From sequence record NZ_CP023526.1: 64,000 nucleotides of DNA. One strand, 5' to 3'. A model generated the notes under the pieces. The model ran no database searches and was not told where the DNA came from. It was given only the letters and a program-made list of their open reading frames with translations. The translations under genes were made by a program, and so were the position numbers. The stretch comes from a plasmid. How positions within the stretch are numbered: position 1 is the stretch's first letter; each line of letters starts with the position of its first letter. Positions 1 through 64,000 of the stretch are shown here, in pieces.

Positions 1-474
1 CATGCCAACGCCGGCATGTACACCGGTGGCCCCTTCGTCGACACCGACCCCGACACCATCGCGAAGCTCCTCGACCTCAACGTCACCGCCACTTTTCGCT
101 GTATCCGCGCTGTCCTCCCCGCCTTTATCGCCCGACGCGGCGGGGATATCCTCCTCACCAGCTCCGTCGCCGGGGTCGTCCCTGTGGCACACGAGCCCGT
201 CTATACCGCCTCCAAGTTTGCCCTCCAGGGCTTCGTCCACAGCCTCCGCCGGCAGCTCTCTCCCCACGGGGTCCGCGTCGGGGCCATCCTTCCCGGCCCG
301 GTCAGCACCGCCCTGCTCACCGCCTGGCCCGAGGCAAAACGCCGCGAGGCCCTGGAGACCTGCGCCCTCCTGCAGCCCGCTGATGTCGCCGAAGCCGCGC
401 TCTTTATGGTCACCCGGCCCCACGACGTCGTCATCCGGGATCTTGTGATCCTCCCGGCCGGGGTGGATCTCTGA
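1..474 (+). CDS. short-chain dehydrogenase/reductase (SDR), 5'-truncated by the window edge; C-terminal ~158 aa identical to 13797..14267
   Basis: The reading frame is open from base 1. The translation is identical to the C-terminal half of the 285-aa ORF at 13410..14267, including the YTASK active-site region. GC is about 68 %. Confidence 0.8.
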
Positions 475-745
475 CGCCTTCCTGCCCGGACACTCAGACA
501 GCTGCTCTCACGGAGACCTCAACGACGCCGGGAACCCGGCCCCGGCGCCTGAGGACAAGTCCGGAGAGGTGCCCTGTCCGCCAAAAGTCGTGCCCCATGG
601 CGCTTATGGGACTATGACTCACGTCCTTCTACTTTCATCAAAGTGTTGATATTCGTTACTCTTTAGAAAGAGTACCCCCCCTTCTCAATAATCAATGCCG
701 TATGGACTTAACAACGGCCGCTATGAGCGAGGAACGGAAGTTCGT
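1..745. repeat. copy 1 of a >=745-bp direct repeat (copy 2 at 13797..14541); left end cut by the window
   Basis: Bases 1-745 align with 13797-14541 with about 5 mismatches and 1 indel. Identity stops right after the 'aacggaagtt' motif in both copies. Confidence 0.9.
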
Positions 746-1043
746 TTTCAGGTAACATACTCCATATGCAAGAGGTTCTCTAAAAGAGAATGGGGCGTCT
801 AAGCGGGATATTTACCGCTTCGCGGCACTCTTATGCTCGGAGACGCAACCTGTACCACCACTTTCTGATGCCCCCGCGAGGGCATCAGAAAGTTATTATC
901 TGAAAAACACCCGCGCGGTCATCAGGGACAAGCGTTGCAATGGTAGTCTTTCCATTTCAGGAATCAGGGTTTAGGGAGCTGCAGAGCAGCAAACGCCGTT
1001 AAGCGCTCATTTTAAATGGGTATTAAGGAAAAAGAGGTACTTT

Positions 1044-1493
1044 ATGAAGCTTAAACATCTGGGCACATCGGTGCTGCTGGCGGCAATGGTTTGCTGGAGT
1101 AGTTTATCTACAGCAACCAGTGAGCAGGAAGTGAATGCAAGGCTCGATCAACTTTTCAATACACACCAGGAATATCATAATTTTCTCGATAACCTGCAAA
1201 CACAGCTCATCAGCGAAAATAAAGTAGAAGTAGCGAAACTGATTTCTTACCCCATTAAAGTTAATATTGATGGTAAAAAGATTAAAATAAAAACGCCGCA
1301 ACAGCTTATCAAATTATACGGTTCCATTTTTACCCCTGCTCTGGTGAAAGTAGTTAATACCCAGCAGTATAAAGATCTGCTTATCAACGCTCAGGGCGTA
1401 ATGATTGGCAACGGGCAAATATGGTTTTCCTCTGTTTGCGGAGATAATCAGTGTAAAAAATCAACCGTGCTAATTACCACCATCAATAAATAG
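1044..1493 (+). CDS. hypothetical secreted protein (N-terminal signal peptide)
   Basis: 149-aa ORF with an N-terminal hydrophobic segment (LGTSVLLAAMVCWSSLSTA). AGGAA-like RBS upstream. Low GC. Confidence 0.55.
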   Translation: MKLKHLGTSVLLAAMVCWSSLSTATSEQEVNARLDQLFNTHQEYHNFLDNLQTQLISENKVEVAKLISYPIKVNIDGKKIKIKTPQQLIKLYGSIFTPALVKVVNTQQYKDLLINAQGVMIGNGQIWFSSVCGDNQCKKSTVLITTINK

Positions 1494-1962
1494 GGTACTG
1501 TCGTATCAAGACGAGGCCGGGTAATATTCTGCTTTTTTTGATATTACCTGACCCCAACTTTGATCCGGCTCGCCTGCAGAAGCCTGTATGGTCCCTTTTA
1601 TATCAATGAATAATGTATCTACTGGCATCTGGTGTACCTACTCAGCCTGTGTAGTCAGGTCACGGGAATAACCCTCTTATAGTACAATAATCCCCTGTCT
1701 CCAAACTGACCTTAACTAACAGAGAACAGTCCGGCTTCAGCTTCCTGCCATATATCGATCGTAATATTGGCCGGGCGGGTATTCGTGGAACGTAGTCCCG
1801 CTCGAAAACCGTCTGGAATTCCAGATTCGCACTAACATCTCATTTTTGGCATTTATCTACAGGGCCTGCCTGATAATTTGTTTTGTATCAATTATCACCT
1901 GCGTTTTTTTTATTTTACTTCAGTTGTCTCCTTCATTCCTTAAAACCTTAAAAGGATTATTT

Positions 1963-3063
1963 ATGAGAACAATACAGTCACCAGGTAAATATATCCAGGG
2001 GCCAGACGCACTGTCCTCCCTGAACGGCTATATCAAACCATTAGGTTCACGCTGGTTAGTCCTTGCAGATCCGGTGATGCAACAGCATCTGCACCGCTTT
2101 TCTGCTCAGGGTACTGACGAACTGCATTTCCATACAGAGTTATTTAAAGGGGAGTGCTCTCACCAAGAGATTCAGCGTATCTCCGCGCTGGCTGAACGCC
2201 ACCAGTGTGAGGGGATAATTGGTTTTGGCGGTGGAAAAGTCTTCGACACAGCCAAAGCGGTAGCCTTTTACCAGAACCTGCGATCGGTCATGCTGCCGAC
2301 CGTTGCTTCCACTGATGCACCAACGAGTGCTCATTCGGTTATCTACACCGAAGATGGAGAGTTCGACCAGTATCTGTTCTCTCATTCCAACCCGGACATG
2401 GTGGTTGTTGACAGTACCATTATTGCCAATGCCCCGGCTCGCCTGCTGGTGAGCGGTATGGGAGATGCGCTTTCTACCTGGTTCGAAGCGCAGGCGTGTT
2501 ATGAATCCCGTTCCACTAATATGTTTGGTGGGCAAACCACTCGCGCAGCGCTGACACTAGCTCGTTTATGCTATGACACGCTACTGCAGGAAGGCAAAAA
2601 GGCAAAAATATCGGTGGAGCAAAAAGTCTCCTGCCGATCACTGGAACGTATCATTGAAGCCAACACTTATCTCAGTGGCATTGGCTTTGAAAGTAGTGGG
2701 CTTGCTGCAGCACATGCCATCCATAACGGTCTGACCCTGCTTGATGACTGCCGCCGTTTCTTCCACGGAGAAAAAGTGGCATTTGGCACACTGGCACAGC
2801 TGGTGTTGCAGAACAGCAGCAATGCACAGATTGACGAGGTGTTGGATTTCTGTGTCTCCGTTGGTCTGCCAGTATGTCTTGAGCAGCTCGGCGTGACCGA
2901 AGATGTGCAGAAAAAAATGCGCCTCGTGGCAGGCAAAAGCTGCAGCGAGGGAGAAACCATTTTCAATATGCCATTCAGTATCACCACCGAAAACGTATAC
3001 AGTGCCCTGATTATCGCCGACCAACTGGGACGTCAGAAACTGGGCCTGACAGCGCAAAAATAA
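1963..3063 (+). CDS. gldA: glycerol dehydrogenase (NAD-dependent, Fe-ADH family)
   Basis: 367 aa. 'MRTIQSPGKYIQGPDAL...' aligns along its whole length with E. coli GldA / Citrobacter DhaD as I recall them (GGGK, STDAP and AAHAIHNG motifs). RBS AAAGGA lies 8 nt upstream of the ATG at 1963. The ORF-track start at 1846 is probably too far upstream. Confidence 0.9.
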   Translation: MRTIQSPGKYIQGPDALSSLNGYIKPLGSRWLVLADPVMQQHLHRFSAQGTDELHFHTELFKGECSHQEIQRISALAERHQCEGIIGFGGGKVFDTAKAVAFYQNLRSVMLPTVASTDAPTSAHSVIYTEDGEFDQYLFSHSNPDMVVVDSTIIANAPARLLVSGMGDALSTWFEAQACYESRSTNMFGGQTTRAALTLARLCYDTLLQEGKKAKISVEQKVSCRSLERIIEANTYLSGIGFESSGLAAAHAIHNGLTLLDDCRRFFHGEKVAFGTLAQLVLQNSSNAQIDEVLDFCVSVGLPVCLEQLGVTEDVQKKMRLVAGKSCSEGETIFNMPFSITTENVYSALIIADQLGRQKLGLTAQK

Positions 3064-3094
3064 CCTCCTGTTTAGAGAAAACAAAGGTAATGTT

Positions 3095-4744
3095 ATGAGT
3101 CAGTTTTTTATGAATCAGAAGGCAGACCTGGTCAGTGAAGCGCTGGAAGGTATGTTATGCACCTGCCCTTTCAATAATCTGGCAATGCTTGATGCCGGAC
3201 GGGATATCCGCATAGTGGTTCGTCGGGACTGGGATAAGCGCAATGTTGCGATTATTTCCGGCGGAGGCGCAGGCCATGAACCAGCACACGCGGGTTTTGT
3301 CGGCAGAGGTATGCTTACCGCGGCCGTCTGTGGCGACGTTTTTGCCTCGCCAAGTGTTGATGCGGTGCTGAGTGCCATCATTAACGTCACCGGCGATTCG
3401 GGCTGTCTGCTTATCGTCAAAAACTATACCGGCGATCGTCTTAACTTCGGCCTGGCGGCGGAGAAAGCGCGCAAACTTGGCTACCGTGTGGAGCTGGTCA
3501 TGGTGCGTGACGACATTTCCCTACCGGACAATCCACAGCCGCGTGGCGTGGCGGGAACGGCACTGGTGCATAAGATTGCGGGTTTCGTCGCCGAACAGGG
3601 GAAAACGCTTGAAGAGGTCACCGCAGCGGCACAGGATGCGATCACTAAAGTGGCAAGTATCGGCGTAGCCTTCTCCAGCTGTAATATTCCGGGAGAAAAT
3701 CGTGGGGATCGTGTACAGAACGGCACCTGCGAACTGGGCATGGGGATCCACGGTGAACCTGGCGTAGAGACACTGCAATTCCAGTCCGGGGGGGAGCTGG
3801 TCAGCCTGATGGTGGACAAGCTACTGAGTGCAGCTGATAAATGCAGCAGCAAAGCGCTGCTGATAAACAACCTGGGTGGTTTTTCCGCGCTAGAAATGTC
3901 ACTGCTGACGCGCGAAGTGCTTCGTTCATCACTGGCCGGTGACATTGAACTGCTGGCTGGACCGGCAACGGTCGTCAGCGCGCTGGACATGAAAGGCTTT
4001 TCTCTGTCGGTCATTTCACTGACGGATGCCCTGCGCGAAGCACTGCTGGCGCCAGTGGACGTGGCTGGGTGGCCAGCACTGGTCAGGCCCCATAAACCTG
4101 AAAGGGTAGTGGCAGCAAACCGAATTCCGGAACATCGCTTTGTCCCTTCCAGGAATGAGATAACCCAGAGTGTGCTGGCAACGATCTGCAAGACGTTAAT
4201 CAGAGCTGAGTCTGAACTGAATGCACTGGACGTGCTGGTCGGTGATGGTGATACGGGTTCCACCTTCGCGGGTGGAGCCCGACGGATACTGTCAGCCCTG
4301 GAAAGCGGTCTGCTTCCTCTTGATAAACCCGACGATCTGATGATTGCTGTCGGAGAGCATCTGGCCACTGCCATGGGGGGTTCCAGCGGCGTACTGATGT
4401 CTATTATGTTCAACGCCAGTGGGCAAAAAATGGCCGAAGGAAAAACTTTGGGGGAATCAATTAGTTACGGCCTGAGCCGTATGCAGTACTATGGTGGGGC
4501 AAATATTGGTGACCGTACCATGGTTGATGCACTCAGCCCGGCCTTCTCCTGTATCATTCAGGGGGGGCGATTATCTGAGGTCGCCAGAGCAGCGCATACC
4601 GGTGCTGAGAGTACCTGCTCAATGGCTAAAGCTAAAGCCGGGCGGTCATCCTACCTCACCAGCGATAATCTCGATGGTGTGAAGGATCCGGGGGCATATG
4701 CAGTTGAGCTTGTCTTTGCGGAGCTGAATAAAAGACTATCTTGA
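3095..4744 (+). CDS. dhaK: ATP-dependent dihydroxyacetone kinase (single-chain DhaK/DhaL fusion, Citrobacter type)
   Basis: 549 aa. Its N-terminus 'MSQFFMNQKADLVSEALEG...ISGGGAGHEPAHAGFVG' and its C-terminal DhaL-like half match the Citrobacter freundii DHA kinase, from memory. It sits immediately downstream of gldA. Confidence 0.9.
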   Translation: MSQFFMNQKADLVSEALEGMLCTCPFNNLAMLDAGRDIRIVVRRDWDKRNVAIISGGGAGHEPAHAGFVGRGMLTAAVCGDVFASPSVDAVLSAIINVTGDSGCLLIVKNYTGDRLNFGLAAEKARKLGYRVELVMVRDDISLPDNPQPRGVAGTALVHKIAGFVAEQGKTLEEVTAAAQDAITKVASIGVAFSSCNIPGENRGDRVQNGTCELGMGIHGEPGVETLQFQSGGELVSLMVDKLLSAADKCSSKALLINNLGGFSALEMSLLTREVLRSSLAGDIELLAGPATVVSALDMKGFSLSVISLTDALREALLAPVDVAGWPALVRPHKPERVVAANRIPEHRFVPSRNEITQSVLATICKTLIRAESELNALDVLVGDGDTGSTFAGGARRILSALESGLLPLDKPDDLMIAVGEHLATAMGGSSGVLMSIMFNASGQKMAEGKTLGESISYGLSRMQYYGGANIGDRTMVDALSPAFSCIIQGGRLSEVARAAHTGAESTCSMAKAKAGRSSYLTSDNLDGVKDPGAYAVELVFAELNKRLS

Positions 4745-4951
4745 ATATGGTCAGTAAATTCAGTGCGTTACTAGTTTCAGGTGGCTGTAAAAAGCACTCG
4801 CTCAGACCTAAGCTGGCAGTTACGGGGTTTGAGGGCCAATGAAACGAAAACGCACGTTTATAATGTAATGCATTGTTAGTATTAGATTTTTATTTCCTTA
4901 TGCTCAGTGGGACGAAAACTCACGCTAAGGGATTCTGATGATGTAATTATT

Positions 4952-4981
4952 AAAAAGGATCCACATGGGATCCTTTTTTCG
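4952..4981. terminator. rho-independent terminator, bidirectional (GGATCC stem flanked by an A-run and a T-run)
   Basis: aaaaaGGATCCacatGGGATCCtttttt lies 210 nt downstream of the dhaK stop. Confidence 0.7.
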
Positions 4982-5704
4982 CTGTGATTTTGCAGCTTGA
5001 CTCCTACAGGGCCTTGTAACTGATACCGAATTCCCCGCCACACCGCTAAATATGCGAAGCAATACCTGCTCTGTAGTGCTTCAGGTGTTACAATCAGTGC
5101 ACAAGGGCTCTGATATGCTGTTACCGACATTATTACATTCATCTCAGAGCGCAAGAGTCGCTGCCTGCCCGGAGGTAATTGTGCCAACTGGGCAATTTCT
5201 TCAGACCTTACTTAATATTTGGCATCGAGATATTTATTAAATTTCTAATAGGTACACACTGGTTAGAGGCACTAAAGCACAATGCTGTCGATTATTGCAT
5301 TGATAAATAGCATCAATCCTCTCTTAGCGCTACCAGACCATAAGTCGCAAACAAACACTGCAGTCGGAATGGGTAAAGTGAAGCTGCGGTCAAGGTGCAT
5401 CCCTATGTTCGTGGGCTGTAAAGCCCGCTAACAACTCCGTTATAGATATCGAAGTATTTTTTGAGAAGTTTCTCATGATATATTAATTTAAAGTTGGGGA
5501 TGTATGAATGCCTATAACTCAAGCGTACAGCCAGGATATCAGAAAGAATATTAGTATTTACTTACTGAAAACACTGATGTAGGTGAGTGAGAAATAGTAA
5601 TGTCATATTTTTCTTTATGCGAAAAACATTCAACGGATCCGCCAATGTATTAACATGACCGTTTTATTCAATGGGGCACAGATCAATGAGCCTACAATGT
5701 TTGA

Positions 5705-6397
5705 TTGTATCATTTACCAATGGTTGAGGAGGCTTCATATGAAAAAAACTCTATTTTCCAATTGGGTGAATATTGTTACTCCAGTAAAAAAGTGTTGATA
5801 GCGAGCATTCAAAATTATCTTGCCAGGACTAATGATGGAGAGGTAAGCCATCCTGAAACTATTCAAAAGCTGCATTACCTTTTGTTAATGCACCCTAAGG
5901 CAAAGTATAAAATAGGCGCAGGCGTCAAAAAATTTTTAGTAACATCTAATGAATTGGGGTCAGGTAAGGGTTTTGAAATATTACGATATGACAATACGAA
6001 GGAACGTTTTTCATACAAAACTTGTATCAATGGTCAAAAACAGACTCAACGCTCAAAGTCCGTTGAGGCCCTTCGTTTTTCTATTAGACAACAAATGATT
6101 GATTTTAGAAAAAGTTTAAAGTTGCCTTTAAACTGTGCAATATCTGGTTTGCCTATACATCATCATGATGAAATCCATATCGATCATCGCATTCCATTTT
6201 GGGAGCTGGTTTTAAATTTTCTTCATGAATATAATTACTCATTAATTCAGTTAGAAACTTGTGGTTCTGGTGAATATTTAAAACTCATTGATGAAAACAT
6301 AATCAAGGAGTTTTATTATTATCATAAAAAAACAGCCATACTTCAACCAACATTAATAAAATATAATATTGAAAAAAGTGGCAGAGCATCATATTGA
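5705..6397 (+). CDS. orphan HNH / His-Me-finger-like nuclease domain protein
   Basis: 230-aa low-GC (~32 %) ORF. The 'HHHDEIHIDHRIPF' motif resembles the HNH H-x-D-H-I-x-P core. No flanking ATPase or methylase gene. Confidence 0.4.
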   Translation: MYHLPMVEEASYEKNSIFQLGEYCYSSKKVLIASIQNYLARTNDGEVSHPETIQKLHYLLLMHPKAKYKIGAGVKKFLVTSNELGSGKGFEILRYDNTKERFSYKTCINGQKQTQRSKSVEALRFSIRQQMIDFRKSLKLPLNCAISGLPIHHHDEIHIDHRIPFWELVLNFLHEYNYSLIQLETCGSGEYLKLIDENIIKEFYYYHKKTAILQPTLIKYNIEKSGRASY

Positions 6398-6697
6398 TAA
6401 TTTGGCCAGCAGGGGTATTTGAACACCTGTCTACGTTGTTGAGCGGCTTGCAGAGATCGAGCAGGAACGGCAAAGAGCCGCGCTATCAGGCAAAATAATA
6501 CACTGAGCATGATAGTTCCGGGTGGTGTGCCAGATTCTGAATTTTGGTCAACTCATTCTCCCTATTTTCCATCTTATGATAAAACGGAGCTGCAGGTGGG
6601 TGATTTTTTGCTGCGGTAAGGCAGGGACGAATATTCAGCGGTAAGTTTGCAACCGGAGTGTGATACACGACCCGCAAAATGACAGGGAAATACAGGT

Positions 6698-6991
6698 ATG
6701 GACATGAATGAATGCAGAAAGAGTGTGCAGGCCATTGACGAACAGATGTTGTATCTGGCCTCCCATGGTGTGAGAAGGCCAGTGGATATCCTGGAGCATA
6801 TGGCCGGGCAGATGCCGGTATTGCATCGCATCTGGACAGAAGTCTCTGACGGGCAACTGTCGGAACTGGCCGCTGAGTTTCCGGGGTTTCGTGCCCTTGC
6901 GGTGATGACGGAGGCCGCCTGGCTGGCAGTGCAGAGCAAAACTTCCCGGTCATACGATGACATGCCGGTGTTCAGCGACCGCTACAGATAA
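6698..6991 (+). CDS. hypothetical protein (IncF backbone, upstream of finO)
   Basis: 97-aa ORF with ordinary codon usage, directly followed by the next ORF at 6995. Confidence 0.5.
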   Translation: MDMNECRKSVQAIDEQMLYLASHGVRRPVDILEHMAGQMPVLHRIWTEVSDGQLSELAAEFPGFRALAVMTEAAWLAVQSKTSRSYDDMPVFSDRYR

Positions 6992-6994
6992 TGG

Positions 6995-7255
6995 GTGAAC
7001 AGTACACTCACGCGGGGGGCGGAGCTGGAGCAGGACTGGCAGCGCTGTCGGAAAAGCGGCGATGTCGACGGGACCCCTGAGCTGCTGCAGTTGTGCCGGG
7101 CCTGGAAACAGGATGTGCAGGATTTGCTGGCCACGCTGAAGGCCGATGCGCAGATTTTACCGTCACAGCGGGCCTGTGTCGCGGCAGTTCTGCTCCCCAT
7201 GATAGACCGCATCGTCAGCCCGTCTGCGCTGCAGAACGAAAGGAGTCAGAAATGA
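6995..7255 (+). CDS. hypothetical protein (IncF backbone, upstream of finO)
   Basis: 86-aa ORF. Its stop overlaps the start of the finO remnant. Confidence 0.5.
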   Translation: MNSTLTRGAELEQDWQRCRKSGDVDGTPELLQLCRAWKQDVQDLLATLKADAQILPSQRACVAAVLLPMIDRIVSPSALQNERSQK

Positions 7256-7680
7256 GCCATGACCGCCCGGTTCTGTCCCTGAAGCGAAAAACCGTGACGC
7301 CGGAGACCGGCGATACTTCGTCAGTAATGCCTACCCGCCGCACGGTGATACTGGCTGCCGGGCCGGAGGCAGCGTATCTCCGGTATCCGCGCCAGCCAGT
7401 CCCGGGTGTCCACATGGTCGCCCTCCCCGGCTGATGTCGGCAGAGCAGGCCGTCAGCCTCTTCAGTCAGACCTGGTCGGCGTTGTTTGAGGGGCAGCAAC
7501 TGCGCCCAATGAAGAAAGGTATCCGGGAAGATATCTTTGCCGATATCGCGGCCCGTCCGTGTCCCGAAAAAAGGTACGGCGTGGCTGGCTGAGTCTCACC
7601 CGCAGCGAAACGTACGTGGCAGTACGGGTTTCCGTCAGCCCCGCTTTGGGCCTGACGGGCAATCCGTTGGCGTAGTGACA
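7252..7680 (+). pseudogene. finO: finO (fertility inhibition, ProQ/FinO RNA chaperone) disrupted by at least two frameshifts
   Basis: 'MSHDRPVLSLKRKTVTPETGD' (7252..) matches the F-plasmid FinO N-terminus 'RPVLTLKRKTEGETP'. 'WSALFEGQQLRPMKKGIREDIFADIAARPCP' (7434.., +1 frame) matches '[31 protein letters not shown]'. 'LTRSETY' (7590.., another frame) matches 'ITRSESY'. Confidence 0.75.
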
Positions 7681-7790
7681 AAAATGAAGCCGGGTTCAGC
7701 CAGCAACAAGTGAGGAAAGTGGGAGCCTGAGTGCGGGGTTATCTGTCGCCAGAGACCAGGTTACAGCCTTGAGGGAAACACCCATCATGG

Positions 7791-9095
7791 CTAATCAGGC
7801 AATCTGGACAAGCGTTGTCGTTTATTACAGGCTTTCCAGAGCCAGCTTTCCATGATGTAAACAATACAGGCGACGGCAATCGAGTTTATGGCAGGCACTC
7901 CCCGGGTATATTCGAGGCCTACAACACAACCCGCCAGACTTGCGATAATGGCCATCCAGCCTGTGTCCGGGGTGAAATCAGGCAGGGTGTTACGGGTATT
8001 GCTTTCGCGAAGCGTTTCCCGGTGTGTTTTCAGGACGTAGTAATCCATTAACATCACCCCAATAACGGGCGGAAATATAACCCCCAGCAGTGTCAGAAAA
8101 TCCACGAACATATCCAGAATACCCAGGACGGACAGCGTGGTTCCCAGTATTCCTATGACTATCGTGGTGGGTGTATATCGCAGTCTGATACCGGTGAGTC
8201 CCTCAACCACATTGGCAATGCCCAGCGTCGAAGAATAGAGATTGATATCATTGATACGTAAGGTTGAAAACACCACAATCAGGAGCCCGATATTACCGGC
8301 CCCCTGTGACATAATGGCCACAATGTCGGAAGTGCCTGACACGCGTGATATCAGAATAGCGAGCCCGTTGACAACGACTTCACCGGAAACAACCGTTAAC
8401 AGGGTAATACCGAATACCTGGCGCGAATTTCTGGAATACCGTGTTAAGTCCGGGGTGATCAGGCTGGCGACAATGGCTCCACCAACAACAATAGTAGTAC
8501 CGGCACTAATGGATAACCGATGCCCGGTGGGCGGCATCAACAGGATTTCTGTAATCGTATGGTCTTTTAAGGTGTGGTATGAAATAAAGGCAATCAACGA
8601 AACAAAAAGCGGAACCGCAATCCGCGCCGCAATTTTCAGTGCCCGAAAGCCAAAAGCCACCAGAAAAGTCAGAAACAGGCCTGATGCCGAGGCAGCAAGG
8701 GGAAAACCCGGACGACCATGCAGGGCCGCATTCAACGAGCGGGCAAAAATCGCGTTCTGAACGCCAAACCATCCGAGAAGGCTCACCGCAACCACCAGAC
8801 CGATGAGCACAGAACCGTTGCGCCCGAAGCCGCACCAGCGTGCCAGCAGACTGCCGGAAATCCCCTCCCGCATCCCCGCCAGACCCAGCCCCCAGGTGAC
8901 GAGCCCGAATAATAGTCCTCCTGCAGCAATCGCTACCAACGCTGCCGACAGCGTCATCGAATTACCCAGCACGGCCCCCATCATGAACTGGTCCAGTGCG
9001 GTTATCATTCCCATATGAACGATGGCAACGCTCAGAAAAGACGCTTTTCTGTCCGCTGGTACCCGGCTCAGGGGAAAATCATCAAATTTTAACAT
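7791..9095 (-). CDS. NCS1-family nucleobase permease (cytosine/purine/uracil/allantoin type, CodB-like)
   Basis: 434 aa with about 12 predicted TM segments. Overall resemblance to E. coli CodB. Confidence 0.7.
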   Translation of the reverse strand: MLKFDDFPLSRVPADRKASFLSVAIVHMGMITALDQFMMGAVLGNSMTLSAALVAIAAGGLLFGLVTWGLGLAGMREGISGSLLARWCGFGRNGSVLIGLVVAVSLLGWFGVQNAIFARSLNAALHGRPGFPLAASASGLFLTFLVAFGFRALKIAARIAVPLFVSLIAFISYHTLKDHTITEILLMPPTGHRLSISAGTTIVVGGAIVASLITPDLTRYSRNSRQVFGITLLTVVSGEVVVNGLAILISRVSGTSDIVAIMSQGAGNIGLLIVVFSTLRINDINLYSSTLGIANVVEGLTGIRLRYTPTTIVIGILGTTLSVLGILDMFVDFLTLLGVIFPPVIGVMLMDYYVLKTHRETLRESNTRNTLPDFTPDTGWMAIIASLAGCVVGLEYTRGVPAINSIAVACIVYIMESWLWKACNKRQRLSRLPD

Positions 9096-9112
9096 TGGAA
9101 AAACACCTTATA

Positions 9113-9808
9113 TTAAATGAACACAATGCTTTTATTCAGAAGACTTGGGGGGATATAACTGTTCAGAGCTGTATGGCGGCAGTATTCAACAAATTGTTCA
9201 CGGGAATGCACATCAGCTTTGTAATATATTTCCTGCACCCTGTTACCGATTGTCCGGGCACTCAGGTTATAAACTCTGGCAATTTCTTTAATGGAGAATC
9301 GCTGGAGTAACAAAAAAATAATATCGTGTTCCGCTGCGGTGAAATTGCCCTGGCCGGTAACCTCAGTTGTCAGAATGCCTGGTTTAGTTTTGGAGATAAA
9401 ACTCAGCGGGGAGAGAGAGGTCAGCGGTTTTGCATTCCACACAATGCACACCAGCTCGCCTGTCGCGCTAAATACAGGCGTTTTTTCACTAATGAACGGT
9501 AACAGATGGCCCTGCCCGTACCAGTAATCGGTTTCAATTACCGTCACTTTTTTCCGCGATAGCCCGGTCACGCGGTCATGCTCGATTAAGTCAGCAGACA
9601 ACTCAGCCCAGCAGGCCGGAAACTCCGCATCATACTTTCCTTCAAAGTCAAAATTTGACGGTGTCAGCGTATAGCTCAGGGCTGCAGCATTCATGTAAAG
9701 ATGACGTGAATCCGGGAGTTTGAGCCCCCAGGGTTCATCCAGATGTTCCAGCATGCTGACTAAAAGAGAAATATCCGAACCAGAGTCAGAAGGCAGAACC
9801 TTACTCAT
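9113..9808 (-). CDS. LuxR/GerE-family transcriptional regulator
   Basis: The C-terminus 'EHDIIFLLLQRFSIKEIARVYNLSARTIGNRVQEIYYKADVHSREQ' is a typical LuxR-type HTH. The N-terminal ~150 aa is an unknown sensor domain. Confidence 0.7.
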   Translation of the reverse strand: MSKVLPSDSGSDISLLVSMLEHLDEPWGLKLPDSRHLYMNAAALSYTLTPSNFDFEGKYDAEFPACWAELSADLIEHDRVTGLSRKKVTVIETDYWYGQGHLLPFISEKTPVFSATGELVCIVWNAKPLTSLSPLSFISKTKPGILTTEVTGQGNFTAAEHDIIFLLLQRFSIKEIARVYNLSARTIGNRVQEIYYKADVHSREQFVEYCRHTALNSYIPPSLLNKSIVFI

Positions 9809-9825
9809 TTCGCACAGACCACCGG

Positions 9826-10233
9826 CTACAGTTCTTTGGACAGGTAATGCCGGCTGAACTTTCTGGCATAACCATCCAGTTTGCCGTATTCACGGTAACC
9901 CAACTTCTCGTAAAACCCGCGAGCCTGGAAACTGAAGGTGTCCACGTAAGTCATGTGGCATCCCCGCTTCCGGGCTTCCATTTCCGCCCTTAACATAAGG
10001 GCCCTGCCGTATCCCTTCCGGCGTTCTTCTTCTGCTACCCAGAGATACTGTATTTCCAGCGCTCCCCACCACGTCTGGGCGACCAGTCCCCCTGAAAGCA
10101 TATCGCCATTATAAATGGACAACATGAAAGGACGTATATCCACCGGAGCCCAGGCTTCATTATGTGTCCAGAGGTTATCGATGATGAGGTGCTTCGTTTT
10201 TTCATCAGGACGATCGCTAAAATGAATATTCAT
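9826..10233 (-). CDS. GNAT-family N-acetyltransferase
   Basis: 135 aa. '...EERRKGYGRALM...' carries the acetyl-CoA binding motif A (R/Q-x-x-G-x-G/A). Confidence 0.75.
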   Translation of the reverse strand: MNIHFSDRPDEKTKHLIIDNLWTHNEAWAPVDIRPFMLSIYNGDMLSGGLVAQTWWGALEIQYLWVAEEERRKGYGRALMLRAEMEARKRGCHMTYVDTFSFQARGFYEKLGYREYGKLDGYARKFSRHYLSKEL

Positions 10234-11186
10234 AAAAATTCCCTGTTAAAGGCGGATTTACAGAAGCTATTAGGTGACAAAAATCTCAAAACAACCAACC
10301 CCATGCCTTTTTTTGGCAGAATATTCAGAACATTCTCTAACTAGTGATTTAGCTGAACTAAACAGTGGTGCAGTATCAGAAATGGGATTTAGAATATGCT
10401 GGATAAAAGCAGGCTGACAGTAACCTGGCTCATATCCCGCTACTAATCTTGTCTGCGTATTGCGCCATCCCTCCCTGTCACCAGTCGAATCTGTCTTTCA
10501 GAGCTATTTTAGCTCTGGCCCAGCATTTTCATCAGCGTACCTTAAAAGCAAAGCACCGAGATAATTTAGAAACTTTTTTGGCATTATTCAGAAACGGAAG
10601 CGAATATCACTGCAAAAAAGGTTTTTTCTCTAAAATAATCAGCCTGGAAACACCTTATTTGCTTTTACTAATACCTCCTCAATTTCTGGTCGCAACGCCA
10701 GGAGATATGGCCTGGATGGGGGTGAAATCCGGTGATATGACCGAGGCGACGGCACGAGGGTGAGCGCTGAGGGCGAGAACAACGTCCAGACCCGCCAGGG
10801 TGCCAGGGCCTTCCTGCTAGGGCATAATCAGATGGATAGCGGAAAAGACCGAAATTTCCAGCCGTTCGTGAAAGTCAACTGGCTGCATAACACGAAGCGT
10901 AATGGCGTGGTGATGAATGGCGTATCGCTGGAGCAGGCCGGGGCTGTCAATGTCGGGGAAGTAAAACTCGGTGCAGAAGGCCAGTTGATCCGCCAGACAG
11001 CGCTGTGGGGAAACGTGAGGCAGTAACTGGGAGACAGAGTACAGCAACACGGCGGCCATGGTGGGCATTAAGTACTCATTTTAATCAACCACAGAAATCA
11101 TCCGATCGGCCCTGTGCACTCCGCAGGGCCAACTGGAGCGTTGAACCCGATGTTCTGGTCATTTTTCGAACTAACGCTCAAAACAG

Positions 11187-11840
11187 GTGATGCAAACAAT
11201 CAACAGAGGGGCGCAGATAGGTATGAAAAAGAAGCGGCAGCTATCCCGAATTCAGAAAAAAATTCTGCCTTTGATTCTAAAAACTGAGTCCTTTTCTTCA
11301 GACCCTATGTCCTTACGAAACATCGGACGAACGGTTGGGGAAGTCAATATACATTATTCCTGTCATTCGCTGGAAAGCCTGGGGCTTATCAGTCTTCAGC
11401 GATCCCGGACTCGCCAGCTGTTTCTTAAACTGACTGATGCAGGGAGGACGGTGGCGGCACGGTTACAGGAAGAGGCATATACGGCGGAAAAGGAACGACG
11501 TCAACAAGAGGAATGCCGGGTTCTGCCATTTCGTCCTCCCGGAAGAGAGACACTGGATATTGAGGTGTATATCAGAGGGAGACCATACACTGCTAATCGA
11601 GCAACGTTCATTATTCGAGTGGACGGATCCGTTAGCCTCGCTCTGTCGAGTAAAAACAGCGGTCAGGCCTGGCTGAATGGTGATGCTGTGCAAGTGGCTG
11701 AGTGGTATCAGATCTGCTATGACGCCGGGTTATCGGTGAATGTGCAGGTTAATGATAGCTTATGGTCTCCGGCGGCCCCCGCCTTGGCCTCAATGACCAG
11801 CCAGCCAGTCGGTGCGGTGACGGAGAGTGAAACTGGGTAG
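11187..11840 (+). CDS. hypothetical protein with a predicted N-terminal winged-helix DNA-binding region
   Basis: 217 aa. 'LSRIQKKILPLILKTESFSSDPMSLRNIGRTVGE...LFLKLTDAGRTVA' looks like a MarR/wHTH fold. It is followed by a TCCGAT repeat array. Confidence 0.45.
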   Translation: MMQTINRGAQIGMKKKRQLSRIQKKILPLILKTESFSSDPMSLRNIGRTVGEVNIHYSCHSLESLGLISLQRSRTRQLFLKLTDAGRTVAARLQEEAYTAEKERRQQEECRVLPFRPPGRETLDIEVYIRGRPYTANRATFIIRVDGSVSLALSSKNSGQAWLNGDAVQVAEWYQICYDAGLSVNVQVNDSLWSPAAPALASMTSQPVGAVTESETG

Positions 11841-11874
11841 CGCGGGGTTATCTGTCGGCCAGTGCCTGCGACTG

Positions 11875-12000
11875 CATATTCCGACCCAAACCGATCATTG
11901 ATTCCGATGCAGTCCGATCGCACTTTCCGATTTAATTCGACCACGGATTCTGATTTGCTCCGGCCAGATTTAGTCATCTGTCGGAATCCATGATTTAATT
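11875..12000. promoter_or_regulatory. array of direct and one inverted TCCGAT / ATTCCGA(C/T) motifs
   Basis: attCCGAC, gatTCCGAT, agTCCGAT, ttTCCGAT, gatTCTGAT and inverted GTCGGAAT lie within about 125 bp between two convergent/divergent genes. Confidence 0.4.
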
Positions 12001-12046
12001 TCTGACGCATGCCAGCAGCCGTGCCCTGCCTGCGGTCTCGCTCAAG

Positions 12047-12505
12047 TTAGAGGGCAATATCGGGGGCCCCACTCCGGATGAAGCAGTTTTCGGCCCCCCA
12101 GTCGGGCCAGTGCAAGCGCCACCAGATCGCAGAATGCCAGATGATGCGCAGGATTATTGCCCGATTGTCATTGAATTTCTTCAGGCGAGTCTCAACAATC
12201 GCCTGCATCATATAAATACCGGGATTCTGGTTGAGTGTGCGGTTCCACAGGGAACGATGAGGAAGTGGAAAACACCGTGTGATTCGCTGCACCTTTCTGC
12301 ACAGGCGCGCACCAGGACATAAGCATTTCTCGTGTTGATAGACTCGCCGTTTGCACATTGCCTTACGAGCCTCGTTTAGGCTGTCTGTATCCATCCATTT
12401 AGCAATTCGGTTGTGGTAGTCATTATGGAACAGCGGCTTATCATTGGTAAATTTGGCATTTGTCGTAAGGTGAAGATAATCCAGGCTTGAACATTCCTTC
12501 TCCAT
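12047..12505 (-). CDS. hypothetical basic Cys-rich protein
   Basis: 152 aa, co-directional with and 43 bp downstream of the XRE regulator gene. No recognisable motif. Confidence 0.45.
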   Translation of the reverse strand: MEKECSSLDYLHLTTNAKFTNDKPLFHNDYHNRIAKWMDTDSLNEARKAMCKRRVYQHEKCLCPGARLCRKVQRITRCFPLPHRSLWNRTLNQNPGIYMMQAIVETRLKKFNDNRAIILRIIWHSAIWWRLHWPDWGAENCFIRSGAPDIAL

Positions 12506-12548
12506 GCCACAGTTTCTACCACTATACTCTGCTCTGGATTAACTCGAG

Positions 12549-13040
12549 CTAATCCCCCAGCCCTTTCTCATCAAGAAGGTACTCCCTACGAATGGCTCTT
12601 TGTTTATCCACTGATAACTTATTCAGTTCCAAGGCAAGCTCGATAACCGGCACAGGTAAAGACATCACCTCGCGCCCATCAGAGCCCCTTGCATTTTCAA
12701 CCTGCTGCAGCAATGCATTTAACATTTGTTTGATAACGATACTTCGCTGGGCGTCCGACAAAAACTCGGCCAGAGTCATCATTAACTGCAGGTCTCTTTT
12801 TATACAGCACTCATCATCAGTCTGACTTACATCTTCCCCTAACAGCCAGGCTGAGCTTAGGCCCGTTGCCCGGGCTATTTTTTGTACCTGCTCAATGCCA
12901 TTAGGCACAGAGTCACCCGCAACATAGCCCCGAATAGTGGAATAAGGGATATCACATTTCTGCGCTAAATCGCGCATGGAATCCCCTGTCATAGTGAGCA
13001 GCTCGGCAAGTCTGACACTAAAATTGCTCTTAATCATCAC
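12549..13040 (-). CDS. XRE-family helix-turn-helix transcriptional regulator
   Basis: 'VRLAELLTMTGDSMRDLAQKCDIPYSTIRGYVAG' is a Cro/C1-type HTH. A C-terminal ~90-aa extension follows. Confidence 0.7.
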   Translation of the reverse strand: MMIKSNFSVRLAELLTMTGDSMRDLAQKCDIPYSTIRGYVAGDSVPNGIEQVQKIARATGLSSAWLLGEDVSQTDDECCIKRDLQLMMTLAEFLSDAQRSIVIKQMLNALLQQVENARGSDGREVMSLPVPVIELALELNKLSVDKQRAIRREYLLDEKGLGD

Positions 13041-13409
13041 ACACCAGGCATGTAACCATATGAATAGAATAGCAATTGCAGAGATTATCTAAAATTAGTT
13101 ATTTTATGCCTTTATTTCTCTAATTTTAGATATACCCTGTTTGTATAAATTGCAGACAGTTTCCCTTTGCAGATTCAAACACTGCGCATCGCACAGCCCG
13201 GGCGAAATTGCCATGCACGCGTACGTGCCATCAAAGGCAACGTCCAGGCACTGTGTAGCCTGACCGAACCCCGGCTTCACGCAAGTCCGGCCTTCGAATT
13301 TCAGACACACCACATCGTATACCCGCCAGCCCTGTTTCATCCGGCAGGGGCTCCTGCGCGCGCTGGCATTCTACCATGTCCGACATGAGACGAAGGAGAG
13401 ACAAGCCAC

Positions 13410-14267
13410 ATGACTCACACCGACGGGCACCAGCCTGACATCTGGCCCGCATACGTTCTGCCCCGGGGCGGCACACCCGTCCCGCCTGGTCCTCACCCCC
13501 ACATCAGGAGATACCCTGTGAACACCCCCCTTTCTGTACCCCGTCACCCGCTTCAGGGCAAAGTCATCGCCATCACCGGGGCCGCCTCCGGGATCGGCCT
13601 CGCCTGTGCCTCCGCCTTTCTTGCCGCCGGGGCCCGTGTTGTCATGATTGACCGCGACGTCGGAGCCCTCCTCCACCACGCAGATACCCTCGGAGAGCAC
13701 GCCCTGCCCCTGCCGGCCGACATCACCGACCCCGACCAGGCCGACGGTCTCGCTGACCACATCCTCTCCCTCGCCGGACGCCTCGATATCTTCCATGCCA
13801 ACGCCGGCATGTACACCGGCGGCCCCTTCGTCGACACCGACCCCGACACCATCGCGAAGCTCCTCGACCTCAACGTCACCGCCACTTTTCGCTGTATCCG
13901 CGCTGTCCTCCCCGCCTTTATCGCCCGACGCGGCGGGGATATCCTCCTCACCAGCTCCGTCGCCGGGGTCGTCCCTGTGGCACACGAGCCCGTCTATACC
14001 GCCTCCAAGTTTGCCCTCCAGGGCTTCGTCCACAGCCTCCGCCGGCAGCTCTCTCCCCACGGGGTCCGCGTCGGGGCCATCCTTCCCGGCCCGGTCAGCA
14101 CCGCCCTGCTCACCGCCTGGCCCGAGGCAAAACGCCGCGAGGCCCTGGAGACCTGCGCCCTCCTGCAGCCCGCTGATGTCGCCGAAGCCGCGCTCTTTAT
14201 GGTCACCCGGCCCCACGACGTCGTCATCCGGGATCTTGTGATCCTCCCGGCCGGGGTGGATCTCTGA
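13410..14267 (+). CDS. short-chain dehydrogenase/reductase (SDR) family oxidoreductase; start uncertain (possibly GTG 13518)
   Basis: It has the Rossmann motif 'ITGAASGIGLA' and the catalytic 'YTASKFAL'. GC is about 68 %, atypical for the rest of the window. Confidence 0.85.
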   Translation: MTHTDGHQPDIWPAYVLPRGGTPVPPGPHPHIRRYPVNTPLSVPRHPLQGKVIAITGAASGIGLACASAFLAAGARVVMIDRDVGALLHHADTLGEHALPLPADITDPDQADGLADHILSLAGRLDIFHANAGMYTGGPFVDTDPDTIAKLLDLNVTATFRCIRAVLPAFIARRGGDILLTSSVAGVVPVAHEPVYTASKFALQGFVHSLRRQLSPHGVRVGAILPGPVSTALLTAWPEAKRREALETCALLQPADVAEAALFMVTRPHDVVIRDLVILPAGVDL

Positions 14268-14541
14268 CGCCTTCCTGCCCGGATACTCAGACAGCTGTTC
14301 TCACGGAGACCTCAACGACGCCGGGAACCCGGCCCCGGCGCCTGAGGACAAGTCCGGAGAGGTGCCCTGTCCGCCAAAAGTCGTGCCCCATGGCGCTTAT
14401 GGGACTATGACTCACGTCCTTCTACTTTCATCAAAGTGTTGATATTCGTTACTCTTTAGAAAGAGTCCCCCCCTTCTCAATAATCAATGCCGTATGGACT
14501 TAACAACGGCCGCTATGAGCGAGAAACGGAAGTTAACATGT
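13797..14541. repeat. copy 2 of the >=745-bp direct repeat (copy 1 at 1..745)
   Basis: See copy 1. Identity ends at 14541. Confidence 0.9.
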
Positions 14542-14778
14542 CTATTAAAGTGGTTAAATTTAGTAATCCACTATAAGGCTTTTTTAGATCTTTTGTGATG
14601 AAACGCTGAGTTTAGACAGAGATAGCTGCATAACTTCGAGTATTATCAATAGTTAGATTGATGTGAAGAGATTAAGGTCACATACTTTTTTCTAGTTCTA
14701 TAAGTAAATTATTCTAAAAACCTAACTGGATGAAAGTTTAAAGCACCTTTTCAAAATTTTTAACGAAAGGACAAATCT

Positions 14779-16644
14779 ATGGCAAACTCAACGAATCAGG
14801 GAAGAAAAAGTAAGAGCCCGCTTGACGATAAAACTACTATTGATGATTTACACAGCATCCCCCTTGCATCGTTGTTAGACGGTTATGAAGAACTGTGTGG
14901 TTTAAATATGTGGCTTGAACTAAGCAAATTAGCATCTACAGCTTTAAACCGCGATGACCACTCTGCTCACAGAGCATATAAACTCTTAGCGACGCTATGT
15001 TCAATGCGAATGTCATCTGACGATCCGGCCGATACTTGGCATCCAAGATGGCAAGATGCAGAAAATAAAATGCTCACGCCTCAAGATATAAAAAGTGATT
15101 ATAACTCACTGCTTTCAGATATTGTTAATTTTATTAATAACTTGGCATTGAAAGGCCGAATTGCAGATATCGTATGGTCAAATGACCGTAAAGAATACAA
15201 GTGTGGCATCGAAGCGGTCAAAGCATATTCTAATATAGTCCTTGAGCATATAAGCAAAAAATGCGATACCGATAATTTCACAAAGTTATTTGAGTTGATG
15301 AATTTATTACAGAGAGCCTTGTGCATAAATGGGACGATGGGTAAGCGCGACCATATTCCAAGTTATCTAGCAAAAGCTTTTGAACAATTTTATATCTTCT
15401 CTTATCAAAAATGTATATATGTAGCATTTTCTAGGATTGGAGAGTTAGCTATAGGTTATAAAATAAAAACATGGCAAGAAGTAGCTGATGATTCAGAAAA
15501 TCTTGTTAACAGGGGAAGTATAAATGATTATCCAGAAGCTCGGAAGAAAGTGTGGGCACTTGCAGCACAATGTCATCTGAAAAATAAAAACACTGAAGGT
15601 CGCAGGCACTGTTTAGAGGAGTATTCAAATGAAACTCTAAGAATGTGTGAACAAGTTTCAAGCTATGCTGCGAAAGCTTCTTGGGTACGACAGGCTATAA
15701 CAGAACTTCAAATAGCGGGTGGGTTTCAGGATAAAATTGATATTCTTCGAGTTAAATTAAGGGACTTACAACTTGCCAGCCTCTCTGAGATGTTTCAATA
15801 TGACATGCCTTGCGATCTATCAGAAGAATACAATGAAACAATTAATCAGTTCACAAACATTTTCCTCCCCGAAATACTGTATTGCTTTGCAATATTATCT
15901 AAATCACCAACTATTGAAAGCTTAAAAGAAGAAATTTTAAACAACAATAGTAGTGGAATATCCTTTTTATTCCCCACTTCAATATATCTTGACCAAGAAG
16001 GCAAACCTGTAGCTAAAACATGCAGTCACTCTTCAGAGCAAGAACCTAAAAATGAGTGGCTGAAATCGAACTCTATTATACATATGAGCAGCCTTAGGTA
16101 TTTTATTGTTGAATCAAGAATTAAACCAGCCCGACATGCTACGATGCTGCAATACGCGGTTGAGCTAAGACATTTCGATGTTATTGTGAGTTTAAGTAGC
16201 TTTGTTCCTTTTGGCCATGAACATCTCTTCAGTTTAGGTTTTTCCCGTTTATTCCAAGGTGATTTGGCATCAGCAGCATATATACTAATTCCTCAGCTTG
16301 AGAATACATTACGCCATGTTTTATTCTGTAGTGGAAGAGATTCATTCAAATTTTCGGATGGCGGTCTTCAGGAGGATCGTTCTTTGTCGGGGCTATTGGA
16401 AAATAAACGTAGTGATTTATTAGAAATATTTGGTGAGGATATAGTTCATGAGATTGATATGCTTTTCCATTATAAAGCAGGCCCTTCGCTAAGGCATAAA
16501 GTTGCACATGGAAAATTGTCGGCTGGAGACTGTTATCAGCCAGATTGTATCTACGCTTGTTGGTTTATTTATAGACTCATTTGTTTACCTATTCTTCATT
16601 GCTGGAAAGACCAAGTAATACCGCAAATTGAGATGACGCTTTAA
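14779..16644 (+). CDS. large hypothetical protein with a C-terminal Rx4HG (HEPN-like) motif; candidate abortive-infection/RNase protein
   Basis: 621 aa, about 35 % GC. RBS AAAGGA 7 nt upstream. '...GPSLRHKVAHGKLS' near the C-terminus fits the HEPN R-x4-6-H signature. Confidence 0.8.
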   Translation: MANSTNQGRKSKSPLDDKTTIDDLHSIPLASLLDGYEELCGLNMWLELSKLASTALNRDDHSAHRAYKLLATLCSMRMSSDDPADTWHPRWQDAENKMLTPQDIKSDYNSLLSDIVNFINNLALKGRIADIVWSNDRKEYKCGIEAVKAYSNIVLEHISKKCDTDNFTKLFELMNLLQRALCINGTMGKRDHIPSYLAKAFEQFYIFSYQKCIYVAFSRIGELAIGYKIKTWQEVADDSENLVNRGSINDYPEARKKVWALAAQCHLKNKNTEGRRHCLEEYSNETLRMCEQVSSYAAKASWVRQAITELQIAGGFQDKIDILRVKLRDLQLASLSEMFQYDMPCDLSEEYNETINQFTNIFLPEILYCFAILSKSPTIESLKEEILNNNSSGISFLFPTSIYLDQEGKPVAKTCSHSSEQEPKNEWLKSNSIIHMSSLRYFIVESRIKPARHATMLQYAVELRHFDVIVSLSSFVPFGHEHLFSLGFSRLFQGDLASAAYILIPQLENTLRHVLFCSGRDSFKFSDGGLQEDRSLSGLLENKRSDLLEIFGEDIVHEIDMLFHYKAGPSLRHKVAHGKLSAGDCYQPDCIYACWFIYRLICLPILHCWKDQVIPQIEMTL

Positions 16645-16935
16645 CTTTATGTAATATTTTATTTTTTTGCAAATATGGAAATTAAAAATATTTCTTATGC
16701 GCCTGAATGAAGCTGCTGCAACTTAGAGCGCGTACACTTAAGAACTCCCGCTGGCGATGATGGCAGACGACAACTTTTGACAACTCGCCCCCATCACCAA
16801 CTGGCTGACTTGTTCCCGGCTGATTAACACATCATGATATCAGCAATGTCCTCTTCTGGCACTGAAGACGGTCAGATTAAGTCTGGCCCTGCGCCACATC
16901 TATGTCAGGCCAAATCTGAGATAATACAAATAAAG

Positions 16936-18105
16936 TTATCGTCTGGCGGTCGCTGAAAGAGTCTCATCCTGTGCCAGTAAAGTTATCACATCACCAGCTA
17001 TTTCTGGTCTGATACCAGGCGTTTTATAGGCCGCATACGCTGCAACGGATAATGGGCTCCAGGCATGCACCCCAGCGATACGTTTTACCTCCTCGATAAC
17101 CTTAAACGTATCGTTTTCCAAAGCCAGTCCTAAACGGGCTGTATCCAGATAAATGCGCTGAACTCCAGAGATATGCGTGAACTTTTTAAGTTCTGCGGTA
17201 ATAATTCGCTGCGCTTCCACACCGATAGACGAGCCTCCTTCAACGACCCCTGTCAACCCAACAAGCTTACCTCCATCACTACGAGTATTGTCATCTTTGA
17301 CTCTTGGAAGCGGCACTAAGACATTCAACTCTACATCCTGCTGAAGTAACTCAAGCAGTTCGGGCAAAAGCTCAGTTTTGATGACACCTTTTAAAGCAAC
17401 TGCTCTTTTAGCTAGAGTGACAGGGGACTGTCCCAACCGCGCCGACATAGAAATAAGACAACTCGCGATTATGAAAATATCGCATTCCCCTATCAAAGGG
17501 GCACACTCGGCCCGGAAAGATTGCTCGTCACGAAGTGTAGGATTTACTTTTTCAGGTTTCCTAATTTTTGAATTCGGCTGCTTCTTGCTACATCCACACA
17601 AAGCATCCTGTGCATTTCGGGTTAGTATGCTGATGCTTTTAAGTAGATCCTCACCGCCCTCAAGGTTGGCAACCATTTTCTGCATATTTTCGAGCCTGCC
17701 AAGCATCTCGGGATTAGCATTACCCGAAGCGATCTTCTCGCTGATGTCATTAAGATTCCTCAGAACACCAGTAACAATCTGCGATGGAGCAGGATCTGAG
17801 GCTTTCAGTTCATGGCTTTTTTTGATTTCTTTCTCCATCAACTGGAGCGCCTGCTTCCAGTCGGTTTGTACACCGGCTTTAAGGGTCTCAAGATTAAGAA
17901 TAACGGTGCGAAGACGTTCACTTTTAGCTAATGGTATAGGTTCACCATTCTTTTTACCTACTTTCAGCCAGTGAACTAAGGAAACGAAGTCAGCTTTAGC
18001 CGTCGTAGCAAGTCCATTGATAACGCGCTGCCGTGCTTCAGGTGTAGAGTGGTTTGTTCTCGGCGCTGGCAGACGATCATTTTTGTGCACTATTGACCTC
18101 TTCAT
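16936..18105 (-). CDS. hypothetical protein (no recognisable domain; basic N-terminus, alpha/beta C-terminal half)
   Basis: 389-aa ORF convergent with the 621-aa gene. The segment 'CDIFIIAS...GKLVGLTGVVEGGSSIGVEAQRI' suggests a Rossmann-like fold. Confidence 0.7.
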   Translation of the reverse strand: MKRSIVHKNDRLPAPRTNHSTPEARQRVINGLATTAKADFVSLVHWLKVGKKNGEPIPLAKSERLRTVILNLETLKAGVQTDWKQALQLMEKEIKKSHELKASDPAPSQIVTGVLRNLNDISEKIASGNANPEMLGRLENMQKMVANLEGGEDLLKSISILTRNAQDALCGCSKKQPNSKIRKPEKVNPTLRDEQSFRAECAPLIGECDIFIIASCLISMSARLGQSPVTLAKRAVALKGVIKTELLPELLELLQQDVELNVLVPLPRVKDDNTRSDGGKLVGLTGVVEGGSSIGVEAQRIITAELKKFTHISGVQRIYLDTARLGLALENDTFKVIEEVKRIAGVHAWSPLSVAAYAAYKTPGIRPEIAGDVITLLAQDETLSATARR

Positions 18106-18316
18106 ATCGGATATCTCAACTCGGCTCCATCATCGATAAACCCACGCCCGGATTCCAGACTGCAATCAAACCCCCTTACATATCATGTTTTAGGGTAGTG
18201 ATGCCCGCTGCGCCATCAAAGTATTGTTATATTTTGCTCACAAAGGTGATTCTTCAACTTCCGCTTTTGGCACTCATCGAAAGTTATCATTAACTGCCCT
18301 TGTAAGTCTCCCAGTA

Positions 18317-19201
18317 TTAGTTCCACACACTTTTTGAGAGTTCCGGTTTTTCAGCCATCAGCCGGTACTCTTCTGGCGTCAGGTTGTTCAGGGATTCATG
18401 AGGCCGCTCGTTGTTATATTCCATCAGCCAGCTCTCTGTAATTTCCCGTACTTCATTCAGTGTTCTGAACAGGTAAAAATCCAGGATTTCTGTCCGGTAT
18501 GTCCGGTTGAAGCGTTCGATAAAAGCATTTTGTGTAGGTTTTCCCGGCTTTATAAATTCTAGCTGCACACTATGCTCTTCGGCCCATTGTGCCAGCGCCA
18601 GAGATACAAGTTCCGGACCATTATCCATCCGCATTTTAAGTGGATAGCCGCGGTTTGCCACGATCCGCTCCAGTACCCGGACAACACGTTGAGCCGGGAT
18701 GTTCAGGTCGATTTCTATCGCCAGCGCTTCACGGTTAAAATCATCCACTACATTGAAGGTCCGAAAGCGTCTGCCACAGACCAGCGCATCGTGCATAAAA
18801 TCGATGGACCAACTCTGGTTTAACGCTTGCGGCGTCGCCAGTGGTGCAGGGTTACGCACTGGCAGCCGCTGTTTTCCCTTACGACGAAAATTCAGTTTCA
18901 GCAGGCAGTAAATCCGGTGAACGCGTTTATGGTTCCAGGCGTTACCCTGCCTGCGCAGTAACTGAAAAAGCTTCTTAAAACCATAACGCGGGTAGCGCTC
19001 TGCCAGCTCAGTCAGCATCTGGATCACCGGTTCATCCCGCCGGATATCGGGCTGGTAAAAATACACCGTCCTGCTCAGCGATAACGTCCTGCAAGCCTGG
19101 CGTAAACTCATGGCAAATTGCGCCGTCAGATAGCTGACGAGTTCACGCTTTATCGCTGGTTTTAAAGCTTTTTTTCGATAACGTCTTTCAGGGCCCGGCA
19201 T
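18317..19201 (-). CDS. IS3-family transposase OrfB (DDE integrase core)
   Basis: rve-type core with D...D...E spacing ('WSIDFMHD', 'MRMDNGPE', 'ERFNRTYR'). Confidence 0.85.
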   Translation of the reverse strand: MPGPERRYRKKALKPAIKRELVSYLTAQFAMSLRQACRTLSLSRTVYFYQPDIRRDEPVIQMLTELAERYPRYGFKKLFQLLRRQGNAWNHKRVHRIYCLLKLNFRRKGKQRLPVRNPAPLATPQALNQSWSIDFMHDALVCGRRFRTFNVVDDFNREALAIEIDLNIPAQRVVRVLERIVANRGYPLKMRMDNGPELVSLALAQWAEEHSVQLEFIKPGKPTQNAFIERFNRTYRTEILDFYLFRTLNEVREITESWLMEYNNERPHESLNNLTPEEYRLMAEKPELSKSVWN

Positions 19202-19449
19202 TCAAGACTGAGATCGGCAAACATCTGTTTGAGACGACGATTTTCGTCCTCGAGATCTTTCATCTTTTTGATATCAGAGGCTTCCATACCGCCAAACTTC
19301 GCTTTCCAGTTGTAATAACTGGCTTCTGAGATACCGGCTTCACGGCAGACATCTTTGACGGTCCGGCCAGCTTCGACGGACTTTAGCACGGCGATGATTT
19401 GGTGTTCGGTGAATCGGGCTTTACGCATGGCGATCTCCTCAGGGGACAT
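19162..19449 (-). CDS. IS3-family transposase OrfA (HTH)
   Basis: 'RTVKDVCREAGISEASYYNWKAKF' HTH followed by a leucine-zipper 'DLEDENRRLKQMFADLSLE'. Confidence 0.85.
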   Translation of the reverse strand: MSPEEIAMRKARFTEHQIIAVLKSVEAGRTVKDVCREAGISEASYYNWKAKFGGMEASDIKKMKDLEDENRRLKQMFADLSLECRALKDVIEKKL

Positions 19450-19863
19450 AATCAGTATGTCGGAAGATCTCTAAAAGTGAATGGTTCGGTTTGCCGGGAT
19501 GCTTACACCCTATCGCCCTCTTCGGCTCAACGGCAGGCGGGTCCGTCAACACAATTACGCTAACCGGCAAGCTCCGCCCAATCGCCAGCTGCGGCGTTTC
19601 GGGTCTCACTGCTGGGGTCTGATAGCAACATCCATTCCCGGCATCTGACTCGCGCTAGCGCGCTCACAGTCCACCAAAATCGGCAGCCACTAAGGGCCGG
19701 CTTAAATGCTGCCGTCCGGAGTCGTGCCCTGTTCATTACCTGCTGTCCTGATTCTTTCTTTTCAGCCTATCCACCGTGCGAAATCTGCCACAGAGGTGGT
19801 ATCACAATAGGGGCGACAGGCTAAACGACTACACCCGATCACTGAATCTGAACGATATGTGTA

Positions 19864-19886
19864 ATAACCGCCCGTGGGCGGTTATT
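19864..19886. terminator. hairpin AATAACCGCCCGTGGGCGGTTATT, probable terminator for the Lamassu-like operon
   Basis: Perfect 10-bp stem, about 100 nt downstream of the stop at 19987 on the minus strand. Confidence 0.5.
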
Positions 19887-19986
19887 AGAGTGAGCAGGAA
19901 AGCGGGGTCCCAGCAAGCGTGAGGCAGGAAGTTTGGCTTTATAAAGTTTATCCGCGCAGCGAAGAAGGGTCTCCCCAAATAGAGGC

Positions 19987-21999
19987 TCAATCATCCTGAG
20001 TTATCAACCCCTCACCCCGTGAACGCCAGGTAGCCCTTACATAGTCCTGAAAATGATAACCCTCTCCTAAAATAAGATTATCTGCGTGGTCAGAGACTAT
20101 CACCTGCGGGGTCACTCCAGTTTCTTCTCCTGTTTTTTCACAGAATTTTGCCAGTTGGATAAACATATTCGTTACCGCTTTCATGTCGTCATCCAGAATG
20201 TTTTCACGCCGGTTTTGTCTTGCAAGCTCTTTTGGCCTGAACTCATCCGCATCGTCCAGTGCCGCGGGGAAATAAACCTGCGTCGGTTGGTCTAAAAACA
20301 GAATTGGTGGGATTTTACATCCTCTTTTGGAATGCGCCGCAAACTGATAATGTAAAGCCATGAAGAGCGCCAGATGCGAGTAAAGCCAGTTGGCTCCACT
20401 TCCCATCGCGCGCAGATAAACACGATTTTTGGGATCCTGTTGATACCATAAATCGAACGTCTCAGTATCAAAACGGAGAGCCGAGGGCTTGTAGGTCTCT
20501 TCAAAATCGAAGAGATCACCATACTCACACATTTTGTCATTAATGCTGATTGAGAGCTCATGCAAACTACGTTCGACCTTAAATGCTTCCAGATGGCCTG
20601 AAAGCCGGATGATCTCAGCGCGCCAGTAGGCTTCCAGTTCGTCGAGATCTGTTACCGGTCTGTCCAGTTGCTCCTGGATCGCCAGCTCAAGCCGAATTTT
20701 AGCTTTTATTGCTTGTTCGTTTATCGAACCGCCGGCTTGGAGCCTGTGAAACTCTTCATCAAATGGCTCAATACTCTCCTGAATCAGGGAAAGGGAATCA
20801 TTGAGGTCATCCAGCTCCTCCTCTAACTTCCGGCGTTCTCCTTCAAAGCTCTCACGCGCATACGTAGAGAATGCAAGCTCATCGTTCAACCATGTTATTG
20901 CCTCCGTAAGCTTGTTGACCTCTACGACGGGTAAAGAGTTTTCTGCTTTACACATCGGGCAATAGGCGTGAGACAACGTCGCGGAGTCGGGCAGATGGCT
21001 CTTGGACATACCTTGCGTGAATTGCATTGCAGAAGCTCTGGAATCTTTGATTAGCCTCAACTGACCCTGAACTTTCCGTTTTTTTCCCAGCACTTCAGCT
21101 CGCTCTTTCTCAAGCTTGTCTCTTTGCACTTCGATCTGATCAGAGAGGACATTCACGCTGACTGTGCTCCTGGAAATTTGTTCAAGCCACATGGCCGGAT
21201 GGGCGTAGATGGCTTCACCCTGACCATCAATAAGTGGCTTACCCGTGAGGCTCAAATACTCTTTAAGGTAACGGTTATAGCGGTCGGTCAGTAAAGCTTT
21301 TCGTTGAGCCTGCTGTGGGATCTGACGCTGTACTCTGCCCAGTTCAAATTTAGCGAGCTCAAATTCTTTATGGAGATCAAAATAATCTTCATTCACCAGA
21401 CCCATCAGGATCTTGAAGTGCTTGATAGCCTGATCTCGTTTTTCCTTTTCGTCAAAGCGGTAAAAGATTGCGTGCTTATTAGCAATCAGATTCTGGTGCT
21501 GTAGCATAAATGAAGAAAAACTGCGCACGGTGGGAGTTGGGGATTTGTGTCGACCTGACGACAGCTTAAAGGGGGTCTCATCGACATTTCCCATGATTAC
21601 GCCAAAATGCCGGCCCAGACTTTTTTTGAACGCGCTCAGAGGCATGTCCTGTTCAGAACCGAATAACGCGGCGGGGTCTTCTATAAGCGCTGACAGATGG
21701 TCGGGATCGACACCCGGGACATCAATCAAAAAGCATCGATCAGATTTCTTTTTTCTCGCGGCGATAACTGCATAGCGTGTGAACTGAAGCGCAATAAAAA
21801 ACGTCTCTGCGCGTTCGGTGATAATCCCAATAGGTATCGTGTCTTCAGAACTACCCATGCAGTAATCGAAAATTTCGAGTAACGCGCTCTTTCCTGTTGA
21901 AGACTTGCCTGTAATGACATTCAGTCCAGGTTTGAGACTCACTTTATGAATCTTATTTCGCGTATCTGCTACACCGATATATTTTACGAAGCATGTCAT
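19987..21999 (-). CDS. SMC-like ABC ATPase (Rad50/SbcC fold), LmuB/DdmC-like
   Basis: 670 aa. N-terminal Walker A 'NVITGKSSTGKSALLE', a long central coiled-coil and a C-terminal Walker B/D-loop 'PILFLDQPTQVYFP'. Confidence 0.8.
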   Translation of the reverse strand: MTCFVKYIGVADTRNKIHKVSLKPGLNVITGKSSTGKSALLEIFDYCMGSSEDTIPIGIITERAETFFIALQFTRYAVIAARKKKSDRCFLIDVPGVDPDHLSALIEDPAALFGSEQDMPLSAFKKSLGRHFGVIMGNVDETPFKLSSGRHKSPTPTVRSFSSFMLQHQNLIANKHAIFYRFDEKEKRDQAIKHFKILMGLVNEDYFDLHKEFELAKFELGRVQRQIPQQAQRKALLTDRYNRYLKEYLSLTGKPLIDGQGEAIYAHPAMWLEQISRSTVSVNVLSDQIEVQRDKLEKERAEVLGKKRKVQGQLRLIKDSRASAMQFTQGMSKSHLPDSATLSHAYCPMCKAENSLPVVEVNKLTEAITWLNDELAFSTYARESFEGERRKLEEELDDLNDSLSLIQESIEPFDEEFHRLQAGGSINEQAIKAKIRLELAIQEQLDRPVTDLDELEAYWRAEIIRLSGHLEAFKVERSLHELSISINDKMCEYGDLFDFEETYKPSALRFDTETFDLWYQQDPKNRVYLRAMGSGANWLYSHLALFMALHYQFAAHSKRGCKIPPILFLDQPTQVYFPAALDDADEFRPKELARQNRRENILDDDMKAVTNMFIQLAKFCEKTGEETGVTPQVIVSDHADNLILGEGYHFQDYVRATWRSRGEGLITQDD

Positions 22000-22463
22000 A
22001 ATGATTTGAATCCTAACGTCCTGTAAATGGTAACGATATCCACTTCGGCGAACAAAATCGCCAGGCGGCTAGCAGCGGTTAAATGCACCGGATTAGCACC
22101 GCCTGTATCGACGGCGCGCAGAGATTTGACGGAAAGACTGTCAGTGATTTCGATACTTTCTGCCGTCTGGAGAAAAAGCAACGAGGCATGTGTGAGGGAT
22201 TTATTTTGCTGCACCAGGTGCGTCAAACCCAGCAGTCGCGACTGCTGGGAGCACATTGTTCTCAGACTGCTGGATCCCTTAGCATGAATCAGAAAAGTCT
22301 GCATAGGAGGAGACAGCAGCATTGGGAGTACGAGATAACTCAGCAGCAGGTCTCGCTCACGTGAGGCATATTTTTCATAAAATTGGTGAAGACAGGGTGC
22401 AAGCAAAATAGGGGATCGCTGAAGCGTAAAGAGATGATTGATGGCCTTCGGTTTCATTCCCAC
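21996..22463 (-). CDS. small middle component (LmuC/DdmB-like) of the three-gene ATPase operon
   Basis: 155-aa ORF. Its stop overlaps the ATPase start (ATGA), and its start overlaps the upstream gene's stop. Confidence 0.6.
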   Translation of the reverse strand: MGMKPKAINHLFTLQRSPILLAPCLHQFYEKYASRERDLLLSYLVLPMLLSPPMQTFLIHAKGSSSLRTMCSQQSRLLGLTHLVQQNKSLTHASLLFLQTAESIEITDSLSVKSLRAVDTGGANPVHLTAASRLAILFAEVDIVTIYRTLGFKSL

Positions 22464-23788
22464 AGCCTCCAGTGGAACTCTACGTCGCTATCCTCTGGTT
22501 CTTCATCGGCAAGCAGGTGATAAATTCCATTCCGGAAAGTAGCGGGTGTTGAATTGTAACGGCTAAATACAGTAACGGCTTCACCCTGACGTTCGTAATA
22601 AAAAGCAAGGGACTCGTCCTTTAAGTCTTCCATCGAGGACTTTTTAAATTTAATCATGGCGCTCTTCCTTTTACTGAGATGGCGCCTTAGCTCACTGTCC
22701 CAGTATTCATCAACTTCCCGCTGTGAGGTGTCGAAATTCTCAATTAGCTCATAGAGATATTTTTCTGCATGTAAAATGTCTCCCGCAGCCAGAACGACAT
22801 CTCGCTCAGTGCCCCCAATTTCAGTCAGTTTTTGTACATAACGCTCATTGCTGACGTTCATTTTTGTGGCTTTGTCTTTGATTGCATTACTATCGATAAT
22901 CGGAAACACTACCGTGCCATGCATGTAACGGCGGGTCAGCTCAGCAAATTTTTTATCAAACTCCCCGACCTTAAATTTCCACCCTTCCGTAATCTTGATT
23001 GCATCTGTCATAAAACCAAACATATCGTTCAGAAAATCATTTTGTTTATTTGAAAGGATGCCCTTGAGGTAACGTTTCTTATATCTAGCTATCCGATCGT
23101 TCAGGCCTGGCTGCTCAGTCCAGATCCTGATTTTAGGCAGCAACTCAAGCAACAAATCACGCTTCTTCTCATCCATAATGGTACGTTGCTGGCGAACGGT
23201 TTTTGACGGCTCAGCAGGACGGGAGGCTTCTTTCTCGGCTGGCGGACGCTCATCTTTATTTTCTTCTTTACGCCTCTGTGCCTCAGTGAAACGGGCTTCT
23301 GAGCTTTTATGAATATCCGTCAGCACTTTCAGTCGATCATTGGCGGATAATTCATTCCAGCCATCAAAGGCGGTTCTTTCACTGTAAGGCTGCGTGGTCA
23401 GAAGGATAAGGTCCACGAACTGGGTATGATCAAAGTCCGGGTCAAGCCAGTTGTTAAGCGTATTCCAGAAGTTTTCATGTGAATCGGTCAATTCATCCGC
23501 GTAATTTTTGACTTCTGTCTGTGACTTGCCAGGGATCGAAACATCTCCAAGCACTTCAATCCATAGCTCATCCCCATCCTCGAGGGCGTGGCAATGCTCG
23601 ATGGCTACGTGGATCTGGTATACCATGGATTCAAAAAGTTTTGTCGCATCAACTTTTAGTTTTTTTGTCACACTTCTACCCCGGGTTGAATCCACTAACT
23701 TCAGAAAATTTCCGCGTTTTCTTAACATTGCCGGTGAGTTCTCTAATGGAGAAAATATCTGAGGCGAGTTATCTGATGCGGAAAACAC
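22454..23788 (-). CDS. predicted effector (LmuA/DdmA-like) with an N-terminal nuclease-like domain; GTG start
   Basis: 444 aa. The N-terminal '...HVAIEHCHALEDGDELWIEVLGDVSIPGKSQTEVK' could be a PD-(D/E)xK-type nuclease core (not confirmed). The rest is helical with a charged linker. Confidence 0.6.
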   Translation of the reverse strand: MFSASDNSPQIFSPLENSPAMLRKRGNFLKLVDSTRGRSVTKKLKVDATKLFESMVYQIHVAIEHCHALEDGDELWIEVLGDVSIPGKSQTEVKNYADELTDSHENFWNTLNNWLDPDFDHTQFVDLILLTTQPYSERTAFDGWNELSANDRLKVLTDIHKSSEARFTEAQRRKEENKDERPPAEKEASRPAEPSKTVRQQRTIMDEKKRDLLLELLPKIRIWTEQPGLNDRIARYKKRYLKGILSNKQNDFLNDMFGFMTDAIKITEGWKFKVGEFDKKFAELTRRYMHGTVVFPIIDSNAIKDKATKMNVSNERYVQKLTEIGGTERDVVLAAGDILHAEKYLYELIENFDTSQREVDEYWDSELRRHLSKRKSAMIKFKKSSMEDLKDESLAFYYERQGEAVTVFSRYNSTPATFRNGIYHLLADEEPEDSDVEFHWRLWE

Positions 23789-24063
23789 ACATCAATAAAT
23801 GAGCCCCATTCCAGCGCCTCAACTATTTGCTTTTTGAGACAATGCCGCATTGATTTTTAAATAATGAAGTTTTTTTGTAAACAAAAATAGCCATGTCGGA
23901 TTAATCAAACTGCAAGAAAAATCATTTAACATATTTAAATCAATAACATAAAGAATACTAACAGCAGGATACCAACTTCCGCTCTTGGCACCGAAGAACA
24001 ATAGAGAGAACCAAAACACATTGAAAACAAAATTAGCCCACTGATTAGCAGGCCTGAAGGTAA

Positions 24064-24357
24064 CTAATTGTTGAACATATAGCTGCAGGATTTAACTGCT
24101 TCACCATCTGTATTCATGACATCAACTGGTACCCGCTCATATTCTGCTCCCTCAAAATCATCCAGCACAATGCCTGGAAAGCCCATTTCTGCTCCCCAAT
24201 CTTTATTCAGAAGAGAGCCCACGACATGCCCCTCCTGCCATGTTCCACCAGTGTATTCAATAATATGTGCATTAGGACGACCAGGCCCTAGCGTGCCGTA
24301 AACTGGACTGCCCCACAGCCGTAGACATATCCAGTCCTCACGACGAGGCCTGTTCAA
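24064..24357 (-). CDS. hypothetical protein
   Basis: 97-aa ORF, no motif. Confidence 0.35.
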   Translation of the reverse strand: MNRPRREDWICLRLWGSPVYGTLGPGRPNAHIIEYTGGTWQEGHVVGSLLNKDWGAEMGFPGIVLDDFEGAEYERVPVDVMNTDGEAVKSCSYMFNN

Positions 24358-24939
24358 AGACCTCCGAACTTAATCCGTCGCATCCATACAGTTGGCATGC
24401 GGGGAATTAACGACGAAAAATACCGCCCTGGTGAATTTCGCGATACCGATGATGTGGTGAACGCCGACTATGGCGGCAACATCGTTCATCAGCTACCAGA
24501 CACTGCCAGCCTGCAAGAATAGCATGTGATTTAGTGAACGACACAGCACACTACATTCACCCGCTGATAAAGGCCTGTGTTGTTCACTTCATTATCGCCC
24601 ACTAGTCCACCTTCAGAGGCGGTAACGGGCGTATACGTCGTGGGCTGTTTTACTGGCATATGCTGAAATAAGAATATGACGTCTTTAAATACGTATCCAA
24701 CAGCCTGCTACTGCATAACGGCCCGATTAAATACACTCACAATTACCAGCACACGGAAACCGATGATGTTGATCTGACATACTACCTTGAATATCAGATC
24801 AGTATTATCCATCGGGCTACGACACGACTCTTACAGCATGTAAACGATCTGGTTTCCCACGTAGCCCGAACTGACCATTTTTGTATAAATCAGGAGCTTA
24901 TAGCAGCTGGGTGGACGGTAAGTCACGCTCCTGAAAATC

Positions 24940-25111
24940 ATTCGAGCGGAGCCTGATAAAAAATATTCGACAGCCCGTGATACGGAGGTCTAGGCGTATC
25001 AGGTAAGACTGCACGTAATGATCTGCGAACACTTGCGCGTGAAAATCTCTTAACTGAGATACCAGAGAATGACCAGAATACGATTTATAAGATATCCAGA
25101 GAACAGCGTTA
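24940..25111 (+). pseudogene. remnant C-terminus of a Fic/DOC-family-like protein (winged helix), surrounded by frameshifted fragments
   Basis: 'YGGLGVSGKTARNDLRTLARENLLTEIPENDQNTIYKISREQR*' resembles the C-terminal wHTH of Fic-family proteins. The 24360-24980 region is coding-like but has stops in all frames. Confidence 0.3.
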
Positions 25112-25216
25112 AGCTCTGGAACAAAAACTATCTCTGATCAATCATTACCATTCCATGGTAATTGATGCTGCTGGTTTCACATCCGCACCTGTCATTACCT
25201 GTCAATTAAGCACAAT

Positions 25217-26497
25217 TCAACGCAAATGTGCGATCGTTTCAGGACTATCTTCAAAAATAAACGGATTGAGGAACACTCGGCCCCACAAGAAGTTGCGATC
25301 CACTTCGCTCAGTGACGCCTCACGACATACTTCTGCCCAGTTTTCGTGGACCGTACGGATGCTGTGTGTGATAATTTCAATCGCTTCCTGCTCACTCAGC
25401 AGAAATTTAGCCGCCGCCGACAGACAAACTGCAAGATTGCTCTTTCGGTTTTCACCAATAATCAGCATTGCCTGCGTCGCTTCATTACCAGAACGCCCCT
25501 GGGGACAAATATCATAGGCCGGTGTCAGACTCAGTTTGTTGCCATCCCAAAATGCGGCATGATTTCTGGCGTGATCGTCAGTGTTACCACTAATAATATT
25601 AAAAACCAGACGCCCGAATAGTTCACGTAACGTCTCTTTAGGTGCATCAAAGCGCTGGCGAATAATATCCGTCAAATCCTCATAACTCGCATATCTTGCC
25701 ATCATCTCATCAAGACCAAAAATGGTCAGCGCAGAGACCATCAGGCGACGCTGCCAGCCTGTATGGCTTCGTATACGGTCAAAGCGTTCAATCAGTATGA
25801 CGTCTTTACCCGCGGTATGTCGGAGAAGAACAGGTGCAACATTTAATCCAGCACAGGCAGCCAGTCGCATAGCGATATATTCAGCTTTAACAACATTATA
25901 AGTATCTGTGGAAGAAGAAAACTTTGCGATAAATTTATGAGCCCCGGACTCTATCATTGCCTTTGGCCGCGCACCGCCTAATGAACTACCGTGAAAAAGC
26001 GCTTGTTCCAGTTCCGGAGTTAACGGTACTCCACTTTCAACCATTGATGCAGCCTGCATCAACTCTTCAAGAGATGCACTTTGGGACGCACGCGGCACAT
26101 ACTCCGTTGCGGAGCGCTGGAAGTCGAGTCCTCCAATCCTCTCTGAGCCAGATTCAAGCAAATATGTCAGTTCATCCAGTCTGTCAGGATCAGCGTCCCT
26201 GCCCTGAGCTCCCATCAGCCGGTTCAGAATGACTCGACGCCCCCAGGCATCCGGGGCAGCATCACGTAATGCACTCGCCTGCTGTAGACCTGGTGCGGGC
26301 AAAATCGCACCCCGAACCAACGGGAGTTCTGGCTCATAGACAGGGATCGCATCTTCCCGTTCCAGGTAACTGCGCCCGTAGTTGAAAATAAATCTGTTGT
26401 CATCACGAGTTAACACACCTGCGACAATCGGTTGAGTTGCCCCAGGCAACCAGATCCATACGTATGCCAGACCGGGGCTGTTATCAGAAGTCATCAT
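25217..26497 (-). CDS. hipA: HipA-family serine/threonine kinase toxin
   Basis: 426 aa. 'ISGNTDDHARNHAAFW' matches the HipA catalytic loop D-x-H-x-K/R-N. The N-terminal region also resembles E. coli HipA. It overlaps hipB by 14 bp. Confidence 0.8.
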   Translation of the reverse strand: MMTSDNSPGLAYVWIWLPGATQPIVAGVLTRDDNRFIFNYGRSYLEREDAIPVYEPELPLVRGAILPAPGLQQASALRDAAPDAWGRRVILNRLMGAQGRDADPDRLDELTYLLESGSERIGGLDFQRSATEYVPRASQSASLEELMQAASMVESGVPLTPELEQALFHGSSLGGARPKAMIESGAHKFIAKFSSSTDTYNVVKAEYIAMRLAACAGLNVAPVLLRHTAGKDVILIERFDRIRSHTGWQRRLMVSALTIFGLDEMMARYASYEDLTDIIRQRFDAPKETLRELFGRLVFNIISGNTDDHARNHAAFWDGNKLSLTPAYDICPQGRSGNEATQAMLIIGENRKSNLAVCLSAAAKFLLSEQEAIEIITHSIRTVHENWAEVCREASLSEVDRNFLWGRVFLNPFIFEDSPETIAHLR

Positions 26498-26852
26498 TTA
26501 TCACCTTCTTAGAGTGATACACTGAGCGTGGCATCAGCGATAAAGTTTTCTCTGCATTTACGGTATGTAACGTCATCGATGCCTGATCGGGCGTAAAAAG
26601 TGAAACACCAACTATGGTAGCCAGTTCAAATACCGCGCCAATTGCACACCCCATGTCCCCTTCTTCCGCACGATAAACGAGTCCACGCGATACCCCGGCA
26701 CGTTCAGCCAGCTCTTCAACGGTCAGTTTACGTTCAATACGCGCTGTACGAATCATCAGCCCCAGTAGTCGTGCAGCATCTCGGCTATAACGAGAGTAGG
26801 TTCGAGTAGAGGGTTTTGCCATTACAATCTCACTGTTCCATAAATAGAGCAT
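26484..26852 (-). CDS. hipB: HipB-like XRE-HTH antitoxin (alternative ATG at 26822)
   Basis: 'LLGLMIRTARIERKLTVEELAERAGVSRGLVYRAEEG' HTH, immediately upstream of and overlapping hipA. Confidence 0.65.
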   Translation of the reverse strand: MLYLWNSEIVMAKPSTRTYSRYSRDAARLLGLMIRTARIERKLTVEELAERAGVSRGLVYRAEEGDMGCAIGAVFELATIVGVSLFTPDQASMTLHTVNAEKTLSLMPRSVYHSKKVINDDF

Positions 26853-27334
26853 TTCATATAAGTATATACTTTTTATAGAACAAAAAAATTATTTTCTTCA
26901 ATGGTTCACTCAATTTGTTCCATAAAAAGATTCTTTCATTATTCTACGCTCTATTAATGGAACATGAAAATCTCGCGTTCTTGATACCCACCATTGAGTA
27001 TTACAACTGGCATGAGGGCGTCTGGTCTTACTAAGAGCTGAACAAATACGCTCCCCGGCGTGCTCCAGAAAAAATGACAGTAGTAGAGACACGGTTGAAG
27101 AGGTTGCTGGCTTTGACACTGATTCAAAACCCTGCTCCATTCAGAAACAGAATTCCGGCATGCTCTCCCCTGCACAGAAGTACTGCCAACAAAAACGGGA
27201 TACCTCACCGAAGAGACTCATTGTCGATGTCCTCAAGCAGTCTGAGAGGGGAACTTCAGACTTCAGGAGGACAGGTGGTAGTTGGGGTTCTATTAAAAGA
27301 CAATCTGATCCCACATTCCCTTCTCTACAAGAAA

Positions 27335-28105
27335 TTATTTTGACTCTTCGATGCTGAAGGTATTCAAAACGCTAAGGACGTCCTGCGTGCACCACGACAG
27401 GTCTTCCTTGCTAAGAATGTCATCCACAACGTCCTCTTTGAACGGGATCACAAGCAAGAACGACGCTGGTTTTTCAGGGTTGGGGTCAATAAGTTTACCG
27501 CTGCTGACCCAATGTGCTTCCAGTCGGATATTCAGATCTAGCCAGTCAACGCCCTGCCGGTTTCTGTCCTTTTTAAGGGTGTAGAAGAATGCAGACTTTC
27601 CATTTGGCGTTGGATGATTATCCATCAGCATCAAAAGCAGAGGGATCCCCCACTCCGGTAGGTAGCGATAATGCCAGATCCCAAAGCTATCAGCTATTCT
27701 GATCAGACGTATGAACGATTTTTGATCTAGCTTTCCCTTTCCACCCCGCAATGAACGGCAGACGATCCAGGCCTTGCACAAGCTTTCAAACCTCATAAAT
27801 TGAGCACGCCGGGTTCTGGCCAGTTCAGTTGTTGCAGTATTGTCGTTTCCGCCTAACCCGTGAAAACGGCGTGTTGCAGCACTTAATGGGCAAAACTCGC
27901 CATTCTCCGGGGGTGTTGAATGTGAAAATCTGGGGCGATACTCCGGGTTAGGCGTGACCAGTCCACTGTCATGTACAATTCTTTCACACGCGAGGCAGCG
28001 CAATGCAGGGTAGTTATCACGTGAAAACCCTTTCACTTTTTGCCCAAAATCATCAATATGAATTTCAACCCAGCCAGACTTATCCAGAACTTCTGCTTTA
28101 TCCAT
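27335..28105 (-). CDS. hypothetical protein with a Cys/His cluster
   Basis: 256 aa. 'ALRCLACERIVHDSG...FCPLS' is a possible Zn-binding cluster. Confidence 0.45.
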   Translation of the reverse strand: MDKAEVLDKSGWVEIHIDDFGQKVKGFSRDNYPALRCLACERIVHDSGLVTPNPEYRPRFSHSTPPENGEFCPLSAATRRFHGLGGNDNTATTELARTRRAQFMRFESLCKAWIVCRSLRGGKGKLDQKSFIRLIRIADSFGIWHYRYLPEWGIPLLLMLMDNHPTPNGKSAFFYTLKKDRNRQGVDWLDLNIRLEAHWVSSGKLIDPNPEKPASFLLVIPFKEDVVDDILSKEDLSWCTQDVLSVLNTFSIEESK

Positions 28106-29681
28106 AATTCATGTCCTTATATCAGATCGATATCATACAAACATACCCGACTAAACGCGGAGAGCGTCGCCAGAGTCAGTTAACCGACAGCCCGTTGTTA
28201 GTACACCGTACCAAATCACTATTCCTGAAAATTTGACAAAGAAGCAAATCCGCGCTGCATGCCCCCTTCCCCGCTATAGGTAGCTTGATCTGCTGGGAAG
28301 CGCCCAATTATAGGCTCAAAAGCGAGAGCACTATGGTTCGTCAGGATAATTTCAGACGACAACAGATCATGTAATCTGGCAGGGAATATTGCTGGCTGAT
28401 GCAGCTGACCGGAATAGAGATGCACGTCCAGACCTGTTCAGATTTCTGGAGTGCGTGTGCGTTACACAGCAGTGTGGGCCTTTGTATTCACCCGGTAGCA
28501 TCCTGCTCTTATTTATTGGGGCCAGGACCTCTTGTACATCGCCACCTTCATGAGACTCCTCAGTGAAATGTGTTCTGGTGTGCAGTAGATCCTTTTTGAC
28601 CTCGTGTCATCCCCGTTAGTAGATGTCGCAACCGCATGCCAGGACACAGGCCGTTGCGGTCACTCAAAACAGAGCCTGCACAGCACATCGCCCCGTTGGC
28701 CTTGGACATATTACCTTCTGCCGTAATGACAAAAGATTTGCCCGGCATGTTGCCAGTGACTGCCACTTCTTTATGACAGCCTGGTGACACAAGCCCGTAA
28801 ACACCACCAACGGCAGACCTGGCAAAACACGTATTATTATTTCCGCCCATCAGAGAGAAAAGTCTGATTATTGCGGCATTACAGAGATGGAAATTATCAT
28901 TTAGCCCCTGGACATGGGATAGTCTGGAGCCGTATTTGGTATGTCACGCAAAAGCCGTCGATGGTCCCTGATTTATCGATGGCAGCCGGGTCCTGATTGT
29001 TGTTGCGAAAAATAAAGCAATAACATGAGACGTAGCGCCAGCTCGGATTTGCACAAGAAATACCACCACAGGCCGTGTGCTGGCGATAGCCAAATGTGGG
29101 CACCATCACACCACGACGATCGCACAGTTGGTATCTGTAAAATTAGCGTCCTGTCGAGAAAAGTGCTGGTAAAACATCACGCTTGTCAGCTGCAGCTGAC
29201 AAGCGATGAGGCACAGGTCTACATCCTGAGTGTTACCCTTTCGGCCATGGTGGGCACACGGGGTACATTGTGGCAGAGAGCAGAGGGTTTCAGGACGTCT
29301 CTCGTGTCTGTTATCCTCCGCAGGAATGCAGTCCGCAGTTCTGAGGCATGCGAACAGAGAACATCCACTGCAGTGAGTACGTTATGCTTTTCGGGAAAAT
29401 GAACCCTCTGGATGTCAGATGTGCACCTTCCCCGTCAGAAGAAGGGCCAGAAATTTATGCAGTCTCAAACAAATGAGTCGGATACCAGCCGCATACACCT
29501 GTGCTTGCCAGCGTTTGAAATCAGGGATGTTTATCACAAGAAAATACTAGTGATGCGTTATCGTTGAAGGGAGGTATGGTGATTATCATCTTTACCATGT
29601 TTTTAATACTAACGTTTTACCATCTGCCGTGATTTATCTTAACGCTGGTAGTGCTGCCCTATTGCAAAACGGAGCCGTCTC

Positions 29682-29768
29682 ATGAAAATACTCGCCATCA
29701 TTTTTTTCACCATCACCCTTTTGCTGTTTGCAGCATTGATGCTGGCGTTTGCTCGTCGGGCACGTTAG
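29682..29768 (+). CDS. 28-aa hydrophobic mini-protein (single TM, basic C-terminal tail)
   Basis: MKILAIIFFTITLLLFAALMLAFARRAR. A GGAG RBS lies 8 nt upstream. Confidence 0.4.
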   Translation: MKILAIIFFTITLLLFAALMLAFARRAR

Positions 29769-29810
29769 CAACTGGCAAAGCAATCGAGTAGATAAAAGGA
29801 AGTTGGGAAT

Positions 29811-29891
29811 ATGGAACATCGAATTATGATCATGTATGCGCTGGTGATTGTCCTGGGGATCATCTGGGCGGATGACAGCAGGAAAAAATGA
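29811..29891 (+). CDS. 26-aa hydrophobic mini-protein (single TM)
   Basis: MEHRIMIMYALVIVLGIIWADDSRKK. It lies 42 nt downstream of the first mini-ORF, with AGGAAG upstream. Confidence 0.35.
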   Translation: MEHRIMIMYALVIVLGIIWADDSRKK

Positions 29892-31549
29892 GCGGACGGT
29901 CATAACAGGTGACCCATCCTGTGGTCATCAGGACTGGGGTTGATTCAGCCATTTTTCTGAATCTGGTGGTATATTTTTATCCCTTTACGTCATTAATGAA
30001 CCGTAAGCCTGAAGGTAACGACTTATCATGGCATTCATCCCCGGCCGTCATGCTCAGATTTACACCGTCGGTACTTCGGGGCATGCCGTTCTTTAGCAAT
30101 TGTCGAATTACCGAAGATTGCGGGCGACAGACCCGGCGAAGCAGGTGAGATCCACAGACAGCACCACCGAAACCCTAAGGATATACAATATACTTAGGGT
30201 TTTAATGCAATTATATTGCCCCAGTGCATCACAGGTTAAGTATGGGGAATGTGCTCTGTATAGTGGATACCTGGTATGTCAGACAATATGACGTTCATGC
30301 CAGCGGGAGTAGAATAAGTAGGGTCCATACGACCTTCCCTCGGCCAGCCTGACTGCAACTCGTTGGCACTCTTATCTGGATCCTGTATCTGGCCTTTTGA
30401 TATCCTCTTCTCTCTGACCATCGAAGATTTCCTGAAACGTTCAGACCAGAGTGTGACCCGGCCCTGTGGGGGCTATTTCATTGGTCGCCCTGAAGTCATC
30501 CTCTCCCAACAGGTCAATGTACATACTCTGCCACCAGAATATTATGGCCGCGGGCATACGACCCGTCATGGTATGTCCGAAGCCCCAAAATCATCACGGA
30601 CTTTCCCTCTGGCCGAAGTATTGCATCAAATAAAAGCCATAAGTCCAGACTCATGTCCGTGCACACTAACTTTATTACCCACAGCTGCCCGCTTGCTATA
30701 GTGGTTTATATATCAGCGTACAGTGGTCTTCATGACCTCCATTATGAGAGCGCTGAGGTTTAAGCGGCTATGCCAGAGGTCGCATGAAGATTACCGGTAC
30801 GTGCCGGTTGCTTTGACAAGTTATCTCCAGCGTTCTTTCCATCGTGGCTGGATTTCCATATGAGGCTCTTCTCACACCGGCAAGCGTTGTCATCTTCGCA
30901 TCCTGTCTCAACCCAGGTCTGGAAGCCCATGTCCCCCTAATCTTCTCATTACGTTTGAATTCAAGGGTACCACCTCTCTCGCTATGAGCTGACCGTTACA
31001 CCTAATTATCCTGCCAACAGTCAGCCGGTTGTAACGAGAGTGAATGTAGTGCCGTCCTTGCAACGATACCCGGTTGTGTTTGCCCTTCTGCTTCACACGT
31101 TTCATATAGCGAAATGTACGGTGCTGGCCACGTTTTTAAACCGGGGAATGCTCTACGTTTTCGGGTAAAATTTTACAGAGGTTCCCGGGCCATTGAAGGT
31201 TTGTTCGAAAGGGTCAACGGACTGATTCTTTCAGCTGCTGCCAGTCACCCCTCGTCCATTAGGTAGGCATTTTACTCAGAAAATATATCGATTTTCAGCT
31301 TCAGAATACTTGTTTTATAATGCCAGTGGAGGGGTGCGATTAGCCCTTTGTTACCTTATTGGTGCCTCTTATAATGGGGTGTTAGTCAGCCAGGCCCGAT
31401 TGATTACAGTCCCAGTCGTCCATGATCCGGGGATGAAGTCACCGGGAATGATGGGGCGCAGGTAACCGCTAACAGGGGCCAGGTCAGGTACTATTGCCGG
31501 GACCTGCACCCAAGGTTATCTGGTTAACCCGTAGAGACAGCGAGACAGC

Positions 31550-32180
31550 ATGACCGAATCAAGCGATTATGAACCCGTCCAGATCTTTATTGGCGTTGAC
31601 GTCGATAAAGATACCAATCACGCTGTTGCCATCAATCGTTCAGATAACCGCCTGTTCGATACAGAATTATTCAACGACGAAACCAGACTCAGGTCGCTGA
31701 AATTTGACCTTAAACAACATGATCAGAGACAGCTGGTTGTTGACCAGCCAGCCACCATTGGGGCGCTACCTGTCACCGTTGCCCGCTCGGAATGCGTCCT
31801 TGTCGGATACCTCCCCGGCCTGGCAATGCGCCACATCGCCGACTTACCCGCCGTGAAGCCAGGACAGATGCTCGAGACGCTGCCATCATCGCCGGACTCT
31901 CCATGCTCTGCGACTTCGATGATGATCTCACCGCACAAACAATGCAGTCCAGCCCCCCGTATCCGCAGTCTGTTAACCCAGAGACATCCTGCTCTGGAGC
32001 GCGTTCGCGTTTCTCGACTGGTTCACCCGGCCGTCCATAATCCGCTCCAGCAATATACCTCATCCGAAAAACTCGTTTTACCGGGGAAGAAGAAGCCGGC
32101 AATCCGGCTCTGCAAACTCGAGCCCTGCCTGAGAAAGCACCTTGCTGCAGATATCACCCTGGCACTGATACAGTAAGCCG
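31550..32180 (+). pseudogene. IS110-family transposase gene, frameshifted/truncated
   Basis: The N-terminus 'IFIGVDVDKDTNHAVAI' and the later frame 'DARDAAIIAGL' match the IS110 DEDD transposase N-terminal domain. Reading it through requires frame changes. Confidence 0.6.
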
Positions 32181-32352
32181 TCATCGTTCCCGGTAAGAAT
32201 GCGGCTGTCGTTGTCCTGCCACTTCTTGTACTCCAGCTCATCACCCTACGTAAGCAAAGAAAAGAGGTGGTCCTTAAGGTAGAACTGCGTGTACTGCTGC
32301 TAATCGTCCGCGGAGGTAAACTTATCTCCACCTTTTAGCTGAAGGAGTTACG

Positions 32353-33049
32353 ATGAATCCTTTCCATGGTTGCCATTTCCAGAGTGAAATTTTCCTGTAG
32401 GTCGTCTGCTGGTCCTGTAAAGACGGTTTCAGCCATAGAGAACTGGAAGAGATGCTTGCGGAACGTGGTGTGAGCGTTGACCACACTACGGTTTACCGCC
32501 GGGTTTAGCGTTATGCACCTGAAATGGAAAAACGAATGCGCTGGTACTGGCGTACCCCCTCCGATCTCAGCCTGTGGCATATGGATGAAACGTATGTGAA
32601 AGTGAGCGGCCGGTGGGCTTCTTTACCGGACCATTGATAACCGTGGCCGGATAATTGATTTTTATCTGCCATCCCGCAGAAATACCAAAGCAGCATACCG
32701 GTTTCTGGGAAAAATGATTAACAATGTGAAGCGCCGGCAGTTCCCCCGGTATATCAATACGGACGAGACTTCAACAAATGGTCACACACTCGAACTACTG
32801 AAACGAGAGGGCCAGTACCCGCCTGATGTTAAACACCGGCAGATTATAACTCGGAACAACGTGATTGAATGCAACCACGGTAAGTGGAAACGGATAATCA
32901 GCGTGATGCTGGGGTTTAAATCGATGGAGACCGATTACGCCACGATAAAAGGAATTGAAGTAATGCGTGCGCTGCGGAAAGGCCAGGCCCCAGCATTCTA
33001 TTATAGTGATCCCCCGACCGATCTGCCTGGCAAGCAGCCACGACAATAA
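32353..33049 (+). pseudogene. IS6-family (IS26-like, divergent) transposase gene with multiple frameshifts and stops
   Basis: Conceptual translation 'MNPFHGCHFQSEIF...HRELEEMLAERGVSVDHTTVYR...WHMDETYVKVSGRW...KHRQIITRNNVIECNHGKWKRII...ATIKGIEVMRALRKGQA' parallels IS26 Tnp26, but with at least 4 frame breaks. No IS26 GGCACTGTTGCAAA inverted repeats were seen. Confidence 0.7.
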
Positions 33050-33692
33050 GCGACTATCTCCCAGAAGTCTCTGCATAGCGCATACAATCGGGGTCTCATC
33101 ATACTCTGAGCTCGAGAATTACCGTCTCTCGTTGGTATGCCAGCCCGTTGCTGAACTTTCAGGTTGGCTTATCTCTTCATCATTTCGTTTATAACAGGGC
33201 AGTGTATCGGAACCCGTCTGAGAGTTAATCACAACACTATGGCATATGATGCAACTTAAACGAGCGCCTTCTTCAGTTAATCTGTTTTTCCAGTACGAAA
33301 AGGCCTGGTCAACGATCTCAGAAAATAAGTATAAAAGCCCGATAAAAAAACGAAACTATAAGGGCCAAAACATCAAAAAACCTGGCGATTTCACCCTGAA
33401 ATTCACAATAATAATCATTTAAAAACAATAAGTTAACCGTGAAATCTCTGTGGAGAAAATTCAAATAATAGCGTGATAAGTACGGTTCACCCGGTGCATA
33501 CTTCGCGGGGATACGGGGTTAAAAGCAGACAAAAGGCACGCTATGTCAGGATCGAAATAGAGATGAGAAATGACCCGCCCGGCTGCTGAACATCATTATT
33601 CTTGCAGTACGTCAAAGTTTTTAACGTAGACTTGCCTGTCTTTATGTAGCATTATTGAATAAAACAATGAATTCAACATAAGGGTTAAAATT

Positions 33693-34892
33693 ATGCTTGA
33701 TAAGGCGCATCAGATTTACAAGGTGGCACAGCGCTCGGAGAAGATGCTTCTGGGGTTAACAGAGCAAATCCAGAATCAGAAAGAAGAACTCCAGGAAAAT
33801 ACCTATTTTCAGGTGTATGCCAAAGCAGCCCTTTCCAGACTGCCTAAACTTACCCGGGCTAACGTGGACTATGCCGTCAATGAGATGGAAGAACAGGGTT
33901 ATGTGTTTGATAAACGGCAGGCCGGTACATCAACCAAGTATGCGATGTCTATTCAGAACATTATTGACATCTACCACCATCGGGGAGTGCCAAAATACCG
34001 CGACAGGCATGAGAAAGCTTTCACAATCTTCATCGGTAATCTGAAGGGCGGGGTTTCAAAAACGGTTTCTACTGTTTCACTTGCCCATGCCTTACGTGCC
34101 CACGCCCATCTTTTATACGAAGATTTACGCATCCTTGTCATTGATCTTGATCCCCAGTCTTCTGCGACCATGTTCCTGAACCATACGCACTCTGTGGGCA
34201 CTGTGGAAGCCACTGCCGCGCAGGCTATGTTACAGAATGTTGACCGTGAGACACTGCTGCGTGAATTTATTGTGCCATCTATCATCCCGGGTGTGGATGT
34301 GATACCAGCGTCAATCGATGATGCATTTATTGCCTCAGGATGGGAAAAGCTGTGTCATGAGCATCTACCCGACCAGAATATTTATGCGATTCTGCGACAG
34401 AATATTATCGATAAGGTTGAAAAGGATTACGACTTTATCTTTATAGACAGTGGGCCCCATCTGGATGCGTACTTATCCAATGCCATTGCAGCATCAGATA
34501 TTCTGATTACTCCGATCCCTCCGGCGCAGGTTGACTTTCACTCGACCCTGAAATATCTCACACGGGTTCCTGAACTGATCACAATGATTGAAGAGTCTGG
34601 TTTTGCTACTCGACTGGTAGGCAATATCGGATTTATGTCGAAGCTGTTAAATAAAGCCGATCATAAATTTTGTCATAGCCTGGCAAAGGAAATTTTCGGC
34701 GGTGACATGTTGGATATCGCGCTCCCCCGACTGGATGGTTTTGAAAGGTGCGGTGAGTCTTTCGATACCGTCATTTCAGCCAACCCTTCCACCTACGTAG
34801 GTAGCAGTGAAGCCTTGAAGAATGCCCGTGCCGCCGCAGAAGATTTTGCAAAAGCGGTATTCGATCGCATTGAATTTATCAGAACAAATTGA
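33693..34892 (+). CDS. parA: plasmid partition ATPase ParA (P1/P7 type, type Ia, N-terminal HTH)
   Basis: 399 aa. It is collinear with P1 ParA as I recall it ('HKVAQRANRMLNVLTEQVQLQKDEL...' vs 'YKVAQRSEKMLLGLTEQIQNQKEEL') and has the deviant Walker A 'NLKGGVSKT'. Confidence 0.9.
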   Translation: MLDKAHQIYKVAQRSEKMLLGLTEQIQNQKEELQENTYFQVYAKAALSRLPKLTRANVDYAVNEMEEQGYVFDKRQAGTSTKYAMSIQNIIDIYHHRGVPKYRDRHEKAFTIFIGNLKGGVSKTVSTVSLAHALRAHAHLLYEDLRILVIDLDPQSSATMFLNHTHSVGTVEATAAQAMLQNVDRETLLREFIVPSIIPGVDVIPASIDDAFIASGWEKLCHEHLPDQNIYAILRQNIIDKVEKDYDFIFIDSGPHLDAYLSNAIAASDILITPIPPAQVDFHSTLKYLTRVPELITMIEESGFATRLVGNIGFMSKLLNKADHKFCHSLAKEIFGGDMLDIALPRLDGFERCGESFDTVISANPSTYVGSSEALKNARAAAEDFAKAVFDRIEFIRTN

Positions 34893-34901
34893 GATTAAGA
34901 G

Positions 34902-35873
34902 ATGAACATAAAACGAAAAACTATCGGTAGAACTTTCACCCAGTCTCCGTTGAGCGAGTCTGCAGCAGGAGAGGATTTTAACCAGACGTTTATTCTCAAT
35001 TCAGGCAGATCCGTTGTTTTCACACTGCAGGTGATCAAAGCCGAGAATGTTGCGACAGAGACCTTCGTTGTGCCCGAAAATAATGGACGCGATCAGTCAG
35101 CACTCACCAAAGCGTCTCTCAAAGATATCACCAGGACACTGAAGCTTCAGCAATTCTTTCCCACTATTGGACGCAAGGTCGGTGATAAGATTGAAATTCT
35201 GGACGGTTCGCGCCGACGTGCTGCCGCGATTATCTGTAAAACAGGGCTGAACGTACTGGTAACGGACGCTGATATTTCAACGGAGGATGCCCGAAAACTT
35301 GCCTCTGACATTCAGACCGCGAAAGAGCATAACCTCAGGGAGGTGGGGTTGAGACTGGCAAGTCTGAAGAACAGTGGTATGTCTCAGAAAGAGATTGCTG
35401 AGAGTCAGGGTTTATCCCAGGCAAAAGTCACACGTGCATTGCAGGCCGCAATGGTACCTTCCGAAATTTTAGCTATTTTCCCTGTACAGTCTGAATTGAC
35501 CTACCCGGACTATAAACAGTTGCTGAGTTTAAGTGAATTTCTGGTGGAAAAAAACCTGACGGTCGATGACTTCCTGACAGAACTTGATCTTCAGATTAAC
35601 GCCGTGCATGCAAAAGAGAGTCACTCGTCTGAAGAAATCAAAAATGCATTGCTGGGCGTCATGAAAAAAGCGCTCACAAAACTCGCCTCACCGGCTGGAA
35701 AAGAAAAAGTGGTGACCACCCCACTGTGGATCTTTGCTGACAAAGATCGCTATGCCCGCAAAAAAACCAAAGGAAGGCAGCTTTCCTATGAGTTTAACCG
35801 CCTTCCCAGAGATATTCAGGATGAGCTTGATACTGCCATCAATAACATTCTGAACCGTCTGCTTGCCGACTGA
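34902..35873 (+). CDS. parB: partition protein ParB (P1 type)
   Basis: 323 aa. 'KIEILDGSRRRA', 'GMSQKEIA...GLSQAKVTRALQAA' and 'FPVQSELT' match P1 ParB. Confidence 0.85.
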   Translation: MNIKRKTIGRTFTQSPLSESAAGEDFNQTFILNSGRSVVFTLQVIKAENVATETFVVPENNGRDQSALTKASLKDITRTLKLQQFFPTIGRKVGDKIEILDGSRRRAAAIICKTGLNVLVTDADISTEDARKLASDIQTAKEHNLREVGLRLASLKNSGMSQKEIAESQGLSQAKVTRALQAAMVPSEILAIFPVQSELTYPDYKQLLSLSEFLVEKNLTVDDFLTELDLQINAVHAKESHSSEEIKNALLGVMKKALTKLASPAGKEKVVTTPLWIFADKDRYARKKTKGRQLSYEFNRLPRDIQDELDTAINNILNRLLAD

Positions 35874-35879
35874 TTCTTT

Positions 35880-36030
35880 CCAGCCTCTGGCGATTTCAGC
35901 CTGAAATCGCCTCTAATTTTCTTGTATTCCGGCACATACCGCTCAAAAATTCTCCAAGTCATTTTCATTGATAACTATATGATTAGTATAGAAATTCAAG
36001 ATTAATTTCAGCCTGAAATCGCCAAGATGC
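35880..36030. promoter_or_regulatory. parS: parS-like centromere: heptamer box A (ATTTCAG/ATTTCAC-like) and hexamer box B (TCGCCA) repeats flanking an AT-rich (IHF-like) spacer
   Basis: 'ATTTCAGCCTGAAATCGCC' occurs twice (35893.. and 36004..), about 110 bp apart. Similar boxes lie upstream of parA ('TGGCGATTTCACCCTGAAATTCAC' at ~33385), consistent with ParA autoregulation. Confidence 0.6.
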
Positions 36031-37489
36031 ACATACGCTATTATCTCATTTTGATGCTGGCGAAAGTGGTCATGACAGATAAGTGGATTCTCAGCAAATG
36101 GGGCAATACTGTAAGCATAAAAATGCCGGTATATCTTCTCAAACATCAAACATTGATACCCTGATATGCAAATCACCGCACATACCCGTTCAAACAATAA
36201 TTGTTAATACATCAATATCCTGACCGGTATCACTGAGTAAGCACAGCACCATAAACTGTCTGGAAAGGAGAGATGTTACATCCGGAAACGGCAGGTGAAC
36301 GCTCTTCGGGATATGTTCTTACCGGAACGGGATCCTGTGAAAATGATGATTCAAAGAGAAACAGGAATCAAAGCGCTCCGCATTGGTATGCGACGTTTGT
36401 CTGAGTATTTTCCTGTCGGGCTTCACCACACGTACGCAGGAATTAATAAACTGATTGTGCTACCGACAATCAGCTGCGCTGACAGGACAATTGGTCGGGA
36501 ATATCACCATATAAGCAGCAGGTCCCTCGGATATAAATCAGCGCCTATAACTCTGAAAATGCTAAAAATCACTATTAAGACAGGTATTCACAAAACATGT
36601 GCCAGGACGCGGTCGGCTTATGCACCATACCTACCAGTATCGGGATACATGCACAATTGCTGCTATTAAATACCCAGCCAGGGATATTCAGAATGGCAAA
36701 AAAGTTATCCCAGGGATCATGAGATTTGTGTGTTGATCATCATTTGTCAGCACGGGCAGGCATGATATTTACTGTTGAACCGCCTATGACGGATGTGCGA
36801 TGAGAGTCTATGTTGTGGTACCCGAAGTGAAAAAAGTCTCAGGGATTCAATTCCAGCTGAGTTTGCTTTTTACGACTGATATCTCAGATCAGTATGAATA
36901 ACTCTGAACATGTCGCGATATTATCACCGAACTATATGCGTCTATTTCTTGGTGCGGTTCAGAACGGAGGGGAGGGGGAATAAAAAAAGTGTCGCTTTAA
37001 CGTGGGAAGAAGATCTGAAACGCGTCATTCAGCGATGGGGCCTACATCTCTGATTTCAGGTTGTTTGCCATAATATATTACGGATTTTTAATCAGCACGT
37101 GTACCTGCATATACATAAACTACATTTCAAAAAATCGAAACATTAGTTTCCATATCCCTGTGAAGAAATATTGTACCTTTGTGCTGTCGAGCTCATTTGC
37201 GAAGTTTGAGAGGAAAAGCGTCATTGCCCAGAAACAAAATTTTCTTCCTGCAGGGATGTATTCCTTCGGTTTACGCGATATGCGCTGGATAAAATTACCA
37301 GAAAATATCGCTCAGTTTTCTTCTTATATTCTAAGTTCCCAGAACGTACTGACCCACTACTGTGAAGAGTAAAGCGTTATCAGAAGAAGAGGGGACTGAA
37401 CATTAATACTGCATATGTATCTTTTTTTGTATGAAATTTGTCTTAATGGACATTATTTCTACTATCTGGGTTAAAAAACAACCTTCCGA

Positions 37490-38580
37490 TGATGATTTTA
37501 TATTCTCTTTCCAGTGGTTACTACTTTGTGCAATGATTTACTCTTTATAGTGGTTGTTCTCTGTAGCGGTTTTACTCTTCATAGTGGTTACTCTCTGTCG
37601 TGGTTTTACTCTTCATAGTGGTTACTCTCTGTCGTGATTTTACTCCTTACAGTGGTTATTCATTATGATGCCTGATCGGTTTAAAACCCGTTACACATAG
37701 TCTGAGATTTCTAGCAGACGGGTCATACTTCATCATGGTTATGTGTTGTCTGGTAGCTGTGTACCAGAGCGATTTTCTTGTCCGGGGGTATTAGCAGTTT
37801 AATAACAGGTTAATTTGCTGATTATACGGAAAGTTAAGACAGGAATGATGTGGGCCTGTTTACCGGAGATAGTGAGGTTCTGGTCAGCTGGGTCAGGGAA
37901 TAACATTGCATTTCGTAACCTGTGAGTTCCTTAACATTTACGATATTTACCTGGATGGAGAGATGGCCTATCTCATTAATACCTGCTGTGCTCTCGCTTT
38001 ACTTCGTTTGCGCTGATTACAACACCATCATGATAAACAGCATGGCGCTTGTTATGTATTGACTTATCCACTTATCCACCGGATAGATCCAATAATTAGA
38101 TCATAATATGATCCTCAAAAGATCAAAACAGATCACCGGATCGTCTGAGGGCTGTTGTACCAAGGGCTGAAGCGCTATTGCTATCCACTATAATGAGTAA
38201 AGTATCCACTGTAGACAGTAAGGTAACCACTATAGTGAGTAATTTAACCACTGTAAGGAGTACTCATCAACCACTGTAGTCAGTAAACTGTCTCTCTGGC
38301 TGTGAATATCATGAAGTGATCCCTTCCAGGCAAATGCTATGTTTTATTCCTCATTTATCCACAGGCTAGATCCAATAGTAAGATCCCAATGTTCATAAAA
38401 GGTCAAAAGAGATCACCGGATCCTGCAAAGCCAGAGCTGATAAGGCGTAGCAACGGATCCATATCCACTGTAAAGAGTAAACTAACCACTGTGAGGAGTA
38501 AATTGACTACTGCAGAGAGTAGAATAACCGCTATAGTGAGTGTTAGTATCCACTGTGTTGAGTATTCAGCATGCGTATGC
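37490..38580. promoter_or_regulatory. oriV: replication origin region: iterons (core AACCACTGT(A/G)(A/G)GGAGTA) in both orientations plus two duplicated modules, each with DnaA boxes (TTATCCAC) and GATC sites
   Basis: Inverted iterons lie at 37500-37670. 'cTTATCCACTTATCCACC' (38070..) and 'TTATCCACAGG' (38352..) are each followed by 'agatcaccggatc' and then 3-5 direct iterons. Several GATC (Dam) sites cluster here. Confidence 0.7.
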
Positions 38581-38603
38581 CAAACAGAATCGGGATAATG
38601 TAA

Positions 38604-39616
38604 TGGCTAATGAATCGGAAAATATCAAAGAGATAGCAACTGCTTTTGCTGAGGTGAAAAAGGGCACCGGCGAAGTTGTTAATCTGGTTCCTAACAGCAA
38701 TAATACGGTTCAGCCAGTCGCATTGATGCGACTGGGCCTGTTTGTGCCCACGCTGAAATCCACAGCCCGTGGCAGGAAGGGCCAGATGGCCACAATGGAT
38801 GCGACAGCCGAGTTAAAGCAACTGAGCCTGGTAACGTCTGAAGGTTTTGAAAATATCCAGATCACCGGTGCCCGGCTTGATATGGATAACGATTTCAAAA
38901 CGTGGGTTGGGATCATCCATGCCTTCGCAAAATTCAAAGTGATCGGGGATAAAGTCACCCTGCCATTTGTGGAGTTCACGAAACTTTGCGGCATTCCTTC
39001 CAGCCGTTCTTCTGCGGCGTTGCGCAAACGTATTGACGCGTCACTGCAGCGCATAGCAACGAATACGCTCTCTTTTACCAGCAACGATAAGGCGTATCAC
39101 ACCCACCTGGTTCAATCGGCTTATTTCGACATGAAGAAAGATATTGTGATCCTTCAGGCCGATCCTAAACTGTTTGAGTTATACCAGTTTGATCGTAAAG
39201 TTCTGCTCCAGCTTCGCGCCATCAATGAATTAGCCCGTAAAGAGAGCGCACAGGCGCTTTACACATACATTGAGAGTCTCCCCCAGGATATCAAGCCCAT
39301 CTCAATGTCGAGGCTTAGAGCCCGCTTAAATTTGACTTCTCGAACCATTACTCAGAATGCAACTGTTCGTAAAGCAATGCAGCAGCTAAAAGACATCGGT
39401 TATCTCGATTTTACCGAGTACCAGCGGGGCAGGGCGGTATACTTTCATATCCACTATAGAAGGCCTAAGCTCCGCCCGGCACATTTGCCTTCAGGCCTCC
39501 CGGAAGCGCCTGACGTCGATCCAGCTCTTGATGAGTTCGACGCAGACCAGATTCTGGCAACGCTCACCAAAGAGGAGCTTGAATTGCTCGAGAGTCTGAG
39601 GGGCAGCAAGAAGTAA
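38604..39616 (+). CDS. repA: replication initiator RepA (Rep_3 family, RepFIB/P1 RepA-like)
   Basis: '[23 protein letters not shown]...[22 protein letters not shown]...[15 protein letters not shown]...[19 protein letters not shown]...[14 protein letters not shown]...[12 protein letters not shown]' is collinear with F-plasmid RepFIB RepA and P1 RepA. The ORF-track start at 38540 is probably spurious. Confidence 0.85.
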
Positions 39617-40570
39617 CCACTGTAGTGAGTGCCAACCACTGTAACGTGTAGCTCCCTCTACTATCCAGCCTTCGGCTGGGCTGGGCGCACAGTGCGGTTG
39701 GCTGCGTCCTAACCGCGTGTAACCCGCATCGCTTCTGATATTCCCCGTTTATACATCGTCGAGCAGGCGGTCTGAATCGTGCTTTCAAAGGCCAAGCCGT
39801 ATTTTTCCCTCAGCTGTGATTAAACCTGTCTTTACGATAGTTACGGATCTACAGTGGGTCTTACTCCTTACAGTGGTTGGCATTTAATAGAGGTGTTTCT
39901 CACTCCAGTGGTTGTTGCCTTGCTGTGGACGTGACTCCCTGAAGTGCCCGGCGGACAGGAGAGGGGGCTGCTCACTGCAGTGGTTGTTGCCTTGCTGCGG
40001 ACGTGACTCCCTGAAGTGTCCGGCGGACAGGGAGGGGGCTGCTCACTGCAGTGGTTGTTACCTTGTTGCGGACGTGACTCCCTGAAGTGTCCGGCGGACA
40101 GGAGAGGGGGCTGCTCACTGCAGTGGTTGTTGCCTTGCTGCGGACGTGACTCCCTGAAGTGCCCGGCAGACAGGAGAGGGGGCTGCTCACTCCAGTGGTT
40201 GTTGCCTTGCTGCGGACGTGACTCCCTGAAGTGTCCGGCGGACAGGAGAGGGGGCTGCTCACTGCAGTGGTTGTTGCCTTGTTGCGGACGTGACTCCCTG
40301 AAGTATCCGGCGGACAGGAGAGGAGGTTACTCACTCCAGTGGTTGTTTCCCTGACGTGGGCGTACGTACGGTTGCCAGGACAGAGTGCTGCTCACTACAG
40401 TGGTTGTTGTCTTCCCACGAGAGTTATTCCTTACGGTGGCTGGCAGACCGCGGGAGAGGCGTATAGCTCTCTATAGTGGTTGTTTTCCTGTATCGGGTGC
40501 TACGTCTGACAGTGGTTGGCTGACCGAAAAAGGGAGATCGTGCTCTTTACAGTGGTTGTTACAACAAAGG
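39617..40570. repeat. downstream iteron/incompatibility array: about 6.5 tandem copies of a 60-61-bp unit (39905-40330), each containing one inverted iteron, plus degenerate single iterons to ~40570
   Basis: Unit: 'ctgctcactgcagtggttgttgccttgctgcggacgtgactccctgaagtgtccggcggacaggagaggggg'. Its reverse complement contains AACCACTGCAGTGAGCAG, which matches the upstream iteron core. Confidence 0.8.
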
Positions 40571-41423
40571 GGTAAGGACTTTTACCCCGACAAGAATAAG
40601 ACATTTGCTGGGGCCGATGTTATCCACAGAATCGGTGGATAACTTTGTGTATTCCGGTGTAGATCTTTTTTTGCGAGATGATCTTTTAAAATCACCGATG
40701 GTAAAATTTAACTGATTGTATTTTATTGAATTTTTAACATTATTAAAAGCTGACATTCACAGGTTTTATCTCATGGGGACGACGGGCAGGGCTGATCCGG
40801 TTAAGGGTTGGATCGCTGCAAAGAACCGTCCTGGCTGCCCGTCATGTTCATCTCTGTCTGCAATAAGCGTCTGAAACCGCGAGTCCCAGTTTGTTGTTGT
40901 CTTTATGGAGGCTGCGACGGTGAGAGCAGGGTTCAACCCATGATAGAAAAGTCCTGGTTTATCTTCGACGTATCCGAAGAGCATCCTATTTGCCTGATGT
41001 ATCACCGATCGCGTAAATGCAACTGACTATCTGGATCCTGTATGTGACAGATTTTCTGGGGCCCATCCCTGACAGGCTTGATGGTTTGCACTACTGCGTC
41101 ATGCAAATTCGGAACGGATAAGCATGTGACGGTTTTCCACAGATGACGATGGTTTATTTACGATGGCACTCACAAAGCGGACGCGGCAGACAAGAAAAGT
41201 CCTGGTTTTTAGAGCTAACTGTAGAGTGAAATATCATCCCGTTATATTTTCTGCACCGAACTGCAACTGAAGTATATCGAATATTAGTCAGTTGAGATCA
41301 GGCAACGATCAACAGGAAGATCGCGGCGGGGAGGAGCGTGAGAACTTCATGTGCAGTAGCTTACGCCGGGGGTTTTAAATCAATGGGGTCTGAGAAAGTG
41401 ATTCCATCAGATATATAGTCAAT

Positions 41424-41669
41424 ATGATAACGAACACAGAATTCAACATACTCAAAGTGATAGCCAGTGAAGAAGGTGACTGGAGCATTACGAATCTGGA
41501 GCGTCTTCTTACGTGGAGAAAAACACCCAGTTTCAGGTATGTAGTGAAAATGGTTAACAACCTGGCGGAGGAAGGTCTCGTTGACATTGTGAGGGGACAA
41601 AATCCATCGGCACTCTCCTGTCGTGTATCTAAAAGAGGTCTCAATGTTCTCAAGGGCGCAGAACGTTAG
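41424..41669 (+). CDS. small hypothetical winged-helix-like protein
   Basis: 81-aa ORF with an ordinary codon pattern. Confidence 0.35.
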   Translation: MITNTEFNILKVIASEEGDWSITNLERLLTWRKTPSFRYVVKMVNNLAEEGLVDIVRGQNPSALSCRVSKRGLNVLKGAER

Positions 41670-42126
41670 CGGTCGTAATCATCAAGGATCTTTATCCGGG
41701 CGTTTGCGATACCGATAGACATGTCACGTTGTCTGCCGGATGTAGACTAATAAGTTCTTCATTTCGATTCGCTGCCGTAACAAATTCTTTATATGGCCAG
41801 TTTCCCTGGAGACTGGTGAAGAATGTGCAACTGCCAGATTAACGGGATAGAGAATGCGCCGGCATGATTCACTTTCGCGTGGGGTTCTGTTCCGGCGTTC
41901 CTCCCGCTCTGCCAGCCTGACACCCGATATAAAAATTTCCGGCCGCGGATGAGGACCGCTCCCTGGGGAACAGAACATATGAATTCTCTGACAGCATTTC
42001 CTCAGAACTGTCGTCATGGGCGACAGAAGCAACGAATGAGTGCTTCCCATGCCGCTCACCCGAAAGCACTTATTTTGCTTCGCCTGCATGCTTTATCACT
42101 GCCGTAAATTTGTATTTTGTGCTGGG

Positions 42127-42336
42127 TTACACTGTCTTGTGGATTTTGGTGCGTCGAATTTGCTGGAGTTCATTTTTGCATCCTCTCAGCACCAGGCTGA
42201 CAGTGTGCTGGGAAGTGTCGAGCTGCTTTAACAGAAACATCCATTCCCGAATTTCCTGATGAAGTTCGGTTGTACGATGATCCTTTTGTTCTGATAACTG
42301 AGCCTCAGTGTATGATTCGGGTAATTCAAGATGCAT
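42127..42336 (-). CDS. small hypothetical protein (69 aa)
   Basis: Good RBS (AAGGAA, 5 nt spacing). Confidence 0.4.
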   Translation of the reverse strand: MHLELPESYTEAQLSEQKDHRTTELHQEIREWMFLLKQLDTSQHTVSLVLRGCKNELQQIRRTKIHKTV

Positions 42337-43923
42337 TATTTTTCCTTCTTAGATTTAGGCTACTAAATAGTCTGGATATTTAGATCTTCCTGTCCAGTTA
42401 TGCTGGACTCATTTCGTCCAATTCTAATTTTTTGTTTTAGTGCAAATAATTTATTTTCAGACGCTGTAAACAGCCTTTAGGGAGACTAATGATGGAAGGG
42501 GCTTCCTGTTCCAGGACTCGCCGTGCAGCCTCCCGAGTTCATGCCGGAGTTTAAACATCCATGCCTGCTGGGGTCATATAAAATGAGATCGGGTATCATC
42601 TACGGTGACCTGTGTGGGCAGGGTTACAGCGAGTCGGGCCCTACAATATTGTGTACCGGGGCGATAGAAAATCAATTTCCGCTCACAATACCTGTGAGGA
42701 AAAAGAAATATAGGGGTGAACGCATTGCGGACTCGGGCTGATACACATTATCCCGGAAATAATTTTAAGGTATTCTGCCTGCTTATTAACGGCGCTGGCA
42801 ACTGCAGCGGAACTCGTAATAGTTTTTTTGGCGAAAAGTTTATCGTTAAGAGGCTGAACGACCAGCAGCTCGCACTGGTCAGCAGAAGGGCAGCCTGCTG
42901 GGAAGGATGCTCCAGCTGGCTTATTCGGGGAATAAAATGAGTTGTGAACAACATCGCAGCCTAACGTGCCGATATCCCGTATAAGCAAGACATATTGATA
43001 TCGACATTCCAGCGCAACGCTGTGGTAGAAGAAGGAATGTGGAGATTTCCTATTACCGTGATGCCAGGGGTGGAAGAGTGGCCAGTTTATCCTGTGTCGG
43101 CGAGAGTATTTATCCCAAAAAGGCACCAGACGGATGAGCCGACGATGTCATTGTAATGTTCGATGGTCAACGATAAGGCCACGCGATGTCACTTGCTCTT
43201 CAAGGTTTCGCAAACCCAGATACCAGCAAACACACTGAGCGATAATATCGACGGGATATAGTCTCAGATGACTAAGATGAAAACTATCGCGAAAACAGCA
43301 GGAACCAGAAAGTGTCAGGGCCAGCGGTGCCGGGCATCTGCAAAGTGAAGGATATAAAAATGCCCTGTCCTGAGGACAGGGCCAAATACGTCAATAGCAA
43401 CCTACATACCAGACGAGTATCCACTCATTGAACGATACCAGTCTGCACCTACTGTGGAAGATAATTGTAGCGCAGGGTGGTATAACCTGATTAAAACCAG
43501 GACTTTTCCAGTCGTCAGCGTAGCGAGGAGAGGGCTGTGGAACGGGAAAGAGTTTAGCTTCAGCCCGGCGTGGGTAAACAGAACAGCTTGTGACCGGTCT
43601 CACCCCAACCTCTGGCTCGCAGCCTGTCTTTATCGTTAAGCTGTTTTCATCCGATGTTCTGCCTGCCCGGGCGATTCGGAGGTACGAGTTAACCCTATAT
43701 TTTGCTGCTGTTGTATTTTCTGACGGACAAATCCGGGGGGAGGGAGGGGGTATACAGTGGATACGTATAGCATCGATTAGTGAAGAGAAAAGGGCCTTTT
43801 TATGTGAATATCAGAAGGGCGGTTATACTGATGATGACTTAAATGATGCCGCATTTCATTTTTCCCCGGAGCTCCTACCGTACAGTTTCATCCAGGTTTT
43901 ACGCTGGCGGACTGTTGTCGTGT

Positions 43924-44181
43924 TCAGTCAGGATTATTGGGGGGCGTATGGCAGTTGTTAAACCATTTCCTTCTGAAAAAAACTATGCACGATGTTATCG
44001 TTATTAAACAGGCAATCATTGCAATGATATAACCAACTTTGAGGAGCAGTGTTGTGGCATTTCTGAAATTTTCGGCAAGGGTCGGGATAATATGCAGCAC
44101 ATAAATAAAAATCACTGCCCAAAAAATGGATCTAATGCTGTCACATTTTTTATACATTAAGGTTAGTTTGTTCTTAATCAT
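43924..44181 (-). CDS. small hypothetical membrane protein
   Basis: 85 aa, two hydrophobic segments, low GC. Confidence 0.35.
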   Translation of the reverse strand: MIKNKLTLMYKKCDSIRSIFWAVIFIYVLHIIPTLAENFRNATTLLLKVGYIIAMIACLITITSCIVFFRRKWFNNCHTPPNNPD

Positions 44182-44203
44182 AAATTTTATCCGCCTGATA
44201 TTT

Positions 44204-44419
44204 TCAATTGTGCCGCTCTTTCAACACAGATGAGGCCGAATCTGAATTGTCTGAGAGATTGACGTTTACTACATGATCCCAGCTGTCTGTTACGTTATCC
44301 CAGTCACAGATTATAACCTCAGAATCATCGTTACATTGTGGTTCTACGTTACTGTTATACCTACCAGTGCATCCGCTGAGCAGCAGCGCATGTACGAGTA
44401 AGATAAATATTTTTCTCAT
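44204..44419 (-). CDS. small lipoprotein (lipobox LLSGC)
   Basis: 71 aa. The signal 'MRKIFILLVHALLLSGC' ends in a lipobox cysteine. Confidence 0.5.
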   Translation of the reverse strand: MRKIFILLVHALLLSGCTGRYNSNVEPQCNDDSEVIICDWDNVTDSWDHVVNVNLSDNSDSASSVLKERHN

Positions 44420-45986
44420 ATACGATTAAAATCAAAAAGCATCTCATTTCAGAAGCTGCTGTTTCTTTGTAGATTGAAAACGGGAAAAAATTTCATGAAC
44501 GAAGTCAGCATTTTTTCCGCTATACCAGAGTTGAGACGTGCAATAAAAATGTCATGCATGTATCTCAATAAGTGATCAGCATGCTACTTTTCCTGATGAG
44601 AGTGCGAATATACCGGGATTCATAATATTGAATCTGAGCATCAATAAAACTTGGTGCTTATCATGCGTTGTTTTGCAGACGGTGACGAGTTAGTCAGGCT
44701 CACTTTACGCAGAGTATCATAATCCATCAAGTCACAGGTCAGATAACCAGGAACATTCTCGGACCGTATTGGACTGGCTCCGTGAGCATTTGCCGTAACC
44801 AGAAACTACATGGCCGGAGCCACAAGGCATTGCCCCGGTTCGACTGGAGATCCTGCTGGGTGGATGTGAATGAAAACCCACCAGCCTGTTTATCCAGGAT
44901 CCCCCTTGTCTCATTTTTTGACGTTACATACCAGGCGACATAAAACGAGCCGCCATATCTCTCTTCAAATCAGAAAGGTGTGGAACAAGTCAAACATAGG
45001 TACACACGATCTTGCCGGAAGTCGCATGGTCAGCGACATGGACACCAATGTAGATTTTGCGGGTAGTGAAGAATTATCTTAATTTTTATCTGATTTAAGA
45101 AATATTCATCCTTTTCATGTTTATATTGAAAATATCTTATTTTTTGAACCTGATAATCAGGCTAGACAAAGGCACGATATGCCGCATTTTTTGAGCCGGC
45201 AACGTTTGCGTAATGGCGGATGGGAGGACATCGATTTCGTGAAGAACCTTCCAGAAAGATGACCGGTATCACTTTTTGTTGTGAGCGGCCCTGATCCCGG
45301 CATTTATCATGCCGCGATGGAGAGATAAACGTGGGGTTTGGTAACAAAAGTCGTAACCAGTGCGTGACGTAAATGTTGAGTCCCTGAATTATAAAACAGG
45401 CAGGGTACCTGCAAGAGTATATCTCAAACGGAAAAGAGCGGGCGTTGAACAATAAGAGCAGGCGGCTGACAATAAAAGTAAATGAATAGTATAGCGATTT
45501 CACTTTGTGTTTGATGCTCTGGCCGATGTCCCTGGCTATTCCCTGCCTGATGGAGTCATATCCCGAAAATAGAGACAGTCGGGGGGTGAAGCACTATTTT
45601 TTCGACGGGGCTCTGTACCGGCCTATCGCTTTGAGCTTATGTCTCAGCGTTAATCATTACGGGCGACGGATTTGCAGTCCTGGACGAGAATACCGTGTGC
45701 TGACATTGCTGCTGTAAATTCGGGTATAGAGAAAAGACCAGAAATTCTCAGATTACTGATTGTAATGTTTTTTTTTAATTATGTCGCTGATGGTCGCACG
45801 CAAACGCGGTGTATGATAACCCGTGTGAGTGCAGATAACTGAACAATCAGGATGTATCTGATAGTGGACTTTCAGCGATGTAATAGAGTTTTGCTCTTAA
45901 AGGCATAAAAACAATAAGGTAATTACCCGAATGGTTAGATAATGCTTTATCATATAGAATAGTCCTAATTTATAACAGTGGGTAGT

Positions 45987-46733
45987 ATGAGATATCTAGT
46001 TGATGCAAAAGTAATTGTTAACAGCAATGGATTAACCACTCCGGGTCTGAATGAAACAGAAATGCCGCTTTCGCCTGTCCCGTTACGCCTACTGAACTAC
46101 CTTATCAGCCATAATGAGCAACTCGTTACAAGGGAAGAGTTGTACCAGCACATATGGGAATCACACGGTTTAATCCCCTCGGGACCGGGTCTGGCAAAGC
46201 AAATCAGCTATCTCAGAAAATGCCTTTCCGATTATGGATTATCCAGCGAAATTATATTGACGAAGCCCAAGCAGGGTATTGTCTTTTCTGCACCAGTGGA
46301 GGTCCTGGAGGACAGTGAGTACACACCTGCACCCGCCGCCCAAAAACGAACATTCGTATCGAAAACGCGAGTTCTTGTTGCTTCTGGTGTAGTTTTACTC
46401 ATCTTTTCACTTTTTTTTATAGGCCGGGAATACATTGATCGTAAGGACAATCAGCCTCTTGCTATCGGGAGTGTCGAGGGATGTAATATTTACACTTGGG
46501 ATGATAATAAATCGGCACAAATTATTTCATACTATTTAATGAAAGCCAGAGAGTTCATTAAAAAAAATGGAATAAAATGTAATCAGGGAGATAAAATAGT
46601 TGTGCAAATACAACAGCCAGAATTTGAATCGCAAATGAACGTTTATGAGTCTAAACAATTTTTTGCACATTGTAGCGTTATGAAACAGGATTATGTTTGC
46701 AATAACACCTATTACTCGGCAGGTAAAAAATGA
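45987..46733 (+). CDS. ToxR/CadC/PsaE-like membrane-anchored transcriptional activator (OmpR-type wHTH, single TM, periplasmic domain)
   Basis: The N-terminus 'LSPVPLRLLNYLISHNEQLVTREELYQHIWESHG...' is a trans_reg_C wHTH. The TM segment is 'VLVASGVVLLIFSLFFIG'. About 33 % GC. Confidence 0.65.
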   Translation: MRYLVDAKVIVNSNGLTTPGLNETEMPLSPVPLRLLNYLISHNEQLVTREELYQHIWESHGLIPSGPGLAKQISYLRKCLSDYGLSSEIILTKPKQGIVFSAPVEVLEDSEYTPAPAAQKRTFVSKTRVLVASGVVLLIFSLFFIGREYIDRKDNQPLAIGSVEGCNIYTWDDNKSAQIISYYLMKAREFIKKNGIKCNQGDKIVVQIQQPEFESQMNVYESKQFFAHCSVMKQDYVCNNTYYSAGKK

Positions 46734-47212
46734 AAATTAAAGTTATTTTTTATATCATATCTGCTCTTATCGTTTTATTTATATCTGTTTTTTATATTCA
46801 CCAGGATCAGAACTCGAGATTGCATTGTCGCGGGCAGGTCCATTTTGTTTTTGGCGATAATGAGACCCTTCCTGAGTTTAAGGGAGTCTATACATTTTTT
46901 TTCGATAAAAATAATGAATTTTTATCTGTAAATGGACTTTTTATTGATACGGATAAAACATTTGCAGTACAAAAGGTATTCAGGGTGAATGCCGAGATGA
47001 CAGAAGGATTTTCTGACGATTTTTATGAGTTAAAAACAAAATCAATCACGTCTCTTACAGGGGATAATTTGCCTGATAATTTAGCTTTACGTTATATTCT
47101 GGGGCCTGTCTCCGTGATCTCAATAAGAAAGAATACCCGCAATTCTTATGTGATAAAAAATCTATATTCTCCTGTGTTCATTTGTCACAGTATTAACGCT
47201 GAGGATCATTAA
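46730..47212 (+). CDS. ToxS/PsaF-like periplasmic partner (N-terminal TM anchor)
   Basis: 160 aa. ATGA start/stop overlap with the upstream regulator. TM segment 'VIFYIISALIVLFISVFYI'. Confidence 0.5.
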   Translation: MKIKVIFYIISALIVLFISVFYIHQDQNSRLHCRGQVHFVFGDNETLPEFKGVYTFFFDKNNEFLSVNGLFIDTDKTFAVQKVFRVNAEMTEGFSDDFYELKTKSITSLTGDNLPDNLALRYILGPVSVISIRKNTRNSYVIKNLYSPVFICHSINAEDH

Positions 47213-47840
47213 TTGTATCCTGTGTCCACAGGATGGATGGTTTTCTGTGGTGCCGGCATTATGGCATGAACCGTCATTTTTGATTGCGAATGTTTTTCAT
47301 TTTATAAAGTGTTCCCTCCGGTTGCCCCACCGGGTTATCGTCTTGATTTTCTTTCACTGGGATGCGATGTGATAAACAGCATTTCAGGATTAATGGGGTA
47401 TACGGCGGGCACTTCACAGCAATACGGGTATCTGGGCAATGGCTATTAAGCTTACGGCCCGACCCCCGGACACTGTTGCGCCTCAGACAGTCGAAGTCTG
47501 TTTGGGGCACGAATGCGTTTGTGTACTGTGCTGGTGATCTGGTTAACCAGGTTGCTCCGTAAGGGCATTTCAGCCTGGGTCAGGGGATGGGCTAGCAGAG
47601 AGCGCACTTACTGTCGCGGCGGAGGAGGCTGTTCTGCCAGTGGTTCTGGCTCTGGTGGTCAATATGGCGGGGGTGTGGTTGTTAGGGTGAGTGTTGAGCT
47701 TGTCAGGCAGGCAATTCCTTTTTGATGATCGTCGCGTTCGAAAAAACGATAGCTGATCATACGATTACCACACGTGAACGATGCTTCACGTTGTCCCGTA
47801 AACAGAATGCGGCCGGGGGACCCACACGAGCACGGAGTGG

Positions 47841-48362
47841 ATGATTGCCGATATGTACCACATGACAAAAAGTGCCGACTACCCTATCAGAGACCTTGTC
47901 AGTTTCCAGTACAAAGCCGTCTCAGGCATTGAATATTTCTGTGATGCCATGTCCCGCTGGATAAAGATAGACAGGATTGTGAACGATAAACTCCTTCGTC
48001 AGCGTGATTCAGGCGCCATAAATGGGAGTGCGGCGCTGTTTGTCTGTTTTTTAGTAACCTGCCGGAAAAATGATACGCCGTGTTATGAAGGTCATGACTG
48101 GCGGCGGCAATGTGGGGTTTCGTATCGAGTTAGCTGCACGGGTACCCTCTGGCATTCCTTCGCTCGCTGTGGAAGATTTAGGCCCTGTACCGGATCCGTC
48201 ATAAGAAAGGGCAGGAAATGTGTATTTTCGTTTGTGGGCCCCGGAGGGTACCGGCCAGCCCATACGGGGCAACGGTATTTCCCACCTTATTATGCATATC
48301 TCATTGTAAAAATGTATATTTTTGGCGCTCACACCCTCTTTGCCTTAAGCTTTCTCTTTTAA
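47841..48362 (+). CDS. hypothetical protein
   Basis: 173-aa ORF, no motif. It may be a gene remnant. Confidence 0.3.
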   Translation: MIADMYHMTKSADYPIRDLVSFQYKAVSGIEYFCDAMSRWIKIDRIVNDKLLRQRDSGAINGSAALFVCFLVTCRKNDTPCYEGHDWRRQCGVSYRVSCTGTLWHSFARCGRFRPCTGSVIRKGRKCVFSFVGPGGYRPAHTGQRYFPPYYAYLIVKMYIFGAHTLFALSFLF

Positions 48363-48724
48363 TAAGTGACTCCGGTAGTGCTTGTCCCTTGTAGAGATTT
48401 TTGAAAGTGCGTATATCACAGGCTTTCACCGGGATTGTGCCTAGGTTGGCAGGAAGAAAACCACCAACGTGTTGATGCGACGGTAAGACCCATAATGGGG
48501 TGACCAAATTTGTCAGGAATACCAGGGTTAATTATCTGATACCGACCGGGCGTCTGCACAGAACATAAAACACCCCGCTTTTTACGTCATTCAGCCTCGA
48601 AGATGAGACTCGCTTTACCAGACAAAACCAGACTGAGAACATGAAGCGCGCCAGTGTGGTCTTGCTGGTAAGTGAGTGCATTGGTAGTGTCTGACACAGA
48701 CGAGGTCACGTACAAAAATGGACT

Positions 48725-49420
48725 CTATGAAATTAACGTCATTTTATTTGACTTAATGCGCTGTATGAGCAATGTGGCATCACAATCAATGGATTTTTCT
48801 ATTATTTTTGCGCATTTTTCCCCATCTCTACGGTACAACGCATTGAGCAGGTTTTCGTAGTGATGGTGTATCTGTGTCTCGCCATTATCTGCGCAAATAT
48901 AGTTAAAGCTGGGGCCCGTGCGCACCCAAAGTTGTTCAATCATGGTGAGGAGTGTTGGCATTCTTGCGTAATCATACAACTGGAAACGAAACGCAAAGTT
49001 AGCCTGCAGGGATTGTTCGGTATTACCTGCTGTACAGGCGTCCCGTAATGCGATGTAAGACTGATGAAGCGTGGCCAGTTCGCTGGGTGTGATGGAGTAG
49101 GCTGCTTCTCTCACCGCCATCATTTCAAGATTTTTACGTACAGCGGTGATTTCCTTGTATTTTGTTAGCGTCATCTCGGGTACCAAAAAGGCCTGTGCGG
49201 GCAGGGCGACCAGTGCACCCGATGATACCAGCTGGAGCAGGGCTTCCCGCACTGGCGTAATACTGATACCCAAGTGCTCTGCAATGTTTCTGGTGACCAG
49301 ACGCTCACCGGGTTTCAGTATGCCGACCATGAGAAAATTCTTTATCCGCTGCTCAACTTGCGCAGCAAGATTTAGTCTGGGTATTTTACCCATATTAAGT
49401 TTTTCTATCTGAAACTGCAT
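48725..49420 (-). CDS. GntR-family transcriptional regulator (FadR/FCD subfamily)
   Basis: 'RLVTRNIAEHLGISITPVREALLQLVSSGAL' is a GntR wHTH. The C-terminal helical domain is FCD-like. Confidence 0.75.
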   Translation of the reverse strand: MQFQIEKLNMGKIPRLNLAAQVEQRIKNFLMVGILKPGERLVTRNIAEHLGISITPVREALLQLVSSGALVALPAQAFLVPEMTLTKYKEITAVRKNLEMMAVREAAYSITPSELATLHQSYIALRDACTAGNTEQSLQANFAFRFQLYDYARMPTLLTMIEQLWVRTGPSFNYICADNGETQIHHHYENLLNALYRRDGEKCAKIIEKSIDCDATLLIQRIKSNKMTLIS

Positions 49421-50562
49421 CTAACTACCTTACTGATGTCGTTGCATAACTTATGTATGCGGTGATGAGGTGGAATGAATATATGCTGTATATAACCGTT
49501 CTCAGGCGTGCTGAGATAATACTTGATAAATATATCATTCTCTCTTCTGTATTTCAGACACCACGTATCTTCCTTTTAAAAATGAGCCAAGTATATATTG
49601 TCCCAGCAACCTGAGATTGATTGAAGTACATAGAGAAACATCATATTAGCTGTGCAGACCATAAAAAATGGTGTTTATCCCATACCCTATGTTTTTTTTG
49701 AAATAGCCCGATTCCCCCCTCCTCGTACCCGGTTGCAGAATACAGGCAGTTGTGTGGAAACGATGCATATTTACTGGATGTCGATACCCATCATGCCCGA
49801 TGAACGAAGGGCCTCTTCCGCAAGGGAGGCCGCGTGGAAGTTGTCGGATCTGAAACAATGAAATATAGCGCTAAATCACAGAGGCACTGATCGCCTGATC
49901 TGGCCGCTTTCAAATCCATCAATATCAGCAGTAATGAACCACTGTAAAATATACCCCCTCTGCATATCTCTCCACGATTTCAAATAAAAAATAGGATTAT
50001 TCCTGCATTCTAACGCGGCGCATTTTTTCCATTTTAGATCCGGGGCTGAAAAACGCGGGCATGAAATGAATGATAAGGGATATATTAAAATATGCGTCAG
50101 TAAAAATTTTTACATGAAGATTTATGTCATCCCAAAGCACGCAGTATGGTGCACAGATGTGGAAGTGCGGTGCCCGTTAATGAATGCAGGAATAATGACT
50201 GCGAACGCTCTATCATTGATTTGTCAATATCACGGGGGAAGGGGTTTGGCTTCAACATTGGCCGACTTGCTGTTTCCTGGGCTTGAAGCCGGTATAGGAT
50301 CTATATTTTTCAGGCAAGATCGTGCTGGAGTTACTTATTCCGCCTTCGGTTTCAGAGGTAACGTGTAGACGGTTTCTATAGACACTGTCGGCCCTTTAGT
50401 TTTTAGCGTTCTGAGGTGATGGCCTCGCTGCTAACAAGATGGTTAAACCAGTTGCACATCACCTGGTCATCGACATATGTTCCTGTTTCATCCACTTTGC
50501 CCCGTATTGTCGTTAAATTTGTTATGGATTCCCCTTTGTCGTAACCAGAGCGATGTGGCGTG

Positions 50563-51125
50563 TGATCTTACGCAGCAATAGTGGACATGCGACTTAGCGA
50601 GTAAACTTTCAACAGAGGTAGCTCACATGACAAAGTCCGTATCAACCATAAAAAAGCCCCGAAAGCGGCACGCGCTTGAGTTCCGCGACGAAGCGCTGAA
50701 ACTTGCGGAGCACATTGGCATCGCTGCTGCTGCCCATGCTCAGTCTTTATGAATCCTGGCTATGCCTGACGTAGTAAGCAGCAGAATCAGGCAGCGTCTT
50801 CTGAGTGCGAGAGCGAACAGGCGGCTGAGTTTGCTAACCTCAAACATCAGCTGGCTGAGAAAGACGAGAAGCTGACCATTCTCCAAAAAGTCACGACAGA
50901 CTACACGAAGCGCCTGAAGTGAAGTCTGTCTTAACTGAACAACACCTGGCTGAATTCAGCATTAAAGCCATGTGCCGGGTACTGCGTGTGGCGCGCAGTG
51001 ACAGGTATGTCTGGCGAAACCGGCACAGAGTCATCGTTCCTGCCAGTGCTTCCGGCAGGGGCGACAACATCGACAGTAACGCCTTCGTTATGGCGAAGCA
51101 GCGCTACGGCGCACCTCGGGTGTGA
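50563..51125 (+). mobile_element. 5' fragment of an IS3-like element (IRL + orfA with an internal stop + first ~70 codons of orfB), 3'-truncated
   Basis: 'TGATCTTACGCAGCAATAGTGGACATGCGACTTAGCGAGTAAACTTTCAACAGAGGTAGCTCACATGACAAAG' nearly equals the IS3 left inverted repeat and orfA start. 'MTKSVSTIKKPRKRHALEFRDEALKLAE' and 'MKSVLTEQHLAEFSIKAMCRVLRVARS...KQRYGAPR' match IS3 OrfA/OrfB. Similarity ends at ~51125. Confidence 0.75.
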
Positions 51126-51553
51126 TGTGAAGGGGCGCTGCCAGCAGGGGACCTCAGTCTGGTCCATCATATTAACCGCAACGGATGCCTGACTGATTAA
51201 TCAGTGCGTGACCTTGGTAATGAAACATCTCACACAAGCTCAAAGCAGGACCGAGCAGGACGTTTTCCTGCCATGAAAATGAAGGTGGTTTCATTTTTAA
51301 ATATATTCAGAGTGTGAATAATTGCTATCACAAGGAAAATTTTTTATTGTCAAAGACCCATGTCGCACACAGATTCTTATCTGTCCAATGTCATTCAATT
51401 GCGGATTTTTATTCAACGCATAATATATTTAATAGAATGGTCCTAGTTTTAGTTACGTATTCTTGTGATAGATAATAGCACGAGGTAATCTGCTTTTCGA
51501 CATGGGTTTCTCGTTTTATATGTAGAATCTTGCTGAGGTTGACTAAATTATTT

Positions 51554-51582
51554 GCACCATCGGATTCGATGGTGCTTTTTTA
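51554..51582. terminator. rho-independent terminator GCACCATCGgattCGATGGTGC + T7
   Basis: Perfect 9-bp stem followed by TTTTTTAT, inside an AT-rich gene-poor region. Confidence 0.6.
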
Positions 51583-53072
51583 TTTCATGCTGTCTCACTA
51601 CTGATTGTGTCAAAAGGTATGATTTTTTTGTCAGCACAATGGCTTAAATAAATATCTTCATCCATGAAATGTCGGACGGCAGATTTTTATTATACTGTGG
51701 CTTCTGTTCTGGTGTTTTTCCTGTCTGCTGATCACGAAGACAGCCCTATCGTGAGGACATGTATGGTGAGGCTGTATCCCAACACTGTCTTTCTGGCGGT
51801 GTCAAACTATCACATTAATTTTATTTTGGTGTGTAGAGTGGAAAACGTTTTTGTACTTCCTTATAAAGTATTGTTTATTCAAGGAAACTCATGATAGAGT
51901 GCAAAATACACTTAAATAACAGCACTTTTAAAACTCTATATAATCAAATGGTAATTTCCCTGCGACTTTTTAAATATCCCGACATGACTGTTGCAACGCG
52001 TAAGCTCACCAGTTCTTCATGATTCAAACTAAGATAAGCAAATATCCAGTGGCTTAGTATTCACATTAAATTACTTTCAAAGTGAGATTTTTATGGAAGC
52101 AAATGGGATTGATTCGAAGAAACCCCCAACCTTCCGGTTATCCTTGTAGCAATATCATCAGTGTTTTACTTGGTTGCAAATCTGGTAGCACCGTATGCAT
52201 TCCTGTTGGTTTTTCTGGCGATGACGTGCATCCTCGCTCAGGATCGGAAGAATCCTCATGAGGCAGGCTATGCCTCTCTATCATGCTAGTTTATCGTTTT
52301 GTACCCTCTTTATTTGTGGCAGAGAGCAAGCTGTTTTAATGGGGGATAAAATACTTCTGGATCTGGTCGGTACTATTTACCTTACCGATTTTTGCTATCA
52401 CTTTATGTAGATACGCGGAACAAAAAGATGCGCTAGAAATCACATCCTGTTCTCTGGTCACTAAAATTTTCGGTTAACAGGAGCCTGCCATTAATGCAAC
52501 ATGCATTAAGGCCGCTACAGATTCTGATATACCGATGTTTTCCACAAGACTACTGCAACTCTTGATAATAGTGTTGATATAAAAATCACGATTGAAGAGA
52601 AAGGGGCCATGATATACGTCAGAGTCCCCCGAACTCACCATTAGCAGCCAGAGCAGGCTGAAGCATTCCTTCTTTACGCAGGGATGTTTATCGAAGAGCA
52701 CAATTACCATAAACCTGCGCCCATCAGGTCTGACCTCACGAATAGCATCATTGAAGCTCAGCCCAGTTCGTCGAAATACTCACTGCCGTTACCGAGAAGA
52801 GGTAGCACATTCAGATCCTTGAAGAGTGAGGATGCCCCGCAAACTGAGAAGACCAACCTCAGTCTTGTCAGACTGAACACTATCGGGCAGTTTTCGCGTG
52901 TGCTCCGGGTTGCGTAACCGAACCACTGAAGACGTCTCTTATTGCCTGACGGTTGTTAACCGAAATGATCACCTTACCCTGCATGGCAGAACTCAGCGTC
53001 TGTTCAGTCATTTGCTGATACTGCTCAATGCCGAAGGGAATACCATACCCCGCCGTATTCTGGTAAGGCGGA

Positions 53073-53519
53073 TCAAGTTAGTTGTGTGGCGTGCCGGATT
53101 CTCCGTCCGGCATGGTCGTGTTTGTGGGTGCCGATTTTGACGCTGTAAATGGTGCCGCTGGCGTAGTTGATATTGCCGATAATTGTGGCTGTTGAACCTT
53201 GATCATTGTCCCCGCCCACAGACATGCCGCTCTGGCCAGTCAGCGGCCTCTGCACGGTGACCTTCTGAGTCGCGGTCACCTTCGGGGTTTTCACCATCAT
53301 GCTGTCTGACGCCTTAATCACGGCTTTTTTGCATTTCAGGTGCCAGTCATTGCAGGTAGTCTCGAGGATTGTGCCTTTCTTCAGGATAATGGAGGCCCGT
53401 TCATCGGTGTAGATGGCCGTCGCCCCTTCAGGTGGCAGGGTGGTGATGCCGTAGTGCTGAAACCGCTCCACATCCAGAAAGGTTTCCGGGGCCATACCCT
53501 CAAGCGGGGTGGTCTGCAC
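53073..53519 (-). pseudogene. phage baseplate assembly protein V (P2 gpV-like) remnant
   Basis: '...GSTATIIGNINYASGTIYSVKIGTHKHDHAG' resembles the C-terminal spike region of gpV ('LHTHKH...'). It is isolated, with no neighbouring tail genes. Confidence 0.45.
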
Positions 53520-54650
53520 ACCCTCTCCAGGGGTTATGCGCGTGGGTTTTGTCCGGAACGGGCGACGGATGGCGCTAAGGGCCGCCGCAGGCGGTAAAAT
53601 CCATCAGTGTATATCCTGCCAGGTATTCCACAGCAGCACTTACCCTTAGCCTTGAGTTTACGGCGCGAGCGCGGGGGACGTATCAGCTATCCAGCTGCAG
53701 CGTGAGTACGGTCATGAGAGGCTGCCTGCTTCCACCAGCAGGGCCTCAATATTGCTGAGCATCGTCAGTCGCTCGCCGAACTCTTCCCGGTCTCACAGGC
53801 CAGTACATCGCGGTAGGTTTCATCGTCCCATCTGAGGCAGGTTTTACCGGTGTGGGTGAGGCGGATCGGATTACGTCTCATGGAAATGGCCTCAAATTCG
53901 GGAGAAAAAGCGGAAGTGACTGTAATAAAAGAACCCGTACGAGGGCGGGGTTTTGAGCCAGTTCAGTGTTCAGTATTAACGGTCAAATTGGATTACATGG
54001 CAATTATAAAGTCCATGCTCACTTTTTTCGACCGTCATTCACCCAGACGATCCCCCAAATGATCACAAGGATGTACATAATCATGATGCGAAGTTCCATA
54101 TCGTATCCTTCCAACAAATCAGGGACCTGCTAGCACCGCTAGAAGGTCAGAACGTATCAGCCGAGACTCATGCCGGAGGGCGTTATCATTACCTCCACAG
54201 ACAAAACAACTGCTGCCTGAGTTTTCACTATACGCACCTTTAGTTCGAACAACTCCGGAACAGCCCACTAACGCGCCCGGAGCGCGAAGGCCAGCATCAG
54301 AGCAGTAAACGGTAACAACGTGACAGTAAATATAACGATGGCGAGTATTTTCATGAAATGCTCATTTTCAGTTGTCGCTTAACCATACAGGAATCAAACC
54401 AATGATTAGCGAAACAGATACAATTGCAACACAGAGACACAACAAAAACAGATATAAGCAAAACATAGCAACACCAAAGGTAAGAAAATGATGATTATTT
54501 TCTCGCGAGTAAAATCACGTTTTCGTAAACGGCCACATAAAGAAATATCCTAAACACGACATATCGTACATATATGTGATGCGGGGAAAATTTTCGATAA
54601 CCCAAGGGCCCGCATGATGGCGGGATTTTGGGTTATTTTGATGCGCAAGG

Positions 54651-55190
54651 TTACTCCGGGTGATCAGATTTTAATGTGATTTTACATTCGGTTATGAATT
54701 CATTTGTTGCTTTTGTTACCCCCCGAACGCCGAATTTTTCCTCCATATTTTCGCTCATCCCACGAAATCCAACGATCACATCTGCATTTGCGCTGTGAAG
54801 CTGGTAAAGAAGATGGTTAATGCCACTGCTCTCATCCTCGTCGCCCTTTGTAGACATCTGTACATAGGAGTAATTATCGCGAGTTTGCCATAATACACCC
54901 GTCACCTTGACTGGCTGCCCACCATCAATTCTAAAAGATAACACCCCCACATCGGGTGAAAGCTGAAATGGTTTACCATTTGAACCAAATTCAACTTTAA
55001 CCTCCTCTGGGGTGCATACCAAGATCAAAGTGTTGGGGCCATGAGAAGTTTCGATTTTGACACTTTTCGCATCTGAAAAAGCGTCATCCGTAACGCTTAC
55101 ATTCCAGTCGCTTGAAGGAGTTCTTAACCAGGAGTAAAAACCAATAATTAAGAGCAAAACTAGCAATCTTATTTTATTTATGTATTTTTT
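54651..55190 (-). CDS. hypothetical exported or membrane-anchored protein (start MKKYINK...)
   Basis: About 180 aa with the N-terminal hydrophobic 'IRLLVLLLIIGFYSW'. The ORF-track extension to 55304 overlaps the upstream gene and is probably not translated. Confidence 0.5.
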   Translation of the reverse strand, partial: KKYINKIRLLVLLLIIGFYSWLRTPSSDWNVSVTDDAFSDAKSVKIETSHGPNTLILVCTPEEVKVEFGSNGKPFQLSPDVGVLSFRIDGGQPVKVTGVLWQTRDNYSYVQMSTKGDEDESSGINHLLYQLHSANADVIVGFRGMSENMEEKFGVRGVTKATNEFITECKITLKSDHPE

Positions 55191-55473
55191 CATCAACCAG
55201 CAACTCCGTGGCGTCACTTGTAATTTGAGCCCATAAATCATCATTTGATTTCTTATCGATAGATTCATGTGATTTAGGTCTTGTAACTGCAGGAGATGCG
55301 CCATCTACAAACCAAACCAGCACCCCTATACCAGCAGTCGCGGCAATTAAACGGAGAATGTAATAGATTTGTTCATAAATATTTTTGGCATTAAGATCCA
55401 TATAAAACCAGGCAGCATAGGCTACGATGAGAGCTGCAATTGTTTTTTCCACTCTCTGCCTCAGCATTAACAT
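55174..55473 (-). CDS. small two-TM membrane protein
   Basis: 99 aa. TM segments 'IAALIVAYAAWFYM' and 'LIAATAGIGVLVWFV'. Its end overlaps the start of the next gene by 17 bp. Confidence 0.5.
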   Translation of the reverse strand: MLMLRQRVEKTIAALIVAYAAWFYMDLNAKNIYEQIYYILRLIAATAGIGVLVWFVDGASPAVTRPKSHESIDKKSNDDLWAQITSDATELLVDEKIHK

Positions 55474-55815
55474 ATTGAACCTCCAGTTATAAAACTAATT
55501 CTCAGGGCGAGGTTTGTTAGTGCTCGCACTTTAATCAACGCTGGAATAAAGGTCACTATGAATGGCCAGCAACTTCAGAATTATTGATTTAACGCAACAG
55601 TTATCAGGAGAAATGTCTGGAAAGTTGAATGACCTGTCAACAAAATAAAAGCCTCACAGTCCGGGCATTGAGATTTTTTTGCGTATGACGCTGGTGAACG
55701 AAGAGACTAAATTTTACCCAAAAGTTCTTCTGGTATCCACGTGGGTACCGGCACCGAAAGCCACTGAATGATATCCGGCAGCCCAGCATTTTACGGGTCG
55801 TAAATTTCCCCGTTA

Positions 55816-56283
55816 TTAGAGGCACACCACAGAATGTGATAGTCGTAACCGCCGTGGGCCACTCCGGCCTCGCAGTCTGAAAGGGGGGCTCCCCGGTTCG
55901 CCAGCGGGTATCTTCGCTAATATCCTGCGAGGCAGCCATCCCAATCTTTCCGCCCAGAATATCCGTTCCCGCACTGAAGGGCGCTCCTTCCCATCGGGAA
56001 AATCAAAGACGAACGCCATTTTACCCATCGCTATTCCCCTCTCCGGTTTTACGTCTACCCGGCATGTTGCAGGGACACTCTTCCGGATCACTGCCTTCAC
56101 TTCTGCAACCTGTTCAGGTGGTACTACAATAATCCCGGTGTAAATGCCTGCTGGCCTGGTGTCCCAGTGAAAACATTCGATGAACTCTCGTAAGACGTAT
56201 GCCCAATGGACGCCACGCTGGACAGTGAACCTGGTGTATTCCACAAGATCAATGTCGTGGGCATTAGTATCATACTGTGCCAT
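55816..56283 (-). CDS. hypothetical protein, possibly frameshifted at its 3' end
   Basis: The first ~115 aa look protein-like. The tail is Arg/Pro-rich low-complexity. Confidence 0.3.
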   Translation of the reverse strand: MAQYDTNAHDIDLVEYTRFTVQRGVHWAYVLREFIECFHWDTRPAGIYTGIIVVPPEQVAEVKAVIRKSVPATCRVDVKPERGIAMGKMAFVFDFPDGKERPSVRERIFWAERLGWLPRRILAKIPAGEPGSPPFRLRGRSGPRRLRLSHSVVCL

Positions 56284-56589
56284 AACGCATACTCCTCCCA
56301 TTCGTTACCGCGCTTCCACGTGTGCATCACACCGTTAATCTCGGGCGCCATCACCTTCAATTTGCCAGCCCACTGTTCCATGGCGGTCTCAGGCCGACCT
56401 TCTCTGGTTGGAACATTTCATGCGGCTCAGCGGCTGTGAGATAATCTATCTCAATGTTAACCATCTTAATCAGAAGGTTAAGTCATGCCACAAGAGCAGT
56501 GCTCGCCACTTTCCAGCACCGGCAGGCTGCTGTGCGGCCGGTTATTATCATGCTCAACCAGATTCGGTCCGCTGTTCCCATGTGGGCAC

Positions 56590-56719
56590 CTTGCGCATTG
56601 CCCCCACGCCAAGGCATAGACAGTTGTTAAAGATTGCAGAAGTCGAAGGGGTATCAATGGACTGGTTATTAAATGGTACCGGGGAGGTGCCAGTGCTTGA
56701 GATAAAGAACCAGAAATGA
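56590..56719 (+). pseudogene. C-terminal fragment of an XRE/phage-repressor-type HTH protein
   Basis: 'RQLLKIAEVEGVSMDWLLNGTGE' is the typical end of an HTH_3 domain. No intact N-terminus is present. Confidence 0.35.
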
Positions 56720-57914
56720 ACCATTTCAAGTAATGCAGACCAAATTCAGATGGAGATGCTTTCGTTTCTTTGTGAAGAGAAAAAACGAGGGTTACTTGAA
56801 GAGGTGGAAATGAAAGGTGTTGATATCGTTGTTTATTTTCTTGATGAAGACAACAGAGGTCGCTCCCGTAGTAAAGGGGAAAATGCTTTGAAGCCAGCCA
56901 GACCCGGCCCAGGAAGCGGCTCTGAATACACAGGAGAAAAGAGATCGTGACACTGATAGCGAATTACAAATGACCGAAAACGATCTAGCCAATATTGCAA
57001 AAAACAGGTTAGATGAAATATATTCTGGCAGGTATTTTGTCAGGTTTTTTTCTGGCCTTTGGCTAATAAACAGGCAGCGAAAAGTTTTGCGCTCTCGCTA
57101 TTTAAATCAATTTAAATGGTATTAATTTCAGAATAATCGAGTGCAGAATTATGATACATAAAAGTCGAAACGATCAAGTCTTTCAGACGAGCTCGATCGG
57201 CGAAAAGTTGTTCCCGGCCTCACAGATGCCCCAGATTTCCATTCCTGAATATAGTCACATTATTTTTTCTGAGTTGTGAATTAAATCGACTGGATATGCC
57301 CTGATGTAAAGTGCAGATTTTATTCCTGAACACCGGGATTTCAGAGACCCGTTGTTGATGCCTTTTATAGCTATTTGAAGGCCCCTGAAGCAATGGCGGT
57401 GTTTGCCCGATATGGTTTTAACATTTTGTCCAGTCTGCATGTGAAAGGAATGTCGTAACGGCGCGTCTAAAAGCTATAACAGATAAATGAAAATGGCCGG
57501 AAAGGGGCTGAGACACATTTTCAGACTATTCTTTCTGATATCAATATCTGGTCTGTCGACCATTTTTATTATTTCTTGACTTGCGTCTTTTTTCTTCAAA
57601 ATTGTCTTCCTGCTTTTAAGTAATGTCTCTCTTTGTAGTGGGTTTCTCCTGTATTCATTTAATATATGATGCGTGCTGTTTTTTTAAATTTAATTAAATT
57701 GATCGATGTCAATGGATAATAATATTTTCTTGCGTGAAAAATTGTAATGGTTATAAATGATTTGTTCATTTCATCAAAACATTAAGGGGTATGAACAAGG
57801 ATTCGATAACTGAAAATATTATATTTTTTATGAAAGAGAATGCAAGTAAAGACAATATGAGTCTGGTTTAGGCTTGGGTTGTCGTATTTTTCAGTAAAGA
57901 TGAGGAAAGGTGGA

Positions 57915-58661
57915 ATGGCAGCAAATAATGTTGCATTGGTTACGGGGGGAAATGGCGGTATTGGTTCCGCCATTACGAGAAGATTAGTGAGTGACGGGTT
58001 TCGGGTGATTGTTGCCTATTCTCCGGCGGAAGAGTCTGCTGCACAGAAGTGGTATAGAGCAGAAGAGTATTCTGAAAAAGACGTTACATTACTTCCCATG
58101 GATGTCACAGATACCAATGGCTGTGAAAGGAATATCAATAAAATACTGGCGACTGAAAAATATATTGATGTTCTGGTCAATAATGCCGGTATTACCCGGG
58201 ATGTCGCGTTTAAAAAAATGTCAGCCTCTCAGTGGGTTGATGTCATCAATGTCAACATAAATAGTCTGTTTAATGTAACGCGTCCATTATTTCCTGCCAT
58301 GTGTGAGAGAGGGTATGGCCGAATTATCAATATCTCATCCGTGAATGGGCTGAAGGGGCAATTCGGTCAGGTTAATTACTCCACTTCAAAAGCTGGGGTG
58401 ATTGGGTTTACAAAAGCCCTGGCGGCTGAAGGCGCTAAGGTTGGGGTCACGGTTAATGCCATTGCACCAGGTTATACCGGTACCCCGATGGTGGAAGCCA
58501 TGAAGCCTGATGTTCTCGCCGCAATTACAGAAGAAATACCGGTACGCCGGCTGGCCACGCCTGATGAGATCGCTGCTGCAGTTTCTTTTCTCGCCAGCCG
58601 GGAAGCGGCTTATATCACCGGCGAAACACTCTCTGTCAACGGTGGTCTGTACATGCGCTGA
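57915..58661 (+). CDS. phaB: acetoacetyl-CoA reductase (NADPH, SDR)
   Basis: 'VALVTGGNGGIGSAI', 'NNAGITRDVAFKKM', 'GRIINISSVNGLKGQFGQVNYSTSKAG' and 'LSVNGGLYM' match Ralstonia PhaB almost block for block. RBS GAGGAAAGG. Confidence 0.85.
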   Translation: MAANNVALVTGGNGGIGSAITRRLVSDGFRVIVAYSPAEESAAQKWYRAEEYSEKDVTLLPMDVTDTNGCERNINKILATEKYIDVLVNNAGITRDVAFKKMSASQWVDVINVNINSLFNVTRPLFPAMCERGYGRIINISSVNGLKGQFGQVNYSTSKAGVIGFTKALAAEGAKVGVTVNAIAPGYTGTPMVEAMKPDVLAAITEEIPVRRLATPDEIAAAVSFLASREAAYITGETLSVNGGLYMR

Positions 58662-58687
58662 GGCGTACTTCTGGAAGGTTGAAACAA

Positions 58688-59890
58688 ATGCGAATTTTTA
58701 TTGTTGCGGCCAAGCGTACGCCGATAGGCAGTTTTAGGGGGGCGTTCAGCACCGTGCCTGCCGTCACGCTTGGCGCTGCCGCGATACAGGGGACTCTGGC
58801 CGATAGTCGAATTGATGCTGGCATTGTAGATGAGGTCATTGTGGGCAACGTGATTGGCGCGGGCCAGGGGATGGGGATCGGGCGGCAGGTTGCTGTGCAG
58901 GCAGGTATTCCTCACCATGTCCCGGCCTACAGCCTGAACATGGTGTGTGGCAGCGGAATGAAGGCTGTGATGGAGGGGTGTGCACATATCAAAGCTGGTG
59001 AGAGCCGCGTTGTGGTTGCCGCCGGGACCGAAAATATGTCTCGCATTCCGTTCGCGCTGGATGCGCAGGTACGTGGCGGTGTCAGACCGGGTAACGTTGA
59101 GCTGCAGGATTTGCTGATCAGCGACGGACTTACCGATGCTTTCCACCAGTATCACATGGGGCTCACGGCGGAAAATATTGCGGTGAAGCTTGGGATCAGC
59201 CGTGAGCAGCAGGACCAGTTTGCGTTTCTGAGTCAGTTCAAGGCGGCGGCGGCGCTAGAGCAGGGGCGATTTAAAAAGGAAATTATTCCTGTTGAGGTGT
59301 CGGGGCGACATGGTGTGAGCCGGATAGACCAGGACGAATACCCTAAGCCCGACACCACACTGAGCAAACTGTCCCGCCTGACCCCGGCTTTTTGCGCGAA
59401 AGGTACTGTGACAGCCGGCAACGCATCAGGTTTGAATGACGGGGCCAGCGCCTTGCTGATTGCGTCCGAGGAGGCAGTTGAGCAATACCGGCTGGAGCCG
59501 ATGGCGGAAATACTCAGTTACGCCCAGGCTGGTGTGGATCCAGAAATTATGGGGCTTGGTCCGGTTCAGGCCACCCTCCGGGCGCTGGCAGGAGCCCGAT
59601 TACGCCTTGATGAGATAGATATCTGTGAATGTAACGAGGCATTTGCCGCCCAAACCCTGGGTGTGCTGCAGGAGCTGTCTCGGGAGACGGGGGTGTCTTT
59701 CGACACCCTGCTGGCCCGAACAAACCCTAATGGTGGTGCTATCGCGCTCGGACACCCGTTGGGGGCATCGGGTAACCGGATCGTAGTTTCTTTGCTTTAT
59801 GAAATGCGGCGTTGTGGAGCCCGACATGGACTGGCAACGCTTTGTATCGGCGGTGGTATGGGAACGGCCATTATTCTGAAAAGTCTTTAG
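58688..59890 (+). CDS. phaA: acetyl-CoA acetyltransferase (beta-ketothiolase)
   Basis: Thiolase signatures '[11 protein letters not shown]' (active Cys), '[14 protein letters not shown]' and '[12 protein letters not shown]'. Confidence 0.9.
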
Positions 59891-59951
59891 CTTTTTGGAA
59901 GGTAATTCTCTTTTACAGTTGTGATGCTGTTTAATTATTAATTAAGGAATT

Positions 59952-60305
59952 ATGGATATGTATACACAAGCTTTCAAAAATTTTTCTGAGCAATATGAAA
60001 AAATCTTTAGTCCTTATACCCGGCTGAATAAACTCGTGGCAGAGAAAATTCAGGTTCTGACGGAGATGAATGTCAACGCACTGCAGACCTATAGCCAGGA
60101 AGGCACGACGACGCTGACGGCGCTTAGTAACGTGAAAGACTTCTCCTCCCTCACGAGTTTCAACAGCCAGCATTTACAAAGCCTGGCAAAAGTGACGCAG
60201 CAGTGTATTGACGATTGCCATCGATACAGTGAAATCGCAAAGCAGTTTAAAAAAGAAGTGGATGCGATACTTTCTGAAACCACAGCGCAGGTAAGATCTG
60301 CATGA
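59952..60305 (+). CDS. phaP: phasin-family PHA granule-associated protein
   Basis: 117-aa all-helical protein ('FKNFSEQYEKIFSPYTRLNKLVAEKIQVLTEMNVNALQTY...') located between phaA and phaC. Confidence 0.6.
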   Translation: MDMYTQAFKNFSEQYEKIFSPYTRLNKLVAEKIQVLTEMNVNALQTYSQEGTTTLTALSNVKDFSSLTSFNSQHLQSLAKVTQQCIDDCHRYSEIAKQFKKEVDAILSETTAQVRSA

Positions 60306-60365
60306 TAACGTCTCCGGCCTTATTCGGGGATACCGGGTAAGGCCGGATCATAAAGAGACAGCACA

Positions 60366-62099
60366 ATGATTGGAACGTTGATGTTAAATTATATTGATGC
60401 CCTCATCCGCATTAGCAAGGGAGGGGCTGACGATAACCCTCATTCTCCAGGTGGGATCCTTTCACCGATATTAAACAAACTCTATGAGATTAATATGGGG
60501 GATCTGAGCGCGGCGATGGCCTTGCAGTTTCAGATGTCTGAGGGCATGAATGAGCGATGGCAGGTCTGGTGGCAGCGACAAAGTGAGCTGATGTCGGGGG
60601 CTGGCTATACCGACAAAGAACAGCTGTTTTCGGCTCCGGAATGGAACAATGCGGATGCCTATACCTGCATCAAAGATCATTATCTTTACATCAGTCAGCT
60701 GATTGAAAATAGTGTGTCGTTATTACAATGCCAGGATGAAACGCTCAACATGCGCCTGAAATTTTTCAGTCGCCAGTTTTTGAGTGCGTTGTCTCCGGCT
60801 AATTTTATTTTTTCCAACCCTGAGGTTGCTGCGTTGACTGCGAAAACGCAGGGAGAAAATCTGATCGCAGGGATGAACAATCTGCTCGAGGATGCCCGGT
60901 GCAGTAATGAGGTACTGAATGTCAGGCAAGTCAGTAAAACAGCTTTTATGCCGGGTAAAAATCTGGCGACAACCCCGGGCGACGTGGTTTTCAGGAATGA
61001 AATTTGTGAGATTATTCAGTATCGGCCTTTAACAAAAATGGTTGAACACACGCCATTGCTTATCATTCCTCCGCTCATCAACAAGTTTTACATACTCGAT
61101 CTCAGTGAAACAAAATCGATGGTCAGGTGGCTTCTTGAGCAGGGGCATTGTGTCTTCATGTTGTCATGGAAAAACCCGGATCACTCTCAGCAGAATACGA
61201 ACTTTGAAAACTACGTTTTGAATGGCGTGGTCAAAGCGGTCAGTGTGGTAGAAAGCATTACCGGCAGCGATCAGGTTAATGCGGTGGGGTATTGCCTTGG
61301 TGGCACCTTACTGGCGGCGTCGGTCGCTTATTACGCGGCCAGAAGGATGAAAAAACACATTAAGAGTGCGACCTATCTGGCAACCATTATTGACTTCTCA
61401 ATGCCTGGTGAGCTGGAGGTGTTTTGCGATCCTCAACTGATCGCCGTGATTGATGAACAGAACCGGCAGCGGGGGTACATGGATGGCCGACAGCTGAATG
61501 TGACATTTAATTTATTGCGTGAGAATACGTTGTACTGGAATTACTACGTCGATCGCTATCTCAAAGGAAAATCGCTGAGCAGTTTTGATCTTCTCTACTG
61601 GAGCAGTGACAGCACAAATATGACGGCAGCCTGTTGGTACGATATTGTCCAGGGATTCTACCTTGAAAACCGTCTTGTCCAGCCCAGGTCGTGCAAAATT
61701 GGCGGCGTCTATATTGATATCACAAGGGTGGATATTCCGGCTTATTTTGTTGCAACGCAGGAAGATCACATTGCGTTGTGGCAAGGCGTTTACGAAGGGG
61801 CCCGATATTTTAAAGAGCATGCCACCTTTGTGTTGGGGAAATCAGGACATGTGGCCGGGATTATTAATCCGCCTGCCAAAGGAAAATATGGTTACTGGGA
61901 AAATTCGCAACCCTCTGAATGCCCTGATCAGTGGTTGTCGAATGCGCATGAGCATGCAGGTTCATGGTGGGAGCACTGGGGCCGTTGGTTAAAAGCAACA
62001 GAGAAAAAAGAACCGGTGACCGCGTATGCTACCGGGAATGAATTGCATCCCGTTTTGGGGGCAGCACCGGGTGAATATGTTATGGAAAAATTGGTTTAA
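60366..62099 (+). CDS. phaC: class I poly(3-hydroxyalkanoate) synthase
   Basis: 577 aa. Lipase box 'GYCLGG', 'LIIPPLINKFYILDL' and 'VFMLSWKNPD' are typical PhaC blocks. Confidence 0.85.
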   Translation: MIGTLMLNYIDALIRISKGGADDNPHSPGGILSPILNKLYEINMGDLSAAMALQFQMSEGMNERWQVWWQRQSELMSGAGYTDKEQLFSAPEWNNADAYTCIKDHYLYISQLIENSVSLLQCQDETLNMRLKFFSRQFLSALSPANFIFSNPEVAALTAKTQGENLIAGMNNLLEDARCSNEVLNVRQVSKTAFMPGKNLATTPGDVVFRNEICEIIQYRPLTKMVEHTPLLIIPPLINKFYILDLSETKSMVRWLLEQGHCVFMLSWKNPDHSQQNTNFENYVLNGVVKAVSVVESITGSDQVNAVGYCLGGTLLAASVAYYAARRMKKHIKSATYLATIIDFSMPGELEVFCDPQLIAVIDEQNRQRGYMDGRQLNVTFNLLRENTLYWNYYVDRYLKGKSLSSFDLLYWSSDSTNMTAACWYDIVQGFYLENRLVQPRSCKIGGVYIDITRVDIPAYFVATQEDHIALWQGVYEGARYFKEHATFVLGKSGHVAGIINPPAKGKYGYWENSQPSECPDQWLSNAHEHAGSWWEHWGRWLKATEKKEPVTAYATGNELHPVLGAAPGEYVMEKLV

Positions 62100-62515
62100 G
62101 AGGATGCAATAAAGCGCGATGACAAGTGTATATGGTGTCTTCAAAAAGGGAGGAAATAAGAAGATGAAAGACTTTATTCTCTTTATTGATCTTATGGTCA
62201 CGCACTTTAATCGGAATTTGAATGATGTCCTGCTGATGCTTCCCATTTCTGACGATGAGCGAAATGAGCTATCTGTACTATATAAACAAACCAAAGAAAT
62301 ATTGATTCCTCCCTCTCATACTCAGCAGAAGTGACGGGATAAAACGGCTATCTTCGTTGAAGAGGGGAATTCTTATGCCTCCCCGGGGCGATTTCTTATC
62401 GCGTGCGGTGTGCCTTCGGGGAGCCGGGATGTCCCCGGCAATGCGCCGGGTGGGAACGTCTGTATTTTCCTGCCCAGGCCGTACACGTTACGGCCACCCC
62501 TGCGGATGCTGATGG

Positions 62516-62863
62516 TTGAAAAGGGCGCGTGCCCAGGAGTATCGAGTTTGTATGAAGCATAAAATGAATTCAGACACCGGTAAATGCATGATGTGTGGCC
62601 ATCCCCTGCCTCTGCAGACTGTCCAGAAACTCTGCGATCGTTGCCTGTCTGTCTTTTCCCCCGTATCCGGTAGTCGAAAAATAATGCGGGCGATGTTAAT
62701 GCTGTTCCTGGTGATTATCATCGGTCTGGTGCTGGAGGGGCTATGGGCAACAGGTACCATTGCCCCACACAACTGGTTTTGCTCTTCACGTGCGAGAAAA
62801 TCGCTGTCCGCGAGAAAGGGGGACATGGACAGTATATTCAGGTTGTACTGCTCTTCCATTTAA
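62516..62863 (+). CDS. hypothetical zinc-ribbon membrane protein
   Basis: 'CMMCGHPL...CDRC' Cys pairs followed by the TM segment 'AMLMLFLVIIIGLVLEGLW'. Start uncertain (internal MKHKMN). Confidence 0.35.
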   Translation: MKRARAQEYRVCMKHKMNSDTGKCMMCGHPLPLQTVQKLCDRCLSVFSPVSGSRKIMRAMLMLFLVIIIGLVLEGLWATGTIAPHNWFCSSRARKSLSARKGDMDSIFRLYCSSI

Positions 62864-64000
62864 TATGTTGATTAAACTGCATTATTTACCATCTCTGAAA
62901 CCAAAAGGGGGGGGTAAGGGGCAAGCTTTTTCAACGCACCAGCTTACTGTGAAGCATATTCACCTGGTCGCCGCTCAGTTCTTCAATCCAGGCAGAATAG
63001 ACTTCGTAAACCATTTACGCGTTTTCATGTCCCATCTGACTAGCAATAAAAGAGGGGTTCGCACTGGCCGATAATAACCAGCATGCTTAAGAATGGCGTG
63101 TATGGTAGGGATTCCGGCGGCGAACTCCAGCACGTTTTACAGCGGCGTCCCAGCACTCACCAATGCTTGATACGCTGTAATACGGTTTTTGTTCACCTTT
63201 ACGCATGCGCGGCATAAAAACAAAGCGTAGGTGTTGGGTTTCCGTGCGGCCATCAAGTCCGGTCTTCTCTGCGAGTGATCCATTCCTCGTTAAAAATGAC
63301 CTGTGACATGCTGCACCTCAGCTCGGTTACACCCTTTAGTGCGTCCGTAATTTAAAAACTGAACTATGGAAATCAGGCGCCAGGGCGGCGCCCGCTGATC
63401 ATCGTTTGCTCTTATCTGGTGGCTTCACGCCCACGGACTTAAACTTCGTGAGCGTTACCATTACTTACGCAGCGCCGCAGCTGCCAGCTGTATCTGATGG
63501 CTGGGTGATTGTGCCGAAGGAGGCGACGGCGGAGATGATTTCCTCTGGTATCTGCGCCCACTATGGCCATAGCAAAATTCAAATTCATGGTAGGACTGCA
63601 GCGGGTCCGATGGAGTGTGCTTATGTGGCTTATGAATACATTACTAACATCGCGGTGTATTAATCAACGGGGAGCAGGTCAGAGGAATGAAGAGCGGTGC
63701 TAATGGTTACAAACGGGTATTGCTAAGGTCAATATGGGGGTTGCATTCACTGGCCTGTTTATTTGTGAACGCTTATTATGAGTGGCCAACTAACATCAGG
63801 CTGGTTGCTATGATGTTACCCGGCACAAGAAGCGTATAACCCTGCGTTTTGATTTCAAACATTGGGAGCATGGTTATTCTGTAAGAATGTGCCACACTTC
63901 CAGTTATCGTCCAGCCGCGTTGCTAACCCGAATGAAAAATTTTCGCTCACACCACCTATACCGCATTGCCCTGTCGATTCTTGTACTTATCCTCTGCTTG

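Follow-up and report, generated by a model that had tools for sequence, protein, structure and literature searches.

On a plasmid-type replicon of Cedecea neteri, three near-identical copies of a short-chain dehydrogenase/reductase (SDR) gene region form the arms of old paralogous modules, and comparison with relatives suggests that these arms, 0.9 to 1.4 kb long and about 99% identical, have probably been homogenised by homologous (RecA-type) gene conversion, i.e., have undergone concerted evolution. What appeared in the window (the whole 64,000-nt stretch of DNA analysed) as a bracket around a 13-kb insert is one pair of this three-copy family and may serve as a worked example.

Extent and reality of the copies

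Window positions 1 to 742 pair in direct orientation with 13794 to 14534 at about 99.3% identity, with four mismatches (27, 491, 505, and 732 in copy-A numbering) and one 1-nt indel (674). An earlier sequence-only reading had described this near-identical direct repeat at 1 to 745 and 13797 to 14541, the second interval being 3 to 7 nt off, and its estimate of about five mismatches and one indel was essentially right. It had also recognised the 3' half of a GC-rich SDR gene plus some 270 bp downstream, in agreement with the 3' 63% of a 750-nt gene of 68% GC and the 268 nt that we find, and a sharp loss of identity at the right ends, which occurs past 742 and 14534; equally abrupt edges are seen in a three-way alignment of the copies. 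As it noted, the first copy runs off the window start, and 649 nt more of it are present upstream in the source contig (C. neteri NCTC, UAVU01000009.1; negative coordinates lie left of the window start). Self-BLAST of the window plus the upstream contig delimits a full repeat of 1,392 bp (99.1% identity, 10 mismatches and 2 gaps) that comprises the whole 249-aa SDR gene, 375 bp upstream, and 267 to 268 bp downstream, with 13,793 bp from the start of copy A to that of copy B (Table 1). With its upstream part included, copy A contains a second complete SDR gene, and the repeat differs in extent from that first described, an outcome that the sequence-only reading had itself said would count against it and that does so in part. 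A repeat of such length and similarity cannot arise by chance in 64 kb.

Self-BLAST and the three-way alignment also revealed a third copy, copy 0, of 904 bp (-7601 to -6698) that is 99.0% identical to both A and B. It is situated 7.3 kb further upstream, and all three modules, as direct copies, fit into some 22 kb of a plasmid-type region. Copy 0 sits in a 7,336-bp insertion that is absent from the close relative described below and is flanked by a second direct repeat, of 760 bp.

That the repeat reflects a mis-join or a duplicated consensus is extremely improbable. The first copy does touch the window edge, and one of the two indels, at -332 within a run of C/G, probably stems from a homopolymer error in long reads, given that the second assembly's protein reads through it. 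However, both long-contig assemblies (NCTC SQC92063/92081/92090; ATF95476/95484/95499, the record being 254,496 bp long and annotated as a plasmid) show three copies and agree in a copy-specific amino-acid variant, the SDR protein of copy A differing from those of B and 0 by one residue (R10 versus H10). From short reads of the type strain, the repeat assembled into a collapsed 855-bp contig that stops where copy 0 diverges from A and B, the three assemblies apparently representing one and the same type strain, and each copy has unique flanks that are conserved in relatives. The assembly collapse or mis-join considered earlier is contradicted by these observations.

Table 1. Positions of features in the window
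Feature	Position	Strand	Basis or remark
Copy A, right-hand part	1..742	+	Full copy -649..742, leaves window; 99.1-99.3% to 13143-14534
SDR gene copy A, 3' 474 nt	1..474	+	Full gene -275..474, 249 aa, GTG start; called gene L004 17261-18010
Non-coding 3' flank common to A and B	475..742	+	Copy 0 has first 88 nt only, to 562
Conserved non-coding element, ~100 nt, across copy A right boundary	710..816	+	E. coli matches
Intervening unique segment, 12.4 kb	743..13142	.	ORF and domain scans
gldA/dak	1846-4744		Gene/domain scan
NCS1 permease	7791-9095		Gene/domain scan
XRE-family (HTH_3) regulator, type B, outside repeat	12549..13040	-	Divergent from SDR operon; 95.7% aa to L072 orthologue
Divergent-promoter spacer, AT-rich (28% GC), unique to locus B	13041..13142	.	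Sequence composition
Copy B, complete, 1,392 bp	13143..14534	+	Self-BLAST, alignments with other copies and relative
Ner/Nlp-like (Pfam HTH_35) gene remnant	13410..13517	+	In-frame fusion to SDR gene gives 285-aa ORF
SDR gene copy B, 249 aa, RbtD (ribitol 2-dehydrogenase)-like	13518..14267	+	adh_short, motifs, 59-62% aa to rbtD
Locus-B cargo start: AT-rich spacer and PDC-S39 candidate defence gene (14779-16644), Lamassu system further on	14535..16644	+	Domain/PADLOC scan

Architecture of the modules

Each copy is the SDR arm of an XRE-repressor/Ner-like/SDR module. The translation of copy B matches Pfam adh_short (E=1.4e-53) and contains the TGAASGIG cofactor motif and the SSVAG and YTASK catalytic motifs. 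With these motifs intact, and with 59 to 62% amino-acid identity to rbtD of Klebsiella, Providencia, and Pantoea, whose products belong to the same 249-aa family, it classifies as an RbtD-like SDR with putative ribitol dehydrogenase activity. The rbtR-rbtD-rbtK operon is present in Providencia and Pantoea, whereas the Cedecea copies have neither an FGGY (ribulo)kinase nor a LacI-type repressor beside them and differ further in their putative XRE/Ner-type switch, their multiple copies, and their extreme C-ending codons. Among named sources, relatives of the SDR at 70% identity or above come from Cedecea only. The extreme C-ending codon bias (68% GC, C3 0.66) is a curiosity left over. A long antisense ORF (13371 to 14216, minus strand) is rich in G/V/D/A/E, and its codons coincide exactly in register with those of the SDR gene; we judged it not a gene but a by-product of NNC codon usage.

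In Cedecea sp. NFIX57, an XRE-type repressor gene is divergent from an operon that starts with a Ner/Nlp-like small HTH gene. Divergent repressor/Ner (or CI/Cro) switches are known from phage Mu and other mobile elements, and the NFIX57 loci resemble them in this arrangement. In C. neteri and its close relative, by contrast, the Ner-like gene is an in-frame remnant and the "early operon" encodes a dehydrogenase. The HTH core of the Ner-like gene is deleted, since the N-terminal MTHTDGHQPD runs straight into IWPAY when compared with the intact 99-aa HTH_35 genes of NFIX57. A tblastn search of C. neteri with the NFIX57 proteins recovered no intact copy of the gene; all that the eye can make out is a remnant of its N and C termini. 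No relatives of the gene were found on viral contigs.

The repressor genes themselves are very different, which argues that the three modules are old paralogues: regulators A and B share 31% amino-acid identity, and the type-0 regulator shows no relationship to them apart from the HTH. Orthologues of all three occur elsewhere, namely, L073 for type A (73% amino-acid identity), L074 for type 0 (81.5%), and L072 for type B (95.7%). At locus B, an imperfect hairpin (13137 to 13159) straddles the left repeat boundary. The possibility that the module itself is a defence system was rejected, as the SDR drew no PADLOC match and regulator B no more than a weak CapH-like (XRE) one.

Comparison with relatives

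NFIX57 carries orthologues of the type-A and type-0 regulators (73 to 82% amino-acid identity), and each module has its own SDR gene. At the nucleotide level, its type-A and type-0 SDR genes are 81.5% identical, compared with 99.5% for the three C. neteri copies. In a closer relative, JGI 3300073499, one 369-kb contig carries both loci, A and B, separated by about 46 kb, with a 1,391-bp A'/B' repeat whose boundaries equal those of C. neteri (98.1% identity). Its loci are orthologous in their flanks: L077 corresponds to -6672 to 753 (96.5%), and L072 is syntenic with 7355 to 14523 (90 to 93%). The regulators are 95.7 to 99% identical across genomes versus 31% between loci. In a four-sequence alignment of A, B, A', and B', 38 informative columns group by genome, none by locus, and none are crossed, and identity is higher within genomes (A/B, 99.3%; A'/B', 97.7%) than between them (A/A', 96.7%; B/B', 96.3%). 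Copy 0 has the C. neteri state at every genome-grouping column within its range.

This grouping by genome and never by locus points to concerted evolution by gene conversion, in which the SDR arms would overwrite one another by non-reciprocal homologous (RecA-type) recombination. The edges of the A/B repeat would then mark the limits of ancestral homology between the modules and not the ends of a mobile element. The data establish the copies, their extent and reality, the orthology of the loci, and how the variants group by genome; from these sequence patterns we infer the recombination machinery, how many conversions took place and in which direction, and any loss or amplification of DNA between the copies. 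A second strain, 3300066812, is near-identical to 3300073499 and differs from it at 13 positions in 28.5 kb. Every one of these falls inside the repeat, at a site that varies between the paralogues, and the second strain has the base of the other copy there, a pattern that bubble collapse in short-read assembly could also yield (its contigs are 42 to 45 kb and end at an IS). If they are genuine, these replacements would represent direct conversion tracts of at least 157 bp and at least 341 bp. The comparative data support the earlier suggestion that the repeats recombine with each other, in the form of gene conversion; the copies are real, have the same orientation, and are of sufficient length for recombination of the RecA type. 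The accompanying idea that A and B mark one recent duplication or insertion bracketing 13 kb finds no support, given regulators as old as 31% identity implies and the presence of both loci, with equal repeat boundaries, some 46 kb apart in the relative.

That a single 0.9- to 1.4-kb SDR block was recently duplicated and spread to three sites, through illegitimate recombination or some mobile mechanism not yet recognised, is quite unlikely. Such spread would fit the abrupt edges, the foreign composition expected of a horizontally acquired block, and copy 0, which in the three-way alignment has no recognisable diverged homology just beyond its edges and lies in its own insertion between 760-bp repeats. 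Yet the type-A and type-0 modules of NFIX57 and the A and B loci of the JGI relative already have SDR genes of their own, and the A and B loci with their boundaries predate the split from that relative while the paralogues are closer than the orthologues. Hallmarks of transposition were not seen either. The best end-to-end local score for terminal inverted repeats was 5 to 6 against a random mean of 6.9, no target-site duplication was found (the flanking 15-mers are unrelated), and there were no inverted repeats of 40 nt or more. The repeat encodes the SDR gene and the Ner-like remnant only, with no transposase in or beside it. A composite transposon or other IS-bounded segment, which would likewise place two direct repeats around an accessory block, was rejected for the same reasons.

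Copy 0 may have originated otherwise: since no recognisable diverged homology adjoins its edges, illegitimate joining or subsequent deletions may have produced it instead of simple conversion. It would have arrived, or become trapped, inside the 7.3-kb insertion.

Several other candidates were discarded. Integration at a tRNA or att site was rejected, with no tRNA genes in 41 kb around the copies. Rfam searches revealed no structured RNA in or next to the repeat (gathering scores; E<=1 on window 400 to 1100); the sole Rfam match in the window is isrN (19021 to 19163). Nor does the region correspond to an already known sequence from a plasmid or from E. coli: with window 1 to 16000 as query, megablast gave short or weak matches only (the dha genes at 81% on an Enterobacter plasmid, 120 nt resembling an IS21 end, and a 51-nt island element), the C. 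neteri plasmid is absent from PLSDB, and the literature on C. neteri plasmids contained nothing relevant to the region.

The intervening segment and its stability

The segment between copies A and B contains a 149-aa ORF, gldA, a gene for an ATP-type dihydroxyacetone kinase, a DUF3223/HamC-like ORF, small ORFs, and the NCS1 permease gene, together with a LuxR-like regulator, a GNAT, an autotransporter remnant, a 216-aa ORF, a 152-aa ORF, and XRE regulator B. The dha genes (gldA/dak), the permease, and the regulators named in the sequence-only reading are thus present; its finO was not found, as none of the ORFs scanned between the copies gave a FinO/ProQ-type match. Window 743 to 7354 has no counterpart among the relative loci compared.

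As in an amplicon, 1,392-bp direct repeats flank the segment, and excision or amplification of these intervening 13.8 kb is plausible; no deletion, circle, or tandem amplification shows in the three assemblies. From the repeats one would predict structural instability, in the form of loss or amplification of the 13.8-kb dha/permease block or of the 7.3-kb or 21-kb intervals. Short-read assemblies of C. neteri would break here because the three-copy family has probably been homogenised by gene conversion.

A close parallel is the symbiotic plasmid of Rhizobium etli, for which Romero and co-workers reportedly described reiterated nifH genes and amplicons in the 1990s. There, too, three gene copies on a large plasmid are kept near-identical by gene conversion, and direct copies delimit segments open to RecA-dependent deletion or amplification. 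Amplification, deletion, and conversion were shown by experiment in R. etli, whereas C. neteri displays the sequence signature of conversion, in an SDR gene each copy of which has its own diverged regulator. Concerted evolution is likewise known for tufA/tufB of Salmonella. It has also been described for the rRNA operons as dispersed bacterial paralogues (PMC6002687). In both cases, as here, paralogues within a genome are closer than orthologues between genomes while the flanks are orthologous. Those, however, are essential, highly expressed core genes, whereas in Cedecea the gene is accessory, is carried on a mobile replicon, and has tracts bounded by non-homologous cargo. Homogenisation of copies is a well-known process of ordinary biology and leaves the current understanding of bacterial recombination unchanged.

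The right boundary and its cargo

Four loci share a common end of homology (at about 731 to 742) and then continue into four unrelated cargos: the 149-aa ORF with gldA/dak, PDC-S39 with Lamassu, Gabija with a SIR2-domain protein, and an HNH nuclease with a C5 methylase. By locus, the genes beyond this end comprise Lamassu with PDC-S39, Gabija with the SIR2-domain protein, a restriction-modification pair, SoFic, or metabolic genes, and at the repeats, close relatives carry different anti-phage cargo. The conserved element across the copy A junction has 80 to 94% identical counterparts, single-copy and unannotated, in up to 111 E. coli genomes (109 of them on chromosomes), and in E. coli islands it adjoins IS remnants and Gabija-like genes. 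At locus B the element is kept only up to 14534, with a diverged form of it lying after the relative's B copy (L072). Across the junction runs a short palindrome, AACG-N6-CGTT.

Possibly, the right end of the module (about 720 to 742) is a hotspot for site-specific recombination or insertion, the repeats being landing pads for cargo and not passive paralogues. The single homology end before four unrelated cargos, the position of the copy A junction inside an element that neighbours IS remnants and Gabija-like genes in E. coli, and the palindrome would all suit such a site, but we regard it as distinctly improbable. The site has no integrase or recombinase gene next to it, chance could suffice for so short a palindrome, variable cargo beside conserved genes is expected from ordinary homologous exchange between related plasmids or ICEs, and a hotspot leaves 99% identity over 1.4 kb unexplained.

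Conceivably, though this is rather doubtful, the XRE/Ner-like/SDR module is the conserved anchor of a cargo hotspot on Cedecea plasmids and integrative elements, with the ~100-nt element as part of the anchor. Conversion would keep the anchors identical, and cargo would be swapped, lost, or amplified by plain homologous recombination, amounting, if true, to a recombinase-free cassette system. The shared right boundary with differing, mostly defence-gene, cargo is a second curiosity left over, and specialist interest is limited to this junction and the extreme C-ending codon usage.

Extent and content of the repeat

Within the window, a repeat finder and pairwise alignment showed positions 1-742 and 13794-14534 to be near-identical direct repeats that differ by four mismatches (copy-A positions 27, 491, 505, and 732) and one 1-base indel (674), with identity ending abruptly past 742/14534. 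The near-identical direct repeat of the sequence-only reading thus stands, while its second-copy interval, 13797-14541, was a few bases off. The content proposed there, the 3' part of a GC-rich short-chain dehydrogenase (SDR) gene plus a downstream stretch, is also what we find: window 1-474 is the 3' 63% of the gene, followed by 268 nt. Upstream DNA, which that reading had marked for inspection, was taken from contig UAVU01000009.1 (721,732 bp; GCA_900461005.1), whose proteins bear the name Cedecea neteri, joined to the window, and analyzed by self-BLAST (negative coordinates lie upstream of the window start). Copy A continues past the window start; the repeat that it shares with copy B is 1,392 bp long (99.1% identity), and a third copy, copy 0, is 99.0% identical to A and to B. 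From the upstream extent and the three-way alignment, copy A therefore holds the SDR gene in full, preceded by 375 bp and followed by 267 bp; in this alignment, the edges are sharp in all copies and private variants are scattered in a star-like manner. The full gene in copy B (750 nt, 249 aa) has a GTG start behind an AGGAGA motif and matches Pfam adh_short (E=1e-53). The repeat block has a GC content of 68%, in surroundings of 35 to 52%.

Coordinates of repeats, genes, and other features (window numbering)
Feature	Coordinates	Strand	Remark
760-bp repeat, first copy	-14008..-13250		L004 3528-4286
Repeat copy 0	-7601..-6698		904 bp
760-bp repeat, second copy	-6672..-5913		L004 10864-11623
Repeat copy A	-649..742
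Non-coding element	710-816		~100 nt
DUF3223/HamC-like ORF	5705-6397	+	Orphan; in a 33% GC patch
Autotransporter pseudogene	10449-11026
Paralogue of 190-aa gene	11187-11840		52% identity
Probable orphan IS21-type end	11872-11994		120 nt
Repeat copy B	13143..14534
Full SDR gene	13518-14267
PDC-S39 candidate (DUF7380/DUF4209)	14779-16644	+	Directly after copy B
isrN sRNA	19021-19163	+	Between PDC-S39 and Lamassu genes
Lamassu LmuB, LmuC, LmuA	~19987-23728	-	Downstream of PDC-S39 gene
Inverted repeat pair	29680-29768/54268-54356		89 nt
ParA/ParB pair	33693-35873
Rep3-type initiator gene	38540-39616
72-bp tandem repeats	39889-40391		About seven; probable iterons, after the initiator gene
Polyhydroxyalkanoate gene set	57879-62099	+	Acetoacetyl-CoA reductase-like SDR, thiolase, PhaC

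Authenticity of the copies

An assembly collapse or mis-join, which had been considered from the sequence alone, is contradicted by other assemblies. A second C. neteri assembly carries the same three proteins (ATF95476, ATF95484, and ATF95499) on a record of 254,496 bp with plasmid annotation, and the copy-A marker residue R10, the sole amino-acid difference, recurs there. Likewise, the contigs of the short-read type-strain assembly (NBRC 105707 = ATCC 33855) include one of 855 bp that is 99.65 to 99.77% identical to all three copies and stops precisely at the point where copy 0 parts from A and B, as a collapsed repeat would. In copy A of the NCTC assembly, a 1-nt gap in a C/G run (window -332; ~17205 in L004, the fetched C. 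neteri locus) shifts the upstream ORF; this is probably a long-read homopolymer error, because ATF95484 (285 aa) of the second assembly reads through it.

A transposon reading was ruled out: no inverted repeats above random expectation were present at the block ends, no target duplication in the repeat flanks, and no transposase was found at the repeat. Nor were there tRNA genes or Rfam families at the repeat copies.

Probable gene conversion between copies

Comparison was made with a closer relative, JGI 3300073499, in which the A and B loci (L077 and L072) lie ~46 kb apart on a single 369-kb contig and share a 1,391-bp repeat of 98.1% identity with both boundaries as in C. neteri. Alignment of A and B with their counterparts A' and B' gave 38 variable columns with A=B and A'=B', none in which A grouped with A', and none that were crossed. 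Paralogues are 97.7 to 99.3% identical and orthologues 96.3 to 96.7%, and every genome-grouping column that copy 0 covers shows the C. neteri state in it. Mere duplication ahead of the lineage split predicts an A-B distance no smaller than that between A and A'. The observed distance is smaller, so sequence must have passed between the loci after the split. In other words, to judge by sequence comparison, the repeat copies are evolving in concert by gene conversion. The three C. neteri SDR genes are 99.5% identical; those of the type-A and type-0 modules of Cedecea sp. NFIX57 share only 81.5% nucleotide identity. What emerges is a three-copy repeat, homogenized by gene conversion, on a plasmid-type region: a known phenomenon in a new place.

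JGI 3300066812 is 99.94 to 99.97% identical to 3300073499 over 28.5 kb, and all 13 of its differences fall inside the repeat, at paralogue-variable sites, where each is the other copy's base. This is only suggestive of fresh conversion tracts, because bubble collapse in a short-read assembly could also yield such a pattern.

The regulator-SDR module

Each copy is preceded by a divergent XRE-family (HTH_3) regulator gene of 162 to 165 aa. Regulators A and B share 31% amino acid identity, and type 0 has no relation to them beyond the HTH motif; orthologues elsewhere are found at L073 for A (73%), L074 for 0 (81.5%), and L072 for B (95.7%). A past duplication or insertion event had been suggested by the sequence-only reading; as a single recent event flanking the 13-kb segment, it fails because the loci are old and their regulators different. 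NFIX57 carries two homologous modules, both at the edge of integrative elements, consisting of XRE (-), a 99-aa Ner/Nlp-like HTH_35 gene (+), and SDR (+). The Ner-like gene of C. neteri and of its close relative is reduced to a remnant, with MTHTDGHQPD directly joined to IWPAY, and its in-frame fusion to the SDR gene explains the 285-aa ORF. The SDR shares 59 to 62% identity with RbtD ribitol dehydrogenases, whose genes belong to rbtR-rbtD-rbtK operons in Providencia, Pantoea, and Klebsiella; no such operon accompanies the Cedecea genes. Of the named sources, only Cedecea yielded copies of at least 70% identity.

The + strand is strongly C-rich throughout the SDR and Ner-like genes and even in their non-coding flanks. 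Third positions of the SDR gene (13518-14267, the copies at 1-474 and upstream, and L073 8001-8738) have C at 0.66 to 0.71 and G at 0.16 to 0.17; CTC accounts for 22 of 32 Leu codons, GCC for 30/38 Ala, GTC for 18/24 Val, CCC for 13/18 Pro, and ACC for 14/15 Thr. This C-ending usage is unlike that of the Pantoea or Providencia homologues (third positions of Pantoea rbtD, 34% C and 34% G), and all other measured window genes have 12 to 34% third-position C. Because many private substitutions are consistent with C-to-T, the relative's B copy being the clearest case, the bias appears to be inherited and decaying, not ongoing.

Edges and cargo

The left A/B edge lies in the AT-rich spacer between the divergent promoters, where a small imperfect hairpin spans it. 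Outside this edge, the A and B loci are still homologous, with strong divergence, as would be the case where too little usable homology is left for conversion. At the right edge (~731-742), homology ends in four loci and unrelated DNA follows each: a 149-aa ORF, gldA, and dak after C. neteri copy A; PDC-S39 and Lamassu after copy B; Gabija, an IS, and a SIR2-domain protein at the relative's A locus; and an HNH nuclease and C5 methylase at its B locus. A less likely possibility is that the module serves as an anchor for a defense-cargo hotspot.

The copy-A right junction falls inside a non-coding element that has no Rfam match. As many as 111 E. coli genomes (109 of them with a chromosomal location) carry a single unannotated copy at 80 to 94% identity, located downstream of ypjA and next to remnants of IS630/IS1182 and to Gabija-like or helicase genes. 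The Hfq-binding island sRNA isrN is a full-length Rfam match (145.6 bits).

Recombination and the intervening segments

Judged by their sequence, the repeats are homologous-recombination substrates, and the evidence above points to the non-reciprocal outcome. Reciprocal exchange would be expected to delete or amplify the 13.8-kb A-B, 7.3-kb, and 21-kb intervals; no such form was seen in three assemblies, apparently of one type strain. Copy 0 lies within a 7,336-bp segment that is missing from the JGI relative and flanked by a separate 760-bp direct repeat (99.6% identity), an arrangement that insertion or unequal exchange via that repeat would produce. The segment carries QueC-like, Vut_1, HTH_26, another SDR, XRE type 0, and SDR copy 0 genes; the 760-bp repeat carries a 190-aa gene without a Pfam match, which has a paralogue in the window.

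The relative shows synteny with window 7355-14523 except for an autotransporter gene, intact in L072 (4976-7666, 896 aa), from which 2.3 kb is deleted at 10708, leaving only the beta-domain tail. The probable IS21-type end shares 88 to 92% identity with E. coli sequence immediately upstream of an istA gene of the IS21 family and with unannotated or traQ-adjacent sequence in Klebsiella and Pantoea plasmids. The HamC-like ORF (PADLOC HamC, E=5e-16) has no Hachiman partner genes nearby.

Replicon context

With its replication and partition genes, and HipA also encoded in the window, the setting is a large plasmid or plasmid-derived region; the replicon is a 254-kb plasmid by annotation in one C. 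neteri assembly, as against a 722-kb NCTC contig. The polyhydroxyalkanoate genes belong to the same plasmid-type region. The arms of the inverted repeat pair, 76% complementary and 24.5 kb apart, lie around the replication/partition region.

Follow-up and report, generated by a model that had tools for sequence, protein, structure and literature searches.

A 621-residue DUF7380-DUF4209 protein from a Cedecea neteri defence island, a further member of a large family of predicted HEPN RNases

A gene for a 621-aa protein lies in a mosaic defence island of Cedecea neteri, within the window analysed here (the whole 64,000-nt stretch of plasmid DNA from record NZ_CP023526.1), and is an ordinary member of its family. 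The locus comprises the following features:

14629..16875, + strand: mobile single-gene cassette, common to relatives in unrelated contexts (blastn)
14766..14771, + strand: Shine-Dalgarno sequence AAAGGA, 7 nt 5' of the ATG (direct reading of the letters)
14779..16644, + strand: coding sequence, 621 aa, ATG start (WP_061279146.1, Cedecea neteri; ORF call)
14824..15360, + strand: DUF7380 domain, aa 16-194 (Pfam PF24098, E 5.7e-33)
15361..15948, + strand: helical-repeat (TPR/SNAP-like) middle region, approximately aa 195-390, presumed to be a sensor or regulatory solenoid
15979..16020, + strand: predicted beta-hairpin, aa 401-414, between the solenoid and the HEPN domain (DSSP strands 401-404 and 410-414)
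16039..16641, + strand: C-terminal HEPN-like helical domain, aa 421-621
16297..16569, + strand: Pfam DUF4209 (PF13910), aa 507-597 (23.5 bits against a gathering cut-off of 22.3)
16300..16314, + strand: E508-x3-R512, the upstream Ex3[KR] motif of HEPN domains (both residues invariant in 61/61 relatives)
16492..16509, + strand: Rx4H motif R572-H-K-V-A-H577, predicted to be catalytic, with polar H573 after the arginine (invariance in relatives)
16645..16875, + strand: conserved 3' flank travelling with the gene (~80-90% identity to the Erwinia and Enterobacter kobei loci, where similarity stops)

Both the reading frame and the ribosome-binding site of its own, as given in the preliminary description, proved to be real, and the Shine-Dalgarno block is kept in the loci of Erwinia and E. 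kobei, whose copies begin with GTG. The gene had been called AT-rich at about 35% GC; it was measured at 37.3% (GC3 30%), against 47% for the whole window. It falls within a low-GC block of ~2.27 kb with sharp borders (~14430-16700, 36% GC), which coincides with the cassette and is bounded by an SDR gene of 66-72% GC on one side and by sequence of 46-52% GC on the other. The SDR gene (13410-14267) is the same-strand 5' neighbour, 511 nt away, and the 3' neighbour (16936-18105, 389 aa) is convergent, as had been noted. A fragment of a gene of this 389-aa type also occurs upstream of the Erwinia copy. Scanning for local signals gave 13 promoter-like sites against 7.7 +/- 3.0 in shuffled sequence, at consensus level and near chance for an AT-rich stretch, and one terminator-like site in the same stretch against a shuffled expectation of 2.0.

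The earlier statement that the gene has no operon partner agrees with the distance to the SDR gene and with the content of the cassette common to other genomes, which is one gene. By blastn, Erwinia sp. MYb535 shares 89.6% identity over 14629-16875 and an E. kobei prophage 79.9% over 14730-16805, with homology ending at the borders in each case. In these two loci the cassette measures ~2.1-2.2 kb and consists of the gene, 50-150 nt upstream and 160-230 nt downstream; its occurrence in unrelated contexts without a common neighbour supports the single-gene reading. The neighbours of family genes were found to differ in each context examined, with no conserved partner. No conserved small ORF was found in the cassette flanks, nor convincing flanking repeats that would mark a transposable unit. 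The 3' flank (16645-16875) contains no conserved ORF, gave no Rfam match or significant folding z-score, and yielded no covariation signal among the three sequences available. The convergent 389-aa gene was considered as a partner and rejected: it shows no relationship to the genes found downstream at other loci, and its own homologues follow type I R-M operons, with no DUF4209 gene present. A toxin-antitoxin system of the RnlA/LsoA or HEPN-MNT kind was likewise rejected, given the one-gene cassette, the lack of a conserved small flanking ORF and the lack of a co-oriented RnlB, LsoB or MNT neighbour.

Residue invariance and domain counts were determined on 61 diverse relatives (21-58% identity). 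The N-terminal ~480 aa, previously described as carrying no recognisable motif, had to be reinterpreted: its N-terminal part is the named Pfam domain DUF7380, which was detected in all 61 relatives and in which R127, D130, W133, Y150 and R179 are near-invariant by column counts. The beta-hairpin is similarly conserved at D405 (59/61) and G408 (60/61). For DUF4209, the margin above the gathering cut-off is small in the 621-aa protein itself, yet 55 of the 61 relatives match the model, with a best E of 2.7e-14, and the domain is fused here to TPR-like helical repeats. The architecture is shown to be an N-terminal DUF7380 plus TPR-like solenoid (~aa 16-390) followed by a C-terminal HEPN domain of the DUF4209/C6orf70 type.

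Anantharaman et al. (2013; PMC3710099) assigned DUF4209, under the name C6orf70 family, to the HEPN superfamily and described it as mostly bacterial, "fused to TPR" and found in R-M related operons. The same study gives as HEPN hallmarks an Rx4-6H motif, a polar N, D or H residue after the arginine, and a second conserved acidic residue upstream, typically in an Ex3[KR] motif. The peptide SLRHKVAHGKLSAGDC (aa 570-585) contains R572-x4-H577. An Rx4-6H match by itself is no more than chance, the 621-aa protein having three against a mean of 2.7 in shuffled copies; the C-terminal one is meaningful because it is invariant across the family. R572 and H577 are unchanged in 61/61 relatives, and besides M1 the only invariant positions are E508, R512, G568, R572 and H577, while column 573 holds H in 49, N in 11 and D in one. 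In both structure models the motif lies in a short helix (571-576) directly before the long last helix. The HEPN reading of a C-terminal Rx4HG motif, proposed at the outset, is upheld by a DUF4209 score above the gathering level and by the conservation in the 61 relatives of all three hallmarks (R572-x4-H577, H573 and E508-x3-R512). The predicted active-site set E508, R512, R572, H573 and H577 is complete. Kinship with Abi_2, suggested at the same time, was not borne out: a Pfam scan at E<=1 returned DUF7380 and DUF4209 only, and with no Abi match in a PADLOC scan either, membership of Abi_2 (AbiD/AbiF-type HEPN, PF07751) was rejected. A profile search of PDB sequences gave no sequence match to any solved structure, and Foldseek against the PDB gave no significant match.

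The HEPN domain could instead be non-catalytic, with the protein serving to scaffold other components or to bind nucleotides, or the gene could be a decaying passenger without current function; this is the least probable of the explanations considered. Fold-search support is only moderate, and some HEPN families bind ligands instead of cutting RNA, but non-catalytic HEPN domains typically lose Rx4-6H (PMC3710099), whereas the arginine, the histidine and the Ex3R pair are all retained here. Decay is further opposed by the intact ORF in several genera. The invariance of these residues in 61 relatives and the ~620-aa length kept in most of the 150 best-scoring representatives indicate purifying selection.

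The gene had been termed an orphan, which holds for its solitary position but not for its family, since relatives number in the thousands. An exhaustive HMM search matched ~3,750 cluster representatives (50% clustering), 1,103 of them at E<=1e-30; a word-indexed protein search, with a profile as query too, had recovered no more than 18 close relatives. A scan of a genome collection with the close-relative alignment gave only seven loci, and at the DNA level neither complete E. coli genomes nor PLSDB plasmids gave a megablast match to the locus. The family ranges over Proteobacteria, Bacillus, Deinococcus, a Candidatus Chlorohelix plasmid and an archaeal (Natrinema) plasmid. Both PADLOC PDC-S39 HMMs match the protein (PDLC05011, E 7.9e-87 over aa 17-607 of 621; PDLC05012, E 5.3e-81), as does phrog_5183 (E 1e-93). 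The 621-aa gene adds a member to a family of predicted HEPN RNases (DUF7380 + DUF4209, PDC-S39) that is large and has been catalogued before.

This distribution also bears on whether the protein might be a cellular RNase for RNA processing or stress response, a role proposed for the eukaryotic C6orf70/ERMARD branch, with no part in mobile-element conflict. The Pfam family does have a eukaryotic branch that goes back to the last eukaryotic common ancestor and is predicted to function in ER-associated RNA decay (PMC3710099). A cellular role is nevertheless very unlikely for the present gene, as its distribution is patchy, with >90% identical copies in Cedecea, Kluyvera, Klebsiella and Buttiauxella, its GC content is foreign to its surroundings, and its contexts are variable and borne by mobile elements, with no conserved housekeeping neighbourhood.

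Relatives were found in the old/tin hotspot of a P2-like phage (the interval from gpA to gpQ), 3' of the O/P replication genes in a lambdoid prophage, and on conjugative plasmids; others adjoin integrases, an OLD-like ATPase, a Schlafen-type protein and MazEF. The P2 locus houses old, tin and other validated defence systems together with non-defence cargo, and two DUF4209 systems were counted there 193 and 76 times (Rousset et al.). In the window itself, the position beside candidate defence genes that had been reported for the gene was confirmed: a Lamassu-like LmuACB system lies 3.3 kb away, HipA and an R-M-associated gene of unknown function are also close, and the family corresponds to PDC-S39. 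An anti-defence or takeover factor that aids a phage or plasmid, for example by degrading host or rival transcripts, would fit the family's own PHROG and its presence in prophage accessory regions. Against this, relatives also occur at chromosomal positions and between housekeeping genes with no phage nearby, and the P2 locus they occupy is a home of validated defence systems, making such a factor highly improbable.

Several independent predictions concern defence directly. PADLOC built PDC-S39 from genes that lie inside BREX, DISARM or type I R-M systems; the authors present the 145 PDC systems as candidates, found through "guilt by embedding" and described as untested. DefensePredictor gave log-odds of 4.3-8.1 for E. 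coli DUF4209 proteins, which are absent from its tested and validated tables. The "Putative HEPN" of E. coli S88 (pFR103), equivalent to the DUF4209 protein of phage vB_EcoM-569R9 and to P2-EC46 ORF612, was cloned and is listed among the "additional tested systems" and not among the validated ones, which were assayed with an eight-phage panel (Rousset et al., 2022). In the literature searched, no phenotype is reported for any family member and DUF7380 is not mentioned; DUF4209 appears in main text only in the 2013 HEPN census (PMC3710099), and PDC-S39 appears only in PADLOC output lists, with no report of a test.

The absence of the homologue from the validated list also lends some weight to a HEPN RNase for competition between or maintenance of mobile elements, which would exclude rival plasmids, prophages or satellites or act in post-segregational stabilisation, and would not protect the host from lytic phages. 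Such a function would further accord with the location of the gene on prophages, conjugative plasmids and integrase-flanked islands and with the non-defence cargo of the P2 hotspot. It appears unlikely, because the gene travels with neither an antitoxin-like partner nor a conserved small ORF, the same types of location are typical of true anti-phage genes, and the PADLOC family stems from genes inside defence systems.

Altogether, we lean towards the view that the product of the gene is a self-contained, horizontally mobile protein of the defence type that combines a sensor with a HEPN RNase and acts by abortive infection, as far as sequence and context can indicate. The gene's own promoter would drive constitutive expression, and the protein would be kept inactive. 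Upon infection by a phage or another mobile element, the solenoid part would sense the trigger; the HEPN domain, which would probably dimerise as other HEPN RNases do, would then cleave RNA without a metal ion and leave 2',3'-cyclic phosphate ends, so that translation would stop and the infection would be aborted. No antitoxin or partner gene would be needed because control would reside within the same polypeptide. A bolder version, in which the DUF7380/TPR-like solenoid is a previously undescribed phage sensor that gates a C6orf70-type HEPN RNase in cis, the protein is the bacterial counterpart of human ERMARD and the 3' flank is a cis-acting silencing RNA, is quite unlikely.

For the window, the main gain is correct annotation. 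More broadly, four independent bioinformatic routes (the 2013 HEPN census, the P2 hotspot survey, guilt by embedding and a protein language model) flag this family, which is common in the E. coli P2 defence hotspot and has its HEPN domain in common with human ERMARD. If its trigger and the RNA it cuts were shown, a recurrent candidate would become a defined single-protein immune sensor, and such a demonstration could provide the first biochemical handle on the C6orf70 branch.

Among known systems with solved HEPN structures, sequence identity to Csm6/Csx1, RnlA/LsoA, the AbiA C-terminal domain and HEPN-MNT toxins is 4-16%, and unlike these systems the 621-aa protein has no CARF domain, reverse transcriptase, adjacent antitoxin or MNT gene. 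With C6orf70 (ERMARD)/PF13910 it shares the Rx4H motif, the polar residue after the arginine, Ex3R, the fusion to a TPR-like helical region and a hydrophobic last helix; in relatives this helix has been interpreted as membrane-spanning. On either side, RNase activity is predicted. Eukaryotic members are predicted to reside in the ER membrane and to belong to core cell biology; the 621-aa gene, by contrast, is a mobile bacterial solo gene. PDC-S39 resembles it over the full length of both HMMs and in the single-gene layout, the difference being that the 621-aa gene stands alone in its island, outside any R-M, BREX or DISARM operon. The P2-hotspot homologues have the same architecture, a length of 612-644 aa and the motifs LRHKLAHG and IRHTMAHG (tblastn E 1e-57 and 2e-67), but are only 24-28% identical and occupy a fixed prophage hotspot between gpA and gpQ. 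Finally, HEC-08 (DUF3644-HEPN with Zn ribbons), DS-11 (CBS + HEPN) and PD-T7-4 belong to other HEPN families with other partner domains, and none gave a PADLOC match to the 621-aa protein; like it, they join a HEPN effector and a regulatory or sensing domain in one polypeptide, and in validated single-protein HEPN defence genes of this kind mutation of the Rx4-6H histidine abolishes defence.

The 621-aa gene was found exactly where the preliminary description had placed it, with its own ribosome-binding site, a Shine-Dalgarno sequence (AAAGGA) 7 nt 5' of the start codon, and with a convergent gene (16936-18105) next 3' of it.

14779-16644, plus strand: 621-aa coding sequence with an ATG start

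The nearest same-strand gene encodes a short-chain dehydrogenase (13410-14267) and ends 511 nt upstream. The AT-richness that had been noted is equally clear, the ORF having 37.3% GC against 47% for the window, and it lies in a low-GC block (approximately 14430-16700) with sharp borders between flanks of 66-72% GC and DNA of about 47% GC. The dehydrogenase gene (plus strand, 66-72% GC) directly abuts the 36% GC cassette, i.e., the gene with its short flanks. Across the whole window, GC content varies from segment to segment between 36% and 72%, a mosaic pattern suggestive of repeated insertion by horizontal transfer.

The N-terminal part, previously described as lacking any recognisable motif, carries a named Pfam domain, DUF7380 (aa 16-194, E 6e-33), while DUF4209 was matched at aa 507-597 with 23.5 bits against a cut-off of 22.3. 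In addition, the PADLOC phage defence candidate model PDC-S39 spans the full length of the protein (E 8e-87), the PHROGs family phrog_5183, of unknown function, matches it (E 1e-93), and an NCBIfam search gave no meaningful match. The protein is WP_061279146.1 of Cedecea neteri, and Kluyvera ascorbata, Klebsiella pasteurii and Buttiauxella have copies with more than 90% identity to it. DUF4209 has been placed in the HEPN superfamily as the 'C6orf70' family, which is mostly bacterial, fused to TPR repeats, found in restriction-modification (R-M) related operons and retains Rx4-6H (Anantharaman et al., 2013; PMC3710099). Judged by these profile matches, the protein belongs to the DUF4209/C6orf70 HEPN family, the Pfam margin being small for this single sequence, and to PDC-S39. 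Abi_2 membership, which had been proposed for checking, is ruled out by the lack of a match in the Pfam scan. An RnlA/LsoA- or HEPN-MNT-type toxin-antitoxin identity is likewise ruled out, because the gene has no partner.

A word-indexed search recovered only 18 relatives (50-94% identity), from Erwinia, Enterobacter, Rouxiella, Pantoea and related genera. When 1.84 billion cluster representatives were searched exhaustively with a profile, 3,756 matched at E ≤ 1e-3, of which 1,103 reached E ≤ 1e-30; the protein is therefore not the orphan it had been called. The best 150 of the 3,756 matches are mostly 600-640 aa long and align over nearly their full length. When 61 of the profile-search relatives (21-58% identity to the query) were aligned, DUF7380 was present in all of them and DUF4209 detectable in 55, and, apart from the start methionine, only E508, R512, G568, R572 and H577 were invariant. 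Near-invariant positions in the N-terminal half comprise R127, D130, W133, Y150, R179, Q331, D405 and G408. A bare Rx4-6H match is unremarkable in this protein, which contains three against a mean of 2.7 in shuffled versions. The C-terminal Rx4H motif pointed out earlier, in the peptide SLRHKVAHGKLSAGDC (aa 570-585), is meaningful because R572 and H577 are invariant in 61/61 relatives. Furthermore, R572 is followed by H in 49 relatives, by N in 11 and by D in one. The hallmarks of catalytic HEPN domains are Rx4-6H, a polar N/D/H after the R, and an upstream Ex3[KR] (PMC3710099), and all three are conserved across the 61 relatives; together with the DUF4209 match, these invariant hallmarks uphold the initial HEPN reading.

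Structure prediction points in the same direction. The fold-search figures for the predicted model were 7.0, 6.8 and 6.1 against Csm6, 6.5 against the HEPN protein AF0298, 6.3 against AbiA, 5.4 and 5.3 against the HEPN toxins of HEPN-MNT pairs, and 4.5-4.8 against RnlA, LsoA, Las1 and Csx1. Foldseek with the same model gave nothing at E ≤ 0.001, its highest-probability weak matches being HEPN proteins again, and no PDB chain matched at the sequence level. In the model, Rx4H lies in a short helix (571-576) directly before the long hydrophobic last helix (588-620), the same place before the last helix as in canonical HEPN domains. Helix 588-620, which we read as the last, buried helix of the predicted bundle, is probably the counterpart of the '1 TM' listed for E. 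coli relatives in Rousset et al. (2022). Altogether, the model-based fold evidence for HEPN is consistent and moderately strong, not decisive.

The DNA shared with relatives is confined to the cassette. An Erwinia sp. MYb535 locus shows 89.6% DNA similarity across 14629-16875 and an Enterobacter kobei prophage 79.9% across 14730-16805, with no common DNA beyond these borders, and the neighbours differ from copy to copy, in keeping with the earlier view of a single gene without an operon partner:

Erwinia: a glycosidase on one side, unrelated genes on the other
E. kobei prophage: directly after lambda-type O and P replication genes
Pantoea vagans conjugative plasmid: adjoining ParA, resolvase and Tra genes
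Rouxiella: adjoining a Schlafen/AlbA_2 protein, a resolvase and MazEF
Yersinia and Dyella: adjoining integrases
Stakelama: adjoining an AAA_15/AAA_21 ATPase
Atlantibacter: between sugar-metabolism genes

The family also occurs on 29 PLSDB plasmids, from Klebsiella, Salmonella, Aeromonas, Bradyrhizobium, Deinococcus, Bacillus, a Candidatus Chlorohelix and a Natrinema, and in the phage collection as ORF612 of P2-EC46; in phage vB_EcoM-569R9 a member lies between gpA and gpQ, the P2 old/tin hotspot. The gene moves alone among defence-type loci, in contexts that are different each time. An RNase serving competition or maintenance of mobile elements is a rather unlikely reading of it. Invariant catalytic residues, preserved length and a patchy, mobile distribution argue against a housekeeping RNA-processing enzyme, as proposed for the eukaryotic branch, which is quite improbable; against a factor benefiting the carrier phage or plasmid, which is slightly less probable still; and against a non-catalytic or decaying protein, which is very improbable.

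The 3' flank (16645-16875) is 80-90% identical in Erwinia and the E. kobei prophage, and similarity stops at its end. Between genera, the 160-230 nt 3' of the stop codon equal the coding region in conservation, and they accompany the gene; no conserved ORF, Rfam family or significant RNA fold was found in this flank.

At most 10 kb downstream of the 621-aa gene lie the convergent R-M-associated 389-aa gene and the following features:

18317-19449: IS3-family transposase, adjoining the Lamassu-like system
19987-23788, minus strand: three-gene Lamassu-like/ABC-3C system
25217-26852, minus strand: 426-aa HipA-type kinase toxin, overlapped by a small ORF (122 aa) upstream of it

Upstream lie a HamC-like and a CapH-like protein:

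5705-6397, plus strand: DUF3223 protein matching PADLOC HamC models (E 5e-16)
12047-13040, minus strand: XRE-type HTH protein (163 aa), weakly matching the CBASS regulator CapH (E 1.5e-6), then a 152-aa ORF

The Lamassu-like operon comprises an LmuA-like protein of 444 aa, a 155-aa MC3 middle component that matches LmuC, and a 670-aa LmuB carrying DUF3732 (PADLOC E 3.5e-113). The 122-aa ORF could be a HipB-like partner, and the 163-aa and 152-aa ORFs could form a CapH/CapP-like regulator without a visible cognate system; no Hachiman helicase is obvious beside the DUF3223 protein. Given these defence-type neighbours, the statement that the gene sits beside other candidate defence genes was correct.

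The 389-aa gene was rejected as a partner, being unrelated to the genes downstream of other loci; its homologues lie directly behind type I R-M hsdR or adjoin an HNH protein, without any DUF4209 gene. The ORF (16936-18105, minus strand) has no Pfam, PADLOC or PHROG match and 69 relatives in Enterobacterales. The homologues of Yersinia aleksiciae and Edwardsiella tarda begin 37 nt past the hsdR gene of type I R-M operons, and that of Enterobacter asburiae adjoins an HNH_2 protein and a resolvase. A frameshifted fragment of this gene type immediately precedes the DUF4209 gene in Erwinia (L001 7664-7869). The 389-aa gene may itself be associated with defence and have gone unrecognised.

Elsewhere in the window, plasmid-type ParA (HTH_54 + AAA_31), ParB and RepB/Rep3 initiator genes occupy 33693-39616 (plus strand), and the initiator shows about 71% DNA identity to those of Rahnella and Pantoea plasmids of 470-575 kb; accordingly, the Cedecea neteri contig of 721 kb could be a megaplasmid or chromid, or contain an integrated plasmid. 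The 32 kb of 32000-64000 contain only 16 ORFs of at least 130 aa; this scarcity, along with an IS110-family transposase (31550-32176), suggests that many genes there are short or disrupted. The same part of the window includes a PHA synthesis cluster of reductase, thiolase and PhaC genes (57879-62099).

The 621-aa gene joins an already flagged candidate family. Two DUF4209 systems, counted 193 and 76 times, were reported from the P2 hotspot of E. coli, and one was cloned from E. coli S88 as pFR103, 'Putative HEPN' (Rousset et al., 2022). The 399 N-terminal residues printed for pFR103 equal those of the vB_EcoM-569R9 protein but for one residue, and the pFR103 protein is 24-28% identical to the 621-aa protein. 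It stands in the table of 'additional tested systems' and is absent from the validated table, and was therefore tested and, in those tables, not reported as validated (Rousset et al., 2022). The PDC set was drawn from genes that lie inside BREX, DISARM and type I R-M systems, its 145 candidates being called untested (Payne et al., 2024). DefensePredictor predicts that DUF4209 proteins of E. coli are novel defence genes, with log-odds of 4.3-8.1; its complete tested and validated tables contain none of the three E. coli DUF4209 accessions looked up there, nor the term DUF4209. Elsewhere, PDC-S39 appears only in lists of PADLOC output, including Pseudomonas aeruginosa PAO1 and an O157:H7 strain, and no experimental demonstration of function was found for any family member in the literature searched. 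The DUF4209/PDC-S39 family is widespread and repeatedly predicted as defence.

The analysis shows an architecture of DUF7380, a TPR-like solenoid and a HEPN domain with a complete, invariant active-site set. HEPN RNases are metal-independent, usually dimeric, and leave 2',3'-cyclic phosphate ends (PMC3710099), and the protection given by validated single-protein HEPN defence genes is lost when the histidine of Rx4-6H is mutated. By analogy with these, an auto-inhibited sensor coupled to a HEPN RNase and acting by abortive infection is, by a modest measure, the probable mechanism: the helical N-terminal part would hold the RNase off and sense an infection cue, and activation would lead to RNA cleavage by the HEPN domain and abortive infection. 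The 621-aa protein would share this working logic with the validated two-domain HEPN defence proteins HEC-08, DS-11 and PD-T7-4, but it is of another HEPN family and has other accessory domains.

Follow-up and report, generated by a model that had tools for sequence, protein, structure and literature searches.

A probable PHB operon of phaBAPC architecture on a plasmid-type replicon of Cedecea neteri

Described pha systems and the present locus

Enterobacteriaceae are the textbook bacteria that need engineered pha genes in order to make PHB. Aeromonas clusters are organized phaP-phaC-phaJ, unlike the B-A-P-C order considered here, and the closest solved PhaC structure, PDB 9knj (596 aa), is probably that of the Aeromonas caviae enzyme, which accepts C4–C6 monomers. 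In Cupriavidus necator (Ralstonia eutropha), phaCAB encodes the same three-enzyme chemistry with a class I synthase of the Cys-Asp-His triad; however, its genes are ordered C-A-B, the genes for the phasin and PhaR lie outside the operon, and its sequences are much more distant from those described below. The operons of Vibrionaceae (e.g., Vibrio alginolyticus LHF01, V. natriegens, and Photobacterium ganghwense) resemble the present locus in gene order and orientation, in having a class I PhaC, and in placing a phasin_3-type phasin gene within the operon, with no adjacent phaR or phaZ. For instance, the same-order operon of V. alginolyticus has been published as phaBAPC, and its overexpression doubles PHB (PMC9941669); similarly, Vibrionaceae with phaBAPC have also been reported without phaR and phaZ (PMC8087987).

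The locus under study lies in a 64,000-nucleotide stretch of a plasmid record (NZ_CP023526.1), hereafter the window, where four co-directional open reading frames on the + strand (57915–62099) read phaB-phaA-phaP-phaC with intergenic gaps of 26, 61, and 60 nt and ribosome-binding sites preceding the genes. Its nearest named relatives are Vibrionaceae, at 60–67% identity for PhaB, 56–61% for PhaA, 39–47% for PhaP, and 47–54% for PhaC. Vibrionaceae-type order and short gaps are thus found together with a PhaC that is sister to, not nested in, the Vibrionaceae clade; moreover, phaC is followed by an additional pair of conserved small genes that the Vibrionaceae operon is without, and the cluster resides on an enterobacterial RepFIB plasmid-type replicon, in contrast to the Vibrio chromosome. 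The earlier note was right that B-A-P-C differs from the Ralstonia phaCAB order; the order itself is not unusual, being that of the published Vibrionaceae phaBAPC, and it recurs in Vibrio and Veronia loci (L005–L009) and in every Cedecea-type relative. The locus is very probably an intact PHB operon of this Vibrionaceae-type phaBAPC architecture, and it forms part of the accessory load of a large plasmid-type replicon (RepFIB/ParAB) in Cedecea neteri; such an operon is unusual for Enterobacteriaceae, yet biochemically ordinary.

An uncultured Enterobacterales module on JGI metagenome contigs (L002–L004, up to 614 kb) encodes four proteins 79–81% identical to those of the cluster, in the same gene order and with the same two small downstream genes. 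Its flanks are unlike those in the window, consisting of a modA-like gene, an LPMO, a chitinase, an invasin, and an IS605 remnant, and no plasmid genes occur within the 10-kb flanks read; its ModA is only ~60% identical to Yersiniaceae orthologs.

Genes of the cluster and their predicted products

Family membership was judged by bit score against curated NCBIfam (TIGR) cut-offs, plus Pfam domains; all four proteins exceed their cut-offs and contain the Pfam domains expected. The four closely spaced, co-directional genes of the earlier note and the identities it gave them (PhaB, thiolase, phasin, and class I PhaC) are hence borne out, whereas its GC content of about 47% matches the window average (47.2%) and not the cluster, which measures 49.7%. 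The gene phaB (57915..58661, + strand, 248 aa), preceded by the ribosome-binding site GAGGAAAGG, encodes an acetoacetyl-CoA reductase of the SDR family, as indicated by 369.7 bits against TIGR01829 (cut-off 302.1), the motifs TGGNGGIG at 10–17, SSVNG at 141, and YSTSK at 155–159, and top PDB matches that are all acetoacetyl-CoA reductases. In the loop after β-2, which reads SPAEES, PhaB has Ala-Ala where PDB 3ezl has Arg-Arg; the C. necator PhaB, in contrast, has the NADPH-binding Arg pair, and the Vibrionaceae loop is TGK in place of the acidic PAEES. This cofactor loop is unlike that of characterised NADPH-dependent enzymes, so a preference of PhaB for NADPH is uncertain.

The phaA gene (58688..59890, + strand) is read from an ATG at 58688 as a biosynthetic acetyl-CoA acetyltransferase of 400 aa, the length called in relatives, while an alternative TTG at 58679 would give 403 aa. 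Its product scores 460.5 bits against the thiolase model TIGR01930 (cut-off 240.55), contains the thiolase N- and C-terminal domains (PF00108 and PF02803), matches the acetyl-CoA acetyltransferase of PDB 8k1c at E = 1e-140, and has the catalytic residues C90 (VCGSG), H359 (GHPLGASG), and C389 (LCIGGG) in 403-aa numbering. Solved thiolase and acetoacetyl-CoA reductase structures share the catalytic residues of PhaA and PhaB, respectively. Because the PhaA product scores below cut-off against the more specific equivalog models for PhaA and BktB, it is classed as a thiolase II and not as an ortholog of those specific subfamilies. Between phaA and phaC, phaP (59952..60305, + strand, 117 aa) encodes a phasin, with 108.2 bits against TIGR02809 phasin_3 (cut-off 65.85) and 47.1 against Pfam Phasin_2 (PF09361; cut-off 24.9, E = 2.8e-12).

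The last of the four, phaC (60366..62099, + strand), encodes a single 577-aa, 65.3-kDa polypeptide with PhaC_N (PF07167) and Abhydrolase_1 (PF00561) domains, which scores 669.1 bits against the class I model TIGR01838 (cut-off 622.65) and lies far below the cut-offs of the class II (TIGR01839, 396.6 against 855.4) and class III (TIGR01836, 144.6 against 365.3) models; no PhaE or PhaR domain occurs next to phaC, whose neighbours are phaP and a 56-aa reading frame. The lipase box GYCLGG, already noticed together with the class I assignment in the earlier note, occupies residues 308–313 with C310 as nucleophile, D467 stands in QEDHIALW, and H495 in KSGHVAG. Conservation of this triad, which the earlier note had left to be checked, holds against solved PhaC structures: C310, D467, and H495 align with the matching residues of PDB 9knj and 5xav, and the triad is conserved against 5hz2 as well. 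In 9knj, the lipase-box, Asp, and His positions are identical, and the full-length alignment spans residues 40–575 (E = 7e-145); identity to this enzyme is ~42%. For C. necator, PDB 5hz2 and 5t6o match across the catalytic domain (E ~1e-100). PhaC is identical to C. neteri WP_061277002.1 / ATF95527.1 and is, by these comparisons, a class I PHA synthase, predicted to polymerize C3–C5 (R)-3-hydroxyacyl-CoA.

By homology, PhaA would convert two molecules of acetyl-CoA to acetoacetyl-CoA, using Cys90 as the nucleophile with His359 and Cys389; PhaB, through its Ser-Tyr-Lys set, would reduce acetoacetyl-CoA to (R)-3-hydroxybutyryl-CoA; and PhaC, through Cys310-Asp467-His495, would polymerize the latter into PHB granules that PhaP would coat. 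The four genes and probably the 56-aa gene would form one likely transcript from the AT-rich upstream region to a hairpin at ~62.38 kb. That upstream region (56440..57914, + strand, 39.6% GC) is non-coding, presumably contains the promoter or regulatory sites, and cannot be aligned with the 80% relative L002; no promoter was assigned in it, because promoter-like hexamers upstream of phaB are not commoner than in shuffled sequence. The hairpin with its T-rich tail (62376..62390, + strand) is terminator-like by pattern match only and is the likely end of the operon. Neither phaR, for which the earlier note suggested a search, nor phaZ was found in the 64-kb window or, for related loci, in the surrounding 10 kb, and the absence of phaR nearby is normal for the phaBAPC operon type.

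Two small conserved genes lie downstream of phaC on the + strand. The 56-aa gene (62164..62334), 64 nt 3' of phaC behind a strong ribosome-binding site (GGGAGG), is the probable fifth gene of the operon; its product is 97%, 78%, and 57% identical to those of L001, L002, and L013, respectively, matches no Pfam family, has just two short homologs among 1.8 billion representatives, and is modelled as a two-helix hairpin at pLDDT 73. The second gene (62552..62863) encodes about 103 aa with a CxxC...CxxC zinc ribbon and one hydrophobic helix, borderline for Pfam DUF2116 (treble clef; 26.6 bits, cut-off 26.8), and is 60% identical to an L002 counterpart placed likewise relative to phaC. Both are co-conserved with the cluster in L002, and both are absent from all Vibrionaceae loci compared.

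Replicon, host, and selection

The window contains a partition module on the + strand, composed of parA (33693–34892; 399 aa, P1/F-type with an HTH_54 N-terminal domain) and parB (34902–35873; 323 aa), followed by a RepFIB-type region (37505..40560, +). In this region, repA (38603–39616, + strand, alternative start 38540) encodes a Rep_3 initiator of RepFIB type with the Pfam Rep3_N domain, and is flanked by iterons at 37505–37660, iterons with DnaA-box-like motifs at 38069–38562, and an iteron array of 72-bp spacing at 39853–40560; the repeats of the region fall into families D1–D9. Initiator, flanking iterons, and adjacent partition system, as looked for in a RepFIB/Rep_3 replicon, are all present. 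The RepA sequence matches 'RepFIB replication protein A [Cedecea neteri]' (P0121) at 100% identity, and its nearest relatives are plasmid initiators across Enterobacterales; furthermore, window positions 28604–49610 share 99.96% identity with C. neteri NCTC contig UAVU01000009.1, and positions 50307–63567 share 95–97% with Cedecea sp. NFIX57. The enterobacterial plasmid proposed in the earlier note is well supported as a plasmid-type replicon because parAB and an iteron-flanked Rep_3 origin lie in the window and RepA and PhaC match C. neteri, the host.

Against the 80% relative L002, where dS of the four pha genes reaches ~1.0–1.4, dN/dS is 0.074 for phaB, 0.087 for phaA, 0.116 for phaP, and 0.088 for phaC; values between 0.07 and 0.12 indicate long-term purifying selection. 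Against the 95–97% relative, the four genes give 0.03–0.19. The two small downstream genes (dN/dS of 0.11 against L002 for the 56-aa gene and 0.19 for the ~103-aa gene) are under selection as well.

Origin, alternative readings, and meaning

In a neighbor-joining tree of PhaC (100 bootstraps, rooted with PDB 9knj), the Cedecea-type sequences are monophyletic and form a deep sister to the whole Vibrionaceae set, both clades being recovered in 100/100 bootstraps; the Cedecea-type clade also takes in the 80%-identical Enterobacterales lineage, whose genomic context differs. Horizontally acquired cargo, as the earlier note had it, is supported because no close copy of the cluster was found among 185,579 species-representative genomes, the cluster occurs in few Cedecea records only, it sits on an accessory RepFIB replicon amid IS elements, and its flanks in the second Enterobacterales lineage are unrelated. 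A recent capture straight from a Vibrio, Photobacterium, or Ralstonia donor would suit the finding that each of the four proteins has its nearest named relatives in Vibrionaceae, with the same gene order; nevertheless, it is barely credible, as PhaC shares 44–55% identity with Vibrionaceae PhaCs that share 66–99% among themselves, and neither small downstream gene occurs in the Vibrionaceae loci. Sampled Vibrio, Photobacterium, and Ralstonia, the kind of donor implied by the earlier note, are effectively refuted as recent donors by the PhaC identity and the sister-clade tree. The deep sister position at 44–55% identity implies either an old acquisition or a source lineage not yet sampled, and horizontal transfer presumably brought the operon in from an unsampled relative of the sampled Vibrionaceae that lies outside that set.

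Placement on an autonomous plasmid has a competitor of some weight, though an unlikely one: the region could be an integrated plasmid or island in a chromosome, or part of a chromid. Related contigs on record measure 254, 369, and 722 kb, the same replicon lying in a 721,732-bp contig of the C. neteri NCTC assembly and PhaC being borne by the other two; megablast of the cluster against 72,556 PLSDB plasmids gave no match, and no conjugation genes occur among reading frames of at least 150 aa. However, the full maintenance set (parA, parB, repA, three iteron arrays, and DnaA-box-like motifs) and the kinship of RepA with plasmid initiators argue for a plasmid, the 47% GC, HipA, Lamassu, and many IS elements of the window are typical of a large accessory plasmid, and long-read assemblies can concatenate plasmids. 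It is appreciably less probable that the cluster is intact but cryptic in Cedecea, with no physiological role under normal conditions. The upstream region at 39.6% GC could be silenced in an enteric host, no recognisable regulator gene was found, promoter-like matches stay at chance frequency, and the searchable literature yielded no PHB phenotype in the genus Cedecea; yet dN/dS of 0.07–0.19 in all six module genes over deep divergence shows sustained selection for protein function, the four pha genes remain constrained even against the 95–97% relative, and reading frames and active sites are all intact while the neighbouring plasmid DNA is gene-poor and IS-rich. More doubtful still is a product other than PHB, whether copolymers or medium-chain PHA, secreted 3-hydroxybutyrate, or a fermentation redox sink with an NADH-preferring PhaB. 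The acidic residues in place of the 3ezl Arg pair and the presumed C4–C6 range of the 9knj enzyme lean that way; conversely, PhaC scores above the class I cut-off and far below that of class II, the monomer route encoded by the operon is precisely the one to C4, PHB is what the homologous Vibrio operon makes, and a redox sink does not conflict with PHB synthesis and is hence no true alternative. On the preferred reading of a functional PHB operon, the genes would be expressed and the host would accumulate PHB, presumably as a store of carbon or reducing power; the effects on stress tolerance or persistence proposed in the earlier note are conceivable consequences.

A more elaborate reading, which is speculative and improbable as a whole, joins these strands: far from being a stray Vibrio gene set, the cluster would belong to a separate line of PHB operons long resident in Enterobacterales (phaBAPC with clade-restricted 56-aa helical and zinc-ribbon membrane proteins). 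In that line, PhaB would have shifted to NADH, facultatively anaerobic enterics would use PHB to take up electrons during fermentation, and the two small proteins would stand in for PhaR as new components of the granule or of its regulation. As a probable member of the known PHB operon type, the cluster reveals no new chemistry and is of modest interest; however, since Enterobacteriaceae normally need engineered pha genes, a PHB operon that occurs naturally on a Cedecea plasmid-type replicon and is kept there by selection is a useful curiosity. Its pha genes, as they come from an enteric host to which they are adapted, are potentially convenient for E. coli expression, and the cluster offers a tractable system for the role of PHB in a gut- or insect-associated enteric bacterium. 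The phaBAPC architecture, moreover, is not confined to Vibrionaceae but also occurs in a deep sister clade of which hardly anything has been sampled. The cluster proteins are already named correctly by the automatic RefSeq annotation.

Gene content and catalytic machinery of the operon

The cluster at 57915–62099 consists, as the earlier note had described, of four co-directional open reading frames; all lie on the plus strand, and each of the four proteins scores above the curated NCBIfam cut-off. The first gene, phaB (57915–58661, +; 248 aa), matches the acetoacetyl-CoA reductase model TIGR01829 with 369.7 bits against a cut-off of 302.1, and phaA (58679–59890, +; TTG start) matches the thiolase model TIGR01930 with 460.5 bits against 240.55; in relatives, phaA starts at an ATG equivalent to 58688, giving 400 aa. 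Similarly, phaP (59952–60305, +; 117 aa) reaches 108.2 bits with the phasin_3 model TIGR02809 (cut-off 65.85), and phaC (60366–62099, +; 577 aa) reaches 669.1 bits with the class I PHA synthase model TIGR01838 (cut-off 622.65), while the NCBIfam class II and class III synthase models score far under their own cut-offs. The Pfam domains are concordant (adh_short; Thiolase_N/C; Phasin_2; PhaC_N and Abhydrolase_1). The genes are separated by gaps of 26, 61, and 60 nt, and Shine-Dalgarno sequences are recognisable for phaB, phaA, and phaP. The GC content of the cluster was measured at 49.7% and not at the previously given value of about 47%, which is the window average.

PhaC aligns over its full length with PDB 9knj (E = 7e-145), and its catalytic domain aligns with PDB 5xav, 6k3c, 5hz2, and 5t6o. 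The catalytic triad, on the conservation of which the earlier note had made its reading depend, is intact in comparison with the solved PhaC structures: C310 in the lipase box GYCLGG, D467 in EDHI, and H495 in SGHxAG are all kept. Likewise, PhaA retains Cys90, His359, and Cys389, and PhaB carries the motifs TGGNGGIG, the serine of SSVNG, and YSTSK. The cofactor-discriminating loop after β-2 of PhaB (residues 34–46, encoded within 57915–58661) reads AYSPAEESAAQKW, whereas the NADPH-type Burkholderia acetoacetyl-CoA reductase (PDB 3ezl) has GCGPNSP-RRVKW at this position. Because the Arg-Arg of 3ezl after β-2 is replaced by Ala-Ala inside an acidic loop, SPAEES, the cofactor preference of PhaB is uncertain, and NADH may be used. 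The loop is acidic in all PhaBs of the Cedecea-type clade, which comprises the window cluster and its relatives, whereas the Vibrionaceae PhaBs have TGK.

The order phaB-phaA-phaP-phaC does differ from that of Ralstonia, as had been remarked, and it proves to be the usual arrangement in an operon type already known. Identical order is found in Vibrio sagamiensis, V. ichthyoenteri, V. renipiscarius, a Vibrio metagenome-assembled genome, and Veronia nyctiphanis (loci L005–L009), and the operon of V. alginolyticus LHF01 has been published as phaBAPC, its cloning with the native promoter having doubled PHB (PMC9941669). A search for a nearby phaR regulator gave no match to PhaR or PHB-depolymerase families among the window ORFs of at least 150 aa, nor among the genes called within 10 kb in the Cedecea-type loci L001 and L024. 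This is consistent with Photobacterium ganghwense and two Vibrio strains, in which the same cluster type is reported without phaR and phaZ (PMC8087987).

The best explanation of the cluster is the canonical three-step PHB pathway, in which PhaA, PhaB, and PhaC would act together with phasin-coated granules. Transcription would start in the AT-rich stretch (39.6% GC) that precedes phaB; a promoter scan there gave matches no commoner than in shuffled sequence, so that no promoter is assigned. Expression of the operon, accumulation of the polymer, and a physiological role in the host would be expected from such a pathway.

Host and replicon

WP_061277002.1 / ATF95527.1, a protein of Cedecea neteri, matches the window PhaC at every residue; its recorded contig measures up to 254,496 bp. 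PhaCs that are almost identical occur in a C. neteri NCTC assembly (GCA_900461005.1; SQC92024.1, with a contig of 721,732 bp), in Cedecea sp. NFIX57, and on JGI metagenome contigs of up to 369 kb. Beyond the synthase itself, window positions 50307–63567 are 95–97% identical to the NFIX57 contig, positions 28604–49610 are 99.96% identical to the C. neteri NCTC locus, and the 337-aa replication initiator shows 100% identity to "RepFIB replication protein A [Cedecea neteri]".

The window further encodes a ParA of the P1/F type with an HTH_54 domain, a ParB, and a Rep_3 initiator, around whose gene three iteron arrays with spacings of 34, 21, and 72 bp are accompanied by two TTATCCAC motifs; together, these elements form a complete iteron-plasmid maintenance region. 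The array 3' of repA (39853–40560), with about 8–10 iteron-containing units at a regular 72-bp spacing, resembles an incompatibility or copy-control array. Because of the C. neteri matches and this maintenance region, the attribution of the cluster to an enterobacterial plasmid is well supported. That the replicon forms a separate closed circle is less certain: the cluster matches nothing in PLSDB, and one assembly has this replicon in a 722-kb contig. ParA is intact in the window and split in the NCTC assembly (L017).

Origin, selection, and clade-specific small genes

By identity, the nearest PhaCs are those of Cedecea (99%), one JGI protein (80%), a few metagenomic proteins (56–62%; loci L013–L015 belong to this group), and the Vibrionaceae (47–55%). 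In a neighbour-joining tree of 26 PhaC sequences (576 columns, Kimura distances, rooted on PDB 9knj), the Cedecea-type sequences and the Vibrionaceae form two monophyletic sister groups, both recovered with a bootstrap of 100/100. The Cedecea-type clade is the more diverse of the two, with internal identities of 51–99% against 66–99% among the sampled Vibrionaceae, and every member whose locus could be read keeps the B-A-P-C order.

The 80% relative occurs on metagenome contigs, one of 107 kb and the longest of 614 kb, with flanks wholly different from those of the window, and DNA similarity between the two is confined to 57924–62330 and 62547–62805. Its host is another member of the Enterobacterales, since the ModA encoded beside the cluster is only about 60% identical to the orthologs of Rahnella, Ewingella, and Serratia. 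A scan of 185,579 species-representative genomes, using peptide patterns drawn from the query itself, recovered Vibrionaceae loci only and no close copy of the Cedecea-type module. The module is missing from the species representatives, including that of C. neteri, which fits strain-variable accessory DNA. A megablast search with the cluster found no match in PLSDB or in complete E. coli genomes.

The proposal of horizontal acquisition is supported. The genome scan and the unrelated flanks of the 80% relative agree with an accessory, strain-variable module, whereas the tree speaks against Vibrio, Photobacterium, or Ralstonia as its recent source. It is concluded that the cluster was acquired horizontally, and that none of the Vibrio, Photobacterium, or Ralstonia sampled was a recent donor. 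Inverted and direct repeats around the module amount to short chance-like pairs, so no mobile-element boundary is claimed.

IS605/TnpB remnants lie 3' of the pha module in two Cedecea-type relatives (12631–13017 in L002, a metagenome locus with the 80% module, and about 10090–10234 in L014, a locus of the 56–62% group), the L014 fragment being 88% identical to Klebsiella plasmids. These remnants, which have no counterpart in the window, may hint at the mode of movement of the module. One metagenome, JGI 3300066759 (L003, L023, L026), holds the Cedecea RepFIB replicon, a 99% Cedecea-type pha cluster, and the 80% cluster, so that the Cedecea host and the host of the 80% relative co-occur in that sample; L016 and L025 stem from JGI 3300066812.

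Against the 80% relative, the Nei-Gojobori dN/dS ratios are 0.074 for phaB, 0.087 for phaA, 0.116 for phaP, and 0.088 for phaC, values that are overestimates if anything because dS, at about 1.0–1.4, is near saturation; comparison with the 99% relative gives 0.03–0.19. These low ratios argue that the pha proteins have remained functional over all the time that separates the two hosts, and they speak against decaying or permanently silent cargo.

Two small genes follow phaC. Directly downstream, a 56-aa ORF (62164–62334, +) with the ribosome-binding site GGGAGG is followed by a terminator-like hairpin at 62376–62390. Its product is 78% identical in L002 and 57% in L013, another locus of the 56–62% group, with a dN/dS of 0.11; it matches no Pfam family, has two short homologs only among 1.8 billion representative proteins, and is predicted to form a generic two-helix hairpin (single-sequence AlphaFold, pLDDT 73). 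The second, an ORF of about 103 aa (62552–62863, +), encodes a zinc-ribbon/TM protein with a CxxC...CxxC zinc ribbon and a hydrophobic helix, its borderline DUF2116 match falling just short of the cut-off (26.6 against 26.8 bits), and is 60% conserved at the same relative position in L002 (dN/dS 0.19). Conservation of both genes together with phaBAPC is confined to the Cedecea-type clade, and the Vibrionaceae loci examined have neither.

Neither the chemistry nor the enzyme classes nor the operon type is new, and the RefSeq names of the pha proteins are already correct. In the open-access literature, no paper was found on PHB genes in Cedecea or on a natural phaBAPC in Enterobacterales, and a C. 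neteri genomics paper holds no replicon or pha information. The cluster is set apart by a mildly unexpected host and replicon, by its place in a deep sister clade that has hardly been sampled, and by two small genes specific to that clade.

Other features of the window

An Fe-dependent alcohol/glycerol dehydrogenase gene adjoins a fused Dak1-Dak2 dihydroxyacetone kinase gene (1846–4744, +). At the DNA level, the pair shares 80.8% identity with a plasmid of Enterobacter bugandensis, whose annotation names the two genes glycerol dehydrogenase and DhaK. A glycerol-to-DHAP route sharing a replicon with the PHB operon is suggestive, since glycerol is a substrate for PHA formation in Photobacterium (PMC8087987).

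Defence functions are represented by a three-gene Lamassu-type anti-phage system (19987–23788, −), comprising LmuA (22454–23788, −), LmuC with Pfam ABC-3C MC3 (21996–22463, −), and LmuB with DUF3732 (19987–21999, −; PADLOC LmuB match, E = 3.5e-113). A 621-aa protein with DUF7380 (14779–16644, +) has a PADLOC match to PDC-S39, a candidate defence family (E = 8e-87). A 426-aa HipA-like toxin kinase (25217–26497, −; HipA_C, E = 7e-49) is likely a plasmid addiction or persistence module.

The window carries IS3, IS110, and IS26-like elements, and an Rfam match to the Hfq-binding sRNA isrN (19021–19163, +; 145.6 bits, E = 3e-32) falls inside an IS3-family element at about 18.3–19.5 kb that is about 90% identical to IS3 copies on Klebsiella plasmids. 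Coding density is low, for instance at 39.6–46 kb and 49.4–54.6 kb, with ORFs of at least 150 aa covering 47% of the window and those of at least 100 aa covering 60%; in the related loci, the called genes are mostly short orphans without Pfam hits. Upstream of the pha cluster, an ORF at 55816–56301 (−) gave no Pfam match at E ≤ 1e-3 in a scan of the window, and its counterparts in related loci (2795–3280 in L001 and 1348–1770 in L024) carry a precomputed match to the baseplate family Phage_Mu_Gp45; it may be a phage remnant adjoining the pha module.
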